From contig OY970368.1 of assembly GCA_963718615.1 (NCBI GenBank), positions 192,001 to 256,000 of the forward strand: DNA of 64,000 nucleotides, given 5' to 3'. The position numbers and the translations under genes were made by a program. The notes under the pieces were generated by a model, which saw only the letters and a program-made list of their open reading frames with translations, was not told where the DNA came from and did no database searches. Below are positions 1-64,000 of this stretch, piece after piece; within the stretch, counting starts at the first letter, position 1; every line of letters starts with the position of its first letter. The stretch is from an uncultured cyanobacterium (GTDB lineage Bacteria > Cyanobacteriota > Cyanobacteriia > PCC-9006 > JAAUQQ01).

Positions 1-1
1 A

Positions 2-2080
2 CGCCGCCTCAGTATGAGCCGCCTCCGGGAAGCCGTAGGTACGGGCCAGACGGGAACCACACTGCTAGGGTTACGGCGCGGCGCAGAAACCATTGGCTTT
101 AAAACCCATGCGGTCCAGGCCTCGGATCAACTCCTGGCCCAACTCGACCACGCCCCACTTCCTGCGGTTTTGCATTGGCGGGGCTGCCATTGGGTCGTGC
201 TCTATGGCAAACAGGGAAAACGCTATGTCATCCATGATCCGTCCGTCGGGCTGCGGCGGGTCACCTTGGAGCAGCTAATGAAGGGGTGGCAGGACCGAAT
301 CATGCTGCTGCTGGAGGTGGAAGAGGCGCGGTTTTATGCCCAGGCCAACGATCGCCCCCAAGGCAACCTAGCGAAACTGTTGCAGCGATCGCTCACCCAC
401 CGCAGCCTTCTCCTCAAGGTCAGCCTACTCAACGCCTTTATCGGCATTCTCTCCCTCGGCCTACCGCTCCTCGTCCAGATTCTGACCGATGATGTGCTGG
501 TACGAAAGGATCAGCACATGCTGACGACGGTGATGGCGGGCGTGGTAGTCCTGACGCTGGTGAGTCAGCTTTTAGATTTGATCCAGTCGATGCTGATCGC
601 TCACTTTGCCCGTCGATTGGAGCTGGGTCTTTCCCTGGACTTTGTGCGGCAGTTGCTGCAATTGCCCCTGAGCTATTTCGATCGCCACCGCAGCGGGGAA
701 GTCAGTAGTCGTCTTTTTGATGTACAACAGGTCAACCGGCTCGTGGCTAATGCCATTGTGAGTTTGCCCAGCCAGTTTTTTATTGCCCTGGTGTCGCTGA
801 CGCTGATGGTGTTTTATAGCGCTAAGTTGACGGCGATCGCCCTAGTTCTCCTCGCCCTAACCATCCTGCCGGTAAAACTGTTCTGGCCCAAAGTCGCGGC
901 GGCCAATCGCCAAGCCCTGCTGATGGATGCGGAAAACCAGGGCATGTTGGTGGAAACCTTTCGAGGGGCGCTGACGTTCAAATCCCTGGGAGCGGAGACC
1001 CAGCTTTGGGATGAATTGCAAAGCCGGTTTAGTGGCCAAGCCAACTTGGCCTACAACCGCAGCCGCTGGGCAATCTGGAATCGGACCTTGGGGCGATCGC
1101 TCTCCACCCTGGGCAATCTAGTCCTTCTCTGGCTGGGCAGCTCCGAAGTTTTGGCGGGCCAGATGACCGTGGGACAACTGCTGGCGTTCAATTCCATGGC
1201 CTACGCTACAGGCGGCTTTGTCAGCCAAATGCTCGGCTTCATGGATGACCTAGCCTACACCCAAGCCGCAGCCCAGCGCTTAGCGGAAGTCACCGAAGCC
1301 CGTCCAGAAATGGAAACGGATGACCAGCGCAATTGGGTGCGGTTGTCAGGGGACGGGGACATTGTCTGCGCAGACCTGAATTTCTTTCATGTGGGGCGAC
1401 GAGAATTACTCCGGGATCTCTCCCTGCGGATTCCGGGGGGAAAGGTAACCGCCTTGGTCGGCCCCTCCGGCTGCGGCAAAAGCAGCCTGGTCAAACTGCT
1501 CGCCGGACTCTACCCACCCACCTCGGGCCAAATTCGCTTTGGTCCCTATGGCCAAAAGGATCTGACGTTGCCCTGTTTGCGACAGCAGGTGGTGTTGGTG
1601 CCCCAAGATGCCCATCTTTGGCAGCGAACCATTGTGGAAAATTTCCGCATGGGTGCCCCCCATGTCAGTTTTGAGGAAATGGTTTGGGCCTGTCAGATCA
1701 CCGGAGCGGATGAGTTTATTCAGCGATTGCCCGATACCTATCAAACGGTGGTGGGAGAATTTGGGACTAATTTATCTGGGGGACAGAGACAGCGATTGGC
1801 GATCGCCCGCGCCCTCCTCTGCGATCCCCCCATCCTCATCCTCGACGAATCCACCAGTGCCCTTGATCCCACTTCAGAGGCAGAGATTCTCACCCGAGTC
1901 TTTCAGCTTCGTCAGGGTAAAACCACAATTCTAATCAGCCACCGGCCTTCGGTCATCCAGCGGGCGGACTGGATCATCCTGCTCGATCCCAGTCTGGCGA
2001 CCAACGGCCCCATCGAAGGCAGGCCCGAGGAGTTAAAAAACCGCCCAGGCCCCCACAGTAGCTTTTTGGCTGCTTACTAA
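2..2080 (+). CDS. C39 peptidase-containing ABC exporter (SunT/HlyB type), 5' truncated by the window edge
   Basis: Frame is open from position 2. C39-like GTTLLGLRRGAE and HWVVLYG motifs, TM domain, Walker [16 protein letters not shown] signature, Walker B ILILDE. The catalytic Cys region would lie upstream of the window. Confidence 0.9.
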   Translation, partial: RRLSMSRLREAVGTGQTGTTLLGLRRGAETIGFKTHAVQASDQLLAQLDHAPLPAVLHWRGCHWVVLYGKQGKRYVIHDPSVGLRRVTLEQLMKGWQDRIMLLLEVEEARFYAQANDRPQGNLAKLLQRSLTHRSLLLKVSLLNAFIGILSLGLPLLVQILTDDVLVRKDQHMLTTVMAGVVVLTLVSQLLDLIQSMLIAHFARRLELGLSLDFVRQLLQLPLSYFDRHRSGEVSSRLFDVQQVNRLVANAIVSLPSQFFIALVSLTLMVFYSAKLTAIALVLLALTILPVKLFWPKVAAANRQALLMDAENQGMLVETFRGALTFKSLGAETQLWDELQSRFSGQANLAYNRSRWAIWNRTLGRSLSTLGNLVLLWLGSSEVLAGQMTVGQLLAFNSMAYATGGFVSQMLGFMDDLAYTQAAAQRLAEVTEARPEMETDDQRNWVRLSGDGDIVCADLNFFHVGRRELLRDLSLRIPGGKVTALVGPSGCGKSSLVKLLAGLYPPTSGQIRFGPYGQKDLTLPCLRQQVVLVPQDAHLWQRTIVENFRMGAPHVSFEEMVWACQITGADEFIQRLPDTYQTVVGEFGTNLSGGQRQRLAIARALLCDPPILILDESTSALDPTSEAEILTRVFQLRQGKTTILISHRPSVIQRADWIILLDPSLATNGPIEGRPEELKNRPGPHSSFLAAY

Positions 2081-2082
2081 AC

Positions 2083-2099
2083 CCCGCCCCATGGGCGGG
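2083..2099. terminator. GC-rich hairpin between convergent genes
   Basis: CCCGCCC-CAT-GGGCGGG between the exporter stop and the pdhA stop. Confidence 0.4.
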
Positions 2100-2108
2100 T
2101 GCGAACCT

Positions 2109-3143
2109 TTACACATCCTCAGCAAAGACGTATTTGCGCAGTTCGCTGGGGTCGGGCTCAGGGCTTTCTAGGCCAAACTTCACCGCCTCTTCGACCAAAC
2201 CTTGGATTTTCTTGTCGATCGCCTTCAGCTCCTCCTGGGTGGCAAGATTGTGCTCCGACAAATAGGCCGCAAACCGCTTAATCGGGTCCTTCGCCAACCA
2301 AAACTCTTTTTCTTCCTTCGATCGCAACTCATCGGGATCCGCCAGGGAATGGCCCCGGAACCGATAGGTCAGCGCCTCGATCAGCGTCGGTCCTTCCCCA
2401 GCCCTGGCCCGCGCCACCGCTTCCTTGACCACCGCGCGCACAGCCAACACATCCATGCCATCGACCTCATACCCCGGCATCCCAAAAGCTTCCGCCTTCT
2501 TGTAAATCTGGGGCGAAGAGGTTGCCCGCTCGTGGGCCATGCCGATGGCCCACTTATTATTCTCCACCACGTAGAGAATCGGCAGCTTCCACAACGCCGC
2601 CATATTCAGGCATTCAAAGAACTGACCATTATTCGTCGTGCCATCGCCAAAAAAGGCAGCGGTCACCTGATCCGCCGAAGCATCGCCCATGACTTCCCGA
2701 CGATACTTGCTCTGGAACGCGGCCCCCGTGGCCACCGGAATCCCCTCGCCAATAAACGCAAACCCCCCCAACAGTCGGTGCTCCGCTGAAAACAGGTGCA
2801 TCGAACCGCCCCGGCCCTTACTGCATCCCGTCGCCTTGCCAAACAGCTCTGCCATCACCTCCCGCGCCGGAACCCCACAACTGAGGGCATGGACGTGATC
2901 CCGATAGGTACTACAGACATAATCTTCGCCGGGGCGCATCGTCTGAATCACCCCGGTGGAAACCGCCTCTTGGCCGTTGTAGAGGTGGACAAAGCCAAAC
3001 ATCTTGCCCCGGTAATACATCTCCGCGCATTTGTCCTCAAAGGTGCGGCCCAGGACCATGTCTTCATAGAGACGCAGTCCCTCTTCCTTCGAGACCTCAG
3101 CGGCGGACGCTTTAAAGGTGGGCAGTGGTCGTTCCTGAATCAT
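2109..3143 (-). CDS. pdhA: Pyruvate dehydrogenase E1 component alpha subunit
   Basis: [21 protein letters not shown]-binding GDG...[10 protein letters not shown]. Confidence 0.97.
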
Positions 3144-3418
3144 GAAATTGTTGTCCTAATCCTCTACCAAACACTTACCAAACACCGACAGGATGTCGTG
3201 AGGGCCTAGGCCCTGACCGGTAATGGCCCTGAAACCTTAGATCGCGTAGTGTGAGGATTTAAGACTTCCACACTACAGCTTTCCCTTGATACTTTATACT
3301 CTTGGGTTATTATTTGGGTGATTTCGTCAATAGCTTGGAGGCAGAGAACCCTTACACCAAGCGTAGGGTCTGCAGCCATCATTGAAATGTCTTGATTGTT
3401 GCCTGGGGATGGTGAATT

Positions 3419-5638
3419 GTGCGCATTCCGCTCGACTATTATCGAATTTTAGGACTGCCGACACAAGCGACGCCGGATCAGGTGCAGCAGGCCCATGACG
3501 ATCGCGTTCTTCAGCAACCTCGGCGGGAATATTCGGAACCGGCGATCGCCGCCCGCCGAGAACTGCTCGATGAAGCCTACGAGGTTTTGTCGGATGCGGA
3601 GACCCGCAGCAAGTACGATACTCGCTTTTTGCAGCAAAGTGCCACGCTCCCTCGGGCGACTCAGCTCCGTCCTGGAGAAGGGCGGGATGCCCAAGACCCC
3701 CCCGCCCCCCAAACGCCCCACATCACCATCGAAGACGGCCAGCTCATTGGAGCGCTCCTGCTGCTGCAAGAGTTGGGGGAATACGAACAGGTTTTGAAGC
3801 TGGGCGCAGAGTATCTTGCTAAATCGAAATCCCGTGCGGTGGGTTCTACGGACCTAGATTTAATTTCAGCGGATATTGCCCTAACAGTGGCCCTCGCCGA
3901 CCTCGAACTGGGGCGGGAACAGTGGCAACAATCCCATTACGAAAGTGCCGCAGCCTCCCTGGAAGCCGGTCAAGATTTGCTCCTGCGGGAAGGGCTGTTT
4001 GCAGGGGTTCGCGGTGAAATTCGCAGCGATTTGTATCGCCTGCGCCCCTATCGGGTCCTAGAGCTTTTGGCCCATCCCCTCGAAAATTCGGCCCAGCGTC
4101 AAAAAGGACTCCAGATTCTGCGGGATATGCTCCAGGAGCGCCACGGCATTGATGGCCAAGGCGATGACCAATCGGGGCTAAGTGTCGATGACTTTTTGCG
4201 GTTTGTCCAGCAGTTGCGGGACTACCTCACCGTGGCAGAACAGCATGAGCTGTTTGAGACGGAGGCCCGTCGCCCTTCAGCGGTCGCTTCCTATTTGGCG
4301 GTGTATGCGTTGATGGCGCGGGGCTTTGCAGAGCACCAGCCTGCCCTGGTCCGTCGTGCCAAGATTTTGCTCAGCAGCCTCAGCCAGCGCCAGGATGTTC
4401 ACCTAGAGCAATCGGTTTGTGCGCTGATGCTGGGCCAAACGGAGGAAGCCAGCCGCACCCTCGAACTCAGCCAGGAATTTGAGCCACTGGCCTACATCCG
4501 TGAGCATTCCCAAGGGTCGCCGGACCTGTTGCCGGGGCTTTGTCTCTACGCAGAGCGGTGGCTAAAGGAAGAGGTTTTTCCGAATTTCCGGGATTTGAAA
4601 GACCGGGGGGCGACGCTAAAGGACTATTTTGCCGATCCCCAGGTGCAGACCTATCTGGAAAGCTTGCCGGCTGAGTTGCCCTCCGATGAATGGGTCCCTA
4701 TGTCGGACAAAAACGTGGCGATCGCCCCACGAGCCCATGGATTTGTCAATGAAGAGAGACCAACGGCAGCAACCCTAGGATCCCCCAACGGCTATCGCGC
4801 CGCCACGGCGACGCTAGATCCCCCAGCACCGCGCGATCGCCACCCTCGACGTCAGGCCACAACCCTGGCTGCTGGAGCGGCTGCCGGGGCGGGTATCGCC
4901 ACCTTTGGCAGTAGCACACCGGATCCAGGGGCCGAAGCCACGAACTCCGGCGGGCGGAGGCGGCGACCCCGGCGACGGCGGGGAGAGGGAGCTGTTGTGC
5001 CGGTTGGGCGATCGAGATCTGGGGGAGGACGACCTGGGCGATCGCTCAAACTCGGGCGACTCTTGCTCCTCATCGGCGGCGGGCTCTTGGCCCTCTGGCT
5101 TTGCTTTGCCCTCCTCAGCCAAGCTCTGGCCTGGGTGAGTACTTGGGGCAAGGACCAGTTAGAGGACAATCAACCTGCCATTTCCCTCAATGAACCCGTA
5201 CTGAGCCTCCCCCCAAGTGTCAAGAGCGTCAATTCACCAGACAAAATCAGCGCCGCAGGTGTCTTAACGGACCCCGTAGCCCAGCAGGTCTTAAACCTTT
5301 GGCTAGCCACCAAGGTCGAGGCCTTCGGCAAAGATCATGCCGTTGATAAGTTGGAGAATGTCCTGACCGGAGATGCCCTGACCTGGTGGAAAGGCGAAGG
5401 GGATTTGTCGGAGCAGGACGGCATCACCATCCAGTACGAGCACAAACTCCAGATCGATGGGGTTGAACCGGGTGCAACCGAGCAACAGGCAGAGGTGCTC
5501 GCCACGGTCACAGAAATCGCTAAGTACTACCAAGGGGACGAGGTGATTAACGTACGGGACGATCGCGATCTTAAGATGCGCTACAGCTTGGTGAATGAAG
5601 AGGGCAGTTGGAAAATCGAAAGCATGGCCACCCAGTAG
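3419..5638 (+). CDS. ftn2: Cell division protein Ftn2/ZipN (ARC6 homologue; J-like domain, TM, C-terminal IMS domain)
   Basis: MRIPLDYYRILG start, DLLPGLCLYAERWL, single TM, C-terminal W..K..AFG and WKI motifs; divergent from pdhA. Confidence 0.92.
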   Translation: MRIPLDYYRILGLPTQATPDQVQQAHDDRVLQQPRREYSEPAIAARRELLDEAYEVLSDAETRSKYDTRFLQQSATLPRATQLRPGEGRDAQDPPAPQTPHITIEDGQLIGALLLLQELGEYEQVLKLGAEYLAKSKSRAVGSTDLDLISADIALTVALADLELGREQWQQSHYESAAASLEAGQDLLLREGLFAGVRGEIRSDLYRLRPYRVLELLAHPLENSAQRQKGLQILRDMLQERHGIDGQGDDQSGLSVDDFLRFVQQLRDYLTVAEQHELFETEARRPSAVASYLAVYALMARGFAEHQPALVRRAKILLSSLSQRQDVHLEQSVCALMLGQTEEASRTLELSQEFEPLAYIREHSQGSPDLLPGLCLYAERWLKEEVFPNFRDLKDRGATLKDYFADPQVQTYLESLPAELPSDEWVPMSDKNVAIAPRAHGFVNEERPTAATLGSPNGYRAATATLDPPAPRDRHPRRQATTLAAGAAAGAGIATFGSSTPDPGAEATNSGGRRRRPRRRRGEGAVVPVGRSRSGGGRPGRSLKLGRLLLLIGGGLLALWLCFALLSQALAWVSTWGKDQLEDNQPAISLNEPVLSLPPSVKSVNSPDKISAAGVLTDPVAQQVLNLWLATKVEAFGKDHAVDKLENVLTGDALTWWKGEGDLSEQDGITIQYEHKLQIDGVEPGATEQQAEVLATVTEIAKYYQGDEVINVRDDRDLKMRYSLVNEEGSWKIESMATQ

Positions 5639-5772
5639 GGCTGAGGCAATCCCCCGGCCCCTGAGAACTCCTTCAAGAGTTGTAACAAAACCAGGGAACT
5701 GGGATTGACGTGATCCCGCACAATGGTAGGAAGCGCCAAGCAGCGGCTCTATTGTGTTAAGGAGAATTCGCC

Positions 5773-6990
5773 ATGCTTCCGTACCTGTTTGCCTTCGTTA
5801 TGGCCCTGGCCGGTCTGTCGCTTTTGATCGCATCGTTTCTTTTGCCAGGACTTTATCGGAAAAACGATTTGCTTTGGAGTGGCGTGGCTTTGTTCTATGC
5901 CTTGGTCCTGTGGTTTTGCGCCAAACGAATTACAGGCGCGGTGTTGTTGGGTCAAGGAGCCAGCGTTGCTCTGATCGGTTGGCTCGGATGGCAGGTCTTC
6001 CAGATTCGTTGGGGATTGCTGACGCCGGAACAGCAAGCGGGGATTTCCGATGGTCGGGCCATGAAGCAACGGGTCAGTCAGCTCAAGACGAGCAACTGGC
6101 AAGAGGTGCTGCAATCATCGGGTGCGGAGAAAGTCAAAGCTGTCGAGACCAATACAGCAGCAGAGCCTGGAACTACAGCAGGGCCTGGAACTACAGCAGA
6201 GCCTGGAACCACACCGATCGCCTCCGTAACGCGGTTTGTGACCCAAATCAAGGGCGTTTTCCAAGGGCGCAAGACCCATGGCAAAAAATATGTACGACCT
6301 GAGACACCGGTCGTCGTCCCAGAAACTACCTATGAAGAAGACTGGGATGCCCTAGAGGAACAAGCGGCAGAACAGGCAGCGGCACAGGCAGCGGTGGCTG
6401 TAGCAGAGCCAGTCATCCCTGAACCGGTCATCCCTGAACCGGTCATCCCTGAACCAGTTCCCCCTGAGCCGATCACCGCCGACACCCAAGAAGACCTAAC
6501 ACCTCAAAGTGAAGAATCGGGCGAGGAGGCTCAGGCGATTGAGGATGCAGATGCAGGAGATGAAGCTGCAAAAGCTGAACCAGTTACAGCCGACGCAGTT
6601 GCAGAAGCTGTAGAAACGCTAGAAGCTGAGGCCGAAGCTGAGATTGAAGCTGAAGCAGTTGAGACCGAAGCAGTTGAGACCGAAGCAGAAATCGAAGACG
6701 AAGCAATTGCAGCCGCAGAAGCCGAACTAGCAGAAGCCGAACTAGCAGAAGCTGAGGAAATTGCCACTGAAGCGTCAGTCGAAACCGCAACAGACCCTGA
6801 GGCAGAAGCGATCGCGGAACCTGAGATCGCGATCGCAGACCCCGACCCCAGCGAAACTCCCCCCGCAGAAGACGCCGATCCCTTCCCCGATTACGGTGCC
6901 TCTCAGGAATTTCCCGAAGAAGAAGATTCTCCCGGAGACGAATCCCCAGACGCCGTCGACTCCAGCGATGGGGATGCCGCCGAATCCTAG
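5773..6990 (+). CDS. ycf66: Ycf66 family membrane protein with long acidic low-complexity tail
   Basis: N-terminal TM region with RKNDLLWSGVALFYALVLW and GAVLLGQ; E/A/P-rich tail. Confidence 0.75.
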   Translation: MLPYLFAFVMALAGLSLLIASFLLPGLYRKNDLLWSGVALFYALVLWFCAKRITGAVLLGQGASVALIGWLGWQVFQIRWGLLTPEQQAGISDGRAMKQRVSQLKTSNWQEVLQSSGAEKVKAVETNTAAEPGTTAGPGTTAEPGTTPIASVTRFVTQIKGVFQGRKTHGKKYVRPETPVVVPETTYEEDWDALEEQAAEQAAAQAAVAVAEPVIPEPVIPEPVIPEPVPPEPITADTQEDLTPQSEESGEEAQAIEDADAGDEAAKAEPVTADAVAEAVETLEAEAEAEIEAEAVETEAVETEAEIEDEAIAAAEAELAEAELAEAEEIATEASVETATDPEAEAIAEPEIAIADPDPSETPPAEDADPFPDYGASQEFPEEEDSPGDESPDAVDSSDGDAAES

Positions 6991-7000
6991 GGCAATCTCC

Positions 7001-7552
7001 TTACTTTTCTTCAGCCTTCAGTGCCGCCAAGCCATCGCTCACAGGCTGAACCTTTCCATCCGCCACATTCGCAGCAGCGGCAGGCCATTGCATCGGGGTC
7101 ACCGCTGCTGCGGTGGTTTTGGCCCCACTACAGGCCCCCTGAATTAAATCTGGAAAAATCGGTTTGTGGGAATACACGACAATACCGCTGCCTCTACCCA
7201 CCCGAACCGCCGGTTGAACCAACTGAGTTTGTCCCGCTTTTCCTTGAATTTGCAGCGGAGTTTGGAGACCATCCCATTCCACCACAAGCTGATTCAGTCC
7301 ATCCCAGTTTCCCAGGGCGAGACAGAGAGGGTGAGCGTAGTCAGACGGCAAGGCCAGGATATAGCTATAGGCAGGCAGCGGTGCTAAGCAATCATGGGTA
7401 TTTTTCTGCTTAGGCGTACATTTCTCGGCCAAATCATCGAGGGATTGAGCCTGCATGCCTCCGGCATTCAAAACCAGATTAAACAGAGCCAGATTAAATA
7501 GGCTTATAGCTAGACCTGGAATAACTATTCCGAAATTAAAAAAATGCCGCAT
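7001..7552 (-). CDS. Hypothetical exported protein
   Basis: 183-aa ORF with a signal-peptide-like N-terminus ending AQS; convergent with ycf66. Confidence 0.5.
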   Translation of the reverse strand: MRHFFNFGIVIPGLAISLFNLALFNLVLNAGGMQAQSLDDLAEKCTPKQKNTHDCLAPLPAYSYILALPSDYAHPLCLALGNWDGLNQLVVEWDGLQTPLQIQGKAGQTQLVQPAVRVGRGSGIVVYSHKPIFPDLIQGACSGAKTTAAAVTPMQWPAAAANVADGKVQPVSDGLAALKAEEK

Positions 7553-8004
7553 AACGGTACAGAAAAATTACAACATCAAGCCGTATGAGGACGGTATTGC
7601 TATCGTTCCCGATTTTCATGATGATGAAAATAAAGCTATTTTATTGCTTGGAAACGAATTTTTATTGCAGGTTTATCAGAGAGTTAGTTGGGGCGATCGC
7701 AATGAAAAATCAACTAAACCAGCCTACAGAAACCTTCTAAAAATTTCCGCAGAAAAGCAAATTCTTCAATTTCGATCGCCCCAATTAATTCAGTCTTTAC
7801 AAACTGCTTGGGAAACCTGCCTAGAGCTTTATCCGTCTGAACCCTTCGCTTTATGCAGCTAGATACGGCAAAGACCTTGAAGCGAGTCCGGCTTCTGAAC
7901 GATAATGGACGAATATTTTGACAAGCGATCGGGCGTGCCGCCTTGTGCTCCCGCGCTGCTATGGTTGATTTTTCTCGTTAGCTTTTTATCCCCTTGTTTA
8001 TCCC

Positions 8005-10947
8005 TTGGATGCCGTGACAGACGCTCAACGCCCCCCCCAGCCCGAGTCCAGCCCGGAAGCAAAATCCTATAAGGACACTATTAACCTGCTCAAAACCGAC
8101 TTCAACATGCGGGCCAATGCGACCCAGCGGGAGCCGGAGATTCAGCAGTTCTGGGCGGAGCACCAGATTTATGAGCGTCTGGCGGAAGATAATCCCGGTG
8201 AGACCTTCACGCTCCACGATGGCCCCCCCTACGCCAACGGCGCGCTCCACATGGGCCACGCCATGAACAAGGTGCTGAAGGACATCATCAACAAATATCA
8301 ACTGCTCCAGGGCAAAAAAGGTCGCTATATCCCCGGCTGGGACTGCCACGGGCTGCCCATTGAGCTGAAAGTGCTCCAGTCCATGAAGTCGAGCGAACGA
8401 CAGGCCCTGACCCCGATTACGCTGCGGCAGAAGGCAAAAGCCTGGGCGCTAGAGCAGGTGGAAGGCCAGAAAGCCAGCTTCAAGCGCTACGGGGTTTGGG
8501 GGGATTGGGACCATCCCTATCTGACGCTCCAGCCGGAATACGAAGCGGCGCAAATCGATGTGTTTGGGGAGATGTTCCTCAAGGGCTATATCTACCGGGG
8601 ACTCAAGCCGGTCCATTGGAGCCCCAGCTCGCGCACGGCCTTGGCGGAGGCAGAGCTGGAATATCCCGAGGGTCACACGTCCCAGAGTATCTATGTGGCG
8701 TTCCGACTGGCGACGATTCCCGATGGCTTGCAGATGGCGATCGGGGAGTATGTTCCCGATATGGGGTTAGCGATTTGGACGACGACGCCCTGGACGATTC
8801 CCGGTAACCTGGCCGTGGCGGTGAATGGCGACTTGACCTACACCGTTGTGGATACGGGGACCGATAATCTCAGCCAGGAAGCTCGGACCCAGGTTCCCAA
8901 GTATCTGATCGTCGCCGATGCGTTGGTCGAAGCCCTGAGTGAAAAGCTGGGCAGGCCCGTGCAGATTGTGGCGCGGGTCATGGGCAAGTCCTTGGAACAT
9001 GCCACGTATAAGCATCCGCTCTACGATCGCGAAAGCCCCGTGGTCATCGGCGGCGACTACATCACGACGGATTCCGGAACAGGATTGGTCCACACGGCTC
9101 CCGGCCATGGCCAGGATGACTATATCGTTGGTCAGCGCTACGGCTTGCCGATTCTGAGCCCGGTGGATGATGCGGGGAACTTGACCGCTGAGGCCGGTCC
9201 CTTTGCGGGATTGAATGTGCTGAAGGATGCCAATGACGCGATTATTCAGGCGCTGGATACAGTCGGGGCGCTGATCAAGCAAGAGGCCTACGGTCACCGC
9301 TATCCCTACGATTGGCGGACGAAGAAACCGACGATTTTCCGAGCGACAGAGCAGTGGTTCGCTTCGGTGGAAGGGTTCCGGGAGGCGGCGCTGCAGGCGA
9401 TCGCCGCAGTCACCTGGATTCCGGCAGCCGGAGAAAATCGGATTACGGCCATGGTGGGCGATCGCTCCGACTGGTGTATCTCCCGCCAGCGCACCTGGGG
9501 CGTTCCCATCCCGGTGTTCTACGACGAAGCCAGCCACGAAGCGCTGTTGAATGCAGAGACCATCGCCTATATCCGCGACCTGATCGCCGAGCATGGCTCC
9601 GATGTCTGGTGGGAACGGGAGGTAAACGAGCTCTTACCGGAAAAATACCGCGACAATGGCCGCACCTACCGCAAGGGCACGGACACCATGGATGTTTGGT
9701 TTGATTCTGGATCTTCGTGGAATGCGGTGGCCAAGCAGCGGGAAGGGATGCAATACCCGGTGGATTTGTATTTGGAAGGATCCGACCAGCATCGGGGTTG
9801 GTTCCAATCGAGTCTGCTGACCAGCGTCGCGGTCAATGGCTGCGCTCCCTACAAAACGGTCCTGACCCACGGCTTTGCCCTGGACGAAAAGGGCTACAAG
9901 ATGAGCAAATCCCTGGGCAATGTGGTTGACCCGGCGGAGATCATTAACGGTGGCAAAAACCAAAAGCAAAACCCACCCTACGGCGCGGATGTCCTACGGC
10001 TCTGGGTGTCGTCCGTGGACTATTCCAACGACGTGCCCATCGGCAACACGATCCTCAAGCAGTTGGCGGATGTCTATCGCAAGATCCGCAACACCGCCCG
10101 CTATTTAATCGGCAATCTGCACGACTTCGATCCCAAAACTGATGCCGTTGCCTACGACGATCTGCCGGAGCTCGATCGCTACATGCTCCACCGCATCACC
10201 GAGGTGTTTGCGGAAGTGGATGATGCCTATAAGACCTATCAGTTCTTCCGCTTCTTCCAGACGGTGCAGAATTTCTGCGTAGTGGACCTGTCCAATTTCT
10301 ATTTGGATATTGCCAAGGACCGGTTGTATATCAGCGCCCCCGATGCAGCACGGCGGCGCAGTTGCCAGACGGTGATGCAGATTGCCCTGGAGAATTTGGC
10401 GAAAGCCATTGCCCCGGTCCTTTCCCACATGGCGGAAGATATCTGGCAAAACCTACCCTACGCAACCGAGCACCCGTCGGTCTTTCAGTCCGGTTGGCTG
10501 AGCATCGACGAGGGCTGGAAAAAGCCGGAGTTGGCCCAATCTTGGCAGGTGATGCGTCAACTGCGGGATGAGGTCAATAAGGTGTTGGAGCAGGCGCGGA
10601 AGGATAAGGCGATCGGTTCTTCTCTAGAAGCTCAGTTGCTTTTACAGGTGAGCGACGAAAAGCTGCGTCAGCAACTCGCGGCCATGAACCCAGTGAGCCT
10701 TGCGGGCAATGGCGTGGATGAACTGCGCTATTTGTTTTTGGTGTCTGGGGTGAAGCTGGTGGATTCGGCGGAAACTTTGGCGGAGTTGGAGTACAAGGCG
10801 GAGGTGGATGGCTTTGTCATTGGGGTGGCGGATGCGGAGGGGAAAAAGTGCGATCGCTGCTGGAACTATTCCACAAAAGTTGGCGATTCAACCGAAGATC
10901 CGACGATTTGTGAGCGGTGTGTGGAGGCGTTGGCGGGGACCTTCTGA
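8005..10947 (+). CDS. ileS: Isoleucine--tRNA ligase (start may be GTG at 8014)
   Basis: HDGPPYANG-HMGH (HIGH), KMSKS, C-terminal CDRC...CERC zinc motif. Confidence 0.98.
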   Translation: MDAVTDAQRPPQPESSPEAKSYKDTINLLKTDFNMRANATQREPEIQQFWAEHQIYERLAEDNPGETFTLHDGPPYANGALHMGHAMNKVLKDIINKYQLLQGKKGRYIPGWDCHGLPIELKVLQSMKSSERQALTPITLRQKAKAWALEQVEGQKASFKRYGVWGDWDHPYLTLQPEYEAAQIDVFGEMFLKGYIYRGLKPVHWSPSSRTALAEAELEYPEGHTSQSIYVAFRLATIPDGLQMAIGEYVPDMGLAIWTTTPWTIPGNLAVAVNGDLTYTVVDTGTDNLSQEARTQVPKYLIVADALVEALSEKLGRPVQIVARVMGKSLEHATYKHPLYDRESPVVIGGDYITTDSGTGLVHTAPGHGQDDYIVGQRYGLPILSPVDDAGNLTAEAGPFAGLNVLKDANDAIIQALDTVGALIKQEAYGHRYPYDWRTKKPTIFRATEQWFASVEGFREAALQAIAAVTWIPAAGENRITAMVGDRSDWCISRQRTWGVPIPVFYDEASHEALLNAETIAYIRDLIAEHGSDVWWEREVNELLPEKYRDNGRTYRKGTDTMDVWFDSGSSWNAVAKQREGMQYPVDLYLEGSDQHRGWFQSSLLTSVAVNGCAPYKTVLTHGFALDEKGYKMSKSLGNVVDPAEIINGGKNQKQNPPYGADVLRLWVSSVDYSNDVPIGNTILKQLADVYRKIRNTARYLIGNLHDFDPKTDAVAYDDLPELDRYMLHRITEVFAEVDDAYKTYQFFRFFQTVQNFCVVDLSNFYLDIAKDRLYISAPDAARRRSCQTVMQIALENLAKAIAPVLSHMAEDIWQNLPYATEHPSVFQSGWLSIDEGWKKPELAQSWQVMRQLRDEVNKVLEQARKDKAIGSSLEAQLLLQVSDEKLRQQLAAMNPVSLAGNGVDELRYLFLVSGVKLVDSAETLAELEYKAEVDGFVIGVADAEGKKCDRCWNYSTKVGDSTEDPTICERCVEALAGTF

Positions 10948-10956
10948 CTCTTCCTA

Positions 10957-10990
10957 TCCCCCGCAGATCCCAATGGCCTGCGGGGGGGGG
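10957..10990. terminator. Hairpin after ileS, probably bidirectional terminator
   Basis: CCCCCGCAG...CTGCGGGGG inverted repeat between convergent genes. Confidence 0.55.
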
Positions 10991-11036
10991 AGCGCCCAAA
11001 GAAAAACTCTCAAAGAGATTCAGACCGCTGCCACCT

Positions 11037-12182
11037 CTAAGCCGTCTCCGCTACCGCACTGGCATGTTGCCCATTTCCCCAAGGACGCAGTTCGGTCAAA
11101 CGATACTCAATCCGCCCTTCCCCCGTCACCTGATTCATTTTGACCATTTCCTGAATCTTCGCCGTGTAGATAGTTTTGTTGAGCGTGATGTCGATGTGAC
11201 TGCCTAACACGCCATCCGCACACCTCCCCGAATAAGTCTTATTCTCAACCATATCCCGAATTTCAAACGTCTGACTGGTTGTGCTGGCAGAAAGCAAAGG
11301 CCCCTTAATCAAAAAATCCTCCGGTGCTTCCACCTCCATCCGCGTCACTGTGCCCAAAGCCCTCAGTGCTGTTTCAGAAGACAATCGGGCCACTCCACCC
11401 TTATTCTCCACTGGAGACCCCCATTCCAACTGCACATCAGTCTCAGCATCGACGATCGCCTGGAGGAACTTGCGATAACGCCCCGCACAACGCCGCTTCA
11501 GCTCCATCAGCAATTCCTGCAACTGCTCATCCTGGTCGCTGCCATTGAGCAACTGTATCAACGACTCCAGACTACTTTCTGCCAGAGGAACTTCAAACAA
11601 ATCTGGCTGTATCAAGGACGGCATAACCGCTAAGCGCAACCCAAAAGAACCGCGAAAGGTTGTTAGTATCGATAGCTGAGTCTGTTCAGTAATCTTTCCT
11701 GCAATTCTTCCGTAAGGGTTAGCTCGTCCCGCTTTCACCTCCCCAATAGCATCTAAAGTATCCTGAAACGTCGTCAGAATTGCCCCTAACCGTTTAGCTG
11801 GAGCCTCGACAGGGCTATATGTTGCTGCCTCAGAAAAGTAGAAATGCAGATTCAGGATGTCCCGTTCCTGTGCGCGAGCGAGGTACGCTGCGCTGATGAG
11901 GTCATTGAGAATTTCTGCTTCCGAACGCTGCTCCGCAACGGACAGGGAACGCACCACGTCGTACATGCGATCGGCAAAGTCCATCAAATCACGTTTTAAG
12001 GGCAGCAGCAGTACAAAACCCTCACTCTCCGCCTGCTCCTTCCGCCAGACTTCATAGTTCTCGAATTCCTGTCCAGCACCTTGATCTGCCTGTTTCTGCC
12101 ACTGCTGATGCCGCAGATAGTCCTTCACGATCTGCGGTTCCAGAGCTTCGAATTGTTCTATCGTCAACATCGGGGTGTTCAT
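11037..12182 (-). CDS. Hypothetical protein translationally coupled to the DUF4365 gene
   Basis: 381-aa ORF, ATGA overlap with the upstream gene, TFRGSFG motif. Confidence 0.8.
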   Translation of the reverse strand: MNTPMLTIEQFEALEPQIVKDYLRHQQWQKQADQGAGQEFENYEVWRKEQAESEGFVLLLPLKRDLMDFADRMYDVVRSLSVAEQRSEAEILNDLISAAYLARAQERDILNLHFYFSEAATYSPVEAPAKRLGAILTTFQDTLDAIGEVKAGRANPYGRIAGKITEQTQLSILTTFRGSFGLRLAVMPSLIQPDLFEVPLAESSLESLIQLLNGSDQDEQLQELLMELKRRCAGRYRKFLQAIVDAETDVQLEWGSPVENKGGVARLSSETALRALGTVTRMEVEAPEDFLIKGPLLSASTTSQTFEIRDMVENKTYSGRCADGVLGSHIDITLNKTIYTAKIQEMVKMNQVTGEGRIEYRLTELRPWGNGQHASAVAETA

Positions 12183-12700
12183 AGAGGCTGTGAGTTAGCA
12201 ATACGCTGCATCAGGGTTTGGACAGCTTCTGGAGTCAGTAGATTCTTGCGTGGAATGTGAACAGAAATCGTTCCTTTGTTATCAGTTGCAGCTTCTCCAG
12301 CCAACGAAAGCCAATAGGCACATTTTCGAATTTTGGTTTCCTCCTCCGTAATATCCAGCCAGTTCTCAACATCTGGCGGAACGAGCATAACAATCAGAAG
12401 CTGCGGAGTAGAGAGAACAGGGACTGCAGGCCAAGGGTGAATCAATCTCCTATAGTTTTTGACGGGAAGCGGAAAGCTGAGATAGTCTGCCCGTATAAGG
12501 CTGGAATTCGTGGTGCATTTTACCTGAGCATCAAATCGAGGCGACAGCATCCGCCCGACAGTGCCAGGAGCTTCCACGCCAATGTCAATACCTACATTAT
12601 CCATAGCCGTAGGTTTCCTGTGGATGCTGTAGCCTGCGGCCGTGACGATCGCTTCGAGGTAGGCATAGCTAAATTCTTCCTGCTGAGTGGTGATATGCAT
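12179..12700 (-). CDS. DUF4365 domain protein (PD-(D/E)XK nuclease-like)
   Basis: QEEFSYAY, D.VGID, AQVKCT, CAYWLSL.G. Confidence 0.85.
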   Translation of the reverse strand: MHITTQQEEFSYAYLEAIVTAAGYSIHRKPTAMDNVGIDIGVEAPGTVGRMLSPRFDAQVKCTTNSSLIRADYLSFPLPVKNYRRLIHPWPAVPVLSTPQLLIVMLVPPDVENWLDITEEETKIRKCAYWLSLAGEAATDNKGTISVHIPRKNLLTPEAVQTLMQRIANSQPL

Positions 12701-12789
12701 TCTTGAGGCTTAACAGCAATCTCGGCGATCGCACCATATGAAGGAGAAGGTCTGTCTACTATTATCATTAAGATTAGAATAGACAAGCT

Positions 12790-15618
12790 TTAAACAGTTA
12801 GTTTTTCCTGCTCCACCCAGCAGCGCATGAGCTCAACGACGAAGGTATAGCGGCCTTCGCTCAGGTGGATGACATCATGCCTTTGCAACAGGCTTAGGGC
12901 TTCGGTGACCTGAGCGCTTTCAAAATCTAGCTGTCTTGCTGCGAGCCTTTGCGCTAGCGCTGGGGCCGTGAGGCCGTTGGGATGTGGGCACAGCCCCTGG
13001 AGGATGGCGATTTGTTCGGCGGCGTGTTCTTCTTGGCATTGGCTCCAGACGCCGCTGAAGTAGGCGTTGCCGTCGCGGAAGAAGTCGGGGCTTTGGATGA
13101 TTTCTTGAACGTCGTTGAGGGTGAGGCGGGGTTCGATTTCCTGGCCTTCTTCGAAGCGTTGGCGGTTGAAGCGGCTGATGAGGCTGTGACAGATCAGTTG
13201 GATGAGGTAGGGTTGGCCGCCGGTGAGGGTGTAGATTTCGTGAATGGCGTCGCGATCGTAATCGAGCGGGAAGTCGTCGGTGGGGTTGGTGATCAGGCGT
13301 TCTGCGGCTTTTTCGCTGAGCACACCCACGGGTACGGCGGTGACGTTGCCAAACAGGGGGTTCCAGTAGTCTTGGGTCATTTCTTGCAAGGACGCAAGGC
13401 CCGCAAAGGCGAGGATAAACCAGGGGTAGGTGACGATCAGGCTGCGCCAGTATTCAATCAGGTAGGGGGCGATGATTTCCTGTTGGATTAAGCGTTTTTC
13501 TAGGATTTCAAATTCGTCGATGGTGATGATGTAGCGGGTTTGGTGGCGTTGTCGATCGGGGGATTGGTCGAGTTTTCTGAGGAAGCGATCGAGCGCGCTG
13601 TAAGGGTTGCGGTGTAGAAAGTTCTCTTCGTTGGGTTCTTCGAGTTCTGTGTTGTCGGGGAGGCTGTCGTGCAGGGCGGTGGCGAGGTTGTAGAGGAGTT
13701 CGCCGACGTTTTCGACCATGCCGACGCGTTGCAGGTTGAAGTCGATGATTTGGGTGTTTTGGCCGAGGTGTCCTTTTAGGTTTTGCAGGATGGAGGTTTT
13801 GCCCATGCGGCGGTGGCCGTAGAGGATGACGGAGGGGAGTTGGCCTTGGGGCATCCAGAGTTCTTCGAGGCGGCTGAGGATGTCTTCGCGTCCGACGAAA
13901 AGTTGGCCGCGCACGGGGGGGCCGACGACGTAGGGGTTGGCGATGGGGCTGAGGATTTGGGCTTGGCCGACGGCTCCGGCGGCGGTGGTGATGATTTCGC
14001 GCCATTGGTGGATGATGCGGTGGAGCAGTTTTTGTTCGGGGTAGCCGGGGGGGATGCGATCGGTGACGAATTGGTCGAGGGTTTGCAGGTCGGCGTCGGC
14101 GCGGGCGAGAGCGGCGAGTTGGTTGACGCGGCTGCTGGCGGTGGTGGCGATGCGGATTTCTTGGCTAATTTGGCCGAGGGTGGTGAGGACGCGGATGATG
14201 TTGGGGCGAATGTAGGTTTGAGAGGATACGAAGGCAGAACGTGAGGGACAAACTGCTGAAATTTGGTCCAACGAGTTTGCTTCCATAAAATTTTTAATGT
14301 CAGTCAATGAATTCCATAGCTCGTGATACCCTTCAAATTCTGAGAGAGCATGAATGTCAGATTCTAAATAGTTAGAAATCACAGAAATTTCATCTGGCAA
14401 GTCGAGAAAAAGAATCCTATAGAATATGGCAACAAGCCTAGTAGTGCCGTAGATTTCATCACCATGACTTCTTTTTGTGTTTTCTAAAGCACAAAATTTC
14501 TTTTCCTTCTTAAGCTCTCCTAATTTATATGGAAATGCCTTCAGTATTACCTGTATCCTAGTCGGTCGCATTAGTGAATATTCTTGGACTTGCTTTCCCA
14601 AAGAAACAATTCTTTCTTGAAAAGAGTTTTCTTGCAAAACAGAATATAGTTCTAATATAAAATTATCTACTTCGCTAAATATTTTTTCTAGCCATAACTC
14701 TTGTACGAGATCATGAGCGCCGCGCCTCTCCAGTAGAAGGCAGATTGAGTTGACATCTTGATTTAAGTTGATTTCTTTTAAGAAGCGATGAGTAGCTTCA
14801 TTCGTTCTAGGTACAACGATACGTGTGGGATGCTCGACAAAAAGATAGTCCCAGAATAATGGGTGTAGTCTGATATTAAAGAAAGAAAAGAAACCTAAAA
14901 GAATATATACGGGTACTTTCAATACTGGAAATACCGCATAAAGAGAATAAATGACAGCGCTCGAAATTACTGTAGAAAGAAAATTGGCCCAATGGCTCGT
15001 AGATATAATATCTAGACTTATTAACTTGAAAGATTCATCATGAAAGAATAAGCCACTACTCCAAAGAGTAACCATAATGGCACCGCTCAAGATGGCAGAT
15101 GTTTCTCCTCCAATAATTGATGTGACACTAAAAATATCACTCATTGCAAAAACTGAAAAAACCGGATGAATGAGCGTTAAAGCATGAAATATTCCAAAAA
15201 TGATTGTAAAGGTTGCTATTATAGATGCGTGATCGGAGGGTTTTGTCTCAACAGATGATTTGTATAAAATCCAGCTAGATAAGCATCCAATAGTGAACCC
15301 TGAAATAGTAGACTGGAAAGCAGAATATGGATTTTTTGATGCATAGCCAGCTATAGAGGCAGACAGAAATACAAGCAGCATGGATATTGTCCAACAGGTT
15401 CTTGCTGCGGGAATGTGCCATATTTGAGAAAGAACTTTCGTCCAGCTTGCCTCCCTGGCCCAAGATAAGTTTGTTGTTACGTCAATAAAATAACTTTGTA
15501 TGCTAATAGGACGAAAATAGCAACAGAATAAAAGGCGTAAATAATGAGAAGGATTGAGAATTTTTAGTGGTCGTGGTAGAAAAATATCCTGGCTCTTTAA
15601 TTCTCTCGTCATTTTCAT
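12790..15618 (-). CDS. Multi-TM N-terminus fused to a STAND-like P-loop ATPase with probable winged-helix C-terminus
   Basis: Several hydrophobic helices in the first ~250 aa; NPYVVGPPV, FVGRE, Walker A GHRRMGKTS, Walker B IITIDEFE, TGGQPYLIQL. Confidence 0.85.
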   Translation of the reverse strand: MKMTRELKSQDIFLPRPLKILNPSHYLRLLFCCYFRPISIQSYFIDVTTNLSWAREASWTKVLSQIWHIPAARTCWTISMLLVFLSASIAGYASKNPYSAFQSTISGFTIGCLSSWILYKSSVETKPSDHASIIATFTIIFGIFHALTLIHPVFSVFAMSDIFSVTSIIGGETSAILSGAIMVTLWSSGLFFHDESFKLISLDIISTSHWANFLSTVISSAVIYSLYAVFPVLKVPVYILLGFFSFFNIRLHPLFWDYLFVEHPTRIVVPRTNEATHRFLKEINLNQDVNSICLLLERRGAHDLVQELWLEKIFSEVDNFILELYSVLQENSFQERIVSLGKQVQEYSLMRPTRIQVILKAFPYKLGELKKEKKFCALENTKRSHGDEIYGTTRLVAIFYRILFLDLPDEISVISNYLESDIHALSEFEGYHELWNSLTDIKNFMEANSLDQISAVCPSRSAFVSSQTYIRPNIIRVLTTLGQISQEIRIATTASSRVNQLAALARADADLQTLDQFVTDRIPPGYPEQKLLHRIIHQWREIITTAAGAVGQAQILSPIANPYVVGPPVRGQLFVGREDILSRLEELWMPQGQLPSVILYGHRRMGKTSILQNLKGHLGQNTQIIDFNLQRVGMVENVGELLYNLATALHDSLPDNTELEEPNEENFLHRNPYSALDRFLRKLDQSPDRQRHQTRYIITIDEFEILEKRLIQQEIIAPYLIEYWRSLIVTYPWFILAFAGLASLQEMTQDYWNPLFGNVTAVPVGVLSEKAAERLITNPTDDFPLDYDRDAIHEIYTLTGGQPYLIQLICHSLISRFNRQRFEEGQEIEPRLTLNDVQEIIQSPDFFRDGNAYFSGVWSQCQEEHAAEQIAILQGLCPHPNGLTAPALAQRLAARQLDFESAQVTEALSLLQRHDVIHLSEGRYTFVVELMRCWVEQEKLTV

Positions 15619-15650
15619 TCCCAGCGTAATTTGCTTAACCTACACATGCT

Positions 15651-16004
15651 TCACTGGTGAACCACGATCGCCGCTCGGCTCAACTCTACATAAGAATTCT
15701 GCTCTAGCAACTCAACACATCGCTCCAGATTCTGCCGAAACAACTCCTCCAGCTCAGAATTCCTGACATTTCCCGTCGTCACCAGCAACAGCTTGAACGG
15801 CTGCCCAACCGTCAGGAAGGAATTCACAAAATCCACATCCTTTGTAATCACAACCCGTTCTTCCTGCATCGAAAGCTGATTGATAAAACCATCCGACGTT
15901 GCATTCTGGTCTGGCAAATCTCGCGTATGCAACACATCATATCCCTGCGTCGCTAACCACCGCGCCAGCCTCAGCGGAAGCTGTGCATCCACCAAAAACT
16001 TCAT
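15651..16004 (-). CDS. DUF5615 family PIN-like protein (putative toxin)
   Basis: MKFLVDAQLP, RVVITKD.DF; ATGA overlap with DUF433. Confidence 0.9.
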   Translation of the reverse strand: MKFLVDAQLPLRLARWLATQGYDVLHTRDLPDQNATSDGFINQLSMQEERVVITKDVDFVNSFLTVGQPFKLLLVTTGNVRNSELEELFRQNLERCVELLEQNSYVELSRAAIVVHQ

Positions 16005-16258
16005 GCCGCAATCCGATACACACTTTTCACCTGAGCCAACCTCGTCGCAAACAACAGTACCGCCGTAATATCATCAGCCTCCAAATCATCATAATCCTCC
16101 AAAATCTCCCCCCGATTCATCCCCGCCCCCAACAGCTCCAAAATCATCTCCACCGGATACCGCAACCCCCGAACACAGGGCTTCCCATGACAAATCTCGG
16201 GATTAATCGTAATGCGCTGAAGTAAATCAGAATTCATCATTGCCATTATCTCATCCAC
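16001..16258 (-). CDS. DUF433 domain protein (putative antitoxin)
   Basis: RITINPEICHGKPCVRGLR, EILEDY..LE. Confidence 0.92.
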   Translation of the reverse strand: MDEIMAMMNSDLLQRITINPEICHGKPCVRGLRYPVEMILELLGAGMNRGEILEDYDDLEADDITAVLLFATRLAQVKSVYRIAA

Positions 16259-16290
16259 CTAAAACACACAAACCCTGCTCAACATCCCCA

Positions 16291-16626
16291 TCAACCCACC
16301 GCAAACTCCGTAAACTGACGCTTAAACGGAGACTGAAACCCCAACACAATATCCATTTTGGCAACTCCCAAAGCCATCAATTCATCTGTAATATCAAACT
16401 CCGTCCCATTGTGCTGAATCCAAACCTTGTCTTTGTAAATATCAATGTGCAAAATACAGCCATAAACTCGCCGCTCCCCTTGCCAGCCCACATTGACAAG
16501 CTGATAATGATCCCCCTCTCCATCAAAAACTGCTTCAGATCGAATGCCCTTTTCCTCTGACTTCTCATCTCGATGATTCAAAATCACTGTCCGAATCGCC
16601 TTACGATACGTATCTAGCCGCTCCAT
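16291..16626 (-). CDS. xisI: XisI family protein
   Basis: HYQLVNVGW, GCILHIDI, KVWIQHNGTE, DIVLGF. Confidence 0.93.
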   Translation of the reverse strand: MERLDTYRKAIRTVILNHRDEKSEEKGIRSEAVFDGEGDHYQLVNVGWQGERRVYGCILHIDIYKDKVWIQHNGTEFDITDELMALGVAKMDIVLGFQSPFKRQFTEFAVG

Positions 16627-17030
16627 AACGTAATCTCCTCTTGCACAGAACTGTAAACAATCAACGGGATCTGATTCTGCTGAATCACAGCCTGGGTGAA
16701 TGGCTGCTGGAAAAAATCATTGTACGTATCCAAGGGGACTGCCAGGTACAGCTTACGATCAGGCTCCTGAGCCCCTAGCATTGTTCGGTAGCTGATGAAC
16801 TGCCCCACTGCTCCATGGAAACTGTAGACCGTAGATTTTTCCAGAAAACTCTTAATTTCTACCGCGATCTTTTCATCCTCTCGATCCGCAGCAACGACCC
16901 GATCTGCTGCCAAATCAATCTTCAGCTCAACCCGCTCCCAAGTGAGCCTGAGGGGATCCTCTACAATCCGCCACCCCTGCTTCTGAAGAGCTGTTTTAAC
17001 CGCATCATGAAAGAGGTCTTTTGCTGTCAT
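16614..17030 (-). CDS. xisH: XisH family protein (endonuclease-like fold)
   Basis: AKDLFHDAVKTAL, IDLAA, KIAVEIKSF, LYLAVP. Confidence 0.93.
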   Translation of the reverse strand: MTAKDLFHDAVKTALQKQGWRIVEDPLRLTWERVELKIDLAADRVVAADREDEKIAVEIKSFLEKSTVYSFHGAVGQFISYRTMLGAQEPDRKLYLAVPLDTYNDFFQQPFTQAVIQQNQIPLIVYSSVQEEITLWSG

Positions 17031-17038
17031 ACCAAATT

Positions 17039-17431
17039 CTACGCCACCTGCTCAACCAAATCATAGGGCTGAATCAAAACCTCCGCCGGAATCCCCAGAT
17101 GCCGATTCAGCCCCCGAATCATCTCCAGCGTCAGCCCCACCCGACGCCCCAACACCGCCTCAACCCACTCCGCTCCTCCCAACCAAACCTCCAAATCCCC
17201 CCGAGACAACCCTCGCGCCTCCAGATAATACAAAATCGCCTCCACCGGCTCAGGCAAAGGCATCTCGCAATGCTCCGCCTCATAGACCTCGACTAAGGTC
17301 ACCAACACCTCTAAGCGATTTCCCTCCGGTGTCCCCACAGGCGCATCAAACAATGCCTCGACTTCCTGCAACGCAGCCTGGTAGTCTTCCTCGGTTTTAA
17401 TCGGACGAATCTCAACCAACATAAGCCACAC
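17039..17431 (-). CDS. higA: HigA-type antitoxin (HTH)
   Basis: IRPIKTEEDY, LEVLVTLVEVYE, LTLEMIR, LGIPAEVLI; directly downstream of higB. Confidence 0.88.
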   Translation of the reverse strand: MWLMLVEIRPIKTEEDYQAALQEVEALFDAPVGTPEGNRLEVLVTLVEVYEAEHCEMPLPEPVEAILYYLEARGLSRGDLEVWLGGAEWVEAVLGRRVGLTLEMIRGLNRHLGIPAEVLIQPYDLVEQVA

Positions 17432-17432
17432 C

Positions 17433-17726
17433 TCAAATCGTCTCTACATCAACGTTGTCGTACTCGCGATGGGTTCCGACGAACCGAACAAAGATAATTC
17501 CGATGTCATATCGAACATGCACCACCAATCGATAATCATTACCTTTGATGTTAAAAACAACACGGTTATTACCCACAATGCTAGCGTTTCGGTACTTTGT
17601 CTTCACCTCAGTAGGCGTTTGCCATACCGCCCGCGCTGCTTCTGCGTACCACGCTAGCAGCGGTTGCTTCGCTTTTGGGTGAACTTCCCAAAACTGCCTC
17701 AGTGTACTTTTAGCAATAATTCTCAT
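17433..17726 (-). CDS. higB: HigB-type mRNA interferase toxin
   Basis: MRIIAKSTLRQFW, VFNIKGNDYRL, RFVGTH.EYD. Confidence 0.92.
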   Translation of the reverse strand: MRIIAKSTLRQFWEVHPKAKQPLLAWYAEAARAVWQTPTEVKTKYRNASIVGNNRVVFNIKGNDYRLVVHVRYDIGIIFVRFVGTHREYDNVDVETI

Positions 17727-18991
17727 CCCTGCGTTAGTTCCTCATAAAGCTTCGCCGCTGCGCGTTGGAGCGATCGCAAATTCCCCCGACTCTCCGCCCA
17801 CAACAACCGTTCCTGCTCCGCCGAACCCATAACCCCCGTTCCCGCCACCCCCTCCTGCCAAAACGCCATCACCTCCGCTTCCGTGAGGAGATTCACCCGC
17901 GTCGTTTGGCCATCAAAAAAATCCGCCAAGGGCGAAGACCGAGTGGGACTATCGGGAAACAGCTCCCGCAACTCTCGCTGACTGGCCACCACAAGCTGAA
18001 GCGGCGAATTGGGCAAATCCGCCATGCCCTTGAGCCAGTTGCGCGTCGGTTCTGGGAAAAACGCCTCATTGGACAACACATGAATTTCGTCAAGGCAGAG
18101 AACATAACGCCGCTGTTGTCGGAGCAGTTGCCGTTCTAGCCGATATTGCGTACAGGGCTCCAGTTCCAGCGCATCGCAAAGCCGCTCGAAAAAACTATGT
18201 TCGTCCCGGACGCGGTGCATATCGAGGTTGATGAACTCTGCGGGCGATCGCCCCAACCGCTCCGGCCCCAAACCACAAATCATCTGCAAAATCGAAGATT
18301 TACCGCTCTGGGGTGGCCCGATCAAGGCCCGACTGCTGCCCTTGCCCAACTCCTCAAAAATCTGTCGCAATAGCTCCTGGCGTCCCCAAAATTTAGCCGG
18401 ATCGGCGATCGCCCGTGTTTCTCCAAAGGGATTGGGCAATGCATTTTCCGTCTGAACGAGCTGCGGCAATCGCGCCAAAATCACCGCCATGGGAATCGCC
18501 CCGCCGCCGAGGGATTGGGAGCGATCGCGCGTAAACTTCACCATCCCACACACCCGCCCCGTGCGCAGATTCAGCAACGGCCCACCACTCATCCCCGGAC
18601 GCACCTGCCCCTGCTTAAACTTAATGAAATTCTGCCCCGTAATCCCTTCCACCTCAAAGGTTGCAGGCTCTCCCTCCGGAGTTTCATCAGAATAGCCATA
18701 GAGTGAAACGCGATCGCCTTGCAACACCGACAAATCCAGCTTGGCTGCGATGATCGCCTCTGCCTCCACCTCCAACAACGCCAAATCCGTCGTTTCACAA
18801 CGATCTAAAACCGTCGCCTTGCCCAGCTCTCTGCCATCCCACCGCAAAAATAAATCCGACCCCACATCGCGAACCACATGGGCACAGGTCAACACCCAAC
18901 CCGCACCCACCCAAAAGCCTGTCCCATGGCCGCTCTTGCCGGGACAATAAATCTTCACCGTATATCGTGGCAAATCCTCAGGAGCAATCAC
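17723..18991 (-). CDS. Trypsin-like serine peptidase fused to a STAND-like ATPase
   Basis: Triad LTCAHVV / DLALL / GMSGGP; NPFG...FWGR, Walker A GPPQSGKSS, Walker B VLCLDE. Confidence 0.9.
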   Translation of the reverse strand: MIAPEDLPRYTVKIYCPGKSGHGTGFWVGAGWVLTCAHVVRDVGSDLFLRWDGRELGKATVLDRCETTDLALLEVEAEAIIAAKLDLSVLQGDRVSLYGYSDETPEGEPATFEVEGITGQNFIKFKQGQVRPGMSGGPLLNLRTGRVCGMVKFTRDRSQSLGGGAIPMAVILARLPQLVQTENALPNPFGETRAIADPAKFWGRQELLRQIFEELGKGSSRALIGPPQSGKSSILQMICGLGPERLGRSPAEFINLDMHRVRDEHSFFERLCDALELEPCTQYRLERQLLRQQRRYVLCLDEIHVLSNEAFFPEPTRNWLKGMADLPNSPLQLVVASQRELRELFPDSPTRSSPLADFFDGQTTRVNLLTEAEVMAFWQEGVAGTGVMGSAEQERLLWAESRGNLRSLQRAAAKLYEELTQG

Positions 18992-19344
18992 GCGTTATCT
19001 TGCTGCTCCGGAGGACTTTGCGGCTTCTGGGGTTTGTGCTCCCACTCCATCGTGATTTCCAAATTGCTCTTGCCCTGGCCCCGCACCAGCGCCGCCACCA
19101 AACTCCCCTGCTCAATCTGAATTTCTAGACCAAACTTGACCGTCGCCTTGGTGGGGCGGGCTTTTTGCACGGGTTCCGCGATTGCCTTCAACACTCCCTC
19201 AATCGACTTCGCCACATCCTGAAAAGATAAATCGCCAAAGCTCACATCCTCCCGCCCCTGGGGCACCACCTCAATTTTGAACCGTGTACCGTCTTCGAGG
19301 GTGACGGGGATGGTTTCCGTGCGATCGCCATCAAAGGTCATCAA
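18988..19344 (-). CDS. CU044_2847 / Trypco1-like (trypsin co-occurring domain) protein
   Basis: GREDVS, P.KATVKFGLEI..EQG.L.A.LVRGQGKSNLEITMEW; GTGA overlap with the trypsin gene. Confidence 0.8.
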   Translation of the reverse strand: MMTFDGDRTETIPVTLEDGTRFKIEVVPQGREDVSFGDLSFQDVAKSIEGVLKAIAEPVQKARPTKATVKFGLEIQIEQGSLVAALVRGQGKSNLEITMEWEHKPQKPQSPPEQQDNA

Positions 19345-19415
19345 TAATACCCAATTGCTGATACCGAGACTAGTTTAAGGCATTCGCCTAGATCGAGGCA
19401 GTTCGATCACTCCCC

Positions 19416-19826
19416 CTAAACTTCTTGCCCCTCCTTCATGGTCAAATTAAACGCAGCCTCCGTTAGGACCGCCGAACGGTTGCCGCCATTCACCGCCACA
19501 TACCTATCCAATCGGGCCAAAATCTTCTTCGGCATTGTGATATTGATCCGCCGTACCTCGCCCGCAATTTCAGATGGATCGATTTCAATCAACATAAATA
19601 TTCCATCTCGATAATCTGGATTCTGCTGATGCGCCTCTATCGGTAAAGGATCAGGAATTGGCTCATCATCATTGAGCAAACCTTCCAAATGGAAGAGAAT
19701 GGCTTCCCGCGTCATCTTCAAAACTTCATCCATCGTTGAGCCAGCGGAAAAACAACCCGGAAGGTCAGGCACCGTCACACCGTAATCAGAATCTAGATCT
19801 TTATGAATAACGACTAAATAATGCAT
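19416..19826 (-). CDS. hicB: HicB antitoxin with C-terminal RHH domain
   Basis: YGVTVPDLPGCFSAG, RINITMP, NRSAVL. Confidence 0.92.
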   Translation of the reverse strand: MHYLVVIHKDLDSDYGVTVPDLPGCFSAGSTMDEVLKMTREAILFHLEGLLNDDEPIPDPLPIEAHQQNPDYRDGIFMLIEIDPSEIAGEVRRINITMPKKILARLDRYVAVNGGNRSAVLTEAAFNLTMKEGQEV

Positions 19827-19850
19827 ATGTCTTAGCGATCGCACTCTCTA

Positions 19851-20042
19851 CTAACGCTTTTGCCAATCCCATCCTGCCTGCTTGTAAATACTTCTAAGGG
19901 TCCCAACTGGGAAATCCTTCTTGGGATGAGGCACCGTAACCCGCTTACCGTCTTTTTTAAACTGTCGGTGACTGCCACCGCTAGTCTTGACCTCTTGCCA
20001 ATCCTCCTGCATCAGTCTGGCAATGATTTCCCGACTACTCAT
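19851..20042 (-). CDS. hicA: HicA toxin
   Basis: GSHRQFK, VTVPHPKKD, GTLRSIYKQAG. Confidence 0.92.
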   Translation of the reverse strand: MSSREIIARLMQEDWQEVKTSGGSHRQFKKDGKRVTVPHPKKDFPVGTLRSIYKQAGWDWQKR

Positions 20043-20121
20043 GCATTTCAACGATGAGGTATATACACACTATACACATAGAAACACATCTAGACTCGTG
20101 GGAGCTACCTTTGCATGGGTA

Positions 20122-20140
20122 CTACGACGATTCGTCGTAG
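20122..20140. promoter_or_regulatory. 19-bp palindrome upstream of hicA, candidate operator
   Basis: CTACGACGA-T-TCGTCGTAG. Confidence 0.35.
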
Positions 20141-20281
20141 AGTTTTACCGCTGCGCGTTGGACAGAACAAACAGTCCATGCCCGAAAAATTGTCCGTTGT
20201 CTAGCTATCGACTAGCATAAAGACAGATGAGTTTACAAAACTACATCTCATAACCTATCTACCTACCCCACCAGAATCGCC

Positions 20282-20470
20282 ATGTCATCAGAACAAGCCA
20301 TTCGCGAGAAAGTTGCCCTCATCCAGGAAAAACGGGCCATTCTCGTCAAACTCCTCGACCAACCCAACCTCGGCACCCTCCGGATTGACGTTAATCAAGC
20401 GATCGAAGAAGTCGATGACCTGATTGATGAATTTCAGCAAACCTTCCCCGACCAACCCTCCATTTCCTAG
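20282..20470 (+). CDS. Small hypothetical protein
   Basis: 62-aa helical ORF with LGTLRIDVNQA motif, which I recall from small cyanobacterial proteins. Confidence 0.7.
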   Translation: MSSEQAIREKVALIQEKRAILVKLLDQPNLGTLRIDVNQAIEEVDDLIDEFQQTFPDQPSIS

Positions 20471-20486
20471 ACCTCAAAACTAAGCT

Positions 20487-21578
20487 ATGGGCTGTGATTC
20501 CCCGCTCGACCTGGAATTTTTGCGCACCGAGATTCTCCCCCAGGCAGCGCAGCTCGATCGCGATCCCCTCGCCTTGGTTCAGGCGCTGCAATCCCTCGGG
20601 CGGCGATCGCTCCTCACCCTACGAATCGATCCTCAGTGGGGAGGACAAGGGCTAGGCGTTCAGGATTACTGGCAATTTCAGCGGGCGATCGCCCGAGCCT
20701 CGGGAGCCCTAGCTTTTTTGCAAATCCAGCACCAAAGCGCCGCCCAATTGATCGCCCAGGGACAAAACGACGCCCTCAAACAGCAATTTCTGCGACCCAT
20801 GGCCAGGGGGGAATCCCGGATTGGCGTGGGCTTTTCCCAATTGCGACGAGCGGGAGCACCGCTGCTACGGGCTGAGCCGGAGAATTCTGGGTATCGCCTC
20901 AACGGTACAATTCCCTGGGCCACGGGCTGGCAATGCTTTGAGCAGATTGTCGCCGGTGCAGCGCTCCCGGATGGGCAAGCGTTGCTCTGCCTAGTCCCCT
21001 TTGATTCGGTGCAGGCCAATCAGGGACAGATTCGTTGCTCCGCTCCCATGGTGTTGGTGGCCATGGCCAATACTCAAACCGTGGCATTAACCCTGGAGAA
21101 CTGGTGGGTCACTGGGGAGCAGGTGATTGACCACAAGCCTCCCCACTGGTTGCAGCAAGCCGATCGCAAAAATGTGCTGAGCGCGACAGCCTTTCCACTC
21201 GGCGCAGCCCGTGCGGCTCTGGACTTAATGGAAACGCTGATTGCAAAACGGGGGGTGGACGAACTTCAGGCGGATTGGCAGCGGCTAGACCAAGCGGAGC
21301 AAAATTGTTGCCGACGCATCTTGATTGCCCTAAACGATGACCCCAATGATCATCATGATCATTCCTTGAGCTTTGAGGAAAAAGTAGCCTTGCGGGGGGA
21401 GGCGATCGCCCTAGCGGGCCGGTGTGCCCAGGGGGCGATCGCGATCGCCAGCGGTGCCGCCAATGGCATCGATCATCCGGCCCAGCGGATCTATCGAGAG
21501 GTGCTCATGTTCACCGTCATGGGGCAAACGGAAGCCGCGATGGCCGCGACCGTTACGGCATTAGCGCAAGGCTATTAG
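20487..21578 (+). CDS. Acyl-CoA dehydrogenase family protein
   Basis: WGGQG, SGALAFLQ.QH, LNG.IPW.TG, HPAQRIYRE. Confidence 0.85.
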   Translation: MGCDSPLDLEFLRTEILPQAAQLDRDPLALVQALQSLGRRSLLTLRIDPQWGGQGLGVQDYWQFQRAIARASGALAFLQIQHQSAAQLIAQGQNDALKQQFLRPMARGESRIGVGFSQLRRAGAPLLRAEPENSGYRLNGTIPWATGWQCFEQIVAGAALPDGQALLCLVPFDSVQANQGQIRCSAPMVLVAMANTQTVALTLENWWVTGEQVIDHKPPHWLQQADRKNVLSATAFPLGAARAALDLMETLIAKRGVDELQADWQRLDQAEQNCCRRILIALNDDPNDHHDHSLSFEEKVALRGEAIALAGRCAQGAIAIASGAANGIDHPAQRIYREVLMFTVMGQTEAAMAATVTALAQGY

Positions 21579-21587
21579 CGCAAGGCC

Positions 21588-23222
21588 CTATTCCCACTCA
21601 ATCGTGCCAGGGGGCTTCGACGTAATGTCATACACTACCCGATTGACCCCATCCACCTCATTCACAATTCGGTTGGCAATAATCTCCAGAAAGTCGTAGG
21701 GAACCCGCGCCCAGTCTGCCGTCATGCCATCTTCACTACTCACCATCCGCAACACAATCGGATAGGCATAGGTTCGCTGGTCGCCCATGACGCCCACACT
21801 CCGAACCGGCAGTAATACCGCAAAGGCCTGCCAGAGATCGTTGTAGAGCCCATGGCGATTGACTTCCTGCCGGACAATTAAGTCCGCATCCCTGAGAATA
21901 TTGAGTTTCTCGGCGGTGACTTCCCCTAGGATTCGAATGGCCAGACCGGGGCCGGGGAAGGGCTGACGGTTGACAATTTCATCCGGGAGACCGAGGGAGC
22001 GTCCCACCTTGCGCACTTCATCCTTAAACAACTTCCGCAGCGGCTCCACCAGCTTGAACTGCAAATCCTTGGGTAAACCGCCTACGTTGTGATGGCTTTT
22101 AATTTTCACCGCCACCCGTTCGCCGGTTTTGGGGTCCACATTGGTATCCGCCGATTCAATCACATCGGGATAGAGCGTGCCCTGGGCCAGGTAGTCAAAG
22201 GGACCCAATTCCCTAGATTTTTCTTCGAATACACGGATGAACTCGTGGCCAATGCGCTTGCGCTTTTCTTCGGGATCCGTAATGCCTTTGACCTGTTCGA
22301 GGAAGCGATCGCGCGCTTGCACATGCACCACATGGATATGAAACTGTTCTTCAAAGAGCTTCACCAAGCGCTCCGGCTCCCCCTTTCGCATGAAGCCCTG
22401 GTCAATAAACATACAGGTGAGCTGGTCACCAATGGCCCGGTGGAGCAAAAAGGCCAGTGTCGAAGAATCTACCCCGCCAGACAATGCCAGCAACACCCGC
22501 TTATCGCCAACCTTGGCCTTGACTTCGCGAATGGCCTCTTCCACAAAAACTTCCGTCGTCCAGGTGGGTTCGCATTCGCAGATGTGATAGACAAAGTTGC
22601 GAATCAGCGCCATGCCGCCGATGGAATGGACAACCTCTGGGTGGAACTGGACGCCGTACATGCGTTTTTCGTGGTGGGCGATCGCCGCACAGGGCGTATT
22701 CTCCGTGTGGGCCATGACCTCAAAGCCATCTGGCATCTGCGTAACCGAATCCCCATGACTCATCCACATGGTGGACCCCTGTTCCACATTGGTCAGCAAA
22801 TCCGTGGGGTCATCGATCTGAAGCGATGCTTTGCCATATTCTGCTCGATTGGCTGCCTCGACACTGCCACCGAGTTGCTGTACCATCAACTGCATACCAT
22901 AGCAAACCCCTAAAACAGGAATGCCCAAATCCCAGATTTTTGGATCGCAATGGGGAGCACCTTCAACGTAGACGGAATTGGGTCCGCCGGAAAGGATAAT
23001 GCCCTTAGGATTGAGTTGCTGAATCTGTTCAGCAGGCGTTCGATAGGACAGCACTTCAGAATAGACTTCAGTCTCTCGAATGCGACGGGCAATCAGTTCA
23101 GAATACTGAGAACCGAAATCTAAAATGACAATCATTTGTCGATTAATAGCAGCTTGTAGATCCGGATCGAGGTCTACATTAGCGACGGTAGATGTTGACA
23201 AGGTTTGGGAAGATGAAACCAC
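21588..23222 (-). CDS. guaA: GMP synthase (glutamine-hydrolysing)
   Basis: [42 protein letters not shown]. Confidence 0.98.
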
Positions 23223-23584
23223 TGCGGTTACCCTGGTAGCGTGAATGATAATGATGGGAGATGTATGAAAAACAAAAACCAGGCTTCGCAGAAGCGCTGA
23301 CTGCGAAGAGAAGGAACTAGACCCCTAAGCGAACCCTAAACGGAAATCAAAAAGGATTTTGAAAAATAGAATTACAGAGACAGAATTACAGAAATGGGGG
23401 GCTTGAGTAAAGCCAAAGCGATGACAAATTCCAGCGTGAGTCGCTGGATGTGAATGGCCTACTGTGAATGGCCCAGTGTGAGTCACTGGATTTGAAACGT
23501 TAAGTTAAATCAATATTCAGAATAATCTAGCATATGACGATCGCAATTGAGCGCGATCGCCAGCTTTCTGGAGATTTCGTCACC

Positions 23585-24718
23585 TTAGATTATTTTTCTT
23601 CTCAGATTGACAGCATTTTGGCTCGTCACAATAATTTGACGGTGGCGATCGAAGAGGATCGAGCCGACTTGGGTGGGAGGATGGCCGGTATCGCCGCAGT
23701 GGGTGTGGATGTAGGTGGTGGCACGCTGGTCGATGCGCTGGGCGATGGTGGTGTAGAGGGTTGGGGGGTTGGGGAGTTGGGCTGGGGGATCTTGTGATCG
23801 CAATAGATCTAGGCCAGCTTCGATGGTGGGGCTTTCGTAGAGCTTTTGTAGAAGGGGGGTGGGGAGGCCTTGGTGGGCGGCGATCGCGGTCAAGATTTCC
23901 TGGCGTCCATCGGCGATGTGGTGGTGGGTGTGAAAAATCCCGCCTGCCAGTTTGATCAGTTTGCCGTGGTAACCCAGGAGAATGATCCCCTCAACCCCCT
24001 GCATTCCGGCTTCGACCAGCAGAGGACCGAGCCAGTTGGCGGTTTTGACGAGGCGATCGGGCGGAAATCCGAGGCTGGGGGCGAGGGCGAGGCCGTTTTC
24101 GCCAATGCAGAAGACCAGGTGTTTGTATTCCTGGGCCTTAACCCGGAGTTGGTCGCGGAAGGTTTCGAGCTGGTCCGGGGCGCTGAGGGGGTGAGAGATG
24201 CCGCTGGTACCGAGGAGCGAGAGTCCTTCGACAACGCCAAAGGCTGCGTTGGAGGTCCGCTCGGCGAGGGCGCGGCCTTCGGGCAGAATAATTGTCACCC
24301 GTAGGGTTTGGTGGGCTGGACGATATTTTTCCAGGTTTGTCAGCAGCAGTTGACGGGCATAGGCGTAAATTGCCTCGGGACCGGCCCCCGCATCCCGTTT
24401 GCCGATGCCTTCGCCCCCTTGGATAGTGATTGGAATAGTCATTGCCTCGGTCTGACCGACAGGATCAAGCTCAACCTTGGCCCAAACCGGGGTATCACGG
24501 GTTAAATCCAGATTATCGCCGGGATCGCTGCGGCAAATGGCGAGGGCGCTGGTGGCGGAGAGGGGCGCGGCTTGGTCGATGGCGATCGCCACGGTTTCAG
24601 CGGGCTCGATCAGATCTACCTCTACTTGAGTCGGAGGTTGGGAGTCGAGTAGGGTGCGCAGGGCGGCGATCGCCGCAGCGCAGGCGAAGACGGGAAGGGT
24701 GTAGCCGGAGCGGGGCAT
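23585..24718 (-). CDS. cbiD: Cobalt-precorrin-5B (C1)-methyltransferase
   Basis: SGYTLPVFACAA, DPGDNLDLT, GLSLLGTSG, GYHGKLIKLAGGIFHTH. Confidence 0.95.
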   Translation of the reverse strand: MPRSGYTLPVFACAAAIAALRTLLDSQPPTQVEVDLIEPAETVAIAIDQAAPLSATSALAICRSDPGDNLDLTRDTPVWAKVELDPVGQTEAMTIPITIQGGEGIGKRDAGAGPEAIYAYARQLLLTNLEKYRPAHQTLRVTIILPEGRALAERTSNAAFGVVEGLSLLGTSGISHPLSAPDQLETFRDQLRVKAQEYKHLVFCIGENGLALAPSLGFPPDRLVKTANWLGPLLVEAGMQGVEGIILLGYHGKLIKLAGGIFHTHHHIADGRQEILTAIAAHQGLPTPLLQKLYESPTIEAGLDLLRSQDPPAQLPNPPTLYTTIAQRIDQRATTYIHTHCGDTGHPPTQVGSILFDRHRQIIVTSQNAVNLRRKII

Positions 24719-24766
24719 GGGGGTGATGGGGTGATGGGGTGATGGGTGATGGGGTGATGGGTGATG
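24719..24766. repeat. Short tandem repeat (GGG[G]TGAT)n immediately upstream of cbiD
   Basis: Six GTGATG-containing 7-8 bp units. Confidence 0.8.
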
Positions 24767-24943
24767 AATAGATTAAAAGGCCGTTAATTTTTTGGGGATG
24801 GGCTATTTCAATCGTGGCGGAAAATCGTACCCTAGAAAACCTAAGCGATGCTCACTGGCGATGCTCGCCCATCGTCATCGATCATCGCCATCGTCAACGC
24901 TTTAGAAACCCTCAGACCGCTCACGCGCAGGAAGTGAAGACCC

Positions 24944-26107
24944 ATGGACGACAAACTGATGCTAATGATTCCGGGGCCTACTCCGGTACCGGAGCGGGTG
25001 CTCCAAGCCATGGGCAAGCACACCATTGGTCACCGGACGGCGGCGTTTAGCGCGATCGCCAAGGAGGTCACCGCTGGGCTCAAGTGGCTACACCAAACCG
25101 AAAGCGATGTGTTAGTCGTGGCGGCTAGCGGCACCGGGGCCATGGAAGCCGGGATTATTAATTTTTTGAGTGCGGGCGATCGCGTCATTGCTGCTGATAA
25201 TGGCAAATTTGGCGAACGCTGGGTGAAGCTCAGCCGCGCCTTTGGTCTCGATGTGGATGAAGTCAAGGAAGACTGGGGCAAGCCCTTGGATCCGGAGGTG
25301 ATTCGCCAAAAGCTAGAAGCGGACACCGACAAGCAAATTAAGGCGGTGATCATCACCCACAGCGAAACCTCCACCGGGGTGATCAACGACCTGGAAACCA
25401 TCAGCCGCCATGTGAAGGCCCATGGTGCCCTGATGATTGCCGATGCCGTGACCAGTCTCGGCGCGGCCAATGTGCCGGTGGATGCTTGGGGGCTGGATGT
25501 GGTTTGTTCCGGGTCCCAGAAGGGCTATATGATGCCGCCGGGGCTGGGCTTCGTCGCTGTCAGCCCAAAAGCCTGGAAAGCCTACGAAACCGCAACCCTG
25601 CCCAAGTTTTACTTTGACCTCGGTCCCTACCGCAAAAATGCCGCGAAGGATTTGACCCCGTTTACACCTCCGGTGAATCTTTACTTTGCGCTCCAGGCGG
25701 CGCTGGAGATGATGCAGAAAGAAGGGCTGGACAGCATTTTCGCTCGCCATGCAAGGCTCCAGCGGGCCACCCGTGCGGCGATGCAGGCGATCGGTCTGCC
25801 CCTCTATGCGCTGGATGGGTCAGCTAGCCCAGCGGTAACTGCAGTTTTGGGTACGGATCAAGTGGATGTGGAAAAACTCCGCAAGACCGTGCAGCAGCGG
25901 TTCGATATTTCCCTCGCAGGCGGACAAGACGACCTCAAGGGCAAGATCTTCCGGGTGGGTCATTTGGGGTTTGTGAGCGATCGCGATATTCTCACCGCAG
26001 TAGCCGCGATCGAAGCCGTTGCCCATGAGCTTGGCCATGAGGGCAGCTCTCCCGGCGCAGGTGTCGCCGCCGCCGCCCAAGCCTTGTCTGCGTCGGCTTC
26101 TGCGTAA
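24944..26107 (+). CDS. Class V PLP aminotransferase (alanine-glyoxylate / 'soluble hydrogenase 42 kDa subunit' family)
   Basis: LMIPGPTP, SGTGAMEA, THSETSTG, DAVTS, GSQKG (PLP Lys), FRVGHLG. Confidence 0.93.
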   Translation: MDDKLMLMIPGPTPVPERVLQAMGKHTIGHRTAAFSAIAKEVTAGLKWLHQTESDVLVVAASGTGAMEAGIINFLSAGDRVIAADNGKFGERWVKLSRAFGLDVDEVKEDWGKPLDPEVIRQKLEADTDKQIKAVIITHSETSTGVINDLETISRHVKAHGALMIADAVTSLGAANVPVDAWGLDVVCSGSQKGYMMPPGLGFVAVSPKAWKAYETATLPKFYFDLGPYRKNAAKDLTPFTPPVNLYFALQAALEMMQKEGLDSIFARHARLQRATRAAMQAIGLPLYALDGSASPAVTAVLGTDQVDVEKLRKTVQQRFDISLAGGQDDLKGKIFRVGHLGFVSDRDILTAVAAIEAVAHELGHEGSSPGAGVAAAAQALSASASA

Positions 26108-26137
26108 CTTTCTGCGTCGGCTTATCAAGGTGAGTAA

Positions 26138-26172
26138 GGGCGAACCAAAGTTCGCCCGACTTTGGTTCGTCC
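26138..26172. repeat. REP-like palindrome with an alternative longer stem
   Basis: GGGCGAAC-CAAA-GTTCGCCC, overlapping CGAACCAAAGT/ACTTTGGTTCG arms. Confidence 0.55.
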
Positions 26173-26196
26173 AATTCTGACAAAGCGCACCCCGTT

Positions 26197-27624
26197 ATGG
26201 TTGATCCCGATGCGTTGTATCCTGGACAATCAGCCAAGGGCTTGGCTAGCTTAGAAGCATTTAGCGCTATCAGAATTGGCGAAATGCAGCATCCCGTTTC
26301 CCCTTCTAGCCCAGAAGCAGAACGCTCACACCGTCTCAAGGCAGAGGTTTTGGCATTTGTTCAGGCTCACAAAGAGATGCTGCGGCCCCAATTTCAGGCC
26401 CTCGATTGGACAGCAGTAGAGACCGCAGAGAGGTTTCATCAGGCGATCGCCACTCGTCTTCAAGTCACTCCCGACCCTGAGCCAATTCTCCATTGGATTG
26501 GCAATACGCTGCTTCAGCGTCTCTTCACGCCAGAATTTCTAGAGCAACCCCCAAAGCAGAGCTTTGATGCCCATCTCAAGGCATCGCTGCTTGCACCTCC
26601 TGTGCCAACGGAGGGTATTGCAGTATTGCTGCTCGATGCCGAAAATTTACAGCTCGACCCGAAAGAAGAACACTTTTTGCAAACCCACTGTCCTTTTCCG
26701 ATTCAGGTCAAAATTGCCTTCGCCGATTGGCGATCGCTCGGCAAACGCGATCAAGAGCTCCATGCCAGAAGCTACGATCTGATTCACGTGCCAGGGGGAA
26801 AAGACCATGCAGATGGGAAAATGATTGCGATGGGATCGTCGATCCATGAACGTTATCCCCAAACTCAAGCGGTTTTGGTCTGTTCCTCCGATTCCATCAT
26901 GACTAGCTTGCATAATCAACTCAGGCAAAATGAAATTGAGGTCTATCAGGTTGTGCGGTCGAGTAAAGGTCTGACCTTGGTGATTGGGAACAATGGTCAT
27001 CGCCAAGAGAAGGTTTTACCCGCAGTCCCTGAACTGAAATTGAAGGATGCGATCGCCAGTCTCGAAAATCTGATTGATCAAGATTGTGAAAAATCTGGGA
27101 TGCCCATTGCCCGCCTGAGTGCGATCGCCCTGAGTTTTCGTCATCAGCATCAGCTCACCCTCAAGGATGTAGCCAGCCGTCATCAACTGGGTAAGCAGGC
27201 CCTATCGGTGTTTGAGGCTTATCCCGATCGGTTTAGTCTGCATCAATTGGGTCAGCCACTGGAATGGTTTGTCTCCCGAATGTCTGTGGAAACTATCCCA
27301 GCCAAGTTGTCCCCCCAGGCTCAACCTACTTCGCAGTCTGCCCAATCAAAAGCTTCTGGAAAAGCAACCACTTCTCTGCTGCGATCGACGACAGAATTGA
27401 CAAACGTTCTTATTGTATTGATGAAGCAAAACACAACTGAAGCTCAACCGGAATTAGAGTTACCCCTGCTTGCCCAAAAATTTTATCAATCCCAGGGAGA
27501 AGCCATTACCAGCGCACTCAAGCGTCTGAAAGTGAGTAAAAAGTTCGTGACTTTTTTGTCTGCATGCTCGGAATTTAAGGTTCGTCAGGAGCAAAAACGC
27601 TACTGGATCTCGTTCCGCGCCTAG
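26197..27624 (+). CDS. NYN (PIN-like) domain protein with probable C-terminal OST-HTH/LOTUS-like domains
   Basis: LLLDAEN, GKDHADGKM, VCSSD acidic NYN motifs; two C-terminal helical/wing repeats. Confidence 0.78.
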   Translation: MVDPDALYPGQSAKGLASLEAFSAIRIGEMQHPVSPSSPEAERSHRLKAEVLAFVQAHKEMLRPQFQALDWTAVETAERFHQAIATRLQVTPDPEPILHWIGNTLLQRLFTPEFLEQPPKQSFDAHLKASLLAPPVPTEGIAVLLLDAENLQLDPKEEHFLQTHCPFPIQVKIAFADWRSLGKRDQELHARSYDLIHVPGGKDHADGKMIAMGSSIHERYPQTQAVLVCSSDSIMTSLHNQLRQNEIEVYQVVRSSKGLTLVIGNNGHRQEKVLPAVPELKLKDAIASLENLIDQDCEKSGMPIARLSAIALSFRHQHQLTLKDVASRHQLGKQALSVFEAYPDRFSLHQLGQPLEWFVSRMSVETIPAKLSPQAQPTSQSAQSKASGKATTSLLRSTTELTNVLIVLMKQNTTEAQPELELPLLAQKFYQSQGEAITSALKRLKVSKKFVTFLSACSEFKVRQEQKRYWISFRA

Positions 27625-27805
27625 GCCAATACTCCGAGATGTAGATACACGAGTATAATCCTATAAAAAAACTGAACCAAGGCTAGCCCACATCCTCTTA
27701 CCCCATCACCATTGGCAAAGCCCATCAAAAAGATAACAGTCAGATGAATATTGTGAAAGTTATCGAGACTTGTTCACGGAAGTGAGAAGCGTTGAGGTGT
27801 TCAAT

Positions 27806-29095
27806 CTAACCTACGGGTAATTTGATAGTGAATGTTGTTCCCATATCGATCTCACTAGTCACTTCAATGTTGCCGTGGAGTAGGTCTACAAACTGTTTAA
27901 CAATACTTAATCCGAGACCTGTTCCAGGAATATTGCTCACGTTACGGCCACGATGAAAGGGCTCAAAGAGCTGGGATTTATCTTCGGGAAGAATGCCGAT
28001 GCCATTGTCTTGAATCTGGAAAATGAGCTGTTTTTGACGCTGAGCTAGCTTAAGGTAGATGGCCTGATCGACAGGCGTGTAGCGGATAGCATTAGAAAGT
28101 AAATTGCTGAGAATTGAGCGTAAAAGCTGCGAATCAAGTTTGGCCATTAGCTGAGGTACACGGCAAAAAAACTGAATAGGGTTCTGGATACGACGATAAT
28201 CTTGCTCATTCAACAGCGCTTGGCTAAATTGAACGATATCTAAGAGTTCTGGCTGCACTTCTAACACCTTGGCCTCAATTTTACCAATAACCAAAATGTC
28301 GTCGATCATCTGGGTCATGCGATCAACATTGGTTTTAACATCCAGCAGATATTCAGTTTTTTGTTCGGAGGAGAGTTGCTCCTGATAACGCTGAAGTGAC
28401 GATACCAGCAGGCTAATATTATTAAGCGGGTTACGGAATTCGTGGCAGACCATGGAGACAAAGCGCGATCGCATCTCGCTCAATTCCCGCAGTTGCTGAT
28501 TGGCCTCTCGCAATTTGACAGTACGCGCCTGCACCTTTAACTCCAGCTCCTCGTTTGTACGTTGCAGCACCGTTTCGGCCCAGCGCCGCTGGGTAATATC
28601 GCGAAACGTGACCACTGCTCCCACGAGCGCTCCATCCTCATTATGCATCGGTGTGCTGATGTATTCCACAGGGAAGCTTGTGCCATCCTTACGCCAAAAC
28701 ACCTCATCAGTCACCCGACGCACGCTACCGTCCTGAAAGGCAGCGTAGATCGGACAGTCTTCCCTCGGGTAGTGATCGCCATCTGGGTGAGAGTGGTGCA
28801 GCACACAGTGCATCGATTTACCGATTAGCTCCTCCATAGGCCAGTCGATCATCGCCGCCGCCGCCGGATTAACGAAGGTGACATGTCCGTCTAAATCGAG
28901 ACCATACACCCCCTCTCCAACCGCATTCAGAATGAGCTGATACTGCTGCCTCAACTGCTCTAATTCGCCCCCATCGGACCGAGTTTTCATCGGATTCTGC
29001 TTTTGCTCTGAACAAGATTTTTGTAGAGAAGTTCTGCTTTGCATTTCCAACACTTTGGGTTCAAATGGGAAGAAATGTATTGCACTACACTGCAT
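27806..29095 (-). CDS. Soluble PAS-domain sensor histidine kinase (true start may be further downstream)
   Basis: PAS (FVNPAA, WRKDGTSFPVE), H-box CHEFRNPL, NLLSNAIRY, DNGIGI, GTGLGL. Confidence 0.93.
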   Translation of the reverse strand: MQCSAIHFFPFEPKVLEMQSRTSLQKSCSEQKQNPMKTRSDGGELEQLRQQYQLILNAVGEGVYGLDLDGHVTFVNPAAAAMIDWPMEELIGKSMHCVLHHSHPDGDHYPREDCPIYAAFQDGSVRRVTDEVFWRKDGTSFPVEYISTPMHNEDGALVGAVVTFRDITQRRWAETVLQRTNEELELKVQARTVKLREANQQLRELSEMRSRFVSMVCHEFRNPLNNISLLVSSLQRYQEQLSSEQKTEYLLDVKTNVDRMTQMIDDILVIGKIEAKVLEVQPELLDIVQFSQALLNEQDYRRIQNPIQFFCRVPQLMAKLDSQLLRSILSNLLSNAIRYTPVDQAIYLKLAQRQKQLIFQIQDNGIGILPEDKSQLFEPFHRGRNVSNIPGTGLGLSIVKQFVDLLHGNIEVTSEIDMGTTFTIKLPVG

Positions 29096-29317
29096 GACTT
29101 CACTTTACAGTTTACGACAAAGGAAAGAGATAGGGAAGACGCATCGGGTTTTACATCTGGCTCCGCAATCTAACATTGGCCCCGCAATCCATTATTGGAT
29201 TTGTAGTCTAGCTTTGAGAGAATGGCTTTGATCAGCCATTTTGACCCCCTTCCAGCTCGCGATCCTCTTGCACAATAGATCCTTTTGCACAATAATCCTT
29301 TAGCCTAGGGAGAGCTG

Positions 29318-30172
29318 ATGAAGACCGTTCTAATCATCGAGGATGAGGTTCAAACACGCAACATTTTTTTGAGATGTTTGGAGTTTGAGGGCTTTCACGC
29401 GGTTGGTACAGGCGATGGCATCACTGGCATAGCTTTGGCTCAGAAGCATCAGCCTGACCTCGTGGTTTGCGATATTATGATGCCGGATATTGATGGTTAT
29501 TCAGTACTTTTAGGGCTCAGACAGCGACAGGAAACAGCTTCAATTCCATTTGTCTTTTTGACGGCGAAGGTGACGATGAGCGACCTACGCCGAGGAATGG
29601 AGCTAGGCGCAGACGACTATTTAACGAAGCCTTGCAGTATTGAGCAGTTTTTGGCGGCGATCGCCACCCGCCTCCAGCGCCAAGAAAAACTTGAAAGGAT
29701 CTATTCCCAAAAGTTTGCACGGCAGAGGTTTCAAACAAATACTAGGCCTGAAACCGATTCAAGCTTAGAACCAGCAAGTTCTTCAGCGCCATTAATATCA
29801 GAACTGCCAGTCTTAAATCAGACCCATTCCACCGATATTTTTCCTGACTGCCCCCCCCTCAATGCTGTTTTCGATCTGATCGAGTCTCGCTATTGCCAAT
29901 CGCTCCATCTTAATGAAATTGCCCAGATTGTTGGCTATTCTCCCGCCTACCTCACGACGCTCATGCAGGAGCAGACGGGGCATACAGTGAAACGCTGGAT
30001 TATTGAGCGGCGCATGGCCCAGGCCAGACTTCTTTTATTGGAAACCCAGCAAAGTATCAAACAAATCGCAGAGGCAACGGGCTATACGGATGCAGGCTAT
30101 TTTTCGCGCCAGTTTCGCAAACTTCACGGCACATCTCCCCATCTTTGGCGACAGGAATCTGTATCAGAATAA
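29318..30172 (+). CDS. Response regulator with receiver and AraC-type HTH domains
   Basis: IIEDE, CDIMMP, DYLTKP; SPAYL, GY.DAGYFSRQFRK.HG.SP. Confidence 0.93.
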   Translation: MKTVLIIEDEVQTRNIFLRCLEFEGFHAVGTGDGITGIALAQKHQPDLVVCDIMMPDIDGYSVLLGLRQRQETASIPFVFLTAKVTMSDLRRGMELGADDYLTKPCSIEQFLAAIATRLQRQEKLERIYSQKFARQRFQTNTRPETDSSLEPASSSAPLISELPVLNQTHSTDIFPDCPPLNAVFDLIESRYCQSLHLNEIAQIVGYSPAYLTTLMQEQTGHTVKRWIIERRMAQARLLLLETQQSIKQIAEATGYTDAGYFSRQFRKLHGTSPHLWRQESVSE

Positions 30173-30202
30173 ACAGATTAGAGTTTGTTTCTGACTTAAT
30201 TT
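30160..30202 (+). promoter_or_regulatory. Putative NtcA-activated promoter for the cyn operon
   Basis: TGTA-TCAGAATA-AACA (one mismatch to GTA-N8-TAC), followed after exactly 22 nt by TAATTT (TAN3T). Confidence 0.5.
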
Positions 30203-30638
30203 TCAAACTTCAAAAAAAAGTACCGATAGGTTCTAAAAAACGTTCAATGTATATTTAGTCTAAACTTGATAAAGTGCTAGTACAGTTTTAAGCACAAGCT
30301 TTCTGCTCTGGCCCGACCCTCTTAATCCCAGGTTGTTTCCTAGTCCTATGAGGAAGAACGTCAAGACGAGTGGTTTTCATTCAGATTAGTTTTGGGCAAA
30401 CGTGCTCCTTTTCCTTGCTTTTTTCGTTCTTATCTTTAGTTAAATTCACTTGAATCTTTGATTAAACGTTTGCTCAAATCTTTAATCAAAAACTTGCTTG
30501 TAGCCATTAATCGGCTTGCATTCGTTAATCGACTTGATGAAAGCCATCAAAATCGACGATTTTTTGTTCGTCTCTTTGCATTTTCATTCACTCCTGTCTA
30601 CTTGTTACCCCCTTTCTATTTTCCCGTAAGCAAAAATT

Positions 30639-32306
30639 ATGGTTTCTAGATCAGCAATCCAGGTATCAAGCCTCGGCATAGACGCTCAGTGGGGAAGTTT
30701 GAGTTGCGATCGTAGATCCACCTCCAATCTCTCCAGTTCACAACACACCTGCGACGTCTGTGGCGGTCAACACCTTAGCCACGATCACCTGACCTTCATG
30801 CAGACCATGCCCAAGGATCCAGTGGACATGGTCGATGACCTGGTGCGCATGGGAATCTATCAGGAAAATCAGCTCCGTGCCGCCGACGGCATCAACGCTT
30901 ACGAACTGCGCAAAACCCTCTTTCTGAAAATTGCTGGGCGTGGTAACCCCAAGCGCGAAAAACTGATTTTGGCGCTGTGCCAACAAGCCGGTGGGCTCGA
31001 AAATGCTTTTGCCGCCGCCTTTGGTTCCCAAGCAGGTCGATTTTTTGGGGACTCGCTGCGCACCAGTACCGTAACCCGACGGGAATTCATGCGCAACTTA
31101 GCTGTGGGCGCGGCACTCGTCAGCTTGGCGAGCTGTGGAAGCAACAGCAACAAAGCGGCCCTCGACATCGATCCCAATGAACCTATCGATACTTCAGGTT
31201 TAGAGAAAACCGATCTGCAAATTGGCTTCATTCCCATCACCTGCGCCACGCCGATCATCATGTCGGAACCGCTAGGGTTTTACAAAAAATATGGATTTAA
31301 TGCCAAGGTTGTGAAGATGCCGAGCTGGGGAGCAGTGCGTGATTCGGCGATCGCAGGGGAACTAGACGCCTACCACATGCTCGCCCCTATGCCGATCGCC
31401 ATGACCTTAGGGCTGGGTTCAGCGGCCTTTGGCGTAAAACTAGCCAGTATCGAAAACATCAATGGCCAAGCCATCACTGTCGCGGAGCGCCACAAGGGCA
31501 AGATCAACGGCCCTGCTGACTTCAAAGACTTCACCATCGGCGTTCCCTTTCCCTATTCGATGCACAACTTACTGTTGCGCTACTATCTCTCCACAGGCGG
31601 CCTTGATCCGGATGTCGATGTCAAAATTCGTCCGGTGCCGCCGCCGGACAGCATTGCCCAGATGGTTGCTGGCGACATCGATGCCTACCTAATGCCCGAT
31701 CCATTCAACCAGCGGGCCGTTTACGAAGGGGTAGGATTTATTCATATGTTGACCAAGGAACTGTGGCCTGGTCATCCGTGCTGTGCCTTTGCCGCCAGCG
31801 ATCAGTGGATCAGCGAGCATCCCAACACATTTCGAGCACTCAACAAATCAATTATCGAAGCAGCGGGCTATGCTCGGAATCCCCAAAATCGGCCTGAAAT
31901 TGCCAAAGCCATCTCGGAGCGAGCCTTCTTGAATCAACCTGTCGAAGTTGTAGAAGCAGTATTGACCGGAAATTTTGAAGATGGTAATGGCAAACAGCTT
32001 TCGATTCCCGATCGCATTGACTTCGATCCCTATCCCTGGCAAAGCTTTGCTAACTGGATTTCGTCACAACTCGTCCGCTGGGATCTACAAGGAGATGGCT
32101 TAGCAACTAAGTCTATTTCGGAGAAGGGCTATGACCAAGTTGGTCAAAACATTTTCTTAACCAATCTCGCGCGGGATCTCGCAGAAGAGCTGGGACAACC
32201 ATCACCTGATGAAATTTATCGAACAGAAACGTTAAAGTTTGACAGCTTTAATCCAGAAAAACCAGATGACTACGTAAAGGAGCAAATCAATAAATATGGC
32301 GTTTAG
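30639..32306 (+). CDS. cynA: CmpA/NrtA-family substrate-binding lipoprotein, probable cyanate-binding CynA, with N-terminal extension
   Basis: GFIPITCATP, NGQAIT, PFPYSMHN, HPCC, RIDFDPYP; internal TRREF...LASC; upstream of cyanase. Confidence 0.85.
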   Translation: MVSRSAIQVSSLGIDAQWGSLSCDRRSTSNLSSSQHTCDVCGGQHLSHDHLTFMQTMPKDPVDMVDDLVRMGIYQENQLRAADGINAYELRKTLFLKIAGRGNPKREKLILALCQQAGGLENAFAAAFGSQAGRFFGDSLRTSTVTRREFMRNLAVGAALVSLASCGSNSNKAALDIDPNEPIDTSGLEKTDLQIGFIPITCATPIIMSEPLGFYKKYGFNAKVVKMPSWGAVRDSAIAGELDAYHMLAPMPIAMTLGLGSAAFGVKLASIENINGQAITVAERHKGKINGPADFKDFTIGVPFPYSMHNLLLRYYLSTGGLDPDVDVKIRPVPPPDSIAQMVAGDIDAYLMPDPFNQRAVYEGVGFIHMLTKELWPGHPCCAFAASDQWISEHPNTFRALNKSIIEAAGYARNPQNRPEIAKAISERAFLNQPVEVVEAVLTGNFEDGNGKQLSIPDRIDFDPYPWQSFANWISSQLVRWDLQGDGLATKSISEKGYDQVGQNIFLTNLARDLAEELGQPSPDEIYRTETLKFDSFNPEKPDDYVKEQINKYGV

Positions 32307-32379
32307 GAATGCCAACAAGCAGACAGAATTTAGATGTAGTACACAGAAAGAGTACAAATTTTGTAACGAGGTTTGAATG

Positions 32380-33217
32380 TATGGCATTGGGCAATGTGGC
32401 GATCGCATCAATTCCCAAAAAACCAGATCCCTGGTTTAAAAACGAGAGTATTCAATCATTAGGGTTGTTTTTGCTTTCGTTGATTTTGTTACTATTGTTT
32501 TGGGAGGTCGGGGCGCGATCGGGGCTATTTTCCAAAGGTATGCCAACCGCATCCAAAACCCTGCAAGAGTTTTGGTGGTGGATCACACATCCTTTTTTCA
32601 ATAATGGCCCCAACGATCTAGGGATAGGTTGGAATTTATTAATTAGTCTGAGGCGAGTTGCCATTGGCTATCTTTTTGCTTCCCTCATCGCCATTCCCCT
32701 TGGTATCTTCATTGGCATGTCTCCCATCGCTTACCGTGTTTTCAATCCTTATATTCAGTTGCTCAAACCTATATCTCCCCTAGCTTGGTTACCTCTCGGT
32801 CTTTACATCCTGAGGGATTCGGAGCAGACTGGAATTTTTATCATTTTGATTTCGAGCATCTGGCCAACACTAATTAACACCGCCTTTGGGGTTGCCAATG
32901 TTGACCAAGACTATTTAGATGTTGCAAATACTTTAGGTGCATCACGGCTGCGAACAATTATCAAAGTGATTATTCCGGCGGCATTACCCAGCATTGTTTC
33001 TGGCTTACGCATCAGCATGGGCATTGCTTGGCTCGTGATTGTGGCAGCAGAAATGTTGTTGGGAACAGGACTGGGCTACTTTATTTGGAATGAATGGAAC
33101 AACCTTTATATTCCTAATATCTTGGTCGCAATTTTTATTATTGGTCTGGTTGGCTTACTGCTTGATAGCATTTTTGCTGCCTTAGAAAAATTCGTTGCAT
33201 TTGGTCGAAACTCGTGA
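32380..33217 (+). CDS. cynB: Nitrate/cyanate ABC transporter permease (ORF is open from 32309)
   Basis: [37 protein letters not shown]. Confidence 0.88.
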
Positions 33218-34098
33218 GTTTAGCATCCGTGAACACGATCCCTTCCGTTGAGCCGATTCATTCTACATCGCAGCTCTCCATTCGTCATCTGACAAAGGTT
33301 TTTTCGGGTAAAAGGGGCTTCTTTAATAGACTGACAGGTAAGACAAGTCCTGATTTTACGGCGCTCGAAGACATCAGCCTCGACATCGAACCGAACACCT
33401 TTGTCTCAATCATTGGTCCCTCAGGCTGTGGTAAATCGACCTTACTTAATATGATTGCAGGGCTTTCTTCAATTAGCGATGGTGAAATTCTGCTCAACAG
33501 CCAGCCGATTACTGGACCCGGTTCAGACCGTGGCATGGTGTTTCAAAACTATGCTCTGATGCCCTGGATGACCGTCGAGCAAAATATTCGCTTTGCGATC
33601 GAAACGGTTCACCCCAAAATGCCGTCCCTGCTCATGACCCGCATGATTAAAGAAAACATTCAGCTCGTCGGGTTAGAAGGATCCGAAGCCAAACATCCCC
33701 ACGAACTTTCCGGCGGTATGCGTCAGCGGGTTGGTATTGCCCGTGCTCTGGCTATCAATCCTCAGATTTTGTTAATGGATGAGCCATTTGGCGCATTAGA
33801 TGCACTCACACGCGGCTTTCTCCAAGATGAGATTGAGCGGATTTGGGAACAGCATCGCAAGACCGTAATTATGATTACTCACAGCATTGAGGAGGCGCTT
33901 TTGTTATCGGATCGCATTGTCATGATGACGCGCGGCCCTGCGGCCAGAATCGATCAGATTCTCGATATCCCTTTCCCTCGGCCACGTGACCGTGAAACCA
34001 TTCAGAAAAACCCTGATTATCACAGTCTAAAAGCCGAAATGGAAAGTCATTTGTTTCGTGAAACTCGAGCCGTTGAAGCTGCCCGTATCCGCAAGTAG
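33214..34098 (+). CDS. cynD: Nitrate/cyanate ABC transporter ATP-binding subunit
   Basis: [32 protein letters not shown]. Confidence 0.88.
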
Positions 34099-34206
34099 TT
34101 GCGCCGTTTTTCAAAAAAGGCGAATGTACTGGTTGCGATCTCACTCTTCAAACGCAAACCATTAGTCTTGCCTTAATTCACTTCTGTCCTAATTCACTAT
34201 TCAACC

Positions 34207-34650
34207 ATGGCTATTTCAGAAATTACCGAACAACTCCTTGCTGCCAAGAAAGAAGCAGGTCTCAGTTTTGCTGATTTAGAAGCCAAATTGGGCTTTGATG
34301 AGGTTTGGATCGCTTCAGTGTTCTATCGACAGGCAAGTGCATCCAAAACGGAGGCAACCCAAATAGTTGAGGCCATCTGTGCACCTCCAGCACTGATTGA
34401 AGCACTCACGGAATATCCGCTCAAAGGATCTCTAGAGCCCGTCATTCCGACTGATCCTCTGATTTATCGACTCTACGAAATTATGCAGGTTTATGGAATG
34501 CCGCTTAAGGCAGTCGTTCATGAAAAGTTTGGTGATGGCATTATGAGCGCAATTGACTTCACGTTGGATGTAGAAAAAGAAGAAGATCCTAAAGGCGATC
34601 GCGTCAAAATTATCATGTGCGGTAAGTTCTTACCCTACAAGAAATGGTAA
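34207..34650 (+). CDS. cynS: Cyanase (cyanate hydratase)
   Basis: [30 protein letters not shown]. Confidence 0.97.
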
Positions 34651-34893
34651 GACTAGCTCACTGACAAATCGCTTAAAACCTGAGTTCTAAAACTCAAAAC
34701 TCTCTCCTTCAAAACTATTCTTTATAGACCTAAACCTTACCCACAAACCTGAAAAAGCCTTTGACTTCTAGGAAAGGAGACAAATCAAAAGTTTGTCAAA
34801 GTTCCTACAGATCGCCTTCAGGCGAGCATGGCTCAGCGTTGTGAGGCCCATGGGATTGAGTTTACAAGGTCCCCGTATTCGCGAATACTGACT

Positions 34894-36132
34894 TCATCTG
34901 TTGCCGTCTTCATTACACCTTCTATTCTGTAACCCCAAGGAGCATCCCCAAACCCGAATCCCCCAAACCAAACCACCTGCACCCATCAATAGGCCCGTGG
35001 CGATCGCACTCCCCTGTTCTTGCCCTAGCAACCAATAGCGACTGTCTAGCAATAGCGTATGGGCGATCGCCAATCCCAACGCCGGAACCGTCAATAAATG
35101 AATCCTGCGCCAAACATTACCCCAGCCTTTTTGGAATCGATCAAAACTGGTGAGCGCAGCGGGGGTGAGGAGCGCGATCGCGCCAAGCCCCAAGGCCACC
35201 CCTAAGCGATGCTGGGGAATTAAAAACTGAACGGTTCGAAAATTCCAGCCCCAATTGAGCGAAAAAATCTGTAGGATATGCAACAGAGCCAATAGGAATG
35301 AGCCCACGCCTAAGCCGCGCCGATAGCGCAGCAATCCCGCGAGTTGTCCTTCTTTCGCCCAATGCTGCACCGGTCGGGCAATCAAGGCCAAGACCAGCAA
35401 CCCGAGCGAACCATAGGCGCTAAACGCCCCACCGTGGCTGTCCCCTGTGCGCAAGAGCAGCGAGAGACCCACCGCCAGGGTTACCCAGCCCCCCAGGCGA
35501 AACAGTTGGCTGCGCTGATCCTGGCTCCAGCGGCTAACGACCCAGCCCATGCCCAAGAGCGTTGGCGTTGTCCCGAGACCAAAGGCCAGCATCAGTAAGG
35601 CCCCCGTCAAAACCTGCCCTGTTTCCGCTGCCCGAATTTGGGCGGTATATAAAAAACCGCAGGGAATCAGCCCCCAGCACAGCCCCAAAAGCAGCGGCGT
35701 CCACCAGCGATTAACCAGGGAAAGTTGCACCATCATCTTGCTGAGGCGGTTGTGTTGCTGTTCGCCTAGTCCGAAGAAGGGAAGACGAGGCAAAAGACCT
35801 GGGGCAATGTAGCCGAGGCTGAGCCAGATCAGGAGAAGACCCGTGGCGATCGCCATCCCCCGTCGCAATTCACTCCCCAAACCCGCCAACTGTCCCCCCG
35901 CCACCAGCAAACCGCCCACGGCACCCAGCCCAGCCCCCACCCAGCCATAGCTCAAAATCCGCCCTAAATTGAGCAGCAGATGAAACCCGAGGGATTGCCC
36001 CCCAGCCTCTGGCCCGAGCTTGGACCCCGAACTCAGCCCCAAGGCAACGGTCACCGGACCACACATCGTGGCACAGTGACCGAAACTACCCAGAAAACCC
36101 AGGCTAAACAGGAGTAACGTATCCAGAATCAT
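34894..36132 (-). CDS. DsbD_2 (TauE/SafE-like) membrane domain fused to a ferric-reductase/MsrQ-like TM domain
   Basis: GHC..MCGP, NLGRILSY, GLIPCGFLY; then RRGLGV...LLH, ALTS, WRRIH...AH haem-ligand pattern. Confidence 0.8.
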   Translation of the reverse strand: MILDTLLLFSLGFLGSFGHCATMCGPVTVALGLSSGSKLGPEAGGQSLGFHLLLNLGRILSYGWVGAGLGAVGGLLVAGGQLAGLGSELRRGMAIATGLLLIWLSLGYIAPGLLPRLPFFGLGEQQHNRLSKMMVQLSLVNRWWTPLLLGLCWGLIPCGFLYTAQIRAAETGQVLTGALLMLAFGLGTTPTLLGMGWVVSRWSQDQRSQLFRLGGWVTLAVGLSLLLRTGDSHGGAFSAYGSLGLLVLALIARPVQHWAKEGQLAGLLRYRRGLGVGSFLLALLHILQIFSLNWGWNFRTVQFLIPQHRLGVALGLGAIALLTPAALTSFDRFQKGWGNVWRRIHLLTVPALGLAIAHTLLLDSRYWLLGQEQGSAIATGLLMGAGGLVWGIRVWGCSLGLQNRRCNEDGNR

Positions 36133-36142
36133 AGGGGCCAGC

Positions 36143-36649
36143 CTAGGAAGCCGCAGGCACGACAACCTTTACCCTAGCGTCAATCGGTTTTCCATTGTGC
36201 GTTAGGACCTCGTGGCCGTTGGCATTCAGCTCCACGCGAACTTCATGCTCCCCCGCTGGTAAATCGGGGATGTAGTACCAAGGGCCATAGAGCCGGGTGA
36301 CTTTTTCGCCATCGATATACAAATGGGCATGGCCTTCGGTGGTGAGACTGGTTTGGTTAACCCGCTCGGGGGCGAACTCAAAGGCGGTCACCGCTGCCTG
36401 GAGATTCCAGCCCCGCATAGCATCGGGGGTTACCGTCAGCGTTAGCGTCGGCACAGGCTGTTCAGCCGGAATCGCCAACATTTTATGGGGGTTCGGGTGG
36501 GCCATATGGTCGTCCGACTCGGGCATCGTGCCATGGGGCATGTCGCCAGAATGCATGCCTTCCGACTGAGCCGGAGGAGTACAGCTCGCGATCGCCACCC
36601 CCATCCCCAGAACAATCCCCAGGAACGGGGCCAGTTGAGTTCGCTTCAT
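36143..36649 (-). CDS. His/Met-rich lipoprotein, putative metal (Cu) binding
   Basis: Lipobox IASC; MHSGDMPHGTM..DHMAH; GHAHLYIDG; NANGH. Confidence 0.75.
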   Translation of the reverse strand: MKRTQLAPFLGIVLGMGVAIASCTPPAQSEGMHSGDMPHGTMPESDDHMAHPNPHKMLAIPAEQPVPTLTLTVTPDAMRGWNLQAAVTAFEFAPERVNQTSLTTEGHAHLYIDGEKVTRLYGPWYYIPDLPAGEHEVRVELNANGHEVLTHNGKPIDARVKVVVPAAS

Positions 36650-36693
36650 GGTATTTGATGGGTTTAACTTCGATTCTGACCAACCCGCGACTC

Positions 36694-37035
36694 TTACCAA
36701 CCGGCTTCGGCTTGGGCCAGGACGTAAGCTGCGACGTTTTCCATATCGTCGGGACTCAATTTACCTTGGAACATGGGCATGGCATTCTTGCCCTTGGTCA
36801 CCTGGGCCACAATGGCTTCCGAAGACAACATGCCATTGGCCTCTAGATCTGCCTTTTTCAGCGTCTTTGCGGCATTCACCACGTTACCGCCGCCCATGTG
36901 GCAAGCGGCACAGTTGGCGCTAAAAACTCTGCCGCCAGCGGCTGCATCGGCGGCGAAGGCGGGTTGACCTGCACTGAAGACCAGGCCGATTGTTAAGGTG
37001 AGAACGAGGGCGATCGCGCTCCAAAACCGTTTCAT
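36694..37035 (-). CDS. petJ: Cytochrome c6
   Basis: Signal peptide ending AFA, CAACH haem motif, GKNAMP axial Met, C-terminal W. Confidence 0.95.
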   Translation of the reverse strand: MKRFWSAIALVLTLTIGLVFSAGQPAFAADAAAGGRVFSANCAACHMGGGNVVNAAKTLKKADLEANGMLSSEAIVAQVTKGKNAMPMFQGKLSPDDMENVAAYVLAQAEAGW

Positions 37036-37121
37036 AATCAATCTTCTCTCCAAGATTTTTGAATCGCAGTCCATTCGGCTCAGCCCCTGGATGGATGGCC
37101 TAGTCGAGACAGACTGATTTA

Positions 37122-37177
37122 GACAGACTGTCCTAGCAAACCGACAAACCTCAAACTCTGTCAAAAGACGATCGGTC
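37122..37177. promoter_or_regulatory. Two GAC-N5-GTC boxes upstream of petJ (PetR-type sites)
   Basis: GACAGACTGTC at 37122-37132 and GACGATCGGTC at 37167-37177. Confidence 0.55.
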
Positions 37178-37214
37178 AAACTTGTAACAAATCCCCATAC
37201 TCTTCTCCCTGTCG

Positions 37215-37721
37215 ATGGTTTACCGAATTCCCCCCCCCGCCCTTGATAACCCCATTTATCTAGAACATCGCCGCTGGATGATTCGGGCCTTGGAATTGGC
37301 AGAAGAGGCGGGGGACGCGGGGGAAGTGCCGGTGGGGGCGGTGATTGTGGGGGAAGAGGGGGAGGCGATCGCCGAGGGAGAAAACCGCCGGGAGCGAGAC
37401 CATGACCCCACGGCCCATGCGGAGGTCGTGGCTTTGCGTCGGGCTGGTGTGGCGCAGCAAAACTGGTATCTCCAGGGCTGTCGGCTCTACGTGACGCTGG
37501 AGCCCTGTCCCATGTGTGCGGGGGCGATCGTCCAGGCCCGCATCAAAACCTTGATCTACGCCGCCGCTGATCCCAAAGCCGGAGCAGTCCGCAGCGTGTT
37601 GAACTTGCCCGATAGTGCGGCCTCGTTGCATCGATTAACGGTGATTGACGGCATTCTGGCGGCTCCGGCCCGTGAACAGCTCCAAGCTTGGTTTGCCCAG
37701 CGGCGACGGCAAAGTCGTTAA
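37215..37721 (+). CDS. tadA: tRNA adenosine(34) deaminase
   Basis: GEVPVGA, HAE, TLEPCPMC. Confidence 0.95.
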   Translation: MVYRIPPPALDNPIYLEHRRWMIRALELAEEAGDAGEVPVGAVIVGEEGEAIAEGENRRERDHDPTAHAEVVALRRAGVAQQNWYLQGCRLYVTLEPCPMCAGAIVQARIKTLIYAAADPKAGAVRSVLNLPDSAASLHRLTVIDGILAAPAREQLQAWFAQRRRQSR

Positions 37722-37898
37722 TCAGAATTGGATGGCATTGTCGGACCAAAATTAGGCCAACCCCAAGGGTTTCCGGATGGCTGCGGTGGGCGATCGCAAA
37801 TTGAAACAGTAAGCTAAGGGCATCTACCCAGAACATCCACCCAGAACATCCACGCTCGTATTCCCGTTCCACCGTCTCCACCCCTCTAGGCCACCGCC

Positions 37899-39149
37899 AT
37901 GGCAAATCTCAATATCGCCCTCTCTCCCTACTGGAAAGCCCGGTTCCGTCCCCTCATGAAACCAGCGTTCTGGGCCTCGGCGGGGATTTTTGGCCTTTCC
38001 ATGATTGTGCTCGTGAAAATGTTCCTCCAGCCGGAGCAACTACTAGGCAAGGCAGACGATCAGCGGAATGTCGCGGTGAATCAACAGGCCGATCAACAGC
38101 TCTCTCCCGAAAATCGCGCCGCCGCTGCCGATGTGGATGATCTATCCGTATTACTCAAAGAGCTAGATAAAAACAACACCATTGACGGTTCAGAAGTCAC
38201 GATTACGACCCAAGGCAGCCCCGGTAGTAAATCCTCCTCAGGAAAATCATCCGCCAACATGCCCCAAGCCTCTGCGGCAGGCCAACTGCCGCAGCTGGAA
38301 GTCCCGGATATTCGCTACGGTCAATTTGAAAGCTTGCCACTGCTCAACCTCAATCCAGCCGGGAGCCAGACGGTCAGTATTGGCTCTGGGAGTGGCGGAT
38401 TTCTGGGTCTCAATCCCCTAGGCAATGGCGGTTCCATGACACTACCCGCCGCTTCGAATAATAATCAAAATGGAACAGCCCAAGCTCCATCAGCCCTTCA
38501 ATCAGCCCTCGATCGCTATGCCCCCCAGGCAGCGGGACTGAGTTCCACAGCGACCGAGTCCAGTACAAATTCCGGTTCTCTCAGTCCTACTTCTTTAAGT
38601 CCTGGCTCTCTCAGTCCTAGCACCCTGAGCCCTACCACCCTCAGCGGCATGAATTCTTCTGTCAATTCCGCGACAGCCATCAGCGGAACCACCCTACCCA
38701 CAACGCTCAATACCAGCTCCACCCCTCTCTACTCCACCACAATTACCAATCCGACGGTGTTGCCCAGTTCCTCGCCACGCGCAACAGTTCCGACCGACAA
38801 CGCCTTTACCCAACTCCTTAATCCACAGATTTCTTCGCCCACGGTGAATCCCACCACCGGGCAAACCTTTACCCCCATAAATTCCTCGATTACGCCCGTG
38901 AATCCCCAAAGTTTCACCCCGACACAATCCGTTTCCCCTTCGACCTACAATCCCTATAGCACCACCAACACCCAAACAATTTACTCCACAACGATTGATC
39001 CCAGTGCGCCCGTCTTTCCCCCAGCCCCTGGGACACCGGTCTATCAACCTCAAACGACGACAACTGGCTCATCCGGCTATTTTGTCCCTAGCAACGTTCC
39101 AGGGCAAACCGTTGGCAACGGGCAAATTCGGACCTTTGCCAATCCCTAG
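37899..39149 (+). CDS. Membrane-anchored Ser/Thr/Pro-rich hypothetical protein
   Basis: N-terminal TM (PAFWAS...), AADVDDL motif, long low-complexity tail. Confidence 0.75.
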   Translation: MANLNIALSPYWKARFRPLMKPAFWASAGIFGLSMIVLVKMFLQPEQLLGKADDQRNVAVNQQADQQLSPENRAAAADVDDLSVLLKELDKNNTIDGSEVTITTQGSPGSKSSSGKSSANMPQASAAGQLPQLEVPDIRYGQFESLPLLNLNPAGSQTVSIGSGSGGFLGLNPLGNGGSMTLPAASNNNQNGTAQAPSALQSALDRYAPQAAGLSSTATESSTNSGSLSPTSLSPGSLSPSTLSPTTLSGMNSSVNSATAISGTTLPTTLNTSSTPLYSTTITNPTVLPSSSPRATVPTDNAFTQLLNPQISSPTVNPTTGQTFTPINSSITPVNPQSFTPTQSVSPSTYNPYSTTNTQTIYSTTIDPSAPVFPPAPGTPVYQPQTTTTGSSGYFVPSNVPGQTVGNGQIRTFANP

Positions 39150-39157
39150 AAATTCAG

Positions 39158-39583
39158 TTAGAGCAACGGCTTGAGCTTCCGAATTAGCGAAGCTCGGCCT
39201 AGAAATTGGGCTTGCTCCCCTTCAACCTGAACATATAACCGGCCAGCAAACCAACTCCCACGACCGCTGCGGCGATAGATCCTGACGTTCGCCTCTTCCT
39301 CCTCCTCCGACTCAGGTAACCGCTCAACGTTGAGTTCCGCCAGAATTTGCTCCAGCCGATTCCAAAAGCTTTTTTGGCCTTGAATCGGGAGCTCCCACGT
39401 CAGACTGCGATTAAAGTAAGTGCCCAGGATCCCCGCCAACCCACCCAAGACTGTGCCAATCTGTACCGCGATCGGGCTAGTCGGTGAGGTTTCGAGGGCT
39501 TGACTGGCAGTCACGCTGCCAATCAGCGTAGTCATGACAAAGTAGTACAGAAAGGTGGTCCATAGACCAGGGCCAGCATTCAT
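39158..39583 (-). CDS. Hypothetical membrane protein
   Basis: 141-aa ORF with two TM segments, TFLYYF and YFNR motifs. Confidence 0.7.
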   Translation of the reverse strand: MNAGPGLWTTFLYYFVMTTLIGSVTASQALETSPTSPIAVQIGTVLGGLAGILGTYFNRSLTWELPIQGQKSFWNRLEQILAELNVERLPESEEEEEANVRIYRRSGRGSWFAGRLYVQVEGEQAQFLGRASLIRKLKPLL

Positions 39584-39698
39584 GGCAGCAGCGCCGAAAA
39601 CATCACCCTTAGCCTATCAAGTATAGGAAGCCCTGTAGCGATCGGCTTTCCTTTGACCTGAGGGTGTGCTTTCCCTGTCCAGGTTATGATGCCTGGGA

Positions 39699-39905
39699 TT
39701 ACTGGGCTGTTGAATGTTGCCACATTTCACGAGATTCCTGGCGAATCTGCCCAGCAGCGGCGGCGAGCTGTAGCTGAGTAAAGGCGCTCAACTCATCGGC
39801 ATCGTTTTTAAGCTTGAGCAATTGACGCAACTGATCCTCGGCATCCACCGTCAAATAGCCTGTCACCATAGCCTGTCTCACAATGTCACAAATTTTTGCC
39901 ATCAC
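39699..39905 (-). CDS. Small hypothetical protein
   Basis: TGYLTV.AEDQLRQLL...QESRE pattern that I recall from small cyanobacterial proteins; GGAG-like RBS upstream. Confidence 0.7.
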   Translation of the reverse strand: MMAKICDIVRQAMVTGYLTVDAEDQLRQLLKLKNDADELSAFTQLQLAAAAGQIRQESREMWQHSTAQ

Positions 39906-40966
39906 ACTTCTACTCCCTAATCAAAGCTAAAACAGCACTCAACGCTAAAACAGCCACAAAAGCAACGCAATTCAAACAAGAAACAGCACAGGAGGCTTGC
40001 CAGGTTAATTCATCACTCCCTAGAAAATCTTTGAGGGCTCTACTATTTTCTAGGGGATCTCAATCGGTATAAAGAGACTTTCAAGAGTAAAAATTAAGAG
40101 AGTTCCAGGGAACTTTCTGTATCACAGGTTTCCGGACAACCCCCAATACAGTCATCCACCACGTATCTCCCCTTCCCTGAGTTTTGATTCATCCAAGTCT
40201 TTTTTTTTACACCGAGGTTAAACCAACGAAATCATCGAACTTAACAATGTTTTTATAGTTTTCATTATCTCATCTCAACCCTCCCTTAGACTGTTAAACA
40301 GAAGACATCATCTATCTTCCGGTAGAATCTCAATTCTGTACCCTTCTCCATGGGCGATCGCTAGGAACCCATATCGCACATATAGGCCAAGAAAGCGGGA
40401 AAAGAATTGAGCTTTGCATGCCTCTAGACGAGATTAAGCTCCAGTTGTCGGATTAAGCACTTGTCGAAAAGATACCGGAAATAGAAAGAACAACCAAGAC
40501 CCTGAACGAGGAATTGAGCTGGAGACACGAATTTCGTATTAATTGGAAATATCTGTACTCACGTAAAATTACCGCCTTTTTAGGGGACTTCCGCCAGCAT
40601 CAAATGGCTGAATTTATGTGGAATCTGAGTTCTCCTCATTTCATGCAAAGTCTCCAGTTATTTTGACGAGGATTGACTACTTAGCGTAATTTTTCGCTAC
40701 AGCAACTCAGTGGAGAAAAACTCGACAAAGATAGCAAGTGACCACCCTGAAAGGCTTGGAGATTTAGCATAAAATCCCTTATCTAAGGAACCACAGTTAC
40801 TTCCAATACATTGTGATTTGAGTCACAGGCTTTTTCCTCAACAGTTTTTCCTCAACAGCCAGATTAGCTTCCCCCTGTGCCCTGTGCCCTGCGCGCCCGT
40901 CCGCAGCAGAACCCGTATAAGATCCAGGCAGGACATCTCCACCGATTCTATGCTCCGCTGGTTCTT

Positions 40967-41899
40967 ATGACTTTACCCCTGCCGTTAATTCCCGCCCCAC
41001 CTGAGGGGTTCCGTGCTGGTTTTGTTGGGTTGATTGGGCGGCCCAATGTGGGCAAGTCCACGCTGATGAATCGGCTGGTGGGTCAGAAGGTCGCGATCAC
41101 TTCGCCTGTGGCCCAAACGACCCGGAACCGGCTCCAGGGGATTTTGACGACGGATCAGGCTCAGTTCATTTTTGTCGATACGCCAGGGATTCATAAACCT
41201 CATCATGAGCTGGGTAAGGTTTTGGTGAAAAATGCGCGGGCGGCGATCGAGGCGGTGGATGTGGTGCTGTTTATGGTGGATGGGTCGGTGCCGATGGGGG
41301 GGGGCGATCGCTTCATTGCCGATCTCCTCACCAAGGCTCAGATCCCCGCCCTACTGGGCCTCAATAAACTGGACCAGCAACCGGAGGATAAGGCAGAAGC
41401 CATCGACCAGTCCTATCAAGATCTGGCAACGGCTCAAAACTGGCCCCTGCTGAAGTTTTCGGCGCTGGAGGGCGATGGCTGTGAGGCCCTCCTGGCAACG
41501 CTGTACGATCGCCTTGATCCCGGCCCCTATTACTATCCCCCTGATTTAGTCACGGACCAGCCGGAGCGGTTTATTATGGGCGAGCTGATTCGGGAGCAGG
41601 TGCTGATGCTAACGCGGGAGGAGGTGCCCCATTCTGTGGCAGTGGTGATCGACCGGGTGGATGAGGACGAGACGATTACGCGGGTCCTGGCGACGATTCA
41701 TGTGGAGCGGTCATCCCAGAAGGGAATTTTGATTGGCAAACGGGGCAGCATGCTGAAGGAAATTGGCACGGAGGCGCGCCAGCAGATGCAAAAGCTCATT
41801 GCGGGAAAGGTCTACCTGGAGCTATTTGTCAAAGTTCAGCCCAAATGGCGACAGTCCCGGTTGCAGTTAGAGGAATTAGGCTATCAGGTGGAGGCTTAG
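40967..41899 (+). CDS. era: GTPase Era
   Basis: GRPNVGKST, QTTR, DTPG, NKLD, KH domain with SQKGILIGK.G. Confidence 0.97.
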   Translation: MTLPLPLIPAPPEGFRAGFVGLIGRPNVGKSTLMNRLVGQKVAITSPVAQTTRNRLQGILTTDQAQFIFVDTPGIHKPHHELGKVLVKNARAAIEAVDVVLFMVDGSVPMGGGDRFIADLLTKAQIPALLGLNKLDQQPEDKAEAIDQSYQDLATAQNWPLLKFSALEGDGCEALLATLYDRLDPGPYYYPPDLVTDQPERFIMGELIREQVLMLTREEVPHSVAVVIDRVDEDETITRVLATIHVERSSQKGILIGKRGSMLKEIGTEARQQMQKLIAGKVYLELFVKVQPKWRQSRLQLEELGYQVEA

Positions 41900-42015
41900 A
41901 CAGAGGCTTCACTTCCATTAGAGGCGTTGAACTTGGCCCCTTGGGGTGCGACACTCTTAGGAAGCCATTTTGGACCCGTTAGTTTACCTGTACGCCCTTT
42001 GTAAACCCTTGGCCT

Positions 42016-42549
42016 ATGAACATTCTGGAATTTTTTGACCAAAGCGTCGGTAAGTGGTTCTCCCAGCGCACCAGCTATCAGCTCGCGCAGAAAAATCAGT
42101 GGCATCAGTCGGACAAGACCGATGTGTTCATCGAGGCCCTGGGGCAAGGGGTGTCGGAATTAGAGCGGCTTTGTCTGCTCAGCAAGCTTGATCCGGCCCA
42201 GGCCCTTGGGGGGCTGAAGGTGGAGTGGAAGCAGACGCTGTTGCAAAAGGCGGGATCGTCCTATGTGGTGGCGATCGCCCCTTCTCCCAACGATGCCGAA
42301 GGCCTCCTCCTCCGTAGCACCCTTGGCCCTGGCCAGTCGCCGGTTTTGGGTCGGTATATCGTGAATCCTGACGATAGCCTCACCCTGATCTCCGAGAAGG
42401 ATGATCTCTACGTCGAGGAACGGCTTTGGTTTGCTTCTCCTAACCTACGGCTGCGCACGAGCCTGATGCGCCACGGGGCAGATGGCTTTGAGAACAGCTC
42501 GTTCTATTCGGAAATTCGGATGATTCCCCCTCCTGAGAAGGCGGCGTAG
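42016..42549 (+). CDS. cpcS: CpcS/CpeS-type phycobiliprotein lyase
   Basis: EFF..S.GKWFSQRT, EERLWFASPNLRLR, SFYSEIR. Confidence 0.85.
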   Translation: MNILEFFDQSVGKWFSQRTSYQLAQKNQWHQSDKTDVFIEALGQGVSELERLCLLSKLDPAQALGGLKVEWKQTLLQKAGSSYVVAIAPSPNDAEGLLLRSTLGPGQSPVLGRYIVNPDDSLTLISEKDDLYVEERLWFASPNLRLRTSLMRHGADGFENSSFYSEIRMIPPPEKAA

Positions 42550-42608
42550 GCGGGTTCACTTCAGGCCGGTTTAATTCAGGTCGGTTTAATTCAGGTAGGG
42601 ACAGGGTC

Positions 42609-44447
42609 ATGGTTCAGGCTTCGATGGCAATAGGAATGGGAAGAATTCTCTGGGGTCCTGTGTTAGGGGCTGTGGTCTTCGGCATAGTGCTGGGGGCGAT
42701 CGCTCAAACCGCCCAGGCCCAAACCGCCCAGGCCCAAACTGCCCAGGTTCCCCAGCCCAGCACCCAACCCCTCTTCCTCGCCTATCCCCCGGCCAATCAC
42801 GAAACCACGTCCGATCGCATTTTTCTCATCGGTTCTGCAGCTCCAGGGGGACCCGTCACGGTTAATGGTCAGCCCGTCAAACGCAGTCAGGGCGGTCACT
42901 TTGCCCCTTCATTTCCGCTTCAGATGGGCGAGAATCAGTTCACGCTCCGCCATGGTTCCGAGGAACTGAGGTTGATGGTCACCCGATTGGATTCGACGCC
43001 AGCAGTGCCTCGGGGGTTAGCCTTTGGCAAGGATTCGCTGGTGCCTGGGGTGGATATTGCTCGGCAGGTGGGGGAGCGGGTTTGTTTTGGGGCGATCGCC
43101 CCTCCCCAATCCCAGGTCGCGGTTAAGCTGGGCAATCAAAGCCTGCTGCTAACCCCAGTCAACGGTGCCGTAGACCTACCGGCCAACTCAGCCATTTTGA
43201 CGGGCCGCAATGCTCCCACAGCCCAAGCCCCAGGGGGACAGTACCAAGCCTGTACCCGCTTTAGTCAAGCCTTAACGATTCAGCCTGTGTATCAACTCAC
43301 CCGCCAGGGCCAGACCCAAACTACGCCTGCACCGGGAAAGCTAGAAATTCTCTCCCCGGAAACGATTACCATCGCGACCGTAACCCCAGACCAAGGGGTG
43401 GCCCGAACGGGACCCAGCACGAATTATTCGCGGCTAACACCTCTCCCCCAGGGCACGCAAGCAGCGGTAACGGGGAAAGAAGGGGATTGGGTCCGGTTAG
43501 ATTACGGTGCTTGGATCAAGGCCAGCGAAGTCTCACTCAGCCCGGCCCCAGTGCCGCCGGAGACCGTGATTCGCAGTTTGAGCAGCAGCGTTAAGGGAGA
43601 CTGGACAGAGGTGGTGTTTCCGCTGCAAACACCCGTGCCCATTCGCATTCGCCAGGATACGCGCAGCCTGACGCTGACGTTGCACAACACCACGGCCCAG
43701 ACGGACACGATTTACACAAGCCAGGATCCGCTGATTGAGCGGCTGGACTGGAGTCAGCCGCGACCGGGTGAGGTTGATTACACCATTCATTTCAAGACGC
43801 CCCAGCAGTGGGGATTCAAAACGCGGTATGAAGGCACCAGTTTGATTTTGTCGCTGCGGCATCCGCCCAAGACCACTTCGTCCCTACGGGGGGTAAAAAT
43901 TTTTATTGACCCCGGTCATGGCAGCGTCAATGATTTGGGGGCACGGGGTCCCAATGGCTATCCCGAAAAGGATGTGGCGCTGAAGGTGTCGAAGCTGGTA
44001 CGGGATGAGCTGCAAAAACGCGGTGCGACGGTCGTGATGGCGCGGGAGGGGGATGATGATTTATATCCTCAGGATCGGGTCGATCGCATGATAGTTGCCG
44101 AGCCCAATTTGGCCCTTAGCATTCACTACAATGCCTTACCGGACAATGGCGACGCGGAAAATACCCAGGGCATTGGCACGTTTTGGTACCAGCCCCAAGC
44201 CCATGATTTGGCTCAGTTTCTCCATGATTATTTGACCCAAAAACTCGATCGCAAATCCTACGGTGTGTTTTGGAATAATTTGGCCCTGACGCGACCAAGC
44301 CTGACGCCAGCGGTGTTGCTGGAGCTGGGATTTATGATTAATCCTGAGGAGTTTGAGTGGATTGTGGATGACAAGGCTCAAACGCAGTTAGCGAAGACGT
44401 TGGCAGACGGGGTGATGCTGTGGGTACAGCGGACCGGGGGATCCTAG
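42609..44447 (+). CDS. N-acetylmuramoyl-L-alanine amidase (Amidase_3) with SH3-like domain
   Basis: Signal peptide; RTGPS...W SH3-like segment; IDPGHG, EK, SIHYNA, LLELGF. Confidence 0.92.
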   Translation: MVQASMAIGMGRILWGPVLGAVVFGIVLGAIAQTAQAQTAQAQTAQVPQPSTQPLFLAYPPANHETTSDRIFLIGSAAPGGPVTVNGQPVKRSQGGHFAPSFPLQMGENQFTLRHGSEELRLMVTRLDSTPAVPRGLAFGKDSLVPGVDIARQVGERVCFGAIAPPQSQVAVKLGNQSLLLTPVNGAVDLPANSAILTGRNAPTAQAPGGQYQACTRFSQALTIQPVYQLTRQGQTQTTPAPGKLEILSPETITIATVTPDQGVARTGPSTNYSRLTPLPQGTQAAVTGKEGDWVRLDYGAWIKASEVSLSPAPVPPETVIRSLSSSVKGDWTEVVFPLQTPVPIRIRQDTRSLTLTLHNTTAQTDTIYTSQDPLIERLDWSQPRPGEVDYTIHFKTPQQWGFKTRYEGTSLILSLRHPPKTTSSLRGVKIFIDPGHGSVNDLGARGPNGYPEKDVALKVSKLVRDELQKRGATVVMAREGDDDLYPQDRVDRMIVAEPNLALSIHYNALPDNGDAENTQGIGTFWYQPQAHDLAQFLHDYLTQKLDRKSYGVFWNNLALTRPSLTPAVLLELGFMINPEEFEWIVDDKAQTQLAKTLADGVMLWVQRTGGS

Positions 44448-44457
44448 TCCCGGTGAC

Positions 44458-45130
44458 CAGTTGTGGATAGTGACCTGGGGCGATCGCTGTCCAATGCGAT
44501 CAATCCGGCCAATGCGTTGTTCAACGCGCATTGGGTTCCAGGGCATATCGTAGTTGAACAGGACGGCAGAGGTTTGTAAGTTCAGGCCCTCACTGGCAGA
44601 CTCGGTGCAGAGCAGAACTTTGATCTCGCCGTTGCGGAAGCGTTGTTTGATGGTTTCCTTGGGAAGATTGATCCAGTTATTCCCCTGCAAGTGCTCGCCG
44701 CCACGTCCGGAGTAACAGGCGAGCTGGTTACCGTAGAGTTGGCGGAACTGCTCCCGCAGGAAACCCATGGTGTCGGTGTACTGAGTGAAAATGATGGCGC
44801 TTTCGTGCTGGCTGAGTTCCTGGCGCAACAGCGTAATCAAATGGGAAAACTTGGAGTCTTCGCCCGTATTCTCAAATTGGTGCAATAGCGCTTCAAGGTA
44901 CTCAATCTCTCTCGGATCCACGGGTTCTAGGTAGCCCTCTAGGCCATCCAAGATGGCATCATCTGAGGATTTTGAGCTGGTGGGGCCAGGGGGTGATGGG
45001 GATGGAGTCGAGGCAATATTGCAAACAGCCGGGGGAGTTGGGGAGATCCGCCAGTTGGCGAAATTGCTCCCGTTCCCATTCAAGGTCTGGGGGAGCAGGG
45101 CTGTCTGGGGGTGATTCTGGGGGTGATTCT
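44458..45130 (-). pseudogene. SNF2-family helicase remnant with internal deletion and frameshift
   Basis: PWPHQ segment in one frame joined to IIFTQYTDT, SEGLNLQ, YDMPWNPMRVEQRIGRIDR in another; no Walker A/DEAH lobe. Confidence 0.8.
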
Positions 45131-45821
45131 GATGGCCCAAAACTCACCATTGACGCTGTTATAGCCAAAGGCCATATGCACCGGGCCATAGCACTCACCT
45201 TTATGGAGTTTAACGGTGTGCCAACAGAGGGCCTCCCCGCGCTGAAGATGAATATCCTTCAATTGGCACCACCCGTGACCGGCCCGCCAAATCCAAGTAT
45301 TTCGCTTGACCCGAATCCGGTAGTGCCACCCTAACTGAGTCGTCATAGCGGTCATGGCATCAGTGTGAATAAAACCCCGGTCGGCGAGCACAACCACCTT
45401 CACCCCCTGAGGCAATCGGTTGGTGGCTTGGTGCAGCATCTCCTGATACTCGCTGAAGGCAACCGAGGCACTGCGGTGCTTGAGCACTCGCCAGACCACG
45501 GGCAACGCCCGACCTCGGTGCACAACCGCCAGGCGGACTAAGCAATACTGAGCCCAAAAGAGCGAGGTGTCCAAGCTCAGATACAAACACTCCTCACCCC
45601 AATCCGCTAATGCCTTGTATCAACGGTTTGTACAGGCGGTGGACGTTCAAACGACTGTTATGCAACCAGCGGCTTAAACGCCGTTGTTTACTTTGCGCCT
45701 GCACCCCTCGACAGGGGACATAGGGCAGCCACCGCGTCAGGCTAATCTCTCCTCGCTGCAGCAAGGCCACCACACAGCAAGGTACTCCGGCTCTCAAAAT
45801 CAACTTTTGTCAGTCAACCAG
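45131..45821 (-). mobile_element. Truncated, frameshifted IS4-like transposase with one probable terminal end
   Basis: LSLDTS, GRALP..W, VLADRGF DDE motifs; N-terminal part in another frame (45594-45803); candidate end CTGGTTGACTGACAAAA at 45821. Confidence 0.8.
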
Positions 45822-46098
45822 CTGTGCAACTGATTGACTCTCCCTGCGATGTGAAGACAAGAACTTGAACAAAGCGTACGACTTACTAAGCGGAATTTGT
45901 GTCAATCTGACCAATAGGATGAAGCTCCAATGGGCGTTGGTTTTTTAAAAGAAGCAAGATAAATGGATCAAGGTCGTAATGACGCCTTGGAAGTTTAGCG
46001 ATTGTGTTTACACTAGCAAAATATACCTTTTTGAGGAGGTTTCAGCATTTCCGGGCCATGAGAATTAATCTAGAATCTTCCCTATCGACGGTACATTC

Positions 46099-47556
46099 GT
46101 GCATCCTTCTCACCAGCGAATTCGTATTCAGTCGCCAGATGTTGACTCAATACGCCGATTGATCGATCACACTTACCTACAGCAGTGTCATCTTGATCTC
46201 AATTCTAAACAAGCGCACTTACATTTACCCAAAACAGGATTGGAACCAGACTCTTCATTACAGCTAGAGCAGCCTCCACTAACAGCACAGCCGCCGCTTC
46301 CGTTCTGTCGTATCAGCGTTGTCATACCGGTGCGGAACGAAGCAGAACGTTTACCCCGTGCGATCGGCGCACTTGCGTCCCAGATCGACGATACCGGACA
46401 GCAGCTCAATCCGTCCTGCTATGAGGTATTGCTCGTTGCAAATAACTGTACCGACCAAACCGTTGAGGTAGCACAGCAGCTAAGTAAACGTTATCCACTC
46501 TTGCAGCTACACATTATCGAAATTGCTTTACCAAAAGAAGTTGCCTGTGTTGGCAAGGCTCGTCAAATTGCGATGAATGAAGCCTATCGCAGGCTATCAC
46601 TCATCGGGCTAGAAGATCGCATTATTGCCTCCACAGACGGGGATACTGAAGTGGCACCTAATTGGATTCACTCGCTGTTCTGCGAGTTTGCAACGGGCGT
46701 AGATGCAGTTGGCGGACGTATCATTACTCAGCGACAAAATCAATCTGAGTTCAGCACTGAAGTATCGCTTTACTATTTACGTCGTTTGGCTCATGCCTAT
46801 CTTGCTGCTCAAATCGCATGTCTACTGGATCCGCAATTGCACGACTGTTGGCCTCGTCACTTTCAGTATTGCGGAGCTAACATGGCGGTCTCAGCCCAGA
46901 TCTATGGTCAGATCGGAGGAATACCGTTTGTTAGGGATGAGGAAGACGTTGCGCTCTATCGCCGATTGCAAAGCGCCGATGCCAAGATTCGCCACAGTCT
47001 TAATGTGCGCGTGCAGACCAGTGCTCGGCTGCTCGGAAGAGCAACCGGCGGACTATCTGCACTACTAACGACGCTATCCTATGTAACTCAGGAGCAGCGA
47101 ACGGTTTGGGTAGAGTCACCTCAGGTGACGGAAGCTCGTATTGTCTTGAATCGAGCTCTCAGAAAAGTCTGGTTAACCTTGCAAGGAGGATATATCTCCA
47201 GCATTCGCGAGTACGAGAGGGTAACAACGCTCCTCGCGAGAAGTATCGGTTTACCAGACTCTCAGCTACGACAGCAAATTGAAACTTCTCCGACATTTGG
47301 TGAGCTTGTAGCAACGCTCGCGGCTAAGCAAGCGGAACAGTTGGATTTGAGTCGATTTGACCAAACCACCGAAATTAGCATTGCCAATATGCATTTGCGC
47401 CAGCGGCTCCAGCAGGCTCGGCAGACCATCAGTCAATCGGGCGCATTGCCGCAGCCAGCGTCAAAGTCGCTGTATGTACAATCACATGCACGCCTGATTT
47501 TAGAAGCGCTCCAGCAGGTCCAGGCGATACCGCTCCTCCCGCCGACTTACTCGTAA
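46099..47556 (+). CDS. Family 2 glycosyltransferase
   Basis: VVIPVRNE, NNCTD, STDGD, GANMAV, EEDVAL, TSAR..GRA. Confidence 0.88.
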   Translation: MHPSHQRIRIQSPDVDSIRRLIDHTYLQQCHLDLNSKQAHLHLPKTGLEPDSSLQLEQPPLTAQPPLPFCRISVVIPVRNEAERLPRAIGALASQIDDTGQQLNPSCYEVLLVANNCTDQTVEVAQQLSKRYPLLQLHIIEIALPKEVACVGKARQIAMNEAYRRLSLIGLEDRIIASTDGDTEVAPNWIHSLFCEFATGVDAVGGRIITQRQNQSEFSTEVSLYYLRRLAHAYLAAQIACLLDPQLHDCWPRHFQYCGANMAVSAQIYGQIGGIPFVRDEEDVALYRRLQSADAKIRHSLNVRVQTSARLLGRATGGLSALLTTLSYVTQEQRTVWVESPQVTEARIVLNRALRKVWLTLQGGYISSIREYERVTTLLARSIGLPDSQLRQQIETSPTFGELVATLAAKQAEQLDLSRFDQTTEISIANMHLRQRLQQARQTISQSGALPQPASKSLYVQSHARLILEALQQVQAIPLLPPTYS

Positions 47557-48144
47557 TCTATAAAGGCTGCCGACCTGGTCGAGGAAGGCTTCGTGAACCT
47601 GATCGCCGGTGATAGGATAGTCTTCGACAAAAGGCGTCCAGTGGACGAGAACCAGGTGTCCACCTGGCTCTAGATGTTCGGCGATCTTCTTCTGGGCCAT
47701 TTGTAGGTCTGACCCTCCCCAGTAGTAGCCTACCTCTGAAACCAGGGTTAAATCAAAAGTCTGGGAGGGATAATTGTGTGGCACCTGCATCATATCAAAC
47801 TGGACATGGGAGAGCGATTGACAGCGCTCTTTTGCCCTGACCTGAGCCTGTTCTGAAACATCAACCGAGAGCAAAGACTGACAGCGAGCCGCTAGCTTTT
47901 GGGTGAGGACACCAATGGACCCCCCAATTTCAAAGGCAGAGCGGTATTGCTGTCTGGGCAACGCCGCCAGGGTTGCCGCATACTTTTTGGCTTCGTACTC
48001 ACTCGTTTCAAAGTCCCAGGGATCAATATTGGCCGCATACATTTTTTCGAAGTACTCGGGCTGTACGGAAGCGGCATCCAAGTGCTTTGAATCCTGCGGG
48101 GAACCCGGTGAGACATCTTTAGAAGGTGGGGAAGCGAAAGGCAT
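47500..48144 (-). CDS. NodS-like SAM-dependent methyltransferase
   Basis: YFEKMY...DPWDF..S.YE..KY, EIGGSIG, SEVGYY, LVHW. Confidence 0.88.
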   Translation of the reverse strand: MPFASPPSKDVSPGSPQDSKHLDAASVQPEYFEKMYAANIDPWDFETSEYEAKKYAATLAALPRQQYRSAFEIGGSIGVLTQKLAARCQSLLSVDVSEQAQVRAKERCQSLSHVQFDMMQVPHNYPSQTFDLTLVSEVGYYWGGSDLQMAQKKIAEHLEPGGHLVLVHWTPFVEDYPITGDQVHEAFLDQVGSLYRLRVSRREERYRLDLLERF

Positions 48145-48869
48145 TAGCGGACCTCTAGGTAAGTTTCGTAGGGCTGAATGAGATTGTTTAGCATTTCGGC
48201 GGTGAGTCGAAAGCCGTTCGGATCGTCCTGAATCAGGTCAGTCGTTTGGGAGCGGTATGCCATTGCGGCGTCAAGCTTAAGACGCATGACTGAGGCGATG
48301 TCCAACCGCCAGCCCTGTTCACCGGGAGGTAAGCAGCGCAGACCCGCAGCGCGATCGCCCCAGATGGAATAGGCTAGCTGTGTCGGGGGGGGTGACCAAG
48401 CGCTTGAACAGTGCTGAACAATATGCCAAGTGGCCTGATGATCGCAGTGCTGATCGAACTGCCAGGGCGAGAGCAGGAGGTCCGGTCGGTAGGGTTTGAG
48501 AATACGATCAAAATCTTCTACTGCCTTCAGAAACTGAGGCTGTCCCGGCTGAGGCACGGCTGTATCTGGCCACCTCAAAAATGTAATGTGGCTTTCTGGA
48601 ACCTCCAGGATTTTGAGGGCGGCAAGGGCTTCTTCTTCTCTGAGTGCTCTAAGCTTGCGAGGAGGAAACTGCTGAGAGTTGGGGTGAGACTGAGCGCCGT
48701 CACTCACAACTACAACCCGGACAGAAACCTGATTCTGCCGAAAAAGGGCGATCGCCCCCCCGCAGCCCAACGTTTCATCGTCAGGATGGGGAGCCACTAC
48801 CGCAACCCGACGAAAACGTAGCAGCAGATCTTCAATCGGTTTAAGCGGCAGCGAGGCGATTACTACCAT
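48144..48869 (-). CDS. PIG-L family deacetylase
   Basis: APHPDDETLGCGG, SDG..SH, HCDH, YRSQ. Confidence 0.92.
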   Translation of the reverse strand: MVVIASLPLKPIEDLLLRFRRVAVVAPHPDDETLGCGGAIALFRQNQVSVRVVVVSDGAQSHPNSQQFPPRKLRALREEEALAALKILEVPESHITFLRWPDTAVPQPGQPQFLKAVEDFDRILKPYRPDLLLSPWQFDQHCDHQATWHIVQHCSSAWSPPPTQLAYSIWGDRAAGLRCLPPGEQGWRLDIASVMRLKLDAAMAYRSQTTDLIQDDPNGFRLTAEMLNNLIQPYETYLEVR

Positions 48870-50077
48870 AGCGCTCTCGCAGGCGGGGTCTGCGATAAAA
48901 CGTATGACCCGACATCGGTCAGCGAGGCATCAAAGGCAGGCTGTCTGAGATACAGCGTCAAGTCTCGAATGATTCTTTCCATTGGATGCGGCGGCAACAA
49001 ACCCTGCGTTCCAATGCAGCGCTCTGCTAGCTGCATCATGTCTATGCAGATCTGTTCAATTGCAGTTCGAACCATATTGCAGTAGCTGACGAGCCTTGAC
49101 CAATCCGAGCGATTCTGAACCGGCATGTCACCGAAAACATCAGCATAGGCTTCAATCTGGGCTGCGCTGCCTCGCAGCCAGAGGTTGCCCTGTTCGAGTG
49201 CGATCGCCATCTTCCCTAGGCGAGCCTGCTGGTGAGGGTGCTCCGTTCGTCCCAAATCCTGTAAATACTTCCGCGTAGCGTCAAATAGAGCCTCCGCACC
49301 GCCTAGCTGCACCGCCGCAAAACGTACAACGCCACCGCTTAGCCAAGGCTGACGGAAGTAGTCGCCTGGCGCGCCGATCAGCTCGCCGGGTCCTAGCTCT
49401 ACACCGGTAAAATCAACTTTGTAGCTTGCGGAGGCCCGCATCCCTGAAGGCTGCCACCAGTCTGGATCTATAGCAACTGTTACCTTCTCCATCGGAACGA
49501 TACACATCTGCCAGGTGCCGTCCGGCAGCGCACCATTCACAAAGGGCCGCTCAACATAGCCGCAGCCCGAACAAAAGGTTTTGCTGCCTTCCAGTCGATA
49601 GCGCCCTCCTTCTAGCGCCTGTAGCTTTACGCCATCAGCAGCTTCAGCATTCCAGATGCCGAAGGCTCGTCCTGCTTTCGCGTCCTGGGCAAAAGCTCGA
49701 ATCTGCGCGGGCGTGCCAAAGGTCTGAACTAGCTGAAGCCCGTTGACATGTCCTTCGAACACTCGTCCTAGTGCCAAATTACCCCGACCTATCTGTTTAA
49801 GAATTTGTAGGAGTCGCTCCGTTTGATTGGCTCGAAATCCGAGTCCCAGTCCTCCCAAGTCCTCTCTGAGTGGCGCGATTAGCAATCCGGCTTCTGTAAG
49901 CCCTTGGAAAGAGCGGCGAGGAAATCCCCCGATCTTATCTACCGATGCTGCTTCTGAAGCTGCAACATCGGCAATTTGAACCGCAACCTCAAAGAGCTGA
50001 TCAGGAGAGGAAAAAGGAGACGATTGTACAGTAGGCTCGCGGCGTTGAAGTTGAGATTGAACAGATGCAACAGTCAT
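48863..50077 (-). CDS. Acyl-CoA dehydrogenase family protein (probable start MTVASV)
   Basis: GRVFEGHVN, LEGSKTFCSG, GMRASAS, RDLTLYLRQP. Confidence 0.85.
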   Translation of the reverse strand: MTVASVQSQLQRREPTVQSSPFSSPDQLFEVAVQIADVAASEAASVDKIGGFPRRSFQGLTEAGLLIAPLREDLGGLGLGFRANQTERLLQILKQIGRGNLALGRVFEGHVNGLQLVQTFGTPAQIRAFAQDAKAGRAFGIWNAEAADGVKLQALEGGRYRLEGSKTFCSGCGYVERPFVNGALPDGTWQMCIVPMEKVTVAIDPDWWQPSGMRASASYKVDFTGVELGPGELIGAPGDYFRQPWLSGGVVRFAAVQLGGAEALFDATRKYLQDLGRTEHPHQQARLGKMAIALEQGNLWLRGSAAQIEAYADVFGDMPVQNRSDWSRLVSYCNMVRTAIEQICIDMMQLAERCIGTQGLLPPHPMERIIRDLTLYLRQPAFDASLTDVGSYVLSQTPPARALW

Positions 50078-50185
50078 AGTTGTGGTGGTTGTAAAGCGCT
50101 CGCAGATAAAAGGTCTAGCATTAACTCGGAGAGTTATGAGAAGCCAGGTAAGACCGTTTTCCCCAGTTCTCTCAGTCGATTCAAA

Positions 50186-50266
50186 ATACCCTTCCTTCGG
50201 CAAACAAGCTGCACAAACAAGTCCGTTGTGGCCAGCACCTATCACAACAACATCGTAACTTTCCAT
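50186..50266 (-). pseudogene. N-terminal fragment of a phytoene-dehydrogenase/CrtO-like FAD oxidoreductase
   Basis: MESYDVVVIGAGHNGLVCAA Rossmann motif, then loss of similarity. Confidence 0.6.
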
Positions 50267-50562
50267 GCAGTCAGTTCCCTTCGCAGGAGTGAGATACGCC
50301 TATGACAAGCGCTGCTTCCTAATTAACAGAGATTTTCATGCTCGACGCTCTATCGAAATACAGAGATGCGGGATGGGAAAGGTTTCACTTAGAAGATATT
50401 CAGAAAGTAAGAAAAAACTCATGCCAGTCCACGTAGCATGAGTCTGACCCGATGTTGCCTCGGGCAGCTATTCCCCTAGGGAAAGAATATCAATCGTCAG
50501 AGCATATACCGCCGCGCGATTGGGTGGATGAGCGTCAAGACCAAGCTTCAGACCTAGAGTGG

Positions 50563-50762
50563 GCCATCGATTGGGAAATCATGAAAGACCGATACTGGAA
50601 CGATACAGACGAGGATGGCGATCGCAAACGTCGCCGCCAAGCGGAATTTCTGGTCCATCAAGCCGTACCCTGGTCACTAGTCCGCGCCGTCTGCGTCATC
50701 GATGCCAATATCTCCGCCCAAGTGAAACAAATTTTGCAACAGCACAGCCAAAACACGGCGGT
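50563..50762 (+). pseudogene. darT: DarT (DUF4433) ADP-ribosyltransferase toxin, C-terminal remnant
   Basis: IDWEIM...YW.DT.EDGDRKRRRQAEFLVH. Confidence 0.75.
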
Positions 50763-51098
50763 AGCGCTCGGGCTCAAATCCAAGTTTTGCCCCAGGGACG
50801 AGAAGAAGCAGAACGTTTTCTGCAAAAGCCGCAATCTGAGCGAGGTCAATATCTAGAGCGTGTAAGTCAGCTCATCCAAGGTTTTGAAACGCCCTACGGC
50901 ATGGAGATGCTAGCCACTTTGCACTGGATTGCTCAGGAAGACCCAGAGGCAACCCAGAATGTGGATGTTGCGATTCAGCGTGTTGAGGAGTGGAGCAATC
51001 GGAAGAAAAATCTCTTCAAGCCACGCCATCTAGAAACTGCATGGAAGCATCTTCAGAGACAGGGCTGGTTCGAGGCGAAAGCAGCTACCCCCCAGTAA
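50763..51098 (+). pseudogene. darG: DarG antitoxin C-terminal remnant lacking the macrodomain
   Basis: RV..LI.GFETPYGMEMLATLHW, W..RKK.LF. Confidence 0.72.
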
Positions 51099-51147
51099 AA
51101 GCAAACAGCTTTAAGAACTGTATGGCGCTGGCGCTATCCTTGTAGCT

Positions 51148-52869
51148 ATGGCCACGCTCAACTTCAACACCACCAACGCCACCTTTCGCCAACTCCTCGG
51201 CAATGGGCTCACCTACCATGTCCCCCCCTTCCAGCGCGACTACTCCTGGGGCGAAGACGAATGGGACGACCTCTGGCAGGACATCACTGCTCTATTTGAA
51301 GCAGACGGTGACCCCGCCCACTACATGGGCTACCTAGTCTTACAGTCCTCCGACAGCAAGCATTTTGACATTATCGACGGCCAGCAACGACTCACCACCC
51401 TCAGCATCATGGCGCTGGCGGGCCTGTCCTATCTGAATGACCTCGTGGCCGCCGGACTTGATGCCGATAATAACCGCCGTCGCAAAGAGCAGCTTCAGAA
51501 CAGCTACATTGGCTACGTGGATCCGGTCAGTCTCGTGCCGCGCTCCAAGCTGTCGCTCAACCGCCACAATGACCGTTTCTACCAAACCTACCTAGTGCCC
51601 CTAGAACGCATTCCCCAGCGGGGCCTCAATGCCTCTGAGCACCAACTCCGCAAAGCTTTTAGTTGGTTTAAAGATCCTCTCAAAAGCCGGTTTGGCACAG
51701 AGCCCGACAGCGGTAAAACCTTTGCTGCGTTTCTCGACGCCCTGGTCGATAAGCTATTCTTCACCGTCATAACGGTCACCGACGAACTCAACGCCTTCAA
51801 AGTCTTTGAGACCCTTAATGCCCGAGGGGTGCGCCTCTCCTCCACCGATCTACTCAAAAATTACCTCTTCTCTCTGATCAGCACCGCAGATACCCACGAG
51901 ACCGAAGTTCAGAGCCTGGAAAACCTCTGGGAAAGAATTGTGGGTCTCTTGGGCAGCGAAAGCTTCCCTGAGTTTTTGCGAGTGTTTTGGAACAGTCGCC
52001 ATCGGCTAGTCCGCAAGACCGATTTATTTAAGGCCATTCGCCGCAACATCACCACCCGCGAGGGGGCTTTTACCCTAGTCCGCGATCTTGATTATTGCGC
52101 CGACATTTATGCTGCCCTCCGGGACGCTCAGGACGACCGCTGGAACCCTGATGAGCGTGAAGCCCTCCAGCAGCTAAAGATGTTTGGCGTTCGCCAGCCG
52201 CTATCCATGCTCTTGGCCTGCTACCAACGGTTCTTTTCTGTGGACCGACGCTCGTTTACTCGCATTCTTAGCGCGATCGCCGTGATCTCGCTGCGATACA
52301 ACGTTATCTGTAGCCTGCCCACCCACGAACAGGAGACCCTGTATAACGAAATTGCCTGGAAGGTCTCTGATAGCACCTACACCAGCTACTCCCAGATACG
52401 CGAGGCTCTCCAGCGCGTCTATCCAGACGACCCACAATTCAAAGGAGCCTTTGCTGAAAAAGAGCTACGCACCACCAACAGCCGCAATAAAAAGATCGTG
52501 CGTTACATCCTGTTTGCTCTTGAGAAGCAGCGTTCTGGCCAAGATTTTGACTTTGAAAGCGCCACTTACAACCTAGAGCACATTCTGCCCGAGCATCCCT
52601 CCGAGGATTGGGCTTACATTGAAGAAGCCAAACAAAACCGGCTGATCTATCGTCTGGGTAACATAACGCCCCTCGAAACAGCCCGCAATCGAGATTTAGG
52701 CAACGGTGACTATGCAACCAAGCGAGCTGCCTATCAGCGGAGCGACTTTCAGATGACCCAAGCCGTGGCCGAACGCTACGACACCTGGGATGAACAAAAA
52801 ATTGAGGCTCGGCAGAAACACATGGGCGATGTAGCTGCTAGCATTTGGCGGATTGATTTTGGCGATTAA
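51148..52869 (+). CDS. DUF262 + DUF1524 (GmrSD-like) HNH nuclease
   Basis: VP.FQRDYSW, IDGQQRLTT, FETLNARG; EHILP...LGN...N. Confidence 0.9.
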   Translation: MATLNFNTTNATFRQLLGNGLTYHVPPFQRDYSWGEDEWDDLWQDITALFEADGDPAHYMGYLVLQSSDSKHFDIIDGQQRLTTLSIMALAGLSYLNDLVAAGLDADNNRRRKEQLQNSYIGYVDPVSLVPRSKLSLNRHNDRFYQTYLVPLERIPQRGLNASEHQLRKAFSWFKDPLKSRFGTEPDSGKTFAAFLDALVDKLFFTVITVTDELNAFKVFETLNARGVRLSSTDLLKNYLFSLISTADTHETEVQSLENLWERIVGLLGSESFPEFLRVFWNSRHRLVRKTDLFKAIRRNITTREGAFTLVRDLDYCADIYAALRDAQDDRWNPDEREALQQLKMFGVRQPLSMLLACYQRFFSVDRRSFTRILSAIAVISLRYNVICSLPTHEQETLYNEIAWKVSDSTYTSYSQIREALQRVYPDDPQFKGAFAEKELRTTNSRNKKIVRYILFALEKQRSGQDFDFESATYNLEHILPEHPSEDWAYIEEAKQNRLIYRLGNITPLETARNRDLGNGDYATKRAAYQRSDFQMTQAVAERYDTWDEQKIEARQKHMGDVAASIWRIDFGD

Positions 52870-52883
52870 ACCCAATCCTTCGG

Positions 52884-52979
52884 TCACAAGTCACCCAACA
52901 ACACCCGCATCGCCTTCAACGCGGGTCGCTTCTTCCCATTCGTCACCTTGGCAAACCAATAGTGCGCCTCCTCATCAAT
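52884..52979 (-). pseudogene. C-terminal remnant of a small protein
   Basis: Minus strand reads IDEEAHYWFAKVTNGKKRPALKAMRVLLGDL-stop; GC-rich coding-like segment that ends abruptly at about 52980. Confidence 0.5.
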
Positions 52980-53108
52980 GGGTATCAGTACAAGAATCTT
53001 GTAAAGTCTCACTTGATTCTAGAGTGTAAAATAACACTCAACCTCAGCATCCCCAGGAAATGAAACCAGAGTTCTGGCACACCTGATTGTTAATAACTCT
53101 CTTTTCCG

Positions 53109-53771
53109 TCAACGCTTCAGCGCCAACGTCAGCCCATCGGCAATGGGGACCAGACTCAAGGCCACCCGCTCATCTCCATGGAGCATTTGGTTAAACTCCC
53201 GAATCGCTACCGTGCGGGCGTCTGTATCGCTGGGATCCGCCACGCGCCCAGACCAGAGGACATTATCAATGGCAATTAATCCGCCCGATCGCACCAGTTG
53301 CAAACATTGCTCGTAGTAGCGGGGATAGTTACGTTTATCCGCGTCGATGAAAGCAAAATCAAAGCTCCCGGCCTGTCCTTGCGCCAAAAGCTGGTCGAGG
53401 GTGTCTAGGGCGGAGCCGAGACGGAAGTCTATTTTATGCTCAACCCCCGCAGCGGCCCAGTAGCGCTGGGCGATCGCCGTGGCTTCCGGATCCACATCAC
53501 AGGCAATGACCTGACCCGCTGGGGGCAGCGCCAAGGCTACGGATAAACTGCTATAGCCTGTGTAAACGCCCACCTCGATCGTGCGCTTTGCGCCTAGTAA
53601 CTGCACCAGCAAGGCCATGAACTGCCCCTGCTCCGGGGCGATTTGCATGATGGCTCCTGGCAGGTCTTGGGTTTCGGCCCGGAGTTTTTGCAGGATTTCC
53701 GGTTCGCGTAGGGAGTTGGCTTGGAGGTAGGTGTGGAGTTCGGGGCTGAGGTTGAGGGTTTTGGGGGTCAT
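53109..53771 (-). CDS. Caffeoyl-CoA-type O-methyltransferase (Methyltransf_3)
   Basis: MQI.PEQGQF, EVGVYTGYS, FIDADK, DNVLWSG, DGLTL. Confidence 0.93.
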   Translation of the reverse strand: MTPKTLNLSPELHTYLQANSLREPEILQKLRAETQDLPGAIMQIAPEQGQFMALLVQLLGAKRTIEVGVYTGYSSLSVALALPPAGQVIACDVDPEATAIAQRYWAAAGVEHKIDFRLGSALDTLDQLLAQGQAGSFDFAFIDADKRNYPRYYEQCLQLVRSGGLIAIDNVLWSGRVADPSDTDARTVAIREFNQMLHGDERVALSLVPIADGLTLALKR

Positions 53772-53820
53772 GGGGTATTGGGGTATTGGGGTGGGATTTG
53801 AAGATTGGGGTCTGGGGTTA
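53771..53820. repeat. Degenerate STRR-like heptamer repeats (TGGGGTAT/TGGGTAT)
   Basis: tggggtattgggtattggggt... directly upstream of the methyltransferase start. Confidence 0.5.
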
Positions 53821-53876
53821 TTTTGGCAGATGGAATTGCGGGGAGAGCTTGCTAAGCTGGAGGGGGGATATGAATC

Positions 53877-54449
53877 ATGGGAGAACTGCGGATGAGTGGG
53901 CGATCGCAACAAGTTAAGACCTGGGTTAGAAGCCTGGGCAAGACCCTGGCTCAGACCCTGACTCAGACTCTGAAATCTGGCTTGATTTTGGGGGTTGTGC
54001 TGCTGCTGCTGACGGGCTGTGGGGCGCGGGGGCCGGAGAGTAAGGTGGTGAAACGGGCGATCGCCATCGAGTTTGAACAAACCCAGCAAGCTTTGAGCCA
54101 GCAACTGCGCACGCCTGTTCCCAAGTTTAAGATTGAACGGGTATCAGTCAAGAACAAAACGCCGTTGCGGCTCGAGGGACTGCAAGGCTTTCGGGTACAG
54201 GGGGAGTATGACGCGAATGTGAAATTTCCGAAGCAACGCTACGAACAGCACCACAATCCCTTTGATGTGTATTTGCAACAGCAGTCGGATGGGGAAACCT
54301 GGCGACTCGCAATTCCTCAGAAGGGCAAGGGGGAGGTCGCGGCTCGGCCTCAATGGACAACCTATCAACTGTTTGAGCCTAAGCCGGAGAAAACAGCGGT
54401 AAAGAAAGTTGAGCCTAAACCGATTCAAACAACAGACCCGGCTGCATAA
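53877..54449 (+). CDS. Hypothetical lipoprotein
   Basis: Lipobox LLLTGC; NPFDVYLQ, TWRLA. Confidence 0.75.
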   Translation: MGELRMSGRSQQVKTWVRSLGKTLAQTLTQTLKSGLILGVVLLLLTGCGARGPESKVVKRAIAIEFEQTQQALSQQLRTPVPKFKIERVSVKNKTPLRLEGLQGFRVQGEYDANVKFPKQRYEQHHNPFDVYLQQQSDGETWRLAIPQKGKGEVAARPQWTTYQLFEPKPEKTAVKKVEPKPIQTTDPAA

Positions 54450-54568
54450 GTTTTGGATTCCTAACGTATAGACCTATAGCCTTAGGGCATAGGGCGTTTT
54501 TGGGCCTGGTGGGCGATCGCCGACTGGGCCTTTTTTATCGATTGACGCTGATTCCTGCCCATAAAACT

Positions 54569-54985
54569 ATGACTGGCGAAACCCATTTAGAGACATTATT
54601 GCGATCGATGCAACCAGCGTTACATCCGGGAGAATTCGTATTCTGTACCTTACCCGATGAAGCCCGTGACCTCCGCTGGATTCTGCGCCAATGTGCAGAA
54701 TTTGAGCCCATTGGACAATTTCGGGAGGTGGAGGGCTTGACGGTTATTGTAGAACGCTGGCAGGCAGAGAAAGCCAATTTGCCCTATGGTACTGTGTTCT
54801 CCAGGATTACCCTCACCGTCCATTCGAGTCTGGATGCGGTGGGATTTCTTGCCAAAATCACAACTGAGTTGGCTCGGCATCAGATTAGCGTCAACACGGT
54901 TTCAGCCTATTATCATGACCATTTATTTGTGCCCTGTGGTCGAGCGCAAGACACCCTAAAAGTTCTAAACAGTCTCGCTTTCTGA
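54569..54985 (+). CDS. ACT domain protein (DUF2241/ACT_3 type)
   Basis: GET.L..LL.SM.P, FVFC, ITLTVHSSLDAVG, SAYYHDHLFV. Confidence 0.88.
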   Translation: MTGETHLETLLRSMQPALHPGEFVFCTLPDEARDLRWILRQCAEFEPIGQFREVEGLTVIVERWQAEKANLPYGTVFSRITLTVHSSLDAVGFLAKITTELARHQISVNTVSAYYHDHLFVPCGRAQDTLKVLNSLAF

Positions 54986-54999
54986 CCCGCCATGGACGA

Positions 55000-55021
55000 G
55001 GGGCGAACTCATGTTCACCCC
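55000..55021. repeat. REP-like palindrome related to 26138-26157
   Basis: GGGGCGAAC-TCAT-GTTCACCCC. Confidence 0.5.
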
Positions 55022-55033
55022 ACAGGTGTTAGA

Positions 55034-55069
55034 CCAACCTAGGCCAACCTAGGCCAACCTAGGCCAACC
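55034..55069. repeat. 10-bp tandem repeat CCAACCTAGG x3.6 spanning the hemB stop
   Basis: Direct reading of the sequence. Confidence 0.85.
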
Positions 55070-56039
55070 AGCGGGCCGCATCCTTGGCGTGGTAGGTCAA
55101 AATCAGATCTGCCCCCGCGCGCTTAAAGCTGGTCAATGTTTCAAGTACAACTCTTTCCTCGTCGATCCAGCCGTTCAGCGCCGCTGCTTTCACCATGGCG
55201 TATTCACCCGAAACGTTATAGGCCGCGACTGGCAGTTCCGTGATTTCCTTAATGCGCCAGATGATGTCCATGTAGGACAGCGCCGGTTTGACCATGACAA
55301 AATCGGCCCCTTCTACAATGTCCAGCTCCACTTCCCGGAGCGCTTCGCGGCCATTGCCGGGGTCCATTTGGTAGGTGCGGCGATCGCCAAACTGGGGACT
55401 CGAATCTGCCGCATCCCGGAAAGGACCATAGTAAGCCGATGCATATTTCGCTGAGTAGGCCATAATCGGCGTATCCGTAAATCCGGCCCCATCCAGCCCT
55501 TCACGAATGGCCTCCACAAAGCCATCCATCATCCCCGACGGTGCAATGATATCGGCTCCGGCCTTAGCCTGAGACACGGCAACTTTTTTGAGCAGTTCTA
55601 GGGTGGGATCATTCAAAACCCGGCCCGTCAAATCGCCGGTTTCCAAATAACCACAGTGACCATGGCTGGTATATTCGCAAAGACAGGTATCCGTCACCAC
55701 CACCAAATTCGGCACCGCTTCCTTCACTGCCGTGGTGGCCTTTTGAACAATGCCACAATCATGCCAAGCGCCGGTGGCTTCTAGGTCCTTGCTATCAGGA
55801 ATTCCGAACAAAATCACCGAGGGAATGCCGAGGTCATACACCTCCTTGGCTTCTTCGACGATCTTGTCGATGGAGAGTTGATACACCCCTGGCATCGACT
55901 TCACTTCTTGGGCGACCCCTTCCCCCGGTACCGCAAACAGGGGATAGATAAAGTCGTTGACGGTAATCGTGTTTTCCCGCACCATGCGGCGCAGGGTTTC
56001 GGTTTGGCGCAAACGGCGGGGACGATGGCTAGGAAACAT
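55059..56039 (-). CDS. hemB: Porphobilinogen synthase
   Basis: [46 protein letters not shown]. Confidence 0.98.
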
Positions 56040-56128
56040 GGTGGTTTAGAAGAGCGTTTTGCTATGGCTGTTTTTGTATAGTCTAGAATCCCCGTGTCTC
56101 TCCCTAGCCCATGTTCACGTAACGTTCT

Positions 56129-57007
56129 ATGAATACATCCGTGAAAAAATCCGTGAAGACATCCGTTGCCGAGAATTTGCCCGAGGGCTTTGTCTGGGGT
56201 GCGCGCACCTACCTCATGGGAATTCTCAACGTCACCCCCGATAGCTTTAGCGATGGCGGGCAGTTTCATGAGCGGGAGAAGGCGATCGCCCAGGCCCATC
56301 ACCTCCTCCAAGCCGGAGCCGACATCCTCGATATTGGGGGCCAATCCACGCGCCCCGGTGCTGAGCAAATTTCGCTCCAGGAAGAACTCGATCGCACGAT
56401 TCCGGTCATTCAAGCCATTCGAGCCCAGGTGAGTGAGCAGATTATGATTTCCATCGATACGACGCGGGTGGAGGTTGCACGGGCGGCGATCGCAGCAGGG
56501 GCTAACTGGCTCAACGATATTTCTGGGGGAACATTTGAACCCGAAATGCTCAAACTTCCCGCAGCGCTAGGGGTTCCCCTGATCCTGATGCACATTCGCG
56601 GTACCCCCCAGACGATGCAGTCGCTGACGGACTACGAGGATCTCATGGGCGAAATCACAGACTTTTTCCAAACGCAAGCTCAAGCCGTTCTGGAAGCGGG
56701 TGCTCAACCGGGACAAATCATTCTCGACCCTGGGATTGGCTTTGCGAAAACCTATGAGCAGAACATAGAACTTCTTAGGGAACTGGGGCAACTGCGAGAC
56801 CTAGGCTATCCGCTGCTGGTGGGTCCCTCGCGCAAAAGCTTTATTGGTAAGATTCTCGACCAGCCCGACGCCAAACAGCGAGTTTGGGGAACAGCGGCGG
56901 CTTGCTGTGGGGCGATCGCCACCGGAGCCGATATCCTGCGAGTCCATGATGTGGCTGAGATGCGGGATGTTTGCCGGGTAGCGGATGCCCTTTGGCGATC
57001 GCCCTAG
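56129..57007 (+). CDS. folP: Dihydropteroate synthase
   Basis: MGILNVTPDSFSDGG, STRPG, DPGIGFAK, SRKSF, RVHDV. Confidence 0.97.
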   Translation: MNTSVKKSVKTSVAENLPEGFVWGARTYLMGILNVTPDSFSDGGQFHEREKAIAQAHHLLQAGADILDIGGQSTRPGAEQISLQEELDRTIPVIQAIRAQVSEQIMISIDTTRVEVARAAIAAGANWLNDISGGTFEPEMLKLPAALGVPLILMHIRGTPQTMQSLTDYEDLMGEITDFFQTQAQAVLEAGAQPGQIILDPGIGFAKTYEQNIELLRELGQLRDLGYPLLVGPSRKSFIGKILDQPDAKQRVWGTAAACCGAIATGADILRVHDVAEMRDVCRVADALWRSP

Positions 57008-57148
57008 TCAACAGGCTTGGCAGCCTGGGTCACTGCTAGGATGGGAACCACCGCCGCATTCGCTTCGGAGCACCACGAAAAGCTTGCTCTATCCCCTATC
57101 ATGATCATCTACGTCCCAGTGGCCATGTCTTAGGGGTCAGTCTCATTT

Positions 57149-58222
57149 ATGTCTTGGTGGCAAAAACTCAAAACCAACCCCCTCGCCCGCTTCGGTGCCA
57201 CGATTCTGCTGATTCTCTACATCGCGGTAATTTTTGCAGACTTCGTCGCGCCCTATAGCCCCTACGAGTTTCAGCCCAACGGTTCACTGCTGCCGCCCAC
57301 GCCGATTTATTGGAAAAATGCCCAGGGTGACTTTATTGGTCCTCACGTCTATCCCACGATGCAGGGGCCGGTGGACTTGGACACGGGCGATCGCCCCCTC
57401 CTCGTCGATCGCGATCAACCCTCACCCATCCGGCTTTTCCCCAAAAGCAATGCCTACAAACTTTGGGGCCTGATCCCGCTGAATCGGCATTTGTTCGGCA
57501 CGGTAGGACCGGGACGGTTAAATTTACTCGGGACCGATGACCAGGCGCGGGATCAGCTCAGCCGGTTGCTCCATGGGGGGCGAGTGAGTTTGTTTGTGGG
57601 GGTGGTGGGGACGGCGATCGCCTTCCCCCTCGGCATGTTGATCGGCGGCATCGCGGGTTACTTTGGCGGCTGGATTGACGGCACGCTCATGCGTCTGGTG
57701 GAGGTGCTGATGACGATTCCCAGCCTGTACCTATTGGTGGCGCTAGCGGCGATTTTGCCACCGGGGTTGAGCAGTGCCCAGCGGTTTTTGCTGATTGTCT
57801 TGATTACATCGTTTATTAGCTGGTCGGGTCTGGCACGGGTGATTCGAGGGGAGGTGCTGTCGCTCAAGCAACGGACGTTTGTCCAGGCCGCCAAGGCCAT
57901 GGGGGCCAGCAGTTTTTCAATTATTGTGCGCCATATCCTGCCCCAAACCGCGACCTACATCATCATTGCGGCGACGTTGACGATTCCTAGCTTTATTGTC
58001 ACGGAGTCAGTCTTGAGCCTTGTGGGCTTAGGCATTCAGCAGCCGGATCCCTCCTGGGGCAATATGCTCTCCCTGGCGACGAATCCCTCAATTATGGTGC
58101 TCCAGCCCTGGCTGATTTGGCCCCCGGCGGCGTTGATTGTGCTGACGGTTTTAGCCTTTAACCTATTGGGTGATGGTTTGCGGGATGTGCTGGATCCGCG
58201 TAATTCCCAGACTTCTTCCTAG
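57149..58222 (+). CDS. Oligopeptide/dipeptide ABC transporter permease (OppC/DppC type)
   Basis: LGTD..ARD..SRL, AAKAMGAS, PSWGNML, NLLGDGLRD.LDP. Confidence 0.92.
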   Translation: MSWWQKLKTNPLARFGATILLILYIAVIFADFVAPYSPYEFQPNGSLLPPTPIYWKNAQGDFIGPHVYPTMQGPVDLDTGDRPLLVDRDQPSPIRLFPKSNAYKLWGLIPLNRHLFGTVGPGRLNLLGTDDQARDQLSRLLHGGRVSLFVGVVGTAIAFPLGMLIGGIAGYFGGWIDGTLMRLVEVLMTIPSLYLLVALAAILPPGLSSAQRFLLIVLITSFISWSGLARVIRGEVLSLKQRTFVQAAKAMGASSFSIIVRHILPQTATYIIIAATLTIPSFIVTESVLSLVGLGIQQPDPSWGNMLSLATNPSIMVLQPWLIWPPAALIVLTVLAFNLLGDGLRDVLDPRNSQTSS

Positions 58223-58247
58223 AGGGAATCAAGGAAGAAGTCTGGGA
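58205..58247. terminator. 16-bp-arm perfect hairpin between convergent genes
   Basis: TCCCAGACTTCTTCCT-N11-AGGAAGAAGTCTGGGA. Confidence 0.65.
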
Positions 58248-58259
58248 TAGTTTTAATGG

Positions 58260-59900
58260 TTAATAAAGGAGGGGTAAGGTCTCAAACTCGGCGAATTCAG
58301 ACTCCAAATGCCATTGAGTTTGGGCGCGATCGCTCTCTTTCAACAAAACGGCACATCCATCAGATATCGTGGCTGAGCCCGGTGTGTCGTTGTCACAAGC
58401 CGGATCCATCGCTGTAAACTCACCAGACCGCCACAGACTTTTACCTTCTAGAAAGCTATGTTCCAAACTGTTGCGAGCTAATTTTTTGAGATCTTTGTAA
58501 CCCAGACCATATCGACTAGCCGCGAGCAGATACTCATTGCTCAGATCGATGCGGGAGATCCCTTCATCATCAGACGCCAGCGTTATGGGGATTCCCGCTG
58601 CCCAATACTGCCGGAAAGGATGCTCTTCACCCTTCACATCCAAAATCACTTCATTGCTGGTAAGGCAGATTTCAACCAGTACGCCTCGCCGCCGCATCTC
58701 GGCCATGAGCTCCAAAGGATTATCCTCATAAAGCACATCAACCCCATGGCCAATGCGCTGGGCCTGGGCATCTTCTACCGCCTGACGAATATGAAAGCGC
58801 AACTCATGGGGGGGGACTAATCCGAGGGTTAATTCCCCGGCATGGAGCGCGACTTTGATATCAGGATATTGGCTGCGGAGGAACTTCAACATCTCCATCT
58901 GCAAGGTATAGTCCCGAAGGGCGAGGGGATGATCTTCCGGTGCGACTAGATTGAGCCCAACCACATGGGGATCCGCCTTCGCTAACTCAAAGGCATAGAG
59001 CAATTGAGCAAAGACCTCTACAGGACTTTTTGTACGAGTGGTTTGTTGCAGATAGCGAACGGTGACCTGACAACCAGGCTGGGCAGAGGCCGTGCCGCAC
59101 CCTAGGGTTTTAGGCAGTTCACGGTTGAGCTCCGCGAACTCCTGGCTACCTTTGTTGATAAGGGCCATTAAGCCCCGATCGAGCAGTTGTTGTCGCATTT
59201 TCGCGAAGTCACGATTCCAGCCTATGGTTCGGCCCAATTGACGCACTTCGCTGCCTTGGACGGTCAGCATTAATTCTAGATAGAAAATATGCTGAGAAGC
59301 CGCACGGTTCGCAACTTCCGCGACCATGTCATCTTGACGAGAAGGGGAGGATGAAATCGCAGAAAAGCCTGCAAATGCTTCAAAAAATTGATCATGGCCA
59401 GATTGCCCCGCAAAACTGAGGTTGCGGGTAGACCATTGATTGACTAGGGCGTCATAGGTTTCAGTGCGGTTCAATAATTCGGATGCGGGGAAATAGGTGC
59501 TACTCTGACCGCAGGCGCTGGGTTCGACTAAGGTTTTGGCACTGGGATCAACACAGTAGCCATCTTCGGCGGCCCATTTGAGGTAATTCTCCGCATAAAC
59601 GGCACCGCTCAGATGACTGTGGATGTCGCCCCCTTTGGGCATACGCTGGACAAAGGCACGCAGGAGAGAGGGGCGATCGCGGTGTTGTTCAAACCAGTCG
59701 GACACTCGGGATTCCGATCGTTGGGTTGTGCGCTGGGTTGTGCGTTGAGTTGTGCGCTGGGGGGCGGGTGCTTCTTGGGCTGCGACACCTGAAACGAGCA
59801 AGCTAGACGCGAAAAACAATCCCCAAAACAAGGATGATTTTGACGGTAGTAGGTGCATCGATAGACATCCTTGGTTGGGGTAGATACGACTCGGTTCCAT
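58260..59900 (-). CDS. Exported adenosine deaminase family protein (start may be ATG at 59858)
   Basis: Signal-like segment ending VAAQ; MPKGGDIHSHLSG, LHAGE, RIGHG, SDD. Confidence 0.88.
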   Translation of the reverse strand: MEPSRIYPNQGCLSMHLLPSKSSLFWGLFFASSLLVSGVAAQEAPAPQRTTQRTTQRTTQRSESRVSDWFEQHRDRPSLLRAFVQRMPKGGDIHSHLSGAVYAENYLKWAAEDGYCVDPSAKTLVEPSACGQSSTYFPASELLNRTETYDALVNQWSTRNLSFAGQSGHDQFFEAFAGFSAISSSPSRQDDMVAEVANRAASQHIFYLELMLTVQGSEVRQLGRTIGWNRDFAKMRQQLLDRGLMALINKGSQEFAELNRELPKTLGCGTASAQPGCQVTVRYLQQTTRTKSPVEVFAQLLYAFELAKADPHVVGLNLVAPEDHPLALRDYTLQMEMLKFLRSQYPDIKVALHAGELTLGLVPPHELRFHIRQAVEDAQAQRIGHGVDVLYEDNPLELMAEMRRRGVLVEICLTSNEVILDVKGEEHPFRQYWAAGIPITLASDDEGISRIDLSNEYLLAASRYGLGYKDLKKLARNSLEHSFLEGKSLWRSGEFTAMDPACDNDTPGSATISDGCAVLLKESDRAQTQWHLESEFAEFETLPLLY

Positions 59901-59982
59901 AGGGATGTATACAACACATAGCCCGATCGCAGCAACGGAGACGACCAGAATCTTTCTGACCCCTTAGCCCGCTGATGGATTC

Positions 59983-62571
59983 CTAGCGGTGGGACAGAAG
60001 CTGAAATTTGTAGCCTGTTTTAACCTTGGCATCCGGGACGACTTTGAGGAGACCCATAGTACGCGACTTAGGCTTAGTGACTCTAAACTGCACAGGACCT
60101 GTAATTCCCTCGTGACTGAATTTGGGATTGGCAAGATATTGCTGTAAGACCGCTCGCTCGCTCGGTTTTACGGATTGAAACAGATTGAATCCTAAGGCAT
60201 TGAACCCTAAGGCATTGAATCCTGTAGGAGACGCCTGCTTAATCTCCCGCAGGCCTTCGGCAATGATGTTGGTGGCATCATAGGACATCGCAGTCCGCCA
60301 GGTCACCGGCCCTCCCCAGAGCTGCATCGCCTTTTGCAGGAAGGGATGGTTTACCGGTAAATTTTCGGGCGTCCAGAGGCTGGGAATCACCATGCCCGCC
60401 ATGGCAGCTTGGCCTTGCTCAAGCGTGAGCTGGGTGTAAAACGAAGGGCTGCCGTAAAGGGTCAAAGGTTTAGGTTCTTGGGCATTGATACGGGCTAGGT
60501 CAATCCCGTTTTTTAGGCGATCGACATGGGTGGCGATGACAATGGCTTGGGCGTTTGTTTTTGCAATTTGTTTGATCGCCTGCTCAGGCGAAAAATCGGG
60601 TTGCGCAAAGTCACAATTAACATCCACAATTGTGCCCTTGAACGTTCGCATGAAATCTTGTCCAAAAGACGCGTTATCTTCGGCAGAGGTATCCACACAA
60701 ACCGCAATGGTTTGATCCCCGCGACGTTGCATATAGGCCGAGAGCATTTGGCTCACCGTCACCATATCTGGCACCATGCGGAAGGCATAGGGATATTGCT
60801 TGCCAACGTTATAGAAACTTAAATCGGCAGCGAAGCTCGTGGGGGTCAACATCACCAGCCCTTTTGGGTTATAAACCTTCGCACCTGCCATTGAAGCATT
60901 GGTTGCATTGTGGCCAATGACGGCTAGGATGTTGCGATCGCCCACAAATTGCTGAGCCAGTTGTTTAGAAAGCTCGGTGTCGTTGTCATCGTTCGCAATC
61001 ACAACCAGCAGTTTTTTGCCCTCGTTAGAACCCTCATTGAACTGGGTTTGAGCTTGAGCAACCCCTCGCAGCATTTCCTGGGCAACATCCACATTGCTCC
61101 CAATTGGAACACTCACAACAACGGTGAAATGGGCCGTTTGATTGGCCAGAATTCTAGCATTGTTAAGATAGATGCGGGTTTCTGGATCGTTGCGGTTTTG
61201 GCGCAATGAGGTCTCAAATTCCGTTACCGCTGCTTGCCAGTTTTTCTGGGCACAAGCGCTGCTCCTTCGCTGTTTAGCGTTTTCCTGTTTCGATAAGGGA
61301 ATTAACAAGTCCTCGCAATGGCTGATGCGCGAGGCTAGCGTCCAGGCCCAAAAGACTTGGGAGCCCCACCATCCTACCCCCAGTAAAGCCGCAAAAAGGC
61401 AAAGGCTAAAAAGGACAATCGTCCGCTTCCGCCGTTGCCGTCGGTACTGAAAGCTGGGTGCAGACGGATTTTGAAAAATGACCGGTAGCCAGGTCGCCTG
61501 GGGATAGGTCTGGCTCAGGTCCTGAAGTCGCTCTCGGGCATGGCGCACTGCGAGGTGAAAGGCCTCTCCCGCTTGAAACGCCTGCAAAAAGTAACGCAAA
61601 AAGTCATGGGCTGCATCATCCGGAATCGGCTCCCGCATGACCACCACGTTAGGGACATGGGCCGAACTGACCCCTTGGGCCAGTCCCAGGCCATCGCAGG
61701 AATTAAAAATCGCTAATTTGAGTCCCTTACGCACCGCCACGGTTAGGGCTTCGGTGAGCTCCCGAATCGGAACCGTTGTATTTCCGAGGCCAAGGCTACC
61801 CCCGCCAGAGTCCCCTAGATGATCGCTGGCACTATGCCCCGCAAAGAGCAAGACATCCCAGCTCTCGTAGAACAGGGTGTCTTTGAGGAGAGAAAGCGTG
61901 GGATTTGCTAAACATCGGATCTGAGCATCGGGAAATTGCTGGGTTAGGGTTTGGAAATCGGTTTCGACATCCAGTTGGTCGCAGAGACCTAGAATCACCA
62001 GGATTTTGAGGGGCGATCGCAACATTTTCTCCTTTCCCCCCTGATAGGGAGCCGCCAAGACCAACTCTGCATTGGGACGCACTTGGAAGAGGGGCCAATA
62101 ATGCCAGGGCAGACGTTGCAGGATTGGATCATCCGTTTCAAGAATCAACCGCAGCGGTTCGTTGATCCGGGCTCCATCAATCAGGTCCTCCCGCAAATCC
62201 CGGAAACTAGACTGCTCAAACCACAGCAGCAGCAGTTCCTCCACGCTCTTTCCCTGCTGTTTCACCTCATCCCAGAGACGCTGTGTATTTGAAGTTTGGG
62301 AAAAATTAGTCTTTTGATAAGAGGGAACAATCACCCGGTGCCAGCGCCAGCGTGTTGTTTCACCTAAAGCGCGATACGCCCGCTGCCATGCCCCATACTG
62401 CTCAAACAGGCCTGGGGCTGGAGGCAGTTGATAGGCTATTTTTCTAAAGGGCTGTTGCCCTTCCTGAGCCAGTTCGAGGGTGGCTGAAAAGCCTTGAGCC
62501 ACCGTTGTTCCCGCAGAAATTTTCAGAACTGCAACTTTCCCCGGCTGATTTTTCCCTGGCTGATTGAACAT
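59983..62571 (-). CDS. CHAT (caspase-like) domain + TM + branched-chain amino acid-type periplasmic binding domain
   Basis: LQRLPW, FAGHS and FNSCDG dyad, W.LPV; RRQRRKR then TM; DPETRIYLNN; EMLRGVAQAQ, VIGH, WRTAMSYDA. Confidence 0.88.
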   Translation of the reverse strand: MFNQPGKNQPGKVAVLKISAGTTVAQGFSATLELAQEGQQPFRKIAYQLPPAPGLFEQYGAWQRAYRALGETTRWRWHRVIVPSYQKTNFSQTSNTQRLWDEVKQQGKSVEELLLLWFEQSSFRDLREDLIDGARINEPLRLILETDDPILQRLPWHYWPLFQVRPNAELVLAAPYQGGKEKMLRSPLKILVILGLCDQLDVETDFQTLTQQFPDAQIRCLANPTLSLLKDTLFYESWDVLLFAGHSASDHLGDSGGGSLGLGNTTVPIRELTEALTVAVRKGLKLAIFNSCDGLGLAQGVSSAHVPNVVVMREPIPDDAAHDFLRYFLQAFQAGEAFHLAVRHARERLQDLSQTYPQATWLPVIFQNPSAPSFQYRRQRRKRTIVLFSLCLFAALLGVGWWGSQVFWAWTLASRISHCEDLLIPLSKQENAKQRRSSACAQKNWQAAVTEFETSLRQNRNDPETRIYLNNARILANQTAHFTVVVSVPIGSNVDVAQEMLRGVAQAQTQFNEGSNEGKKLLVVIANDDNDTELSKQLAQQFVGDRNILAVIGHNATNASMAGAKVYNPKGLVMLTPTSFAADLSFYNVGKQYPYAFRMVPDMVTVSQMLSAYMQRRGDQTIAVCVDTSAEDNASFGQDFMRTFKGTIVDVNCDFAQPDFSPEQAIKQIAKTNAQAIVIATHVDRLKNGIDLARINAQEPKPLTLYGSPSFYTQLTLEQGQAAMAGMVIPSLWTPENLPVNHPFLQKAMQLWGGPVTWRTAMSYDATNIIAEGLREIKQASPTGFNALGFNALGFNLFQSVKPSERAVLQQYLANPKFSHEGITGPVQFRVTKPKSRTMGLLKVVPDAKVKTGYKFQLLSHR

Positions 62572-62738
62572 CTATAATTTCCCCAGACTCGTTATAATCC
62601 AACTCCCCAGGGACAATGACTTGAGAATCCCCCTGAGATAATTTCTTGAGATGCCTCCTTGACATGTATATCTGTCTCTCGGGAAAAATTTATTTATATG
62701 CTCCTTGAATGGGGTTCCCAGTACCTGAAGCTAAAACT

Positions 62739-62939
62739 GTGATGACCCACTTGCCTCCGCTACCGACGGCGATCGCCCTAGCCTTCCTCCACTGCGCCAT
62801 TGGCACCGTCGCCGCCGTCATTGCCCAGCGCAAGGGTCGAAATTTTCAGCGTTGGCTGGGAATGGGTTGGATTTGTGGCACACCGTCCCTGATTGCCGCA
62901 CTATGGTTAAAGGAAAACGATTCGGATGTCTCATCTTGA
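62739..62939 (+). CDS. Small membrane hypothetical protein
   Basis: Two hydrophobic segments separated by A.RKGR. Confidence 0.6.
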   Translation: MMTHLPPLPTAIALAFLHCAIGTVAAVIAQRKGRNFQRWLGMGWICGTPSLIAALWLKENDSDVSS

Positions 62940-62978
62940 GTGTTTTTCAACCCTTTTGTATTGTGCCTTGCTTAAACC

Positions 62979-63971
62979 ATGGTTCTGATCCGGATTCCTA
63001 AGGGCTGGGAGATTTCTGAAAATTCCATCAGCAATGAAGCTGCCTTTTTCAATCGGCGACGGTTTATAAGGAACTTCCTTGGGGCAGGGGTGGCGATCGC
63101 CGCCACCCCCCTTCTCACCGCTTGCCAATCCAGCGGCTCTGAACCCAACATTGACCTTAAAGCGACCCTCGATACCCCCGAAGTCGGCGGTTTTCAGCGC
63201 AATCCGGTCTTTAACGAACTCGATCGCCCCCTCACTAAACGAGAGCTCGCCGGTCAATACAACAATTTCTACGAATTTGGCGGCACCAAAACCATTTGGC
63301 CCAAAGCCCAGGCACTGCCGACGGAGCCCTGGACCGTTGAAGTGACCGGCTTAGTCAACAAACCCCGCAGCTTTGACCTTGACGCCCTACAAAAGGAATT
63401 CACCCTGGAAGAACGGCTCTATCGCTTCCGTTGTGTCGAAGCTTGGTCCATGGCGGTGCCCTGGCTGGGGTTTCCCATGAAGGCACTAATCGACAAGGTT
63501 GACCCCAAACCCGAAGCCAAATTTGTCCGTTTCGTCTCGTTCTACGACCCCAAAATCACCACCGGCCCCCAACTCTACTCCAGCTTTTTGCCCTGGCCCT
63601 ACACCGAAGGGCTTCGCATTGAGGAAATGGCTAACGAGCTAGCCTTCTTTGCCCTCGGCATTTATGGACGGTTGTTGCCCAAGCAGCACGGTGCACCGAT
63701 TCGAGCGGTGTTGCCCTGGAAATATGGCTTTAAGGGAGCCAAATCCATTGTCAAAATTGAATTTGTGGCGGAACAGCCCAAAACCTATTGGAATACACTT
63801 CAGCCCAGTGAGTATGCCTTCGAAGCCAATGTAGAACCGAAAGTGCCCCATCCCCGGTGGTCCCAAGCCCAGGAGCGGTTTATTGGCAAGGGGCCAGGGC
63901 TAACCTGGGAGGAGCGCCCAACGCTGCTGTACAACGGCTACGAGAAATTTGTGGCGAATTTATATGCTTAG
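62979..63971 (+). CDS. msrP: Protein-methionine-sulfoxide reductase catalytic subunit
   Basis: Tat RRRF, YNNFYEFG, RFRCVEAWS (Moco Cys), PWKYGFK..K, HPRWSQA. Confidence 0.95.
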   Translation: MVLIRIPKGWEISENSISNEAAFFNRRRFIRNFLGAGVAIAATPLLTACQSSGSEPNIDLKATLDTPEVGGFQRNPVFNELDRPLTKRELAGQYNNFYEFGGTKTIWPKAQALPTEPWTVEVTGLVNKPRSFDLDALQKEFTLEERLYRFRCVEAWSMAVPWLGFPMKALIDKVDPKPEAKFVRFVSFYDPKITTGPQLYSSFLPWPYTEGLRIEEMANELAFFALGIYGRLLPKQHGAPIRAVLPWKYGFKGAKSIVKIEFVAEQPKTYWNTLQPSEYAFEANVEPKVPHPRWSQAQERFIGKGPGLTWEERPTLLYNGYEKFVANLYA

Positions 63972-64000
63972 TCTGGCCTAGAAGAACGACTGTTTGTGAC

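Follow-up and report, generated by a model that had tools for sequence, protein, structure and literature searches.

The DNA analysed here (the window, 64,000 nucleotides of an uncultured cyanobacterium) carries 13 open reading frames (ORFs) packed head to tail on the minus strand at 11037-20051, adjoining ileS. Such an array raises the question of whether toxin-antitoxin (TA) and other conflict genes form one operon, arrived as one block, or were gathered separately. The answer that we consider probable is a chromosomal defence/TA island: seven self-contained modules, gathered piecemeal from different sources where synteny breaks next to ileS, follow each other head to tail and serve no single pathway. 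At the level of sequence, piecemeal assembly is supported by the GC3 mosaic, the synteny breakpoint, and the divergence of close relatives upstream of Trypco1.

A first-pass annotation had described 13 co-oriented minus-strand genes, gaps that are all below 100 bp, and four (A/G)TGA overlaps. ORF calling and translation bear this out, the largest gap being 89 nt. From hicA to the last gene, the gaps are 6, 71, -4, -4, 1, 8, -13, 32, -4, 32, 89, and -4 nt. The 4-nt overlaps lie at 18988-18991 (GTGA) and at 17723-17726, 16001-16004, and 12179-12182 (ATGA); xisH and xisI form a fifth overlap of 13 nt. The ORF starts used are those of the longest ORF, and the deposited proteins start differently for hicB, Trypco1, higA, and DUF433; the in-frame ATG starts of these four genes would add an estimated 3-21 nt to the gaps, all of which would stay below 100. 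The placing of the array "behind" ileS needs correction, as the two are convergent, with 3′ ends facing, and do not follow each other in the same direction.

Judged from their domains, the 13 genes are seven modules: hicAB; Trypco1 ("Pepco") with a trypsin-P-loop ATPase; higBA; xisHI; DUF433 with DUF5615; a 942-aa membrane ATPase; and DUF4365 with its partner (Table 1). The ATPase is a lone gene, so that the earlier description of two-gene modules throughout does not hold. Pfam agrees with 11 of the 13 gene names first proposed; HigA is without a Pfam match and is named via PADLOC, and the "hypothetical" gene proves to be the DUF4365 partner, which is PDC-M02B/PDC-M63B-like. Of the four 4-nt overlaps, three are internal to module pairs. 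The remaining one joins the protease-ATPase gene to higB, that is, two modules, and suggests, from the ATGA arrangement, translational coupling of two supposedly independent units.

Table 1. Genes of the array in order of transcription, with the intergenic regions that border it (window coordinates).
Feature	Position	Strand	Basis
Sole sizeable intergenic region, 230 nt	20052..20281	.	Read from sequence
hicA toxin, 63 aa	19851..20042	-	Pfam HicA_toxin E 3.7e-18; ATG 20042
hicB antitoxin, C-terminal ribbon-helix-helix	19416..19844	-	HicB_lk_antitox E 2.3e-44, full profile; RHH_1 weak, E 0.005
Trypco1/"Pepco" small effector	18988..19344	-	Pfam Trypco1 E 2.4e-15; NCBIfam CU044_2847 E 7.2e-18
Trypsin-like protease fused to P-loop ATPase, 422 aa	17723..18991	-	Trypsin_2 E 7.3e-16; AAA_22 E 2.1e-8; nSTAND1 E 1.5e-6
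higB toxin	17433..17726	-	Pfam HigB_toxin E 3.5e-32; PADLOC PD-Lambda-2_A E 8.7e-45
higA-like antitoxin, short form, no peptidase domain	17039..17431	-	PADLOC PD-Lambda-2_B E 4.5e-32
xisH	16614..17030	-	Pfam XisH E 2.7e-55, full length
xisI	16291..16626	-	Pfam XisI E 2.4e-42
DUF433 protein, putative antitoxin	16001..16258	-	Pfam DUF433 E 3.2e-24
DUF5615/Mut7-C/PIN-like, putative RNase toxin	15651..16004	-	DUF5615 E 1.1e-25; Mut7-C E 3e-8; PIN_10 E 7.3e-7
ATPase, N-terminal half, 467 codons	14218..15618	-	GC3 0.31; hydrophobic helices and soluble region, no known family
ATPase, C-terminal half, P-loop ATPase module	12790..14217	-	GC3 0.74; ATPase_2 E 1.1e-6; AAA_16 E 1.3e-6
DUF4365 nuclease-like protein (PDC-M02A)	12179..12700	-	Pfam DUF4365 E 4e-22; PADLOC PDC-M02A E 5.7e-49, full length
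381-aa partner of DUF4365 ("hypothetical")	11037..12182	-	PADLOC PDC-M02B E 8.1e-18; PDC-M63B E 6e-17
Gap between ileS (convergent) and last island gene	10948..11036	.	9-bp GC-rich hairpin (CCCCCGCAG...CTGCGGGGG)

The packing is rare in this genome. A crude gene call over the 6.1-Mb genome gave 5702 ORFs in 3529 same-strand runs with gaps below 100 nt, and only two runs reach 12 genes in it, the nif operon (17) and the island, which scored 12 because an overlapping ORF displaced hicA and counts 13 with hicA included. Tight co-oriented junctions make up 2173 of 5701 genome-wide (0.38), and from this background the chance that six independent inter-module junctions are all tight is about 0.003. 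Replication-strand bias was rejected as a source of the co-orientation, since each 500-kb bin has a plus-strand share of 0.47-0.56 and the skew is weak.

At the head of the array, a HicA-domain gene is followed after 6 nt by hicB, whose product carries a DNA-binding domain (RHH_1, weak), which is the layout of a type II hicAB pair. The hicA ORF reaches further, to TTG 20051, the deposited protein being the 63-aa form, and the HicA translation contains a GSH motif. HicA would act as an RNase toxin and HicB as its restraint and, probably, as an autorepressor. The 230-nt region upstream is common to hicA and to the divergent 62-aa ORF and acyl-CoA dehydrogenase (ACAD) genes. Two copies of GTGTATA (20077-20062) and a perfect palindrome, CTACGACGA-A-TCGTCGTAG, at 20139-20121 lie in it and are candidate hicA promoter/operator elements.

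Trypco1 was named, and the rule that its genes adjoin trypsin genes was stated, in PMC7159879; protease-driven cleavage of Pepco is described in bioRxiv 10.1101/2025.11.14.688446. As in those Pepco-protease modules, the Trypco1 gene lies here directly upstream of a trypsin-NTPase gene and overlaps it, by 4 nt. Read by eye against the published description, its C-terminus likewise has an isoleucine (I97 from the TTG start) before a 21-aa tail of about 2 kDa that is rich in proline and charged residues (...NLEI, then TMEWEHKPQKPQSPPEQQDNA). The Trypsin_2, AAA_22, and nSTAND1 matches of the 422-aa protein all exceed the Pfam cut-offs, and its translation contains the strings TCAHV, DLALL, GMSGGP, GPPQSGKS, and LCLDE. 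Trypco1 may be a latent pore-forming effector, freed when the adjacent trypsin-ATPase removes its C-terminal tail. The protease, known here from sequence, has a short P-loop ATPase only and lacks a TPR or any other sensor region, in contrast to the Avs4 homologue studied there. The closest protease-ATPases among 400 cyanobacterial genomes have 42-50% identity, none of seven same-family genomes has a homologue, and no related locus was found in the genome or metagenome contigs searched. Truncation of a longer STAND gene by insertion of higBA was rejected, as the alignments of stand-alone ATPase homologues (329-361 aa) extend to query residues 417-420 of the 422.

The higB start codon overlaps the stop of the protease-ATPase gene. 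The toxin gene comes first and the HigA-like gene second, 1 nt apart, in the layout of a type II higBA locus, and HigB would be a ribosome-dependent RNase restrained by HigA. PD-lambda-2 of E. coli consists of three genes, a HigB-like one, a HigA-like one with a peptidase fused at its C-terminus, and a P4-antitoxin-like one (PMC9519451). The first gene here, and the second at its Xre/HigA-like start, strongly match the PADLOC models of that system. However, HigA is 130 aa long, gives no Pfam match at E <= 0.05, and covers only positions 3-120 of the 402 in the PD-Lambda-2_B profile; it is without the C-terminal peptidase, and the gene that follows is xisH in place of a third component. Because the peptidase and the third gene are missing, the two genes are regarded as an ordinary higBA pair, and membership of PD-lambda-2 was rejected.

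The next pair is xisHI, in which XisH, a nuclease-fold protein, presumably works with XisI. The genome holds six copies of xisH and ten of xisI. It is followed by a DUF433 gene with an overlapping PIN-like gene (ATGA), a family which we take to be a toxin-antitoxin pair, the DUF5615 PIN-like RNase being restrained by DUF433. A second DUF433-DUF5615 pair occurs in the genome, inside a type I-C cas operon.

The membrane ATPase gene (12790-15618) is itself a composite. Change-point and hydropathy analysis place a sharp GC3 switch, from 0.31 to 0.74, at codon 467, which is also the domain boundary and the start point of 139 of the 150 best library matches. The C-terminal half is a widespread module with 6072 library matches, most of them beginning at query residues 374-560; its two Pfam matches lie just under the cut-offs (ATPase_2, 29.1 bits vs 33.2; AAA_16, 29.4 bits vs 32.6). 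The N-terminal half has no Pfam match, no match in 400 other cyanobacterial genomes at E <= 1e-6, and no related locus in the genome contigs searched, and falls only into "hypothetical protein" clusters of a protein atlas (best 0.92). The same-family genome G003 keeps an 86%-identical 361-nt relic of the C-terminus, and this half is therefore considered native to the lineage. The protein would be a membrane-anchored P-loop ATPase that received its N-terminal half by exchange from a low-GC source, and the GC3 switch would cleanly mark this replacement of an N-terminal module in a defence ATPase.

The last two genes resemble a pair that PADLOC lists as the candidate system PDC-M02. The likeness consists of the full-length PDC-M02A match and the overlapping downstream partner gene. 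The difference is that the partner is PDC-M02B-like in its first 98 residues only, so that the B model covers the N-terminus alone, whereas residues 106-364 match PDC-M63B. Its 20 homologues share 29-49% identity, the nearest at 49%; as with the protease-ATPase, this speaks against distant copies of whole modules. The AlphaFold model (pLDDT 81) has a C-terminal OB-like domain, with OB-fold matches at Z 7-8.4 (VIA), a range commonly reached, and no Foldseek/PDB match at E <= 0.001. A DUF4365 nuclease with a nucleic-acid-binding partner, forming a PDC-M02 candidate system, would fit these features. DUF4365 is also the nuclease domain of the short-Argonaute SPARDA systems, according to PMC10810196; the island, unlike the systems described there, is without an Argonaute.

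How these modules came together can be approached through composition and gene order. GC3 is 0.47-0.54 in hicAB, 0.64-0.68 in Trypco1 and the protease, 0.47 and 0.68 in higB and higA, and 0.46-0.55 in xisHI, with 0.60-0.73 in the flanking housekeeping genes; such contrasts can also stem from amino-acid content or expression level. The island sits exactly where synteny ends, since same-family genomes share the genes upstream of ileS and have unrelated genes downstream. Thus, G003 and G001 retain pdhA, a dnaJ-like gene, two more ORFs, and ileS. The loci retrieved around ileS in G003, G002, G023, and G001 contain no island protein out of the 13 and neither ACAD nor GuaA, and the DNA behind ileS in G003 and G002 (same family) and G023 (same class) carries unrelated, mostly non-TA genes. 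A comparison of the interval between ileS and the acyl-CoA dehydrogenase gene across relatives, proposed earlier, found no such interval in any of them. With seven modules in 9 kb and a content that differs between related genomes, the locus has the properties of a defence island. The accretion proposed in the first-pass annotation accords with the module stack, the varied composition, the breakpoint, and the partial sharing with close relatives; that the site is a shared hotspot does not, given the genes behind ileS in these three relatives.

Part of the stack is older than the strain. Contigs of a close relative (X1) match 14185-16118 at 87% and 17073-17771 and 18461-19346 at 93%, and a second set (X2) matches 17210-17908 at 91%. 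Two inter-module junctions, ATPase/DUF5615 and higB/protease, are kept in close relatives at 87-93% identity; much of the stack therefore predates the strain and could have arrived en bloc. The 9-kb stack, or its core at 12974-19346, would then have been assembled elsewhere and received in one transfer at the ileS breakpoint, through homologous or illegitimate recombination. Core segments with the same junctions in contigs of at least two other sequencing runs agree with this, as does the lack of any mobility gene or site signature by which local insertions could have recurred. Conversely, GC3 differs strongly between neighbouring modules and even within one gene, the ATPase relic in G003 marks that half as lineage-native, and the X1 contig matching 18461-19346 runs on for 858 nt unlike the window, diverging just upstream of Trypco1. 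We hold a single transfer to be rather unlikely. The bins 11072-12973 (PDC-M02) and 19314-21215 (hicAB, ACAD) have almost no cover in the X1, X2, X4, and X5 contigs, which is not counted as absence. In five same-family genomes, island DNA amounts to short pieces only, the G003 relic and weak xisI-like and ATPase-like pieces. Six of ten island proteins were placed in a protein-cluster collection, all as singletons, and the other four, with the start codons used here, had no entry in it; the collection has no relative at >=90% and is hence uninformative on presence or absence.

Piecemeal assembly leaves the question of how the genes are expressed. The first-pass annotation read them as one apparent operon, possibly all transcribed from the hicAB promoter. 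On such a reading, a HicB-repressed promoter upstream of hicA would drive all 13 genes, and hicAB would be a master switch that frees the whole stack on loss of HicB. All 12 gaps are below 100 nt with five junctions overlapping, the run length is equalled by the nif operon alone, and the only long intergenic region, with its repeats and perfect palindrome, lies upstream of hicA. None of the five minus-strand terminator-like sites falls in a gap, so that transcripts begun on the hicA side could run through, and a strong hairpin is first met after the last gene (10948..11036; fold -18.3 kcal/mol, z -1.39), a putative terminator. In Synechocystis, TA modules are transcribed within longer units, including a 22-gene unit with a TA pair, as reported in PMC4963859. 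The cyanobacterial type II pairs of Synechocystis sp. PCC 6803 described there are likewise co-directional inside operons and have no start site of their own, but their neighbours are hydrogenase or island genes, whereas here they are other conflict modules. Against a single operon, type II TA pairs normally have their own autoregulated promoters, and the AT-rich 89-nt gap before DUF4365 holds an inverted repeat and -10-like strings. Moreover, the sequence upstream of Trypco1 differs in a relative that keeps the downstream genes, which there cannot depend on this hicAB promoter. Promoter-like matches number 10, vs 8.8 +/- 3.2 in shuffles, which is no excess. A single HicB-governed operon is therefore judged unlikely. 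Within the piecemeal island, transcription most likely begins upstream of hicA and runs through, and internal promoters probably contribute, for example in the 89-nt gap.

A variant that we regard as doubtful is an integrase-free, promoter-sharing "immune operon", in which modules are kept only if they land co-directionally right behind the stop of a transcribed gene and HicB at the head gates all downstream effectors. The higB start codon overlapping the protease-ATPase stop and the DUF433-DUF5615 pair in the cas operon fit such a scheme. If it were true, an infection in which one labile antitoxin is lost would arm the six other systems together.

A dedicated insertion machinery has the least in its favour. 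No integrase or transposase family occurs among the window ORFs scanned, no tRNA gene was found in the window, and the island junctions show no repeated motif or attC-like site. Four inter-module junctions, the two longer gaps and two short ones, fold no better than shuffles (z -0.72, 0.12, 0.20, and 0.96). The earlier report that no integrase, transposase, or attC-like repeat is visible is confirmed by these domain scans, the motif search, and the junction folding. Its proposal that modules were inserted "in register" is not supported, and neither is a directional insertion mechanism: no insertion-site signature was found, and three of the five complete xisHI pairs elsewhere in the genome have opposite-strand neighbours, which speaks against a general rule of this kind. 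Integron-like or site-specific cassette capture in one orientation is very improbable: the tight co-oriented array of small defence/TA units, and a possible upstream promoter with weak internal TA promoters, recall the sedentary chromosomal integrons of bioRxiv 10.1101/2024.07.02.601686, but the island is without intI, attI/attC, or repeated junction sequence, sets modules of up to 2.8 kb among pairs overlapping by 4 nt, has four of six inter-module gaps at <=32 nt, too short for attC, and shows no attC-like folding; nor do other xisHI pairs of the genome share the orientation of their neighbours. Membership of the integrons is thus largely refuted.

The piecemeal island is best placed among known defence islands, of which it is an unusually compact example. 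The concept, clusters of TA and anti-phage systems, reportedly goes back to Makarova and colleagues in 2011 (ref. 39 of PMC4963859). Like such clusters, the locus groups several TA and candidate defence modules that are unrelated to one another, varies in content between relatives, and lies at a synteny break among housekeeping genes. What sets the stack apart is its extreme packing and co-orientation, and the lack within it of mobile-element genes and of any restriction-modification or CRISPR component. Current views are not overturned, as defence islands, Pepco modules, and TA pairs within long transcripts of cyanobacteria have all been published. The locus is of value as a compact natural system for experiment, with seven conflict modules on a single strand, free of mobile elements, and it permits a direct test of whether read-through from a TA promoter accounts for the expression of TA/defence genes in cyanobacteria. 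Several of its modules are uncharacterised, namely, DUF433-DUF5615, PDC-M02, xisHI in a setting other than heterocyst excision, and a minimal Pepco-protease-ATPase. Across the 230-nt region from hicA, the 62-aa ORF comes in relatives after a pentapeptide-repeat gene, which in this genome lies at 1.095 Mb.

The thirteen genes make up an exceptionally compact defence and toxin-antitoxin (TA) island of seven modules, with parts of different origin, which lies at a synteny breakpoint. ORF listing and translation place 13 ORFs in succession, separated in transcription order by 6, 71, -4, -4, 1, 8, -13, 32, -4, 32, 89, and -4 nt; the description in the first-pass annotation, thirteen co-oriented genes with every gap below 100 nt, is thus borne out. 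Four of the longest-ORF starts used here differ from the deposited starts; with the likely ATG starts, estimated by eye from the translations, the gaps concerned would grow by 3-21 nt and stay below 100 nt. The four (A/G)TGA overlaps that it had listed are present, three within pairs and one between modules. Pfam agrees with its gene names for 11 of the 13 proteins, and 6 of the 13 have PADLOC matches.

The tight packing of the island is genuine, and uncommon among genes of unrelated function. NCBIfam matches within the window point to a cyanobacterium. A crude gene call on the single 6.096-Mb contig of the source genome gave 5702 ORFs, and joining same-strand neighbours with gaps below 100 nt gave 3529 runs. 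Only two of these reach 12 genes, the nif operon (17) and the island, which was counted at 12 because a spurious overlapping ORF took the place of hicA, and which has 13 genes once hicA is included; a run of 9 genes belongs to the ribosomal protein cluster. Tight co-oriented junctions make up 2173 of 5701 adjacencies (0.38), and co-orientation alone is found in 3472 (0.61). At a rate of 0.38, the chance that six independent inter-module junctions are all tight is about 0.003. No replication-strand bias was found, the plus-strand share being 0.47-0.56 per 500-kb bin. Among the tightest runs of the genome are also eight co-oriented overlapping small ORFs (85-166 aa), none with a Pfam match at E <= 1e-5.

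Positions of the island, its signals and related loci (window coordinates unless a locus, L, of its own numbering is named; X1, X2 and X4 are public contig sets of closer relatives)
Feature	Position	Strand or orientation	Remark
Island, 13 ORFs	20051/20042-11037	minus
Trypco1/protease overlap	18988-18991	minus	within pair
Protease-ATPase stop/higB start overlap	17723-17726	minus	between modules
DUF433/DUF5615 overlap	16001-16004	minus	within pair
DUF4365/partner overlap	12179-12182	minus	within pair
942-aa ORF	12790-15618	minus	change point at codon 467 (~14217)
Two tandem GTGTATA repeats	20062-20077		10-30 nt before hicA ATG
Perfect 9+9 palindrome	20139-20121		hicA/62-aa-ORF intergenic
ileS		plus, convergent with island
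62-aa ORF	20282-20470	plus, divergent from island	conserved; no family match
ACAD-like gene		plus, divergent from island
guaA and cbiD			further flanking genes
X1 contig match	14185-16118		87%; ATPase N-half, DUF5615, DUF433 start
X1 contig match	17073-17771		93%; higA, higB, protease end
X1 contig match (1750-nt contig)	18461-19346		93%
X2 contig match	17210-17908		91%
X4 contig match	18531-19057		92%
ATPase relic in G003	L089:9956-10462 (G003 C123)		aa 761-935
Second DUF433-DUF5615 pair	L078:5693-6294 (G000 C1:2303693-2304294)	co-directional	source genome
Other higBA pairs	L076:5714-6692; L077:5340-6337	co-directional	source genome
Eight small ORFs	L056:1624-4568 (G000 C1:1805624-1808568)	co-oriented	source genome
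GmrSD-type gene	51148-52869
CHAT-domain gene	59983-62571

The seven modules are hicA/hicB, Trypco1 with the trypsin-ATPase, higB/higA, xisH/xisI, DUF433 with DUF5615, the 942-aa protein, and DUF4365 with its 381-aa partner. HicA and HicB are full-length family matches, the RHH match of HicB being weak. HigA has no Pfam match and aligns with the HigA-like N-terminus of PADLOC PD-Lambda-2_B (E 4.5e-32); the island pair belongs to the same sequence family as PD-lambda-2 but lacks the peptidase extension and the third gene, and thus reads as a plain higBA pair. XisH and XisI, families with a role in excision of the fdxN element, are both matched at full length, and the genome holds 6 xisH and 10 xisI copies. 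The DUF433 and DUF5615 module shows Mut7-C and PIN_10 matches as well (Pfam).

Trypco1 has been named as a gene co-occurring with trypsin-like peptidases in NTPase conflict systems (PMC7159879) and is called "Pepco" in bioRxiv 10.1101/2025.11.14.688446. According to the latter source, a Pepco from Streptomyces assembles into beta-barrel oligomers and turns toxic once the neighbouring protease-Avs4 removes a C-terminal tail of ~2 kDa, rich in charged residues and proline, by cutting after a conserved Ile. The Trypco1 of the window ends in ...NLEI-TMEWEHKPQKPQSPPEQQDNA, which, as read from the translation, fits this description. The adjacent protein carries the protease strings TCAHV, DLALL, and GMSGGP and Walker-like GPPQSGKS and LCLDE. 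It is short (422 aa), and its truncation by higBA can be dismissed; across 401 cyanobacterial genomes the counterparts of its ATPase half are stand-alone proteins, 329-361 aa long, that align up to residues 417-420, so its C-terminal end is natural.

The gene labelled "hypothetical" encodes a 381-aa partner that matches PADLOC PDC-M02B over residues 1-98 and PDC-M63B over 106-364, and its upstream neighbour, the DUF4365 protein, is a full-length PDC-M02A match. In short-Argonaute systems, DUF4365 is reported to be a nuclease domain (PMC10810196). For the partner, 20 homologues were found, with identities of 29-49%, the sole name among them being one CheY-like label. A model built from their alignment (pLDDT 81, pTM 0.69) predicts a C-terminal OB-like barrel at residues 285-373. 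Foldseek returned nothing for it at E <= 0.001. A nucleic-acid-binding role is only a lead, because the Z values (7-8.4 for the barrel against SilF, SSB, and RPA; 7.0 for the N-terminal domain against PDB 1whz) lie within the range of common arrangements.

Base composition differs along the island. GC3 is 0.54 and 0.48 for hicA and hicB, 0.68 and 0.64 for Trypco1 and the protease, 0.47 and 0.68 for higB and higA, 0.55 and 0.46 for xisH and xisI, 0.57 and 0.61 for DUF433 and DUF5615, and 0.48 and 0.57 for DUF4365 and its partner; in the flanks it is 0.73 (ileS), 0.65 (ACAD), 0.60 (guaA), and 0.68 (cbiD). Within the 942-aa ORF, a two-segment model separates codons 1-467 (GC3 0.31) from the rest (0.74). 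The protein has hydrophobic helices within its first 250 residues and a C-terminal ATPase_2/AAA_16 region scoring just below the Pfam cut-offs. It has 6072 matches at E <= 1e-3 among 1.84 billion representative proteins; in 139 of the 150 matches listed the best stretch begins at query residue 374 at least, mostly at 420-480, and the other 11 extend further into the N-terminal part. The GC3 jump falls exactly where most homologues begin to align. The N-terminal 467 residues have no match in 400 other cyanobacterial genomes at E <= 1e-6, and the N-terminal half has none in the genome contig collection. On the simplest reading, recombination at the domain boundary would have joined a native ATPase module to an N-terminal module of foreign, low-GC origin, in what looks like a recent swap from a low-GC source. 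A 361-nt relic of the C-terminal part, 86% identical (70% in protein) and with no intact ORF, is present in the same-family genome G003, which suggests that defence genes of this kind have been decaying in the lineage.

The comparison set comprised seven same-family genomes, none of the same genus, with IleRS 79-87% identical. G003 and G001 keep the gene order pdhA, dnaJ-like gene, two ORFs, ileS, and G002, another same-family genome, keeps part of it. The loci fetched around ileS of G003, G002, G001, and G023 (same class) contain neither ACAD nor GuaA nor any of the 13 island proteins. The 25 ORFs scanned downstream of ileS include TPR proteins, Uma2, SBP, and an AIR carboxylase-like gene in G003; carbonic anhydrase, a Macro-domain protein, fructosamine kinase, ThiF, and Uma2 in G002; and ylxR-infB, a DDE transposase, and an SMC-like ATPase in G023. 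A hotspot shared with relatives is thus unsupported, the genes behind ileS being other ones.

On the opposite flank, G001 and G003 have the 62-aa ORF at 84-86% identity, and the comparison genomes G004 and G006 have it at 68-69%. Only in the latter two does ACAD follow it, at 48-51% identity, so that the small ORF is far better conserved than the ACAD-like gene. In relatives it is preceded by a pentapeptide-repeat gene, whose orthologue in the source genome lies at 1.095 Mb, and guaA is elsewhere. The island thus stands where two synteny blocks meet; the ileS-to-ACAD interval exists solely in the source genome among those compared. X1 and X2 contigs that span module joins, each a single low-depth contig, indicate that two inter-module junctions are older than this strain. 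In the 1750-nt X1 contig, also single and low in depth, the remaining 858 nt beyond the Trypco1 start are unlike the window, which indicates that the array head differs in at least one relative.

Concerning how the modules came together, an integron-like mechanism is not supported. The window ORFs scanned include no integrase or transposase, as had been noticed at first. Of the six gaps between modules, four measure <=32 nt; for the 71- and 89-nt gaps and for two of the short ones, predicted folding did not surpass that of shuffled sequences (z -0.72, 0.12, 0.20, 0.96). No repeated junction motif is present; a repeat search of the window gave nothing beyond chance-level families and the cyanobacterial GCGATCGC palindrome, and no tRNA or tmRNA was found in it.

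The proposal that modules are inserted in register does not hold as a general rule in this genome. In 93 ORFs annotated around 12 paralogue loci of the source genome, the second DUF433-DUF5615 pair is embedded in a type I-C cas operon, where it separates cas7 from cas1 and has a 4-nt overlap; the next ORF, of 99 aa and unassigned, occupies the place expected for cas4. Both other higBA pairs adjoin leuA-like and leuCD-like genes (HMGL-like; aconitase-family). Each is preceded by a small unassigned co-directional ORF (88 and 92 aa), with which it may represent a three-gene form. One xisHI copy sits co-directionally between DUF4351 and Uma2 genes, and a xisI copy directly 3' of a co-directional TPR gene. 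Three of the five complete xisHI pairs are flanked by opposite-strand neighbours, which speaks against a general in-register rule. Judged from gene order, TA embedding in transcribed units appears common in this genome, as in Synechocystis, where a TA pair within the hox operon and a PemK pair within a 22-gene transcript have been described (PMC4963859). Of the accretion reading, the differing origin of the parts stands, and nothing that was found points to a dedicated insertion mechanism.

The first-pass annotation had considered a single transcript from the hicAB promoter. Promoter-like sites (10 against 8.8 +/- 3.2 in shuffles) and terminator-like sites (9 against 11.2 +/- 3.3) show no excess. 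No island gap holds any of the five minus-strand terminator-like sites, and a strong hairpin first occurs beyond the last island gene, in the 89-nt space there. In the 230 nt upstream of hicA, the GTGTATA repeats overlap -10-like TATAGT/TATATA strings, and the palindrome reads CTACGACGA-A-TCGTCGTAG. Repeats and palindrome are plausible candidate HicB operators, but could equally serve the divergent genes. An inverted repeat and -10-like strings occur in the AT-rich 89-nt gap that precedes DUF4365. In the preferred model, read-through from hicA would be supplemented by internal promoters. A HicB-gated, promoter-sharing immune operon built by retaining co-directional insertions seems distinctly improbable.

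Each island element has a described counterpart, in defence islands, integron-borne defence arrays (bioRxiv 10.1101/2024.07.02.601686), Pepco-protease modules, PADLOC candidates, and the TA pairs found within long transcripts of cyanobacteria. Elsewhere in the window lie a gene for a GmrSD-type restriction endonuclease and one for a protein in which a CHAT domain is fused to periplasmic-binding-protein domains.
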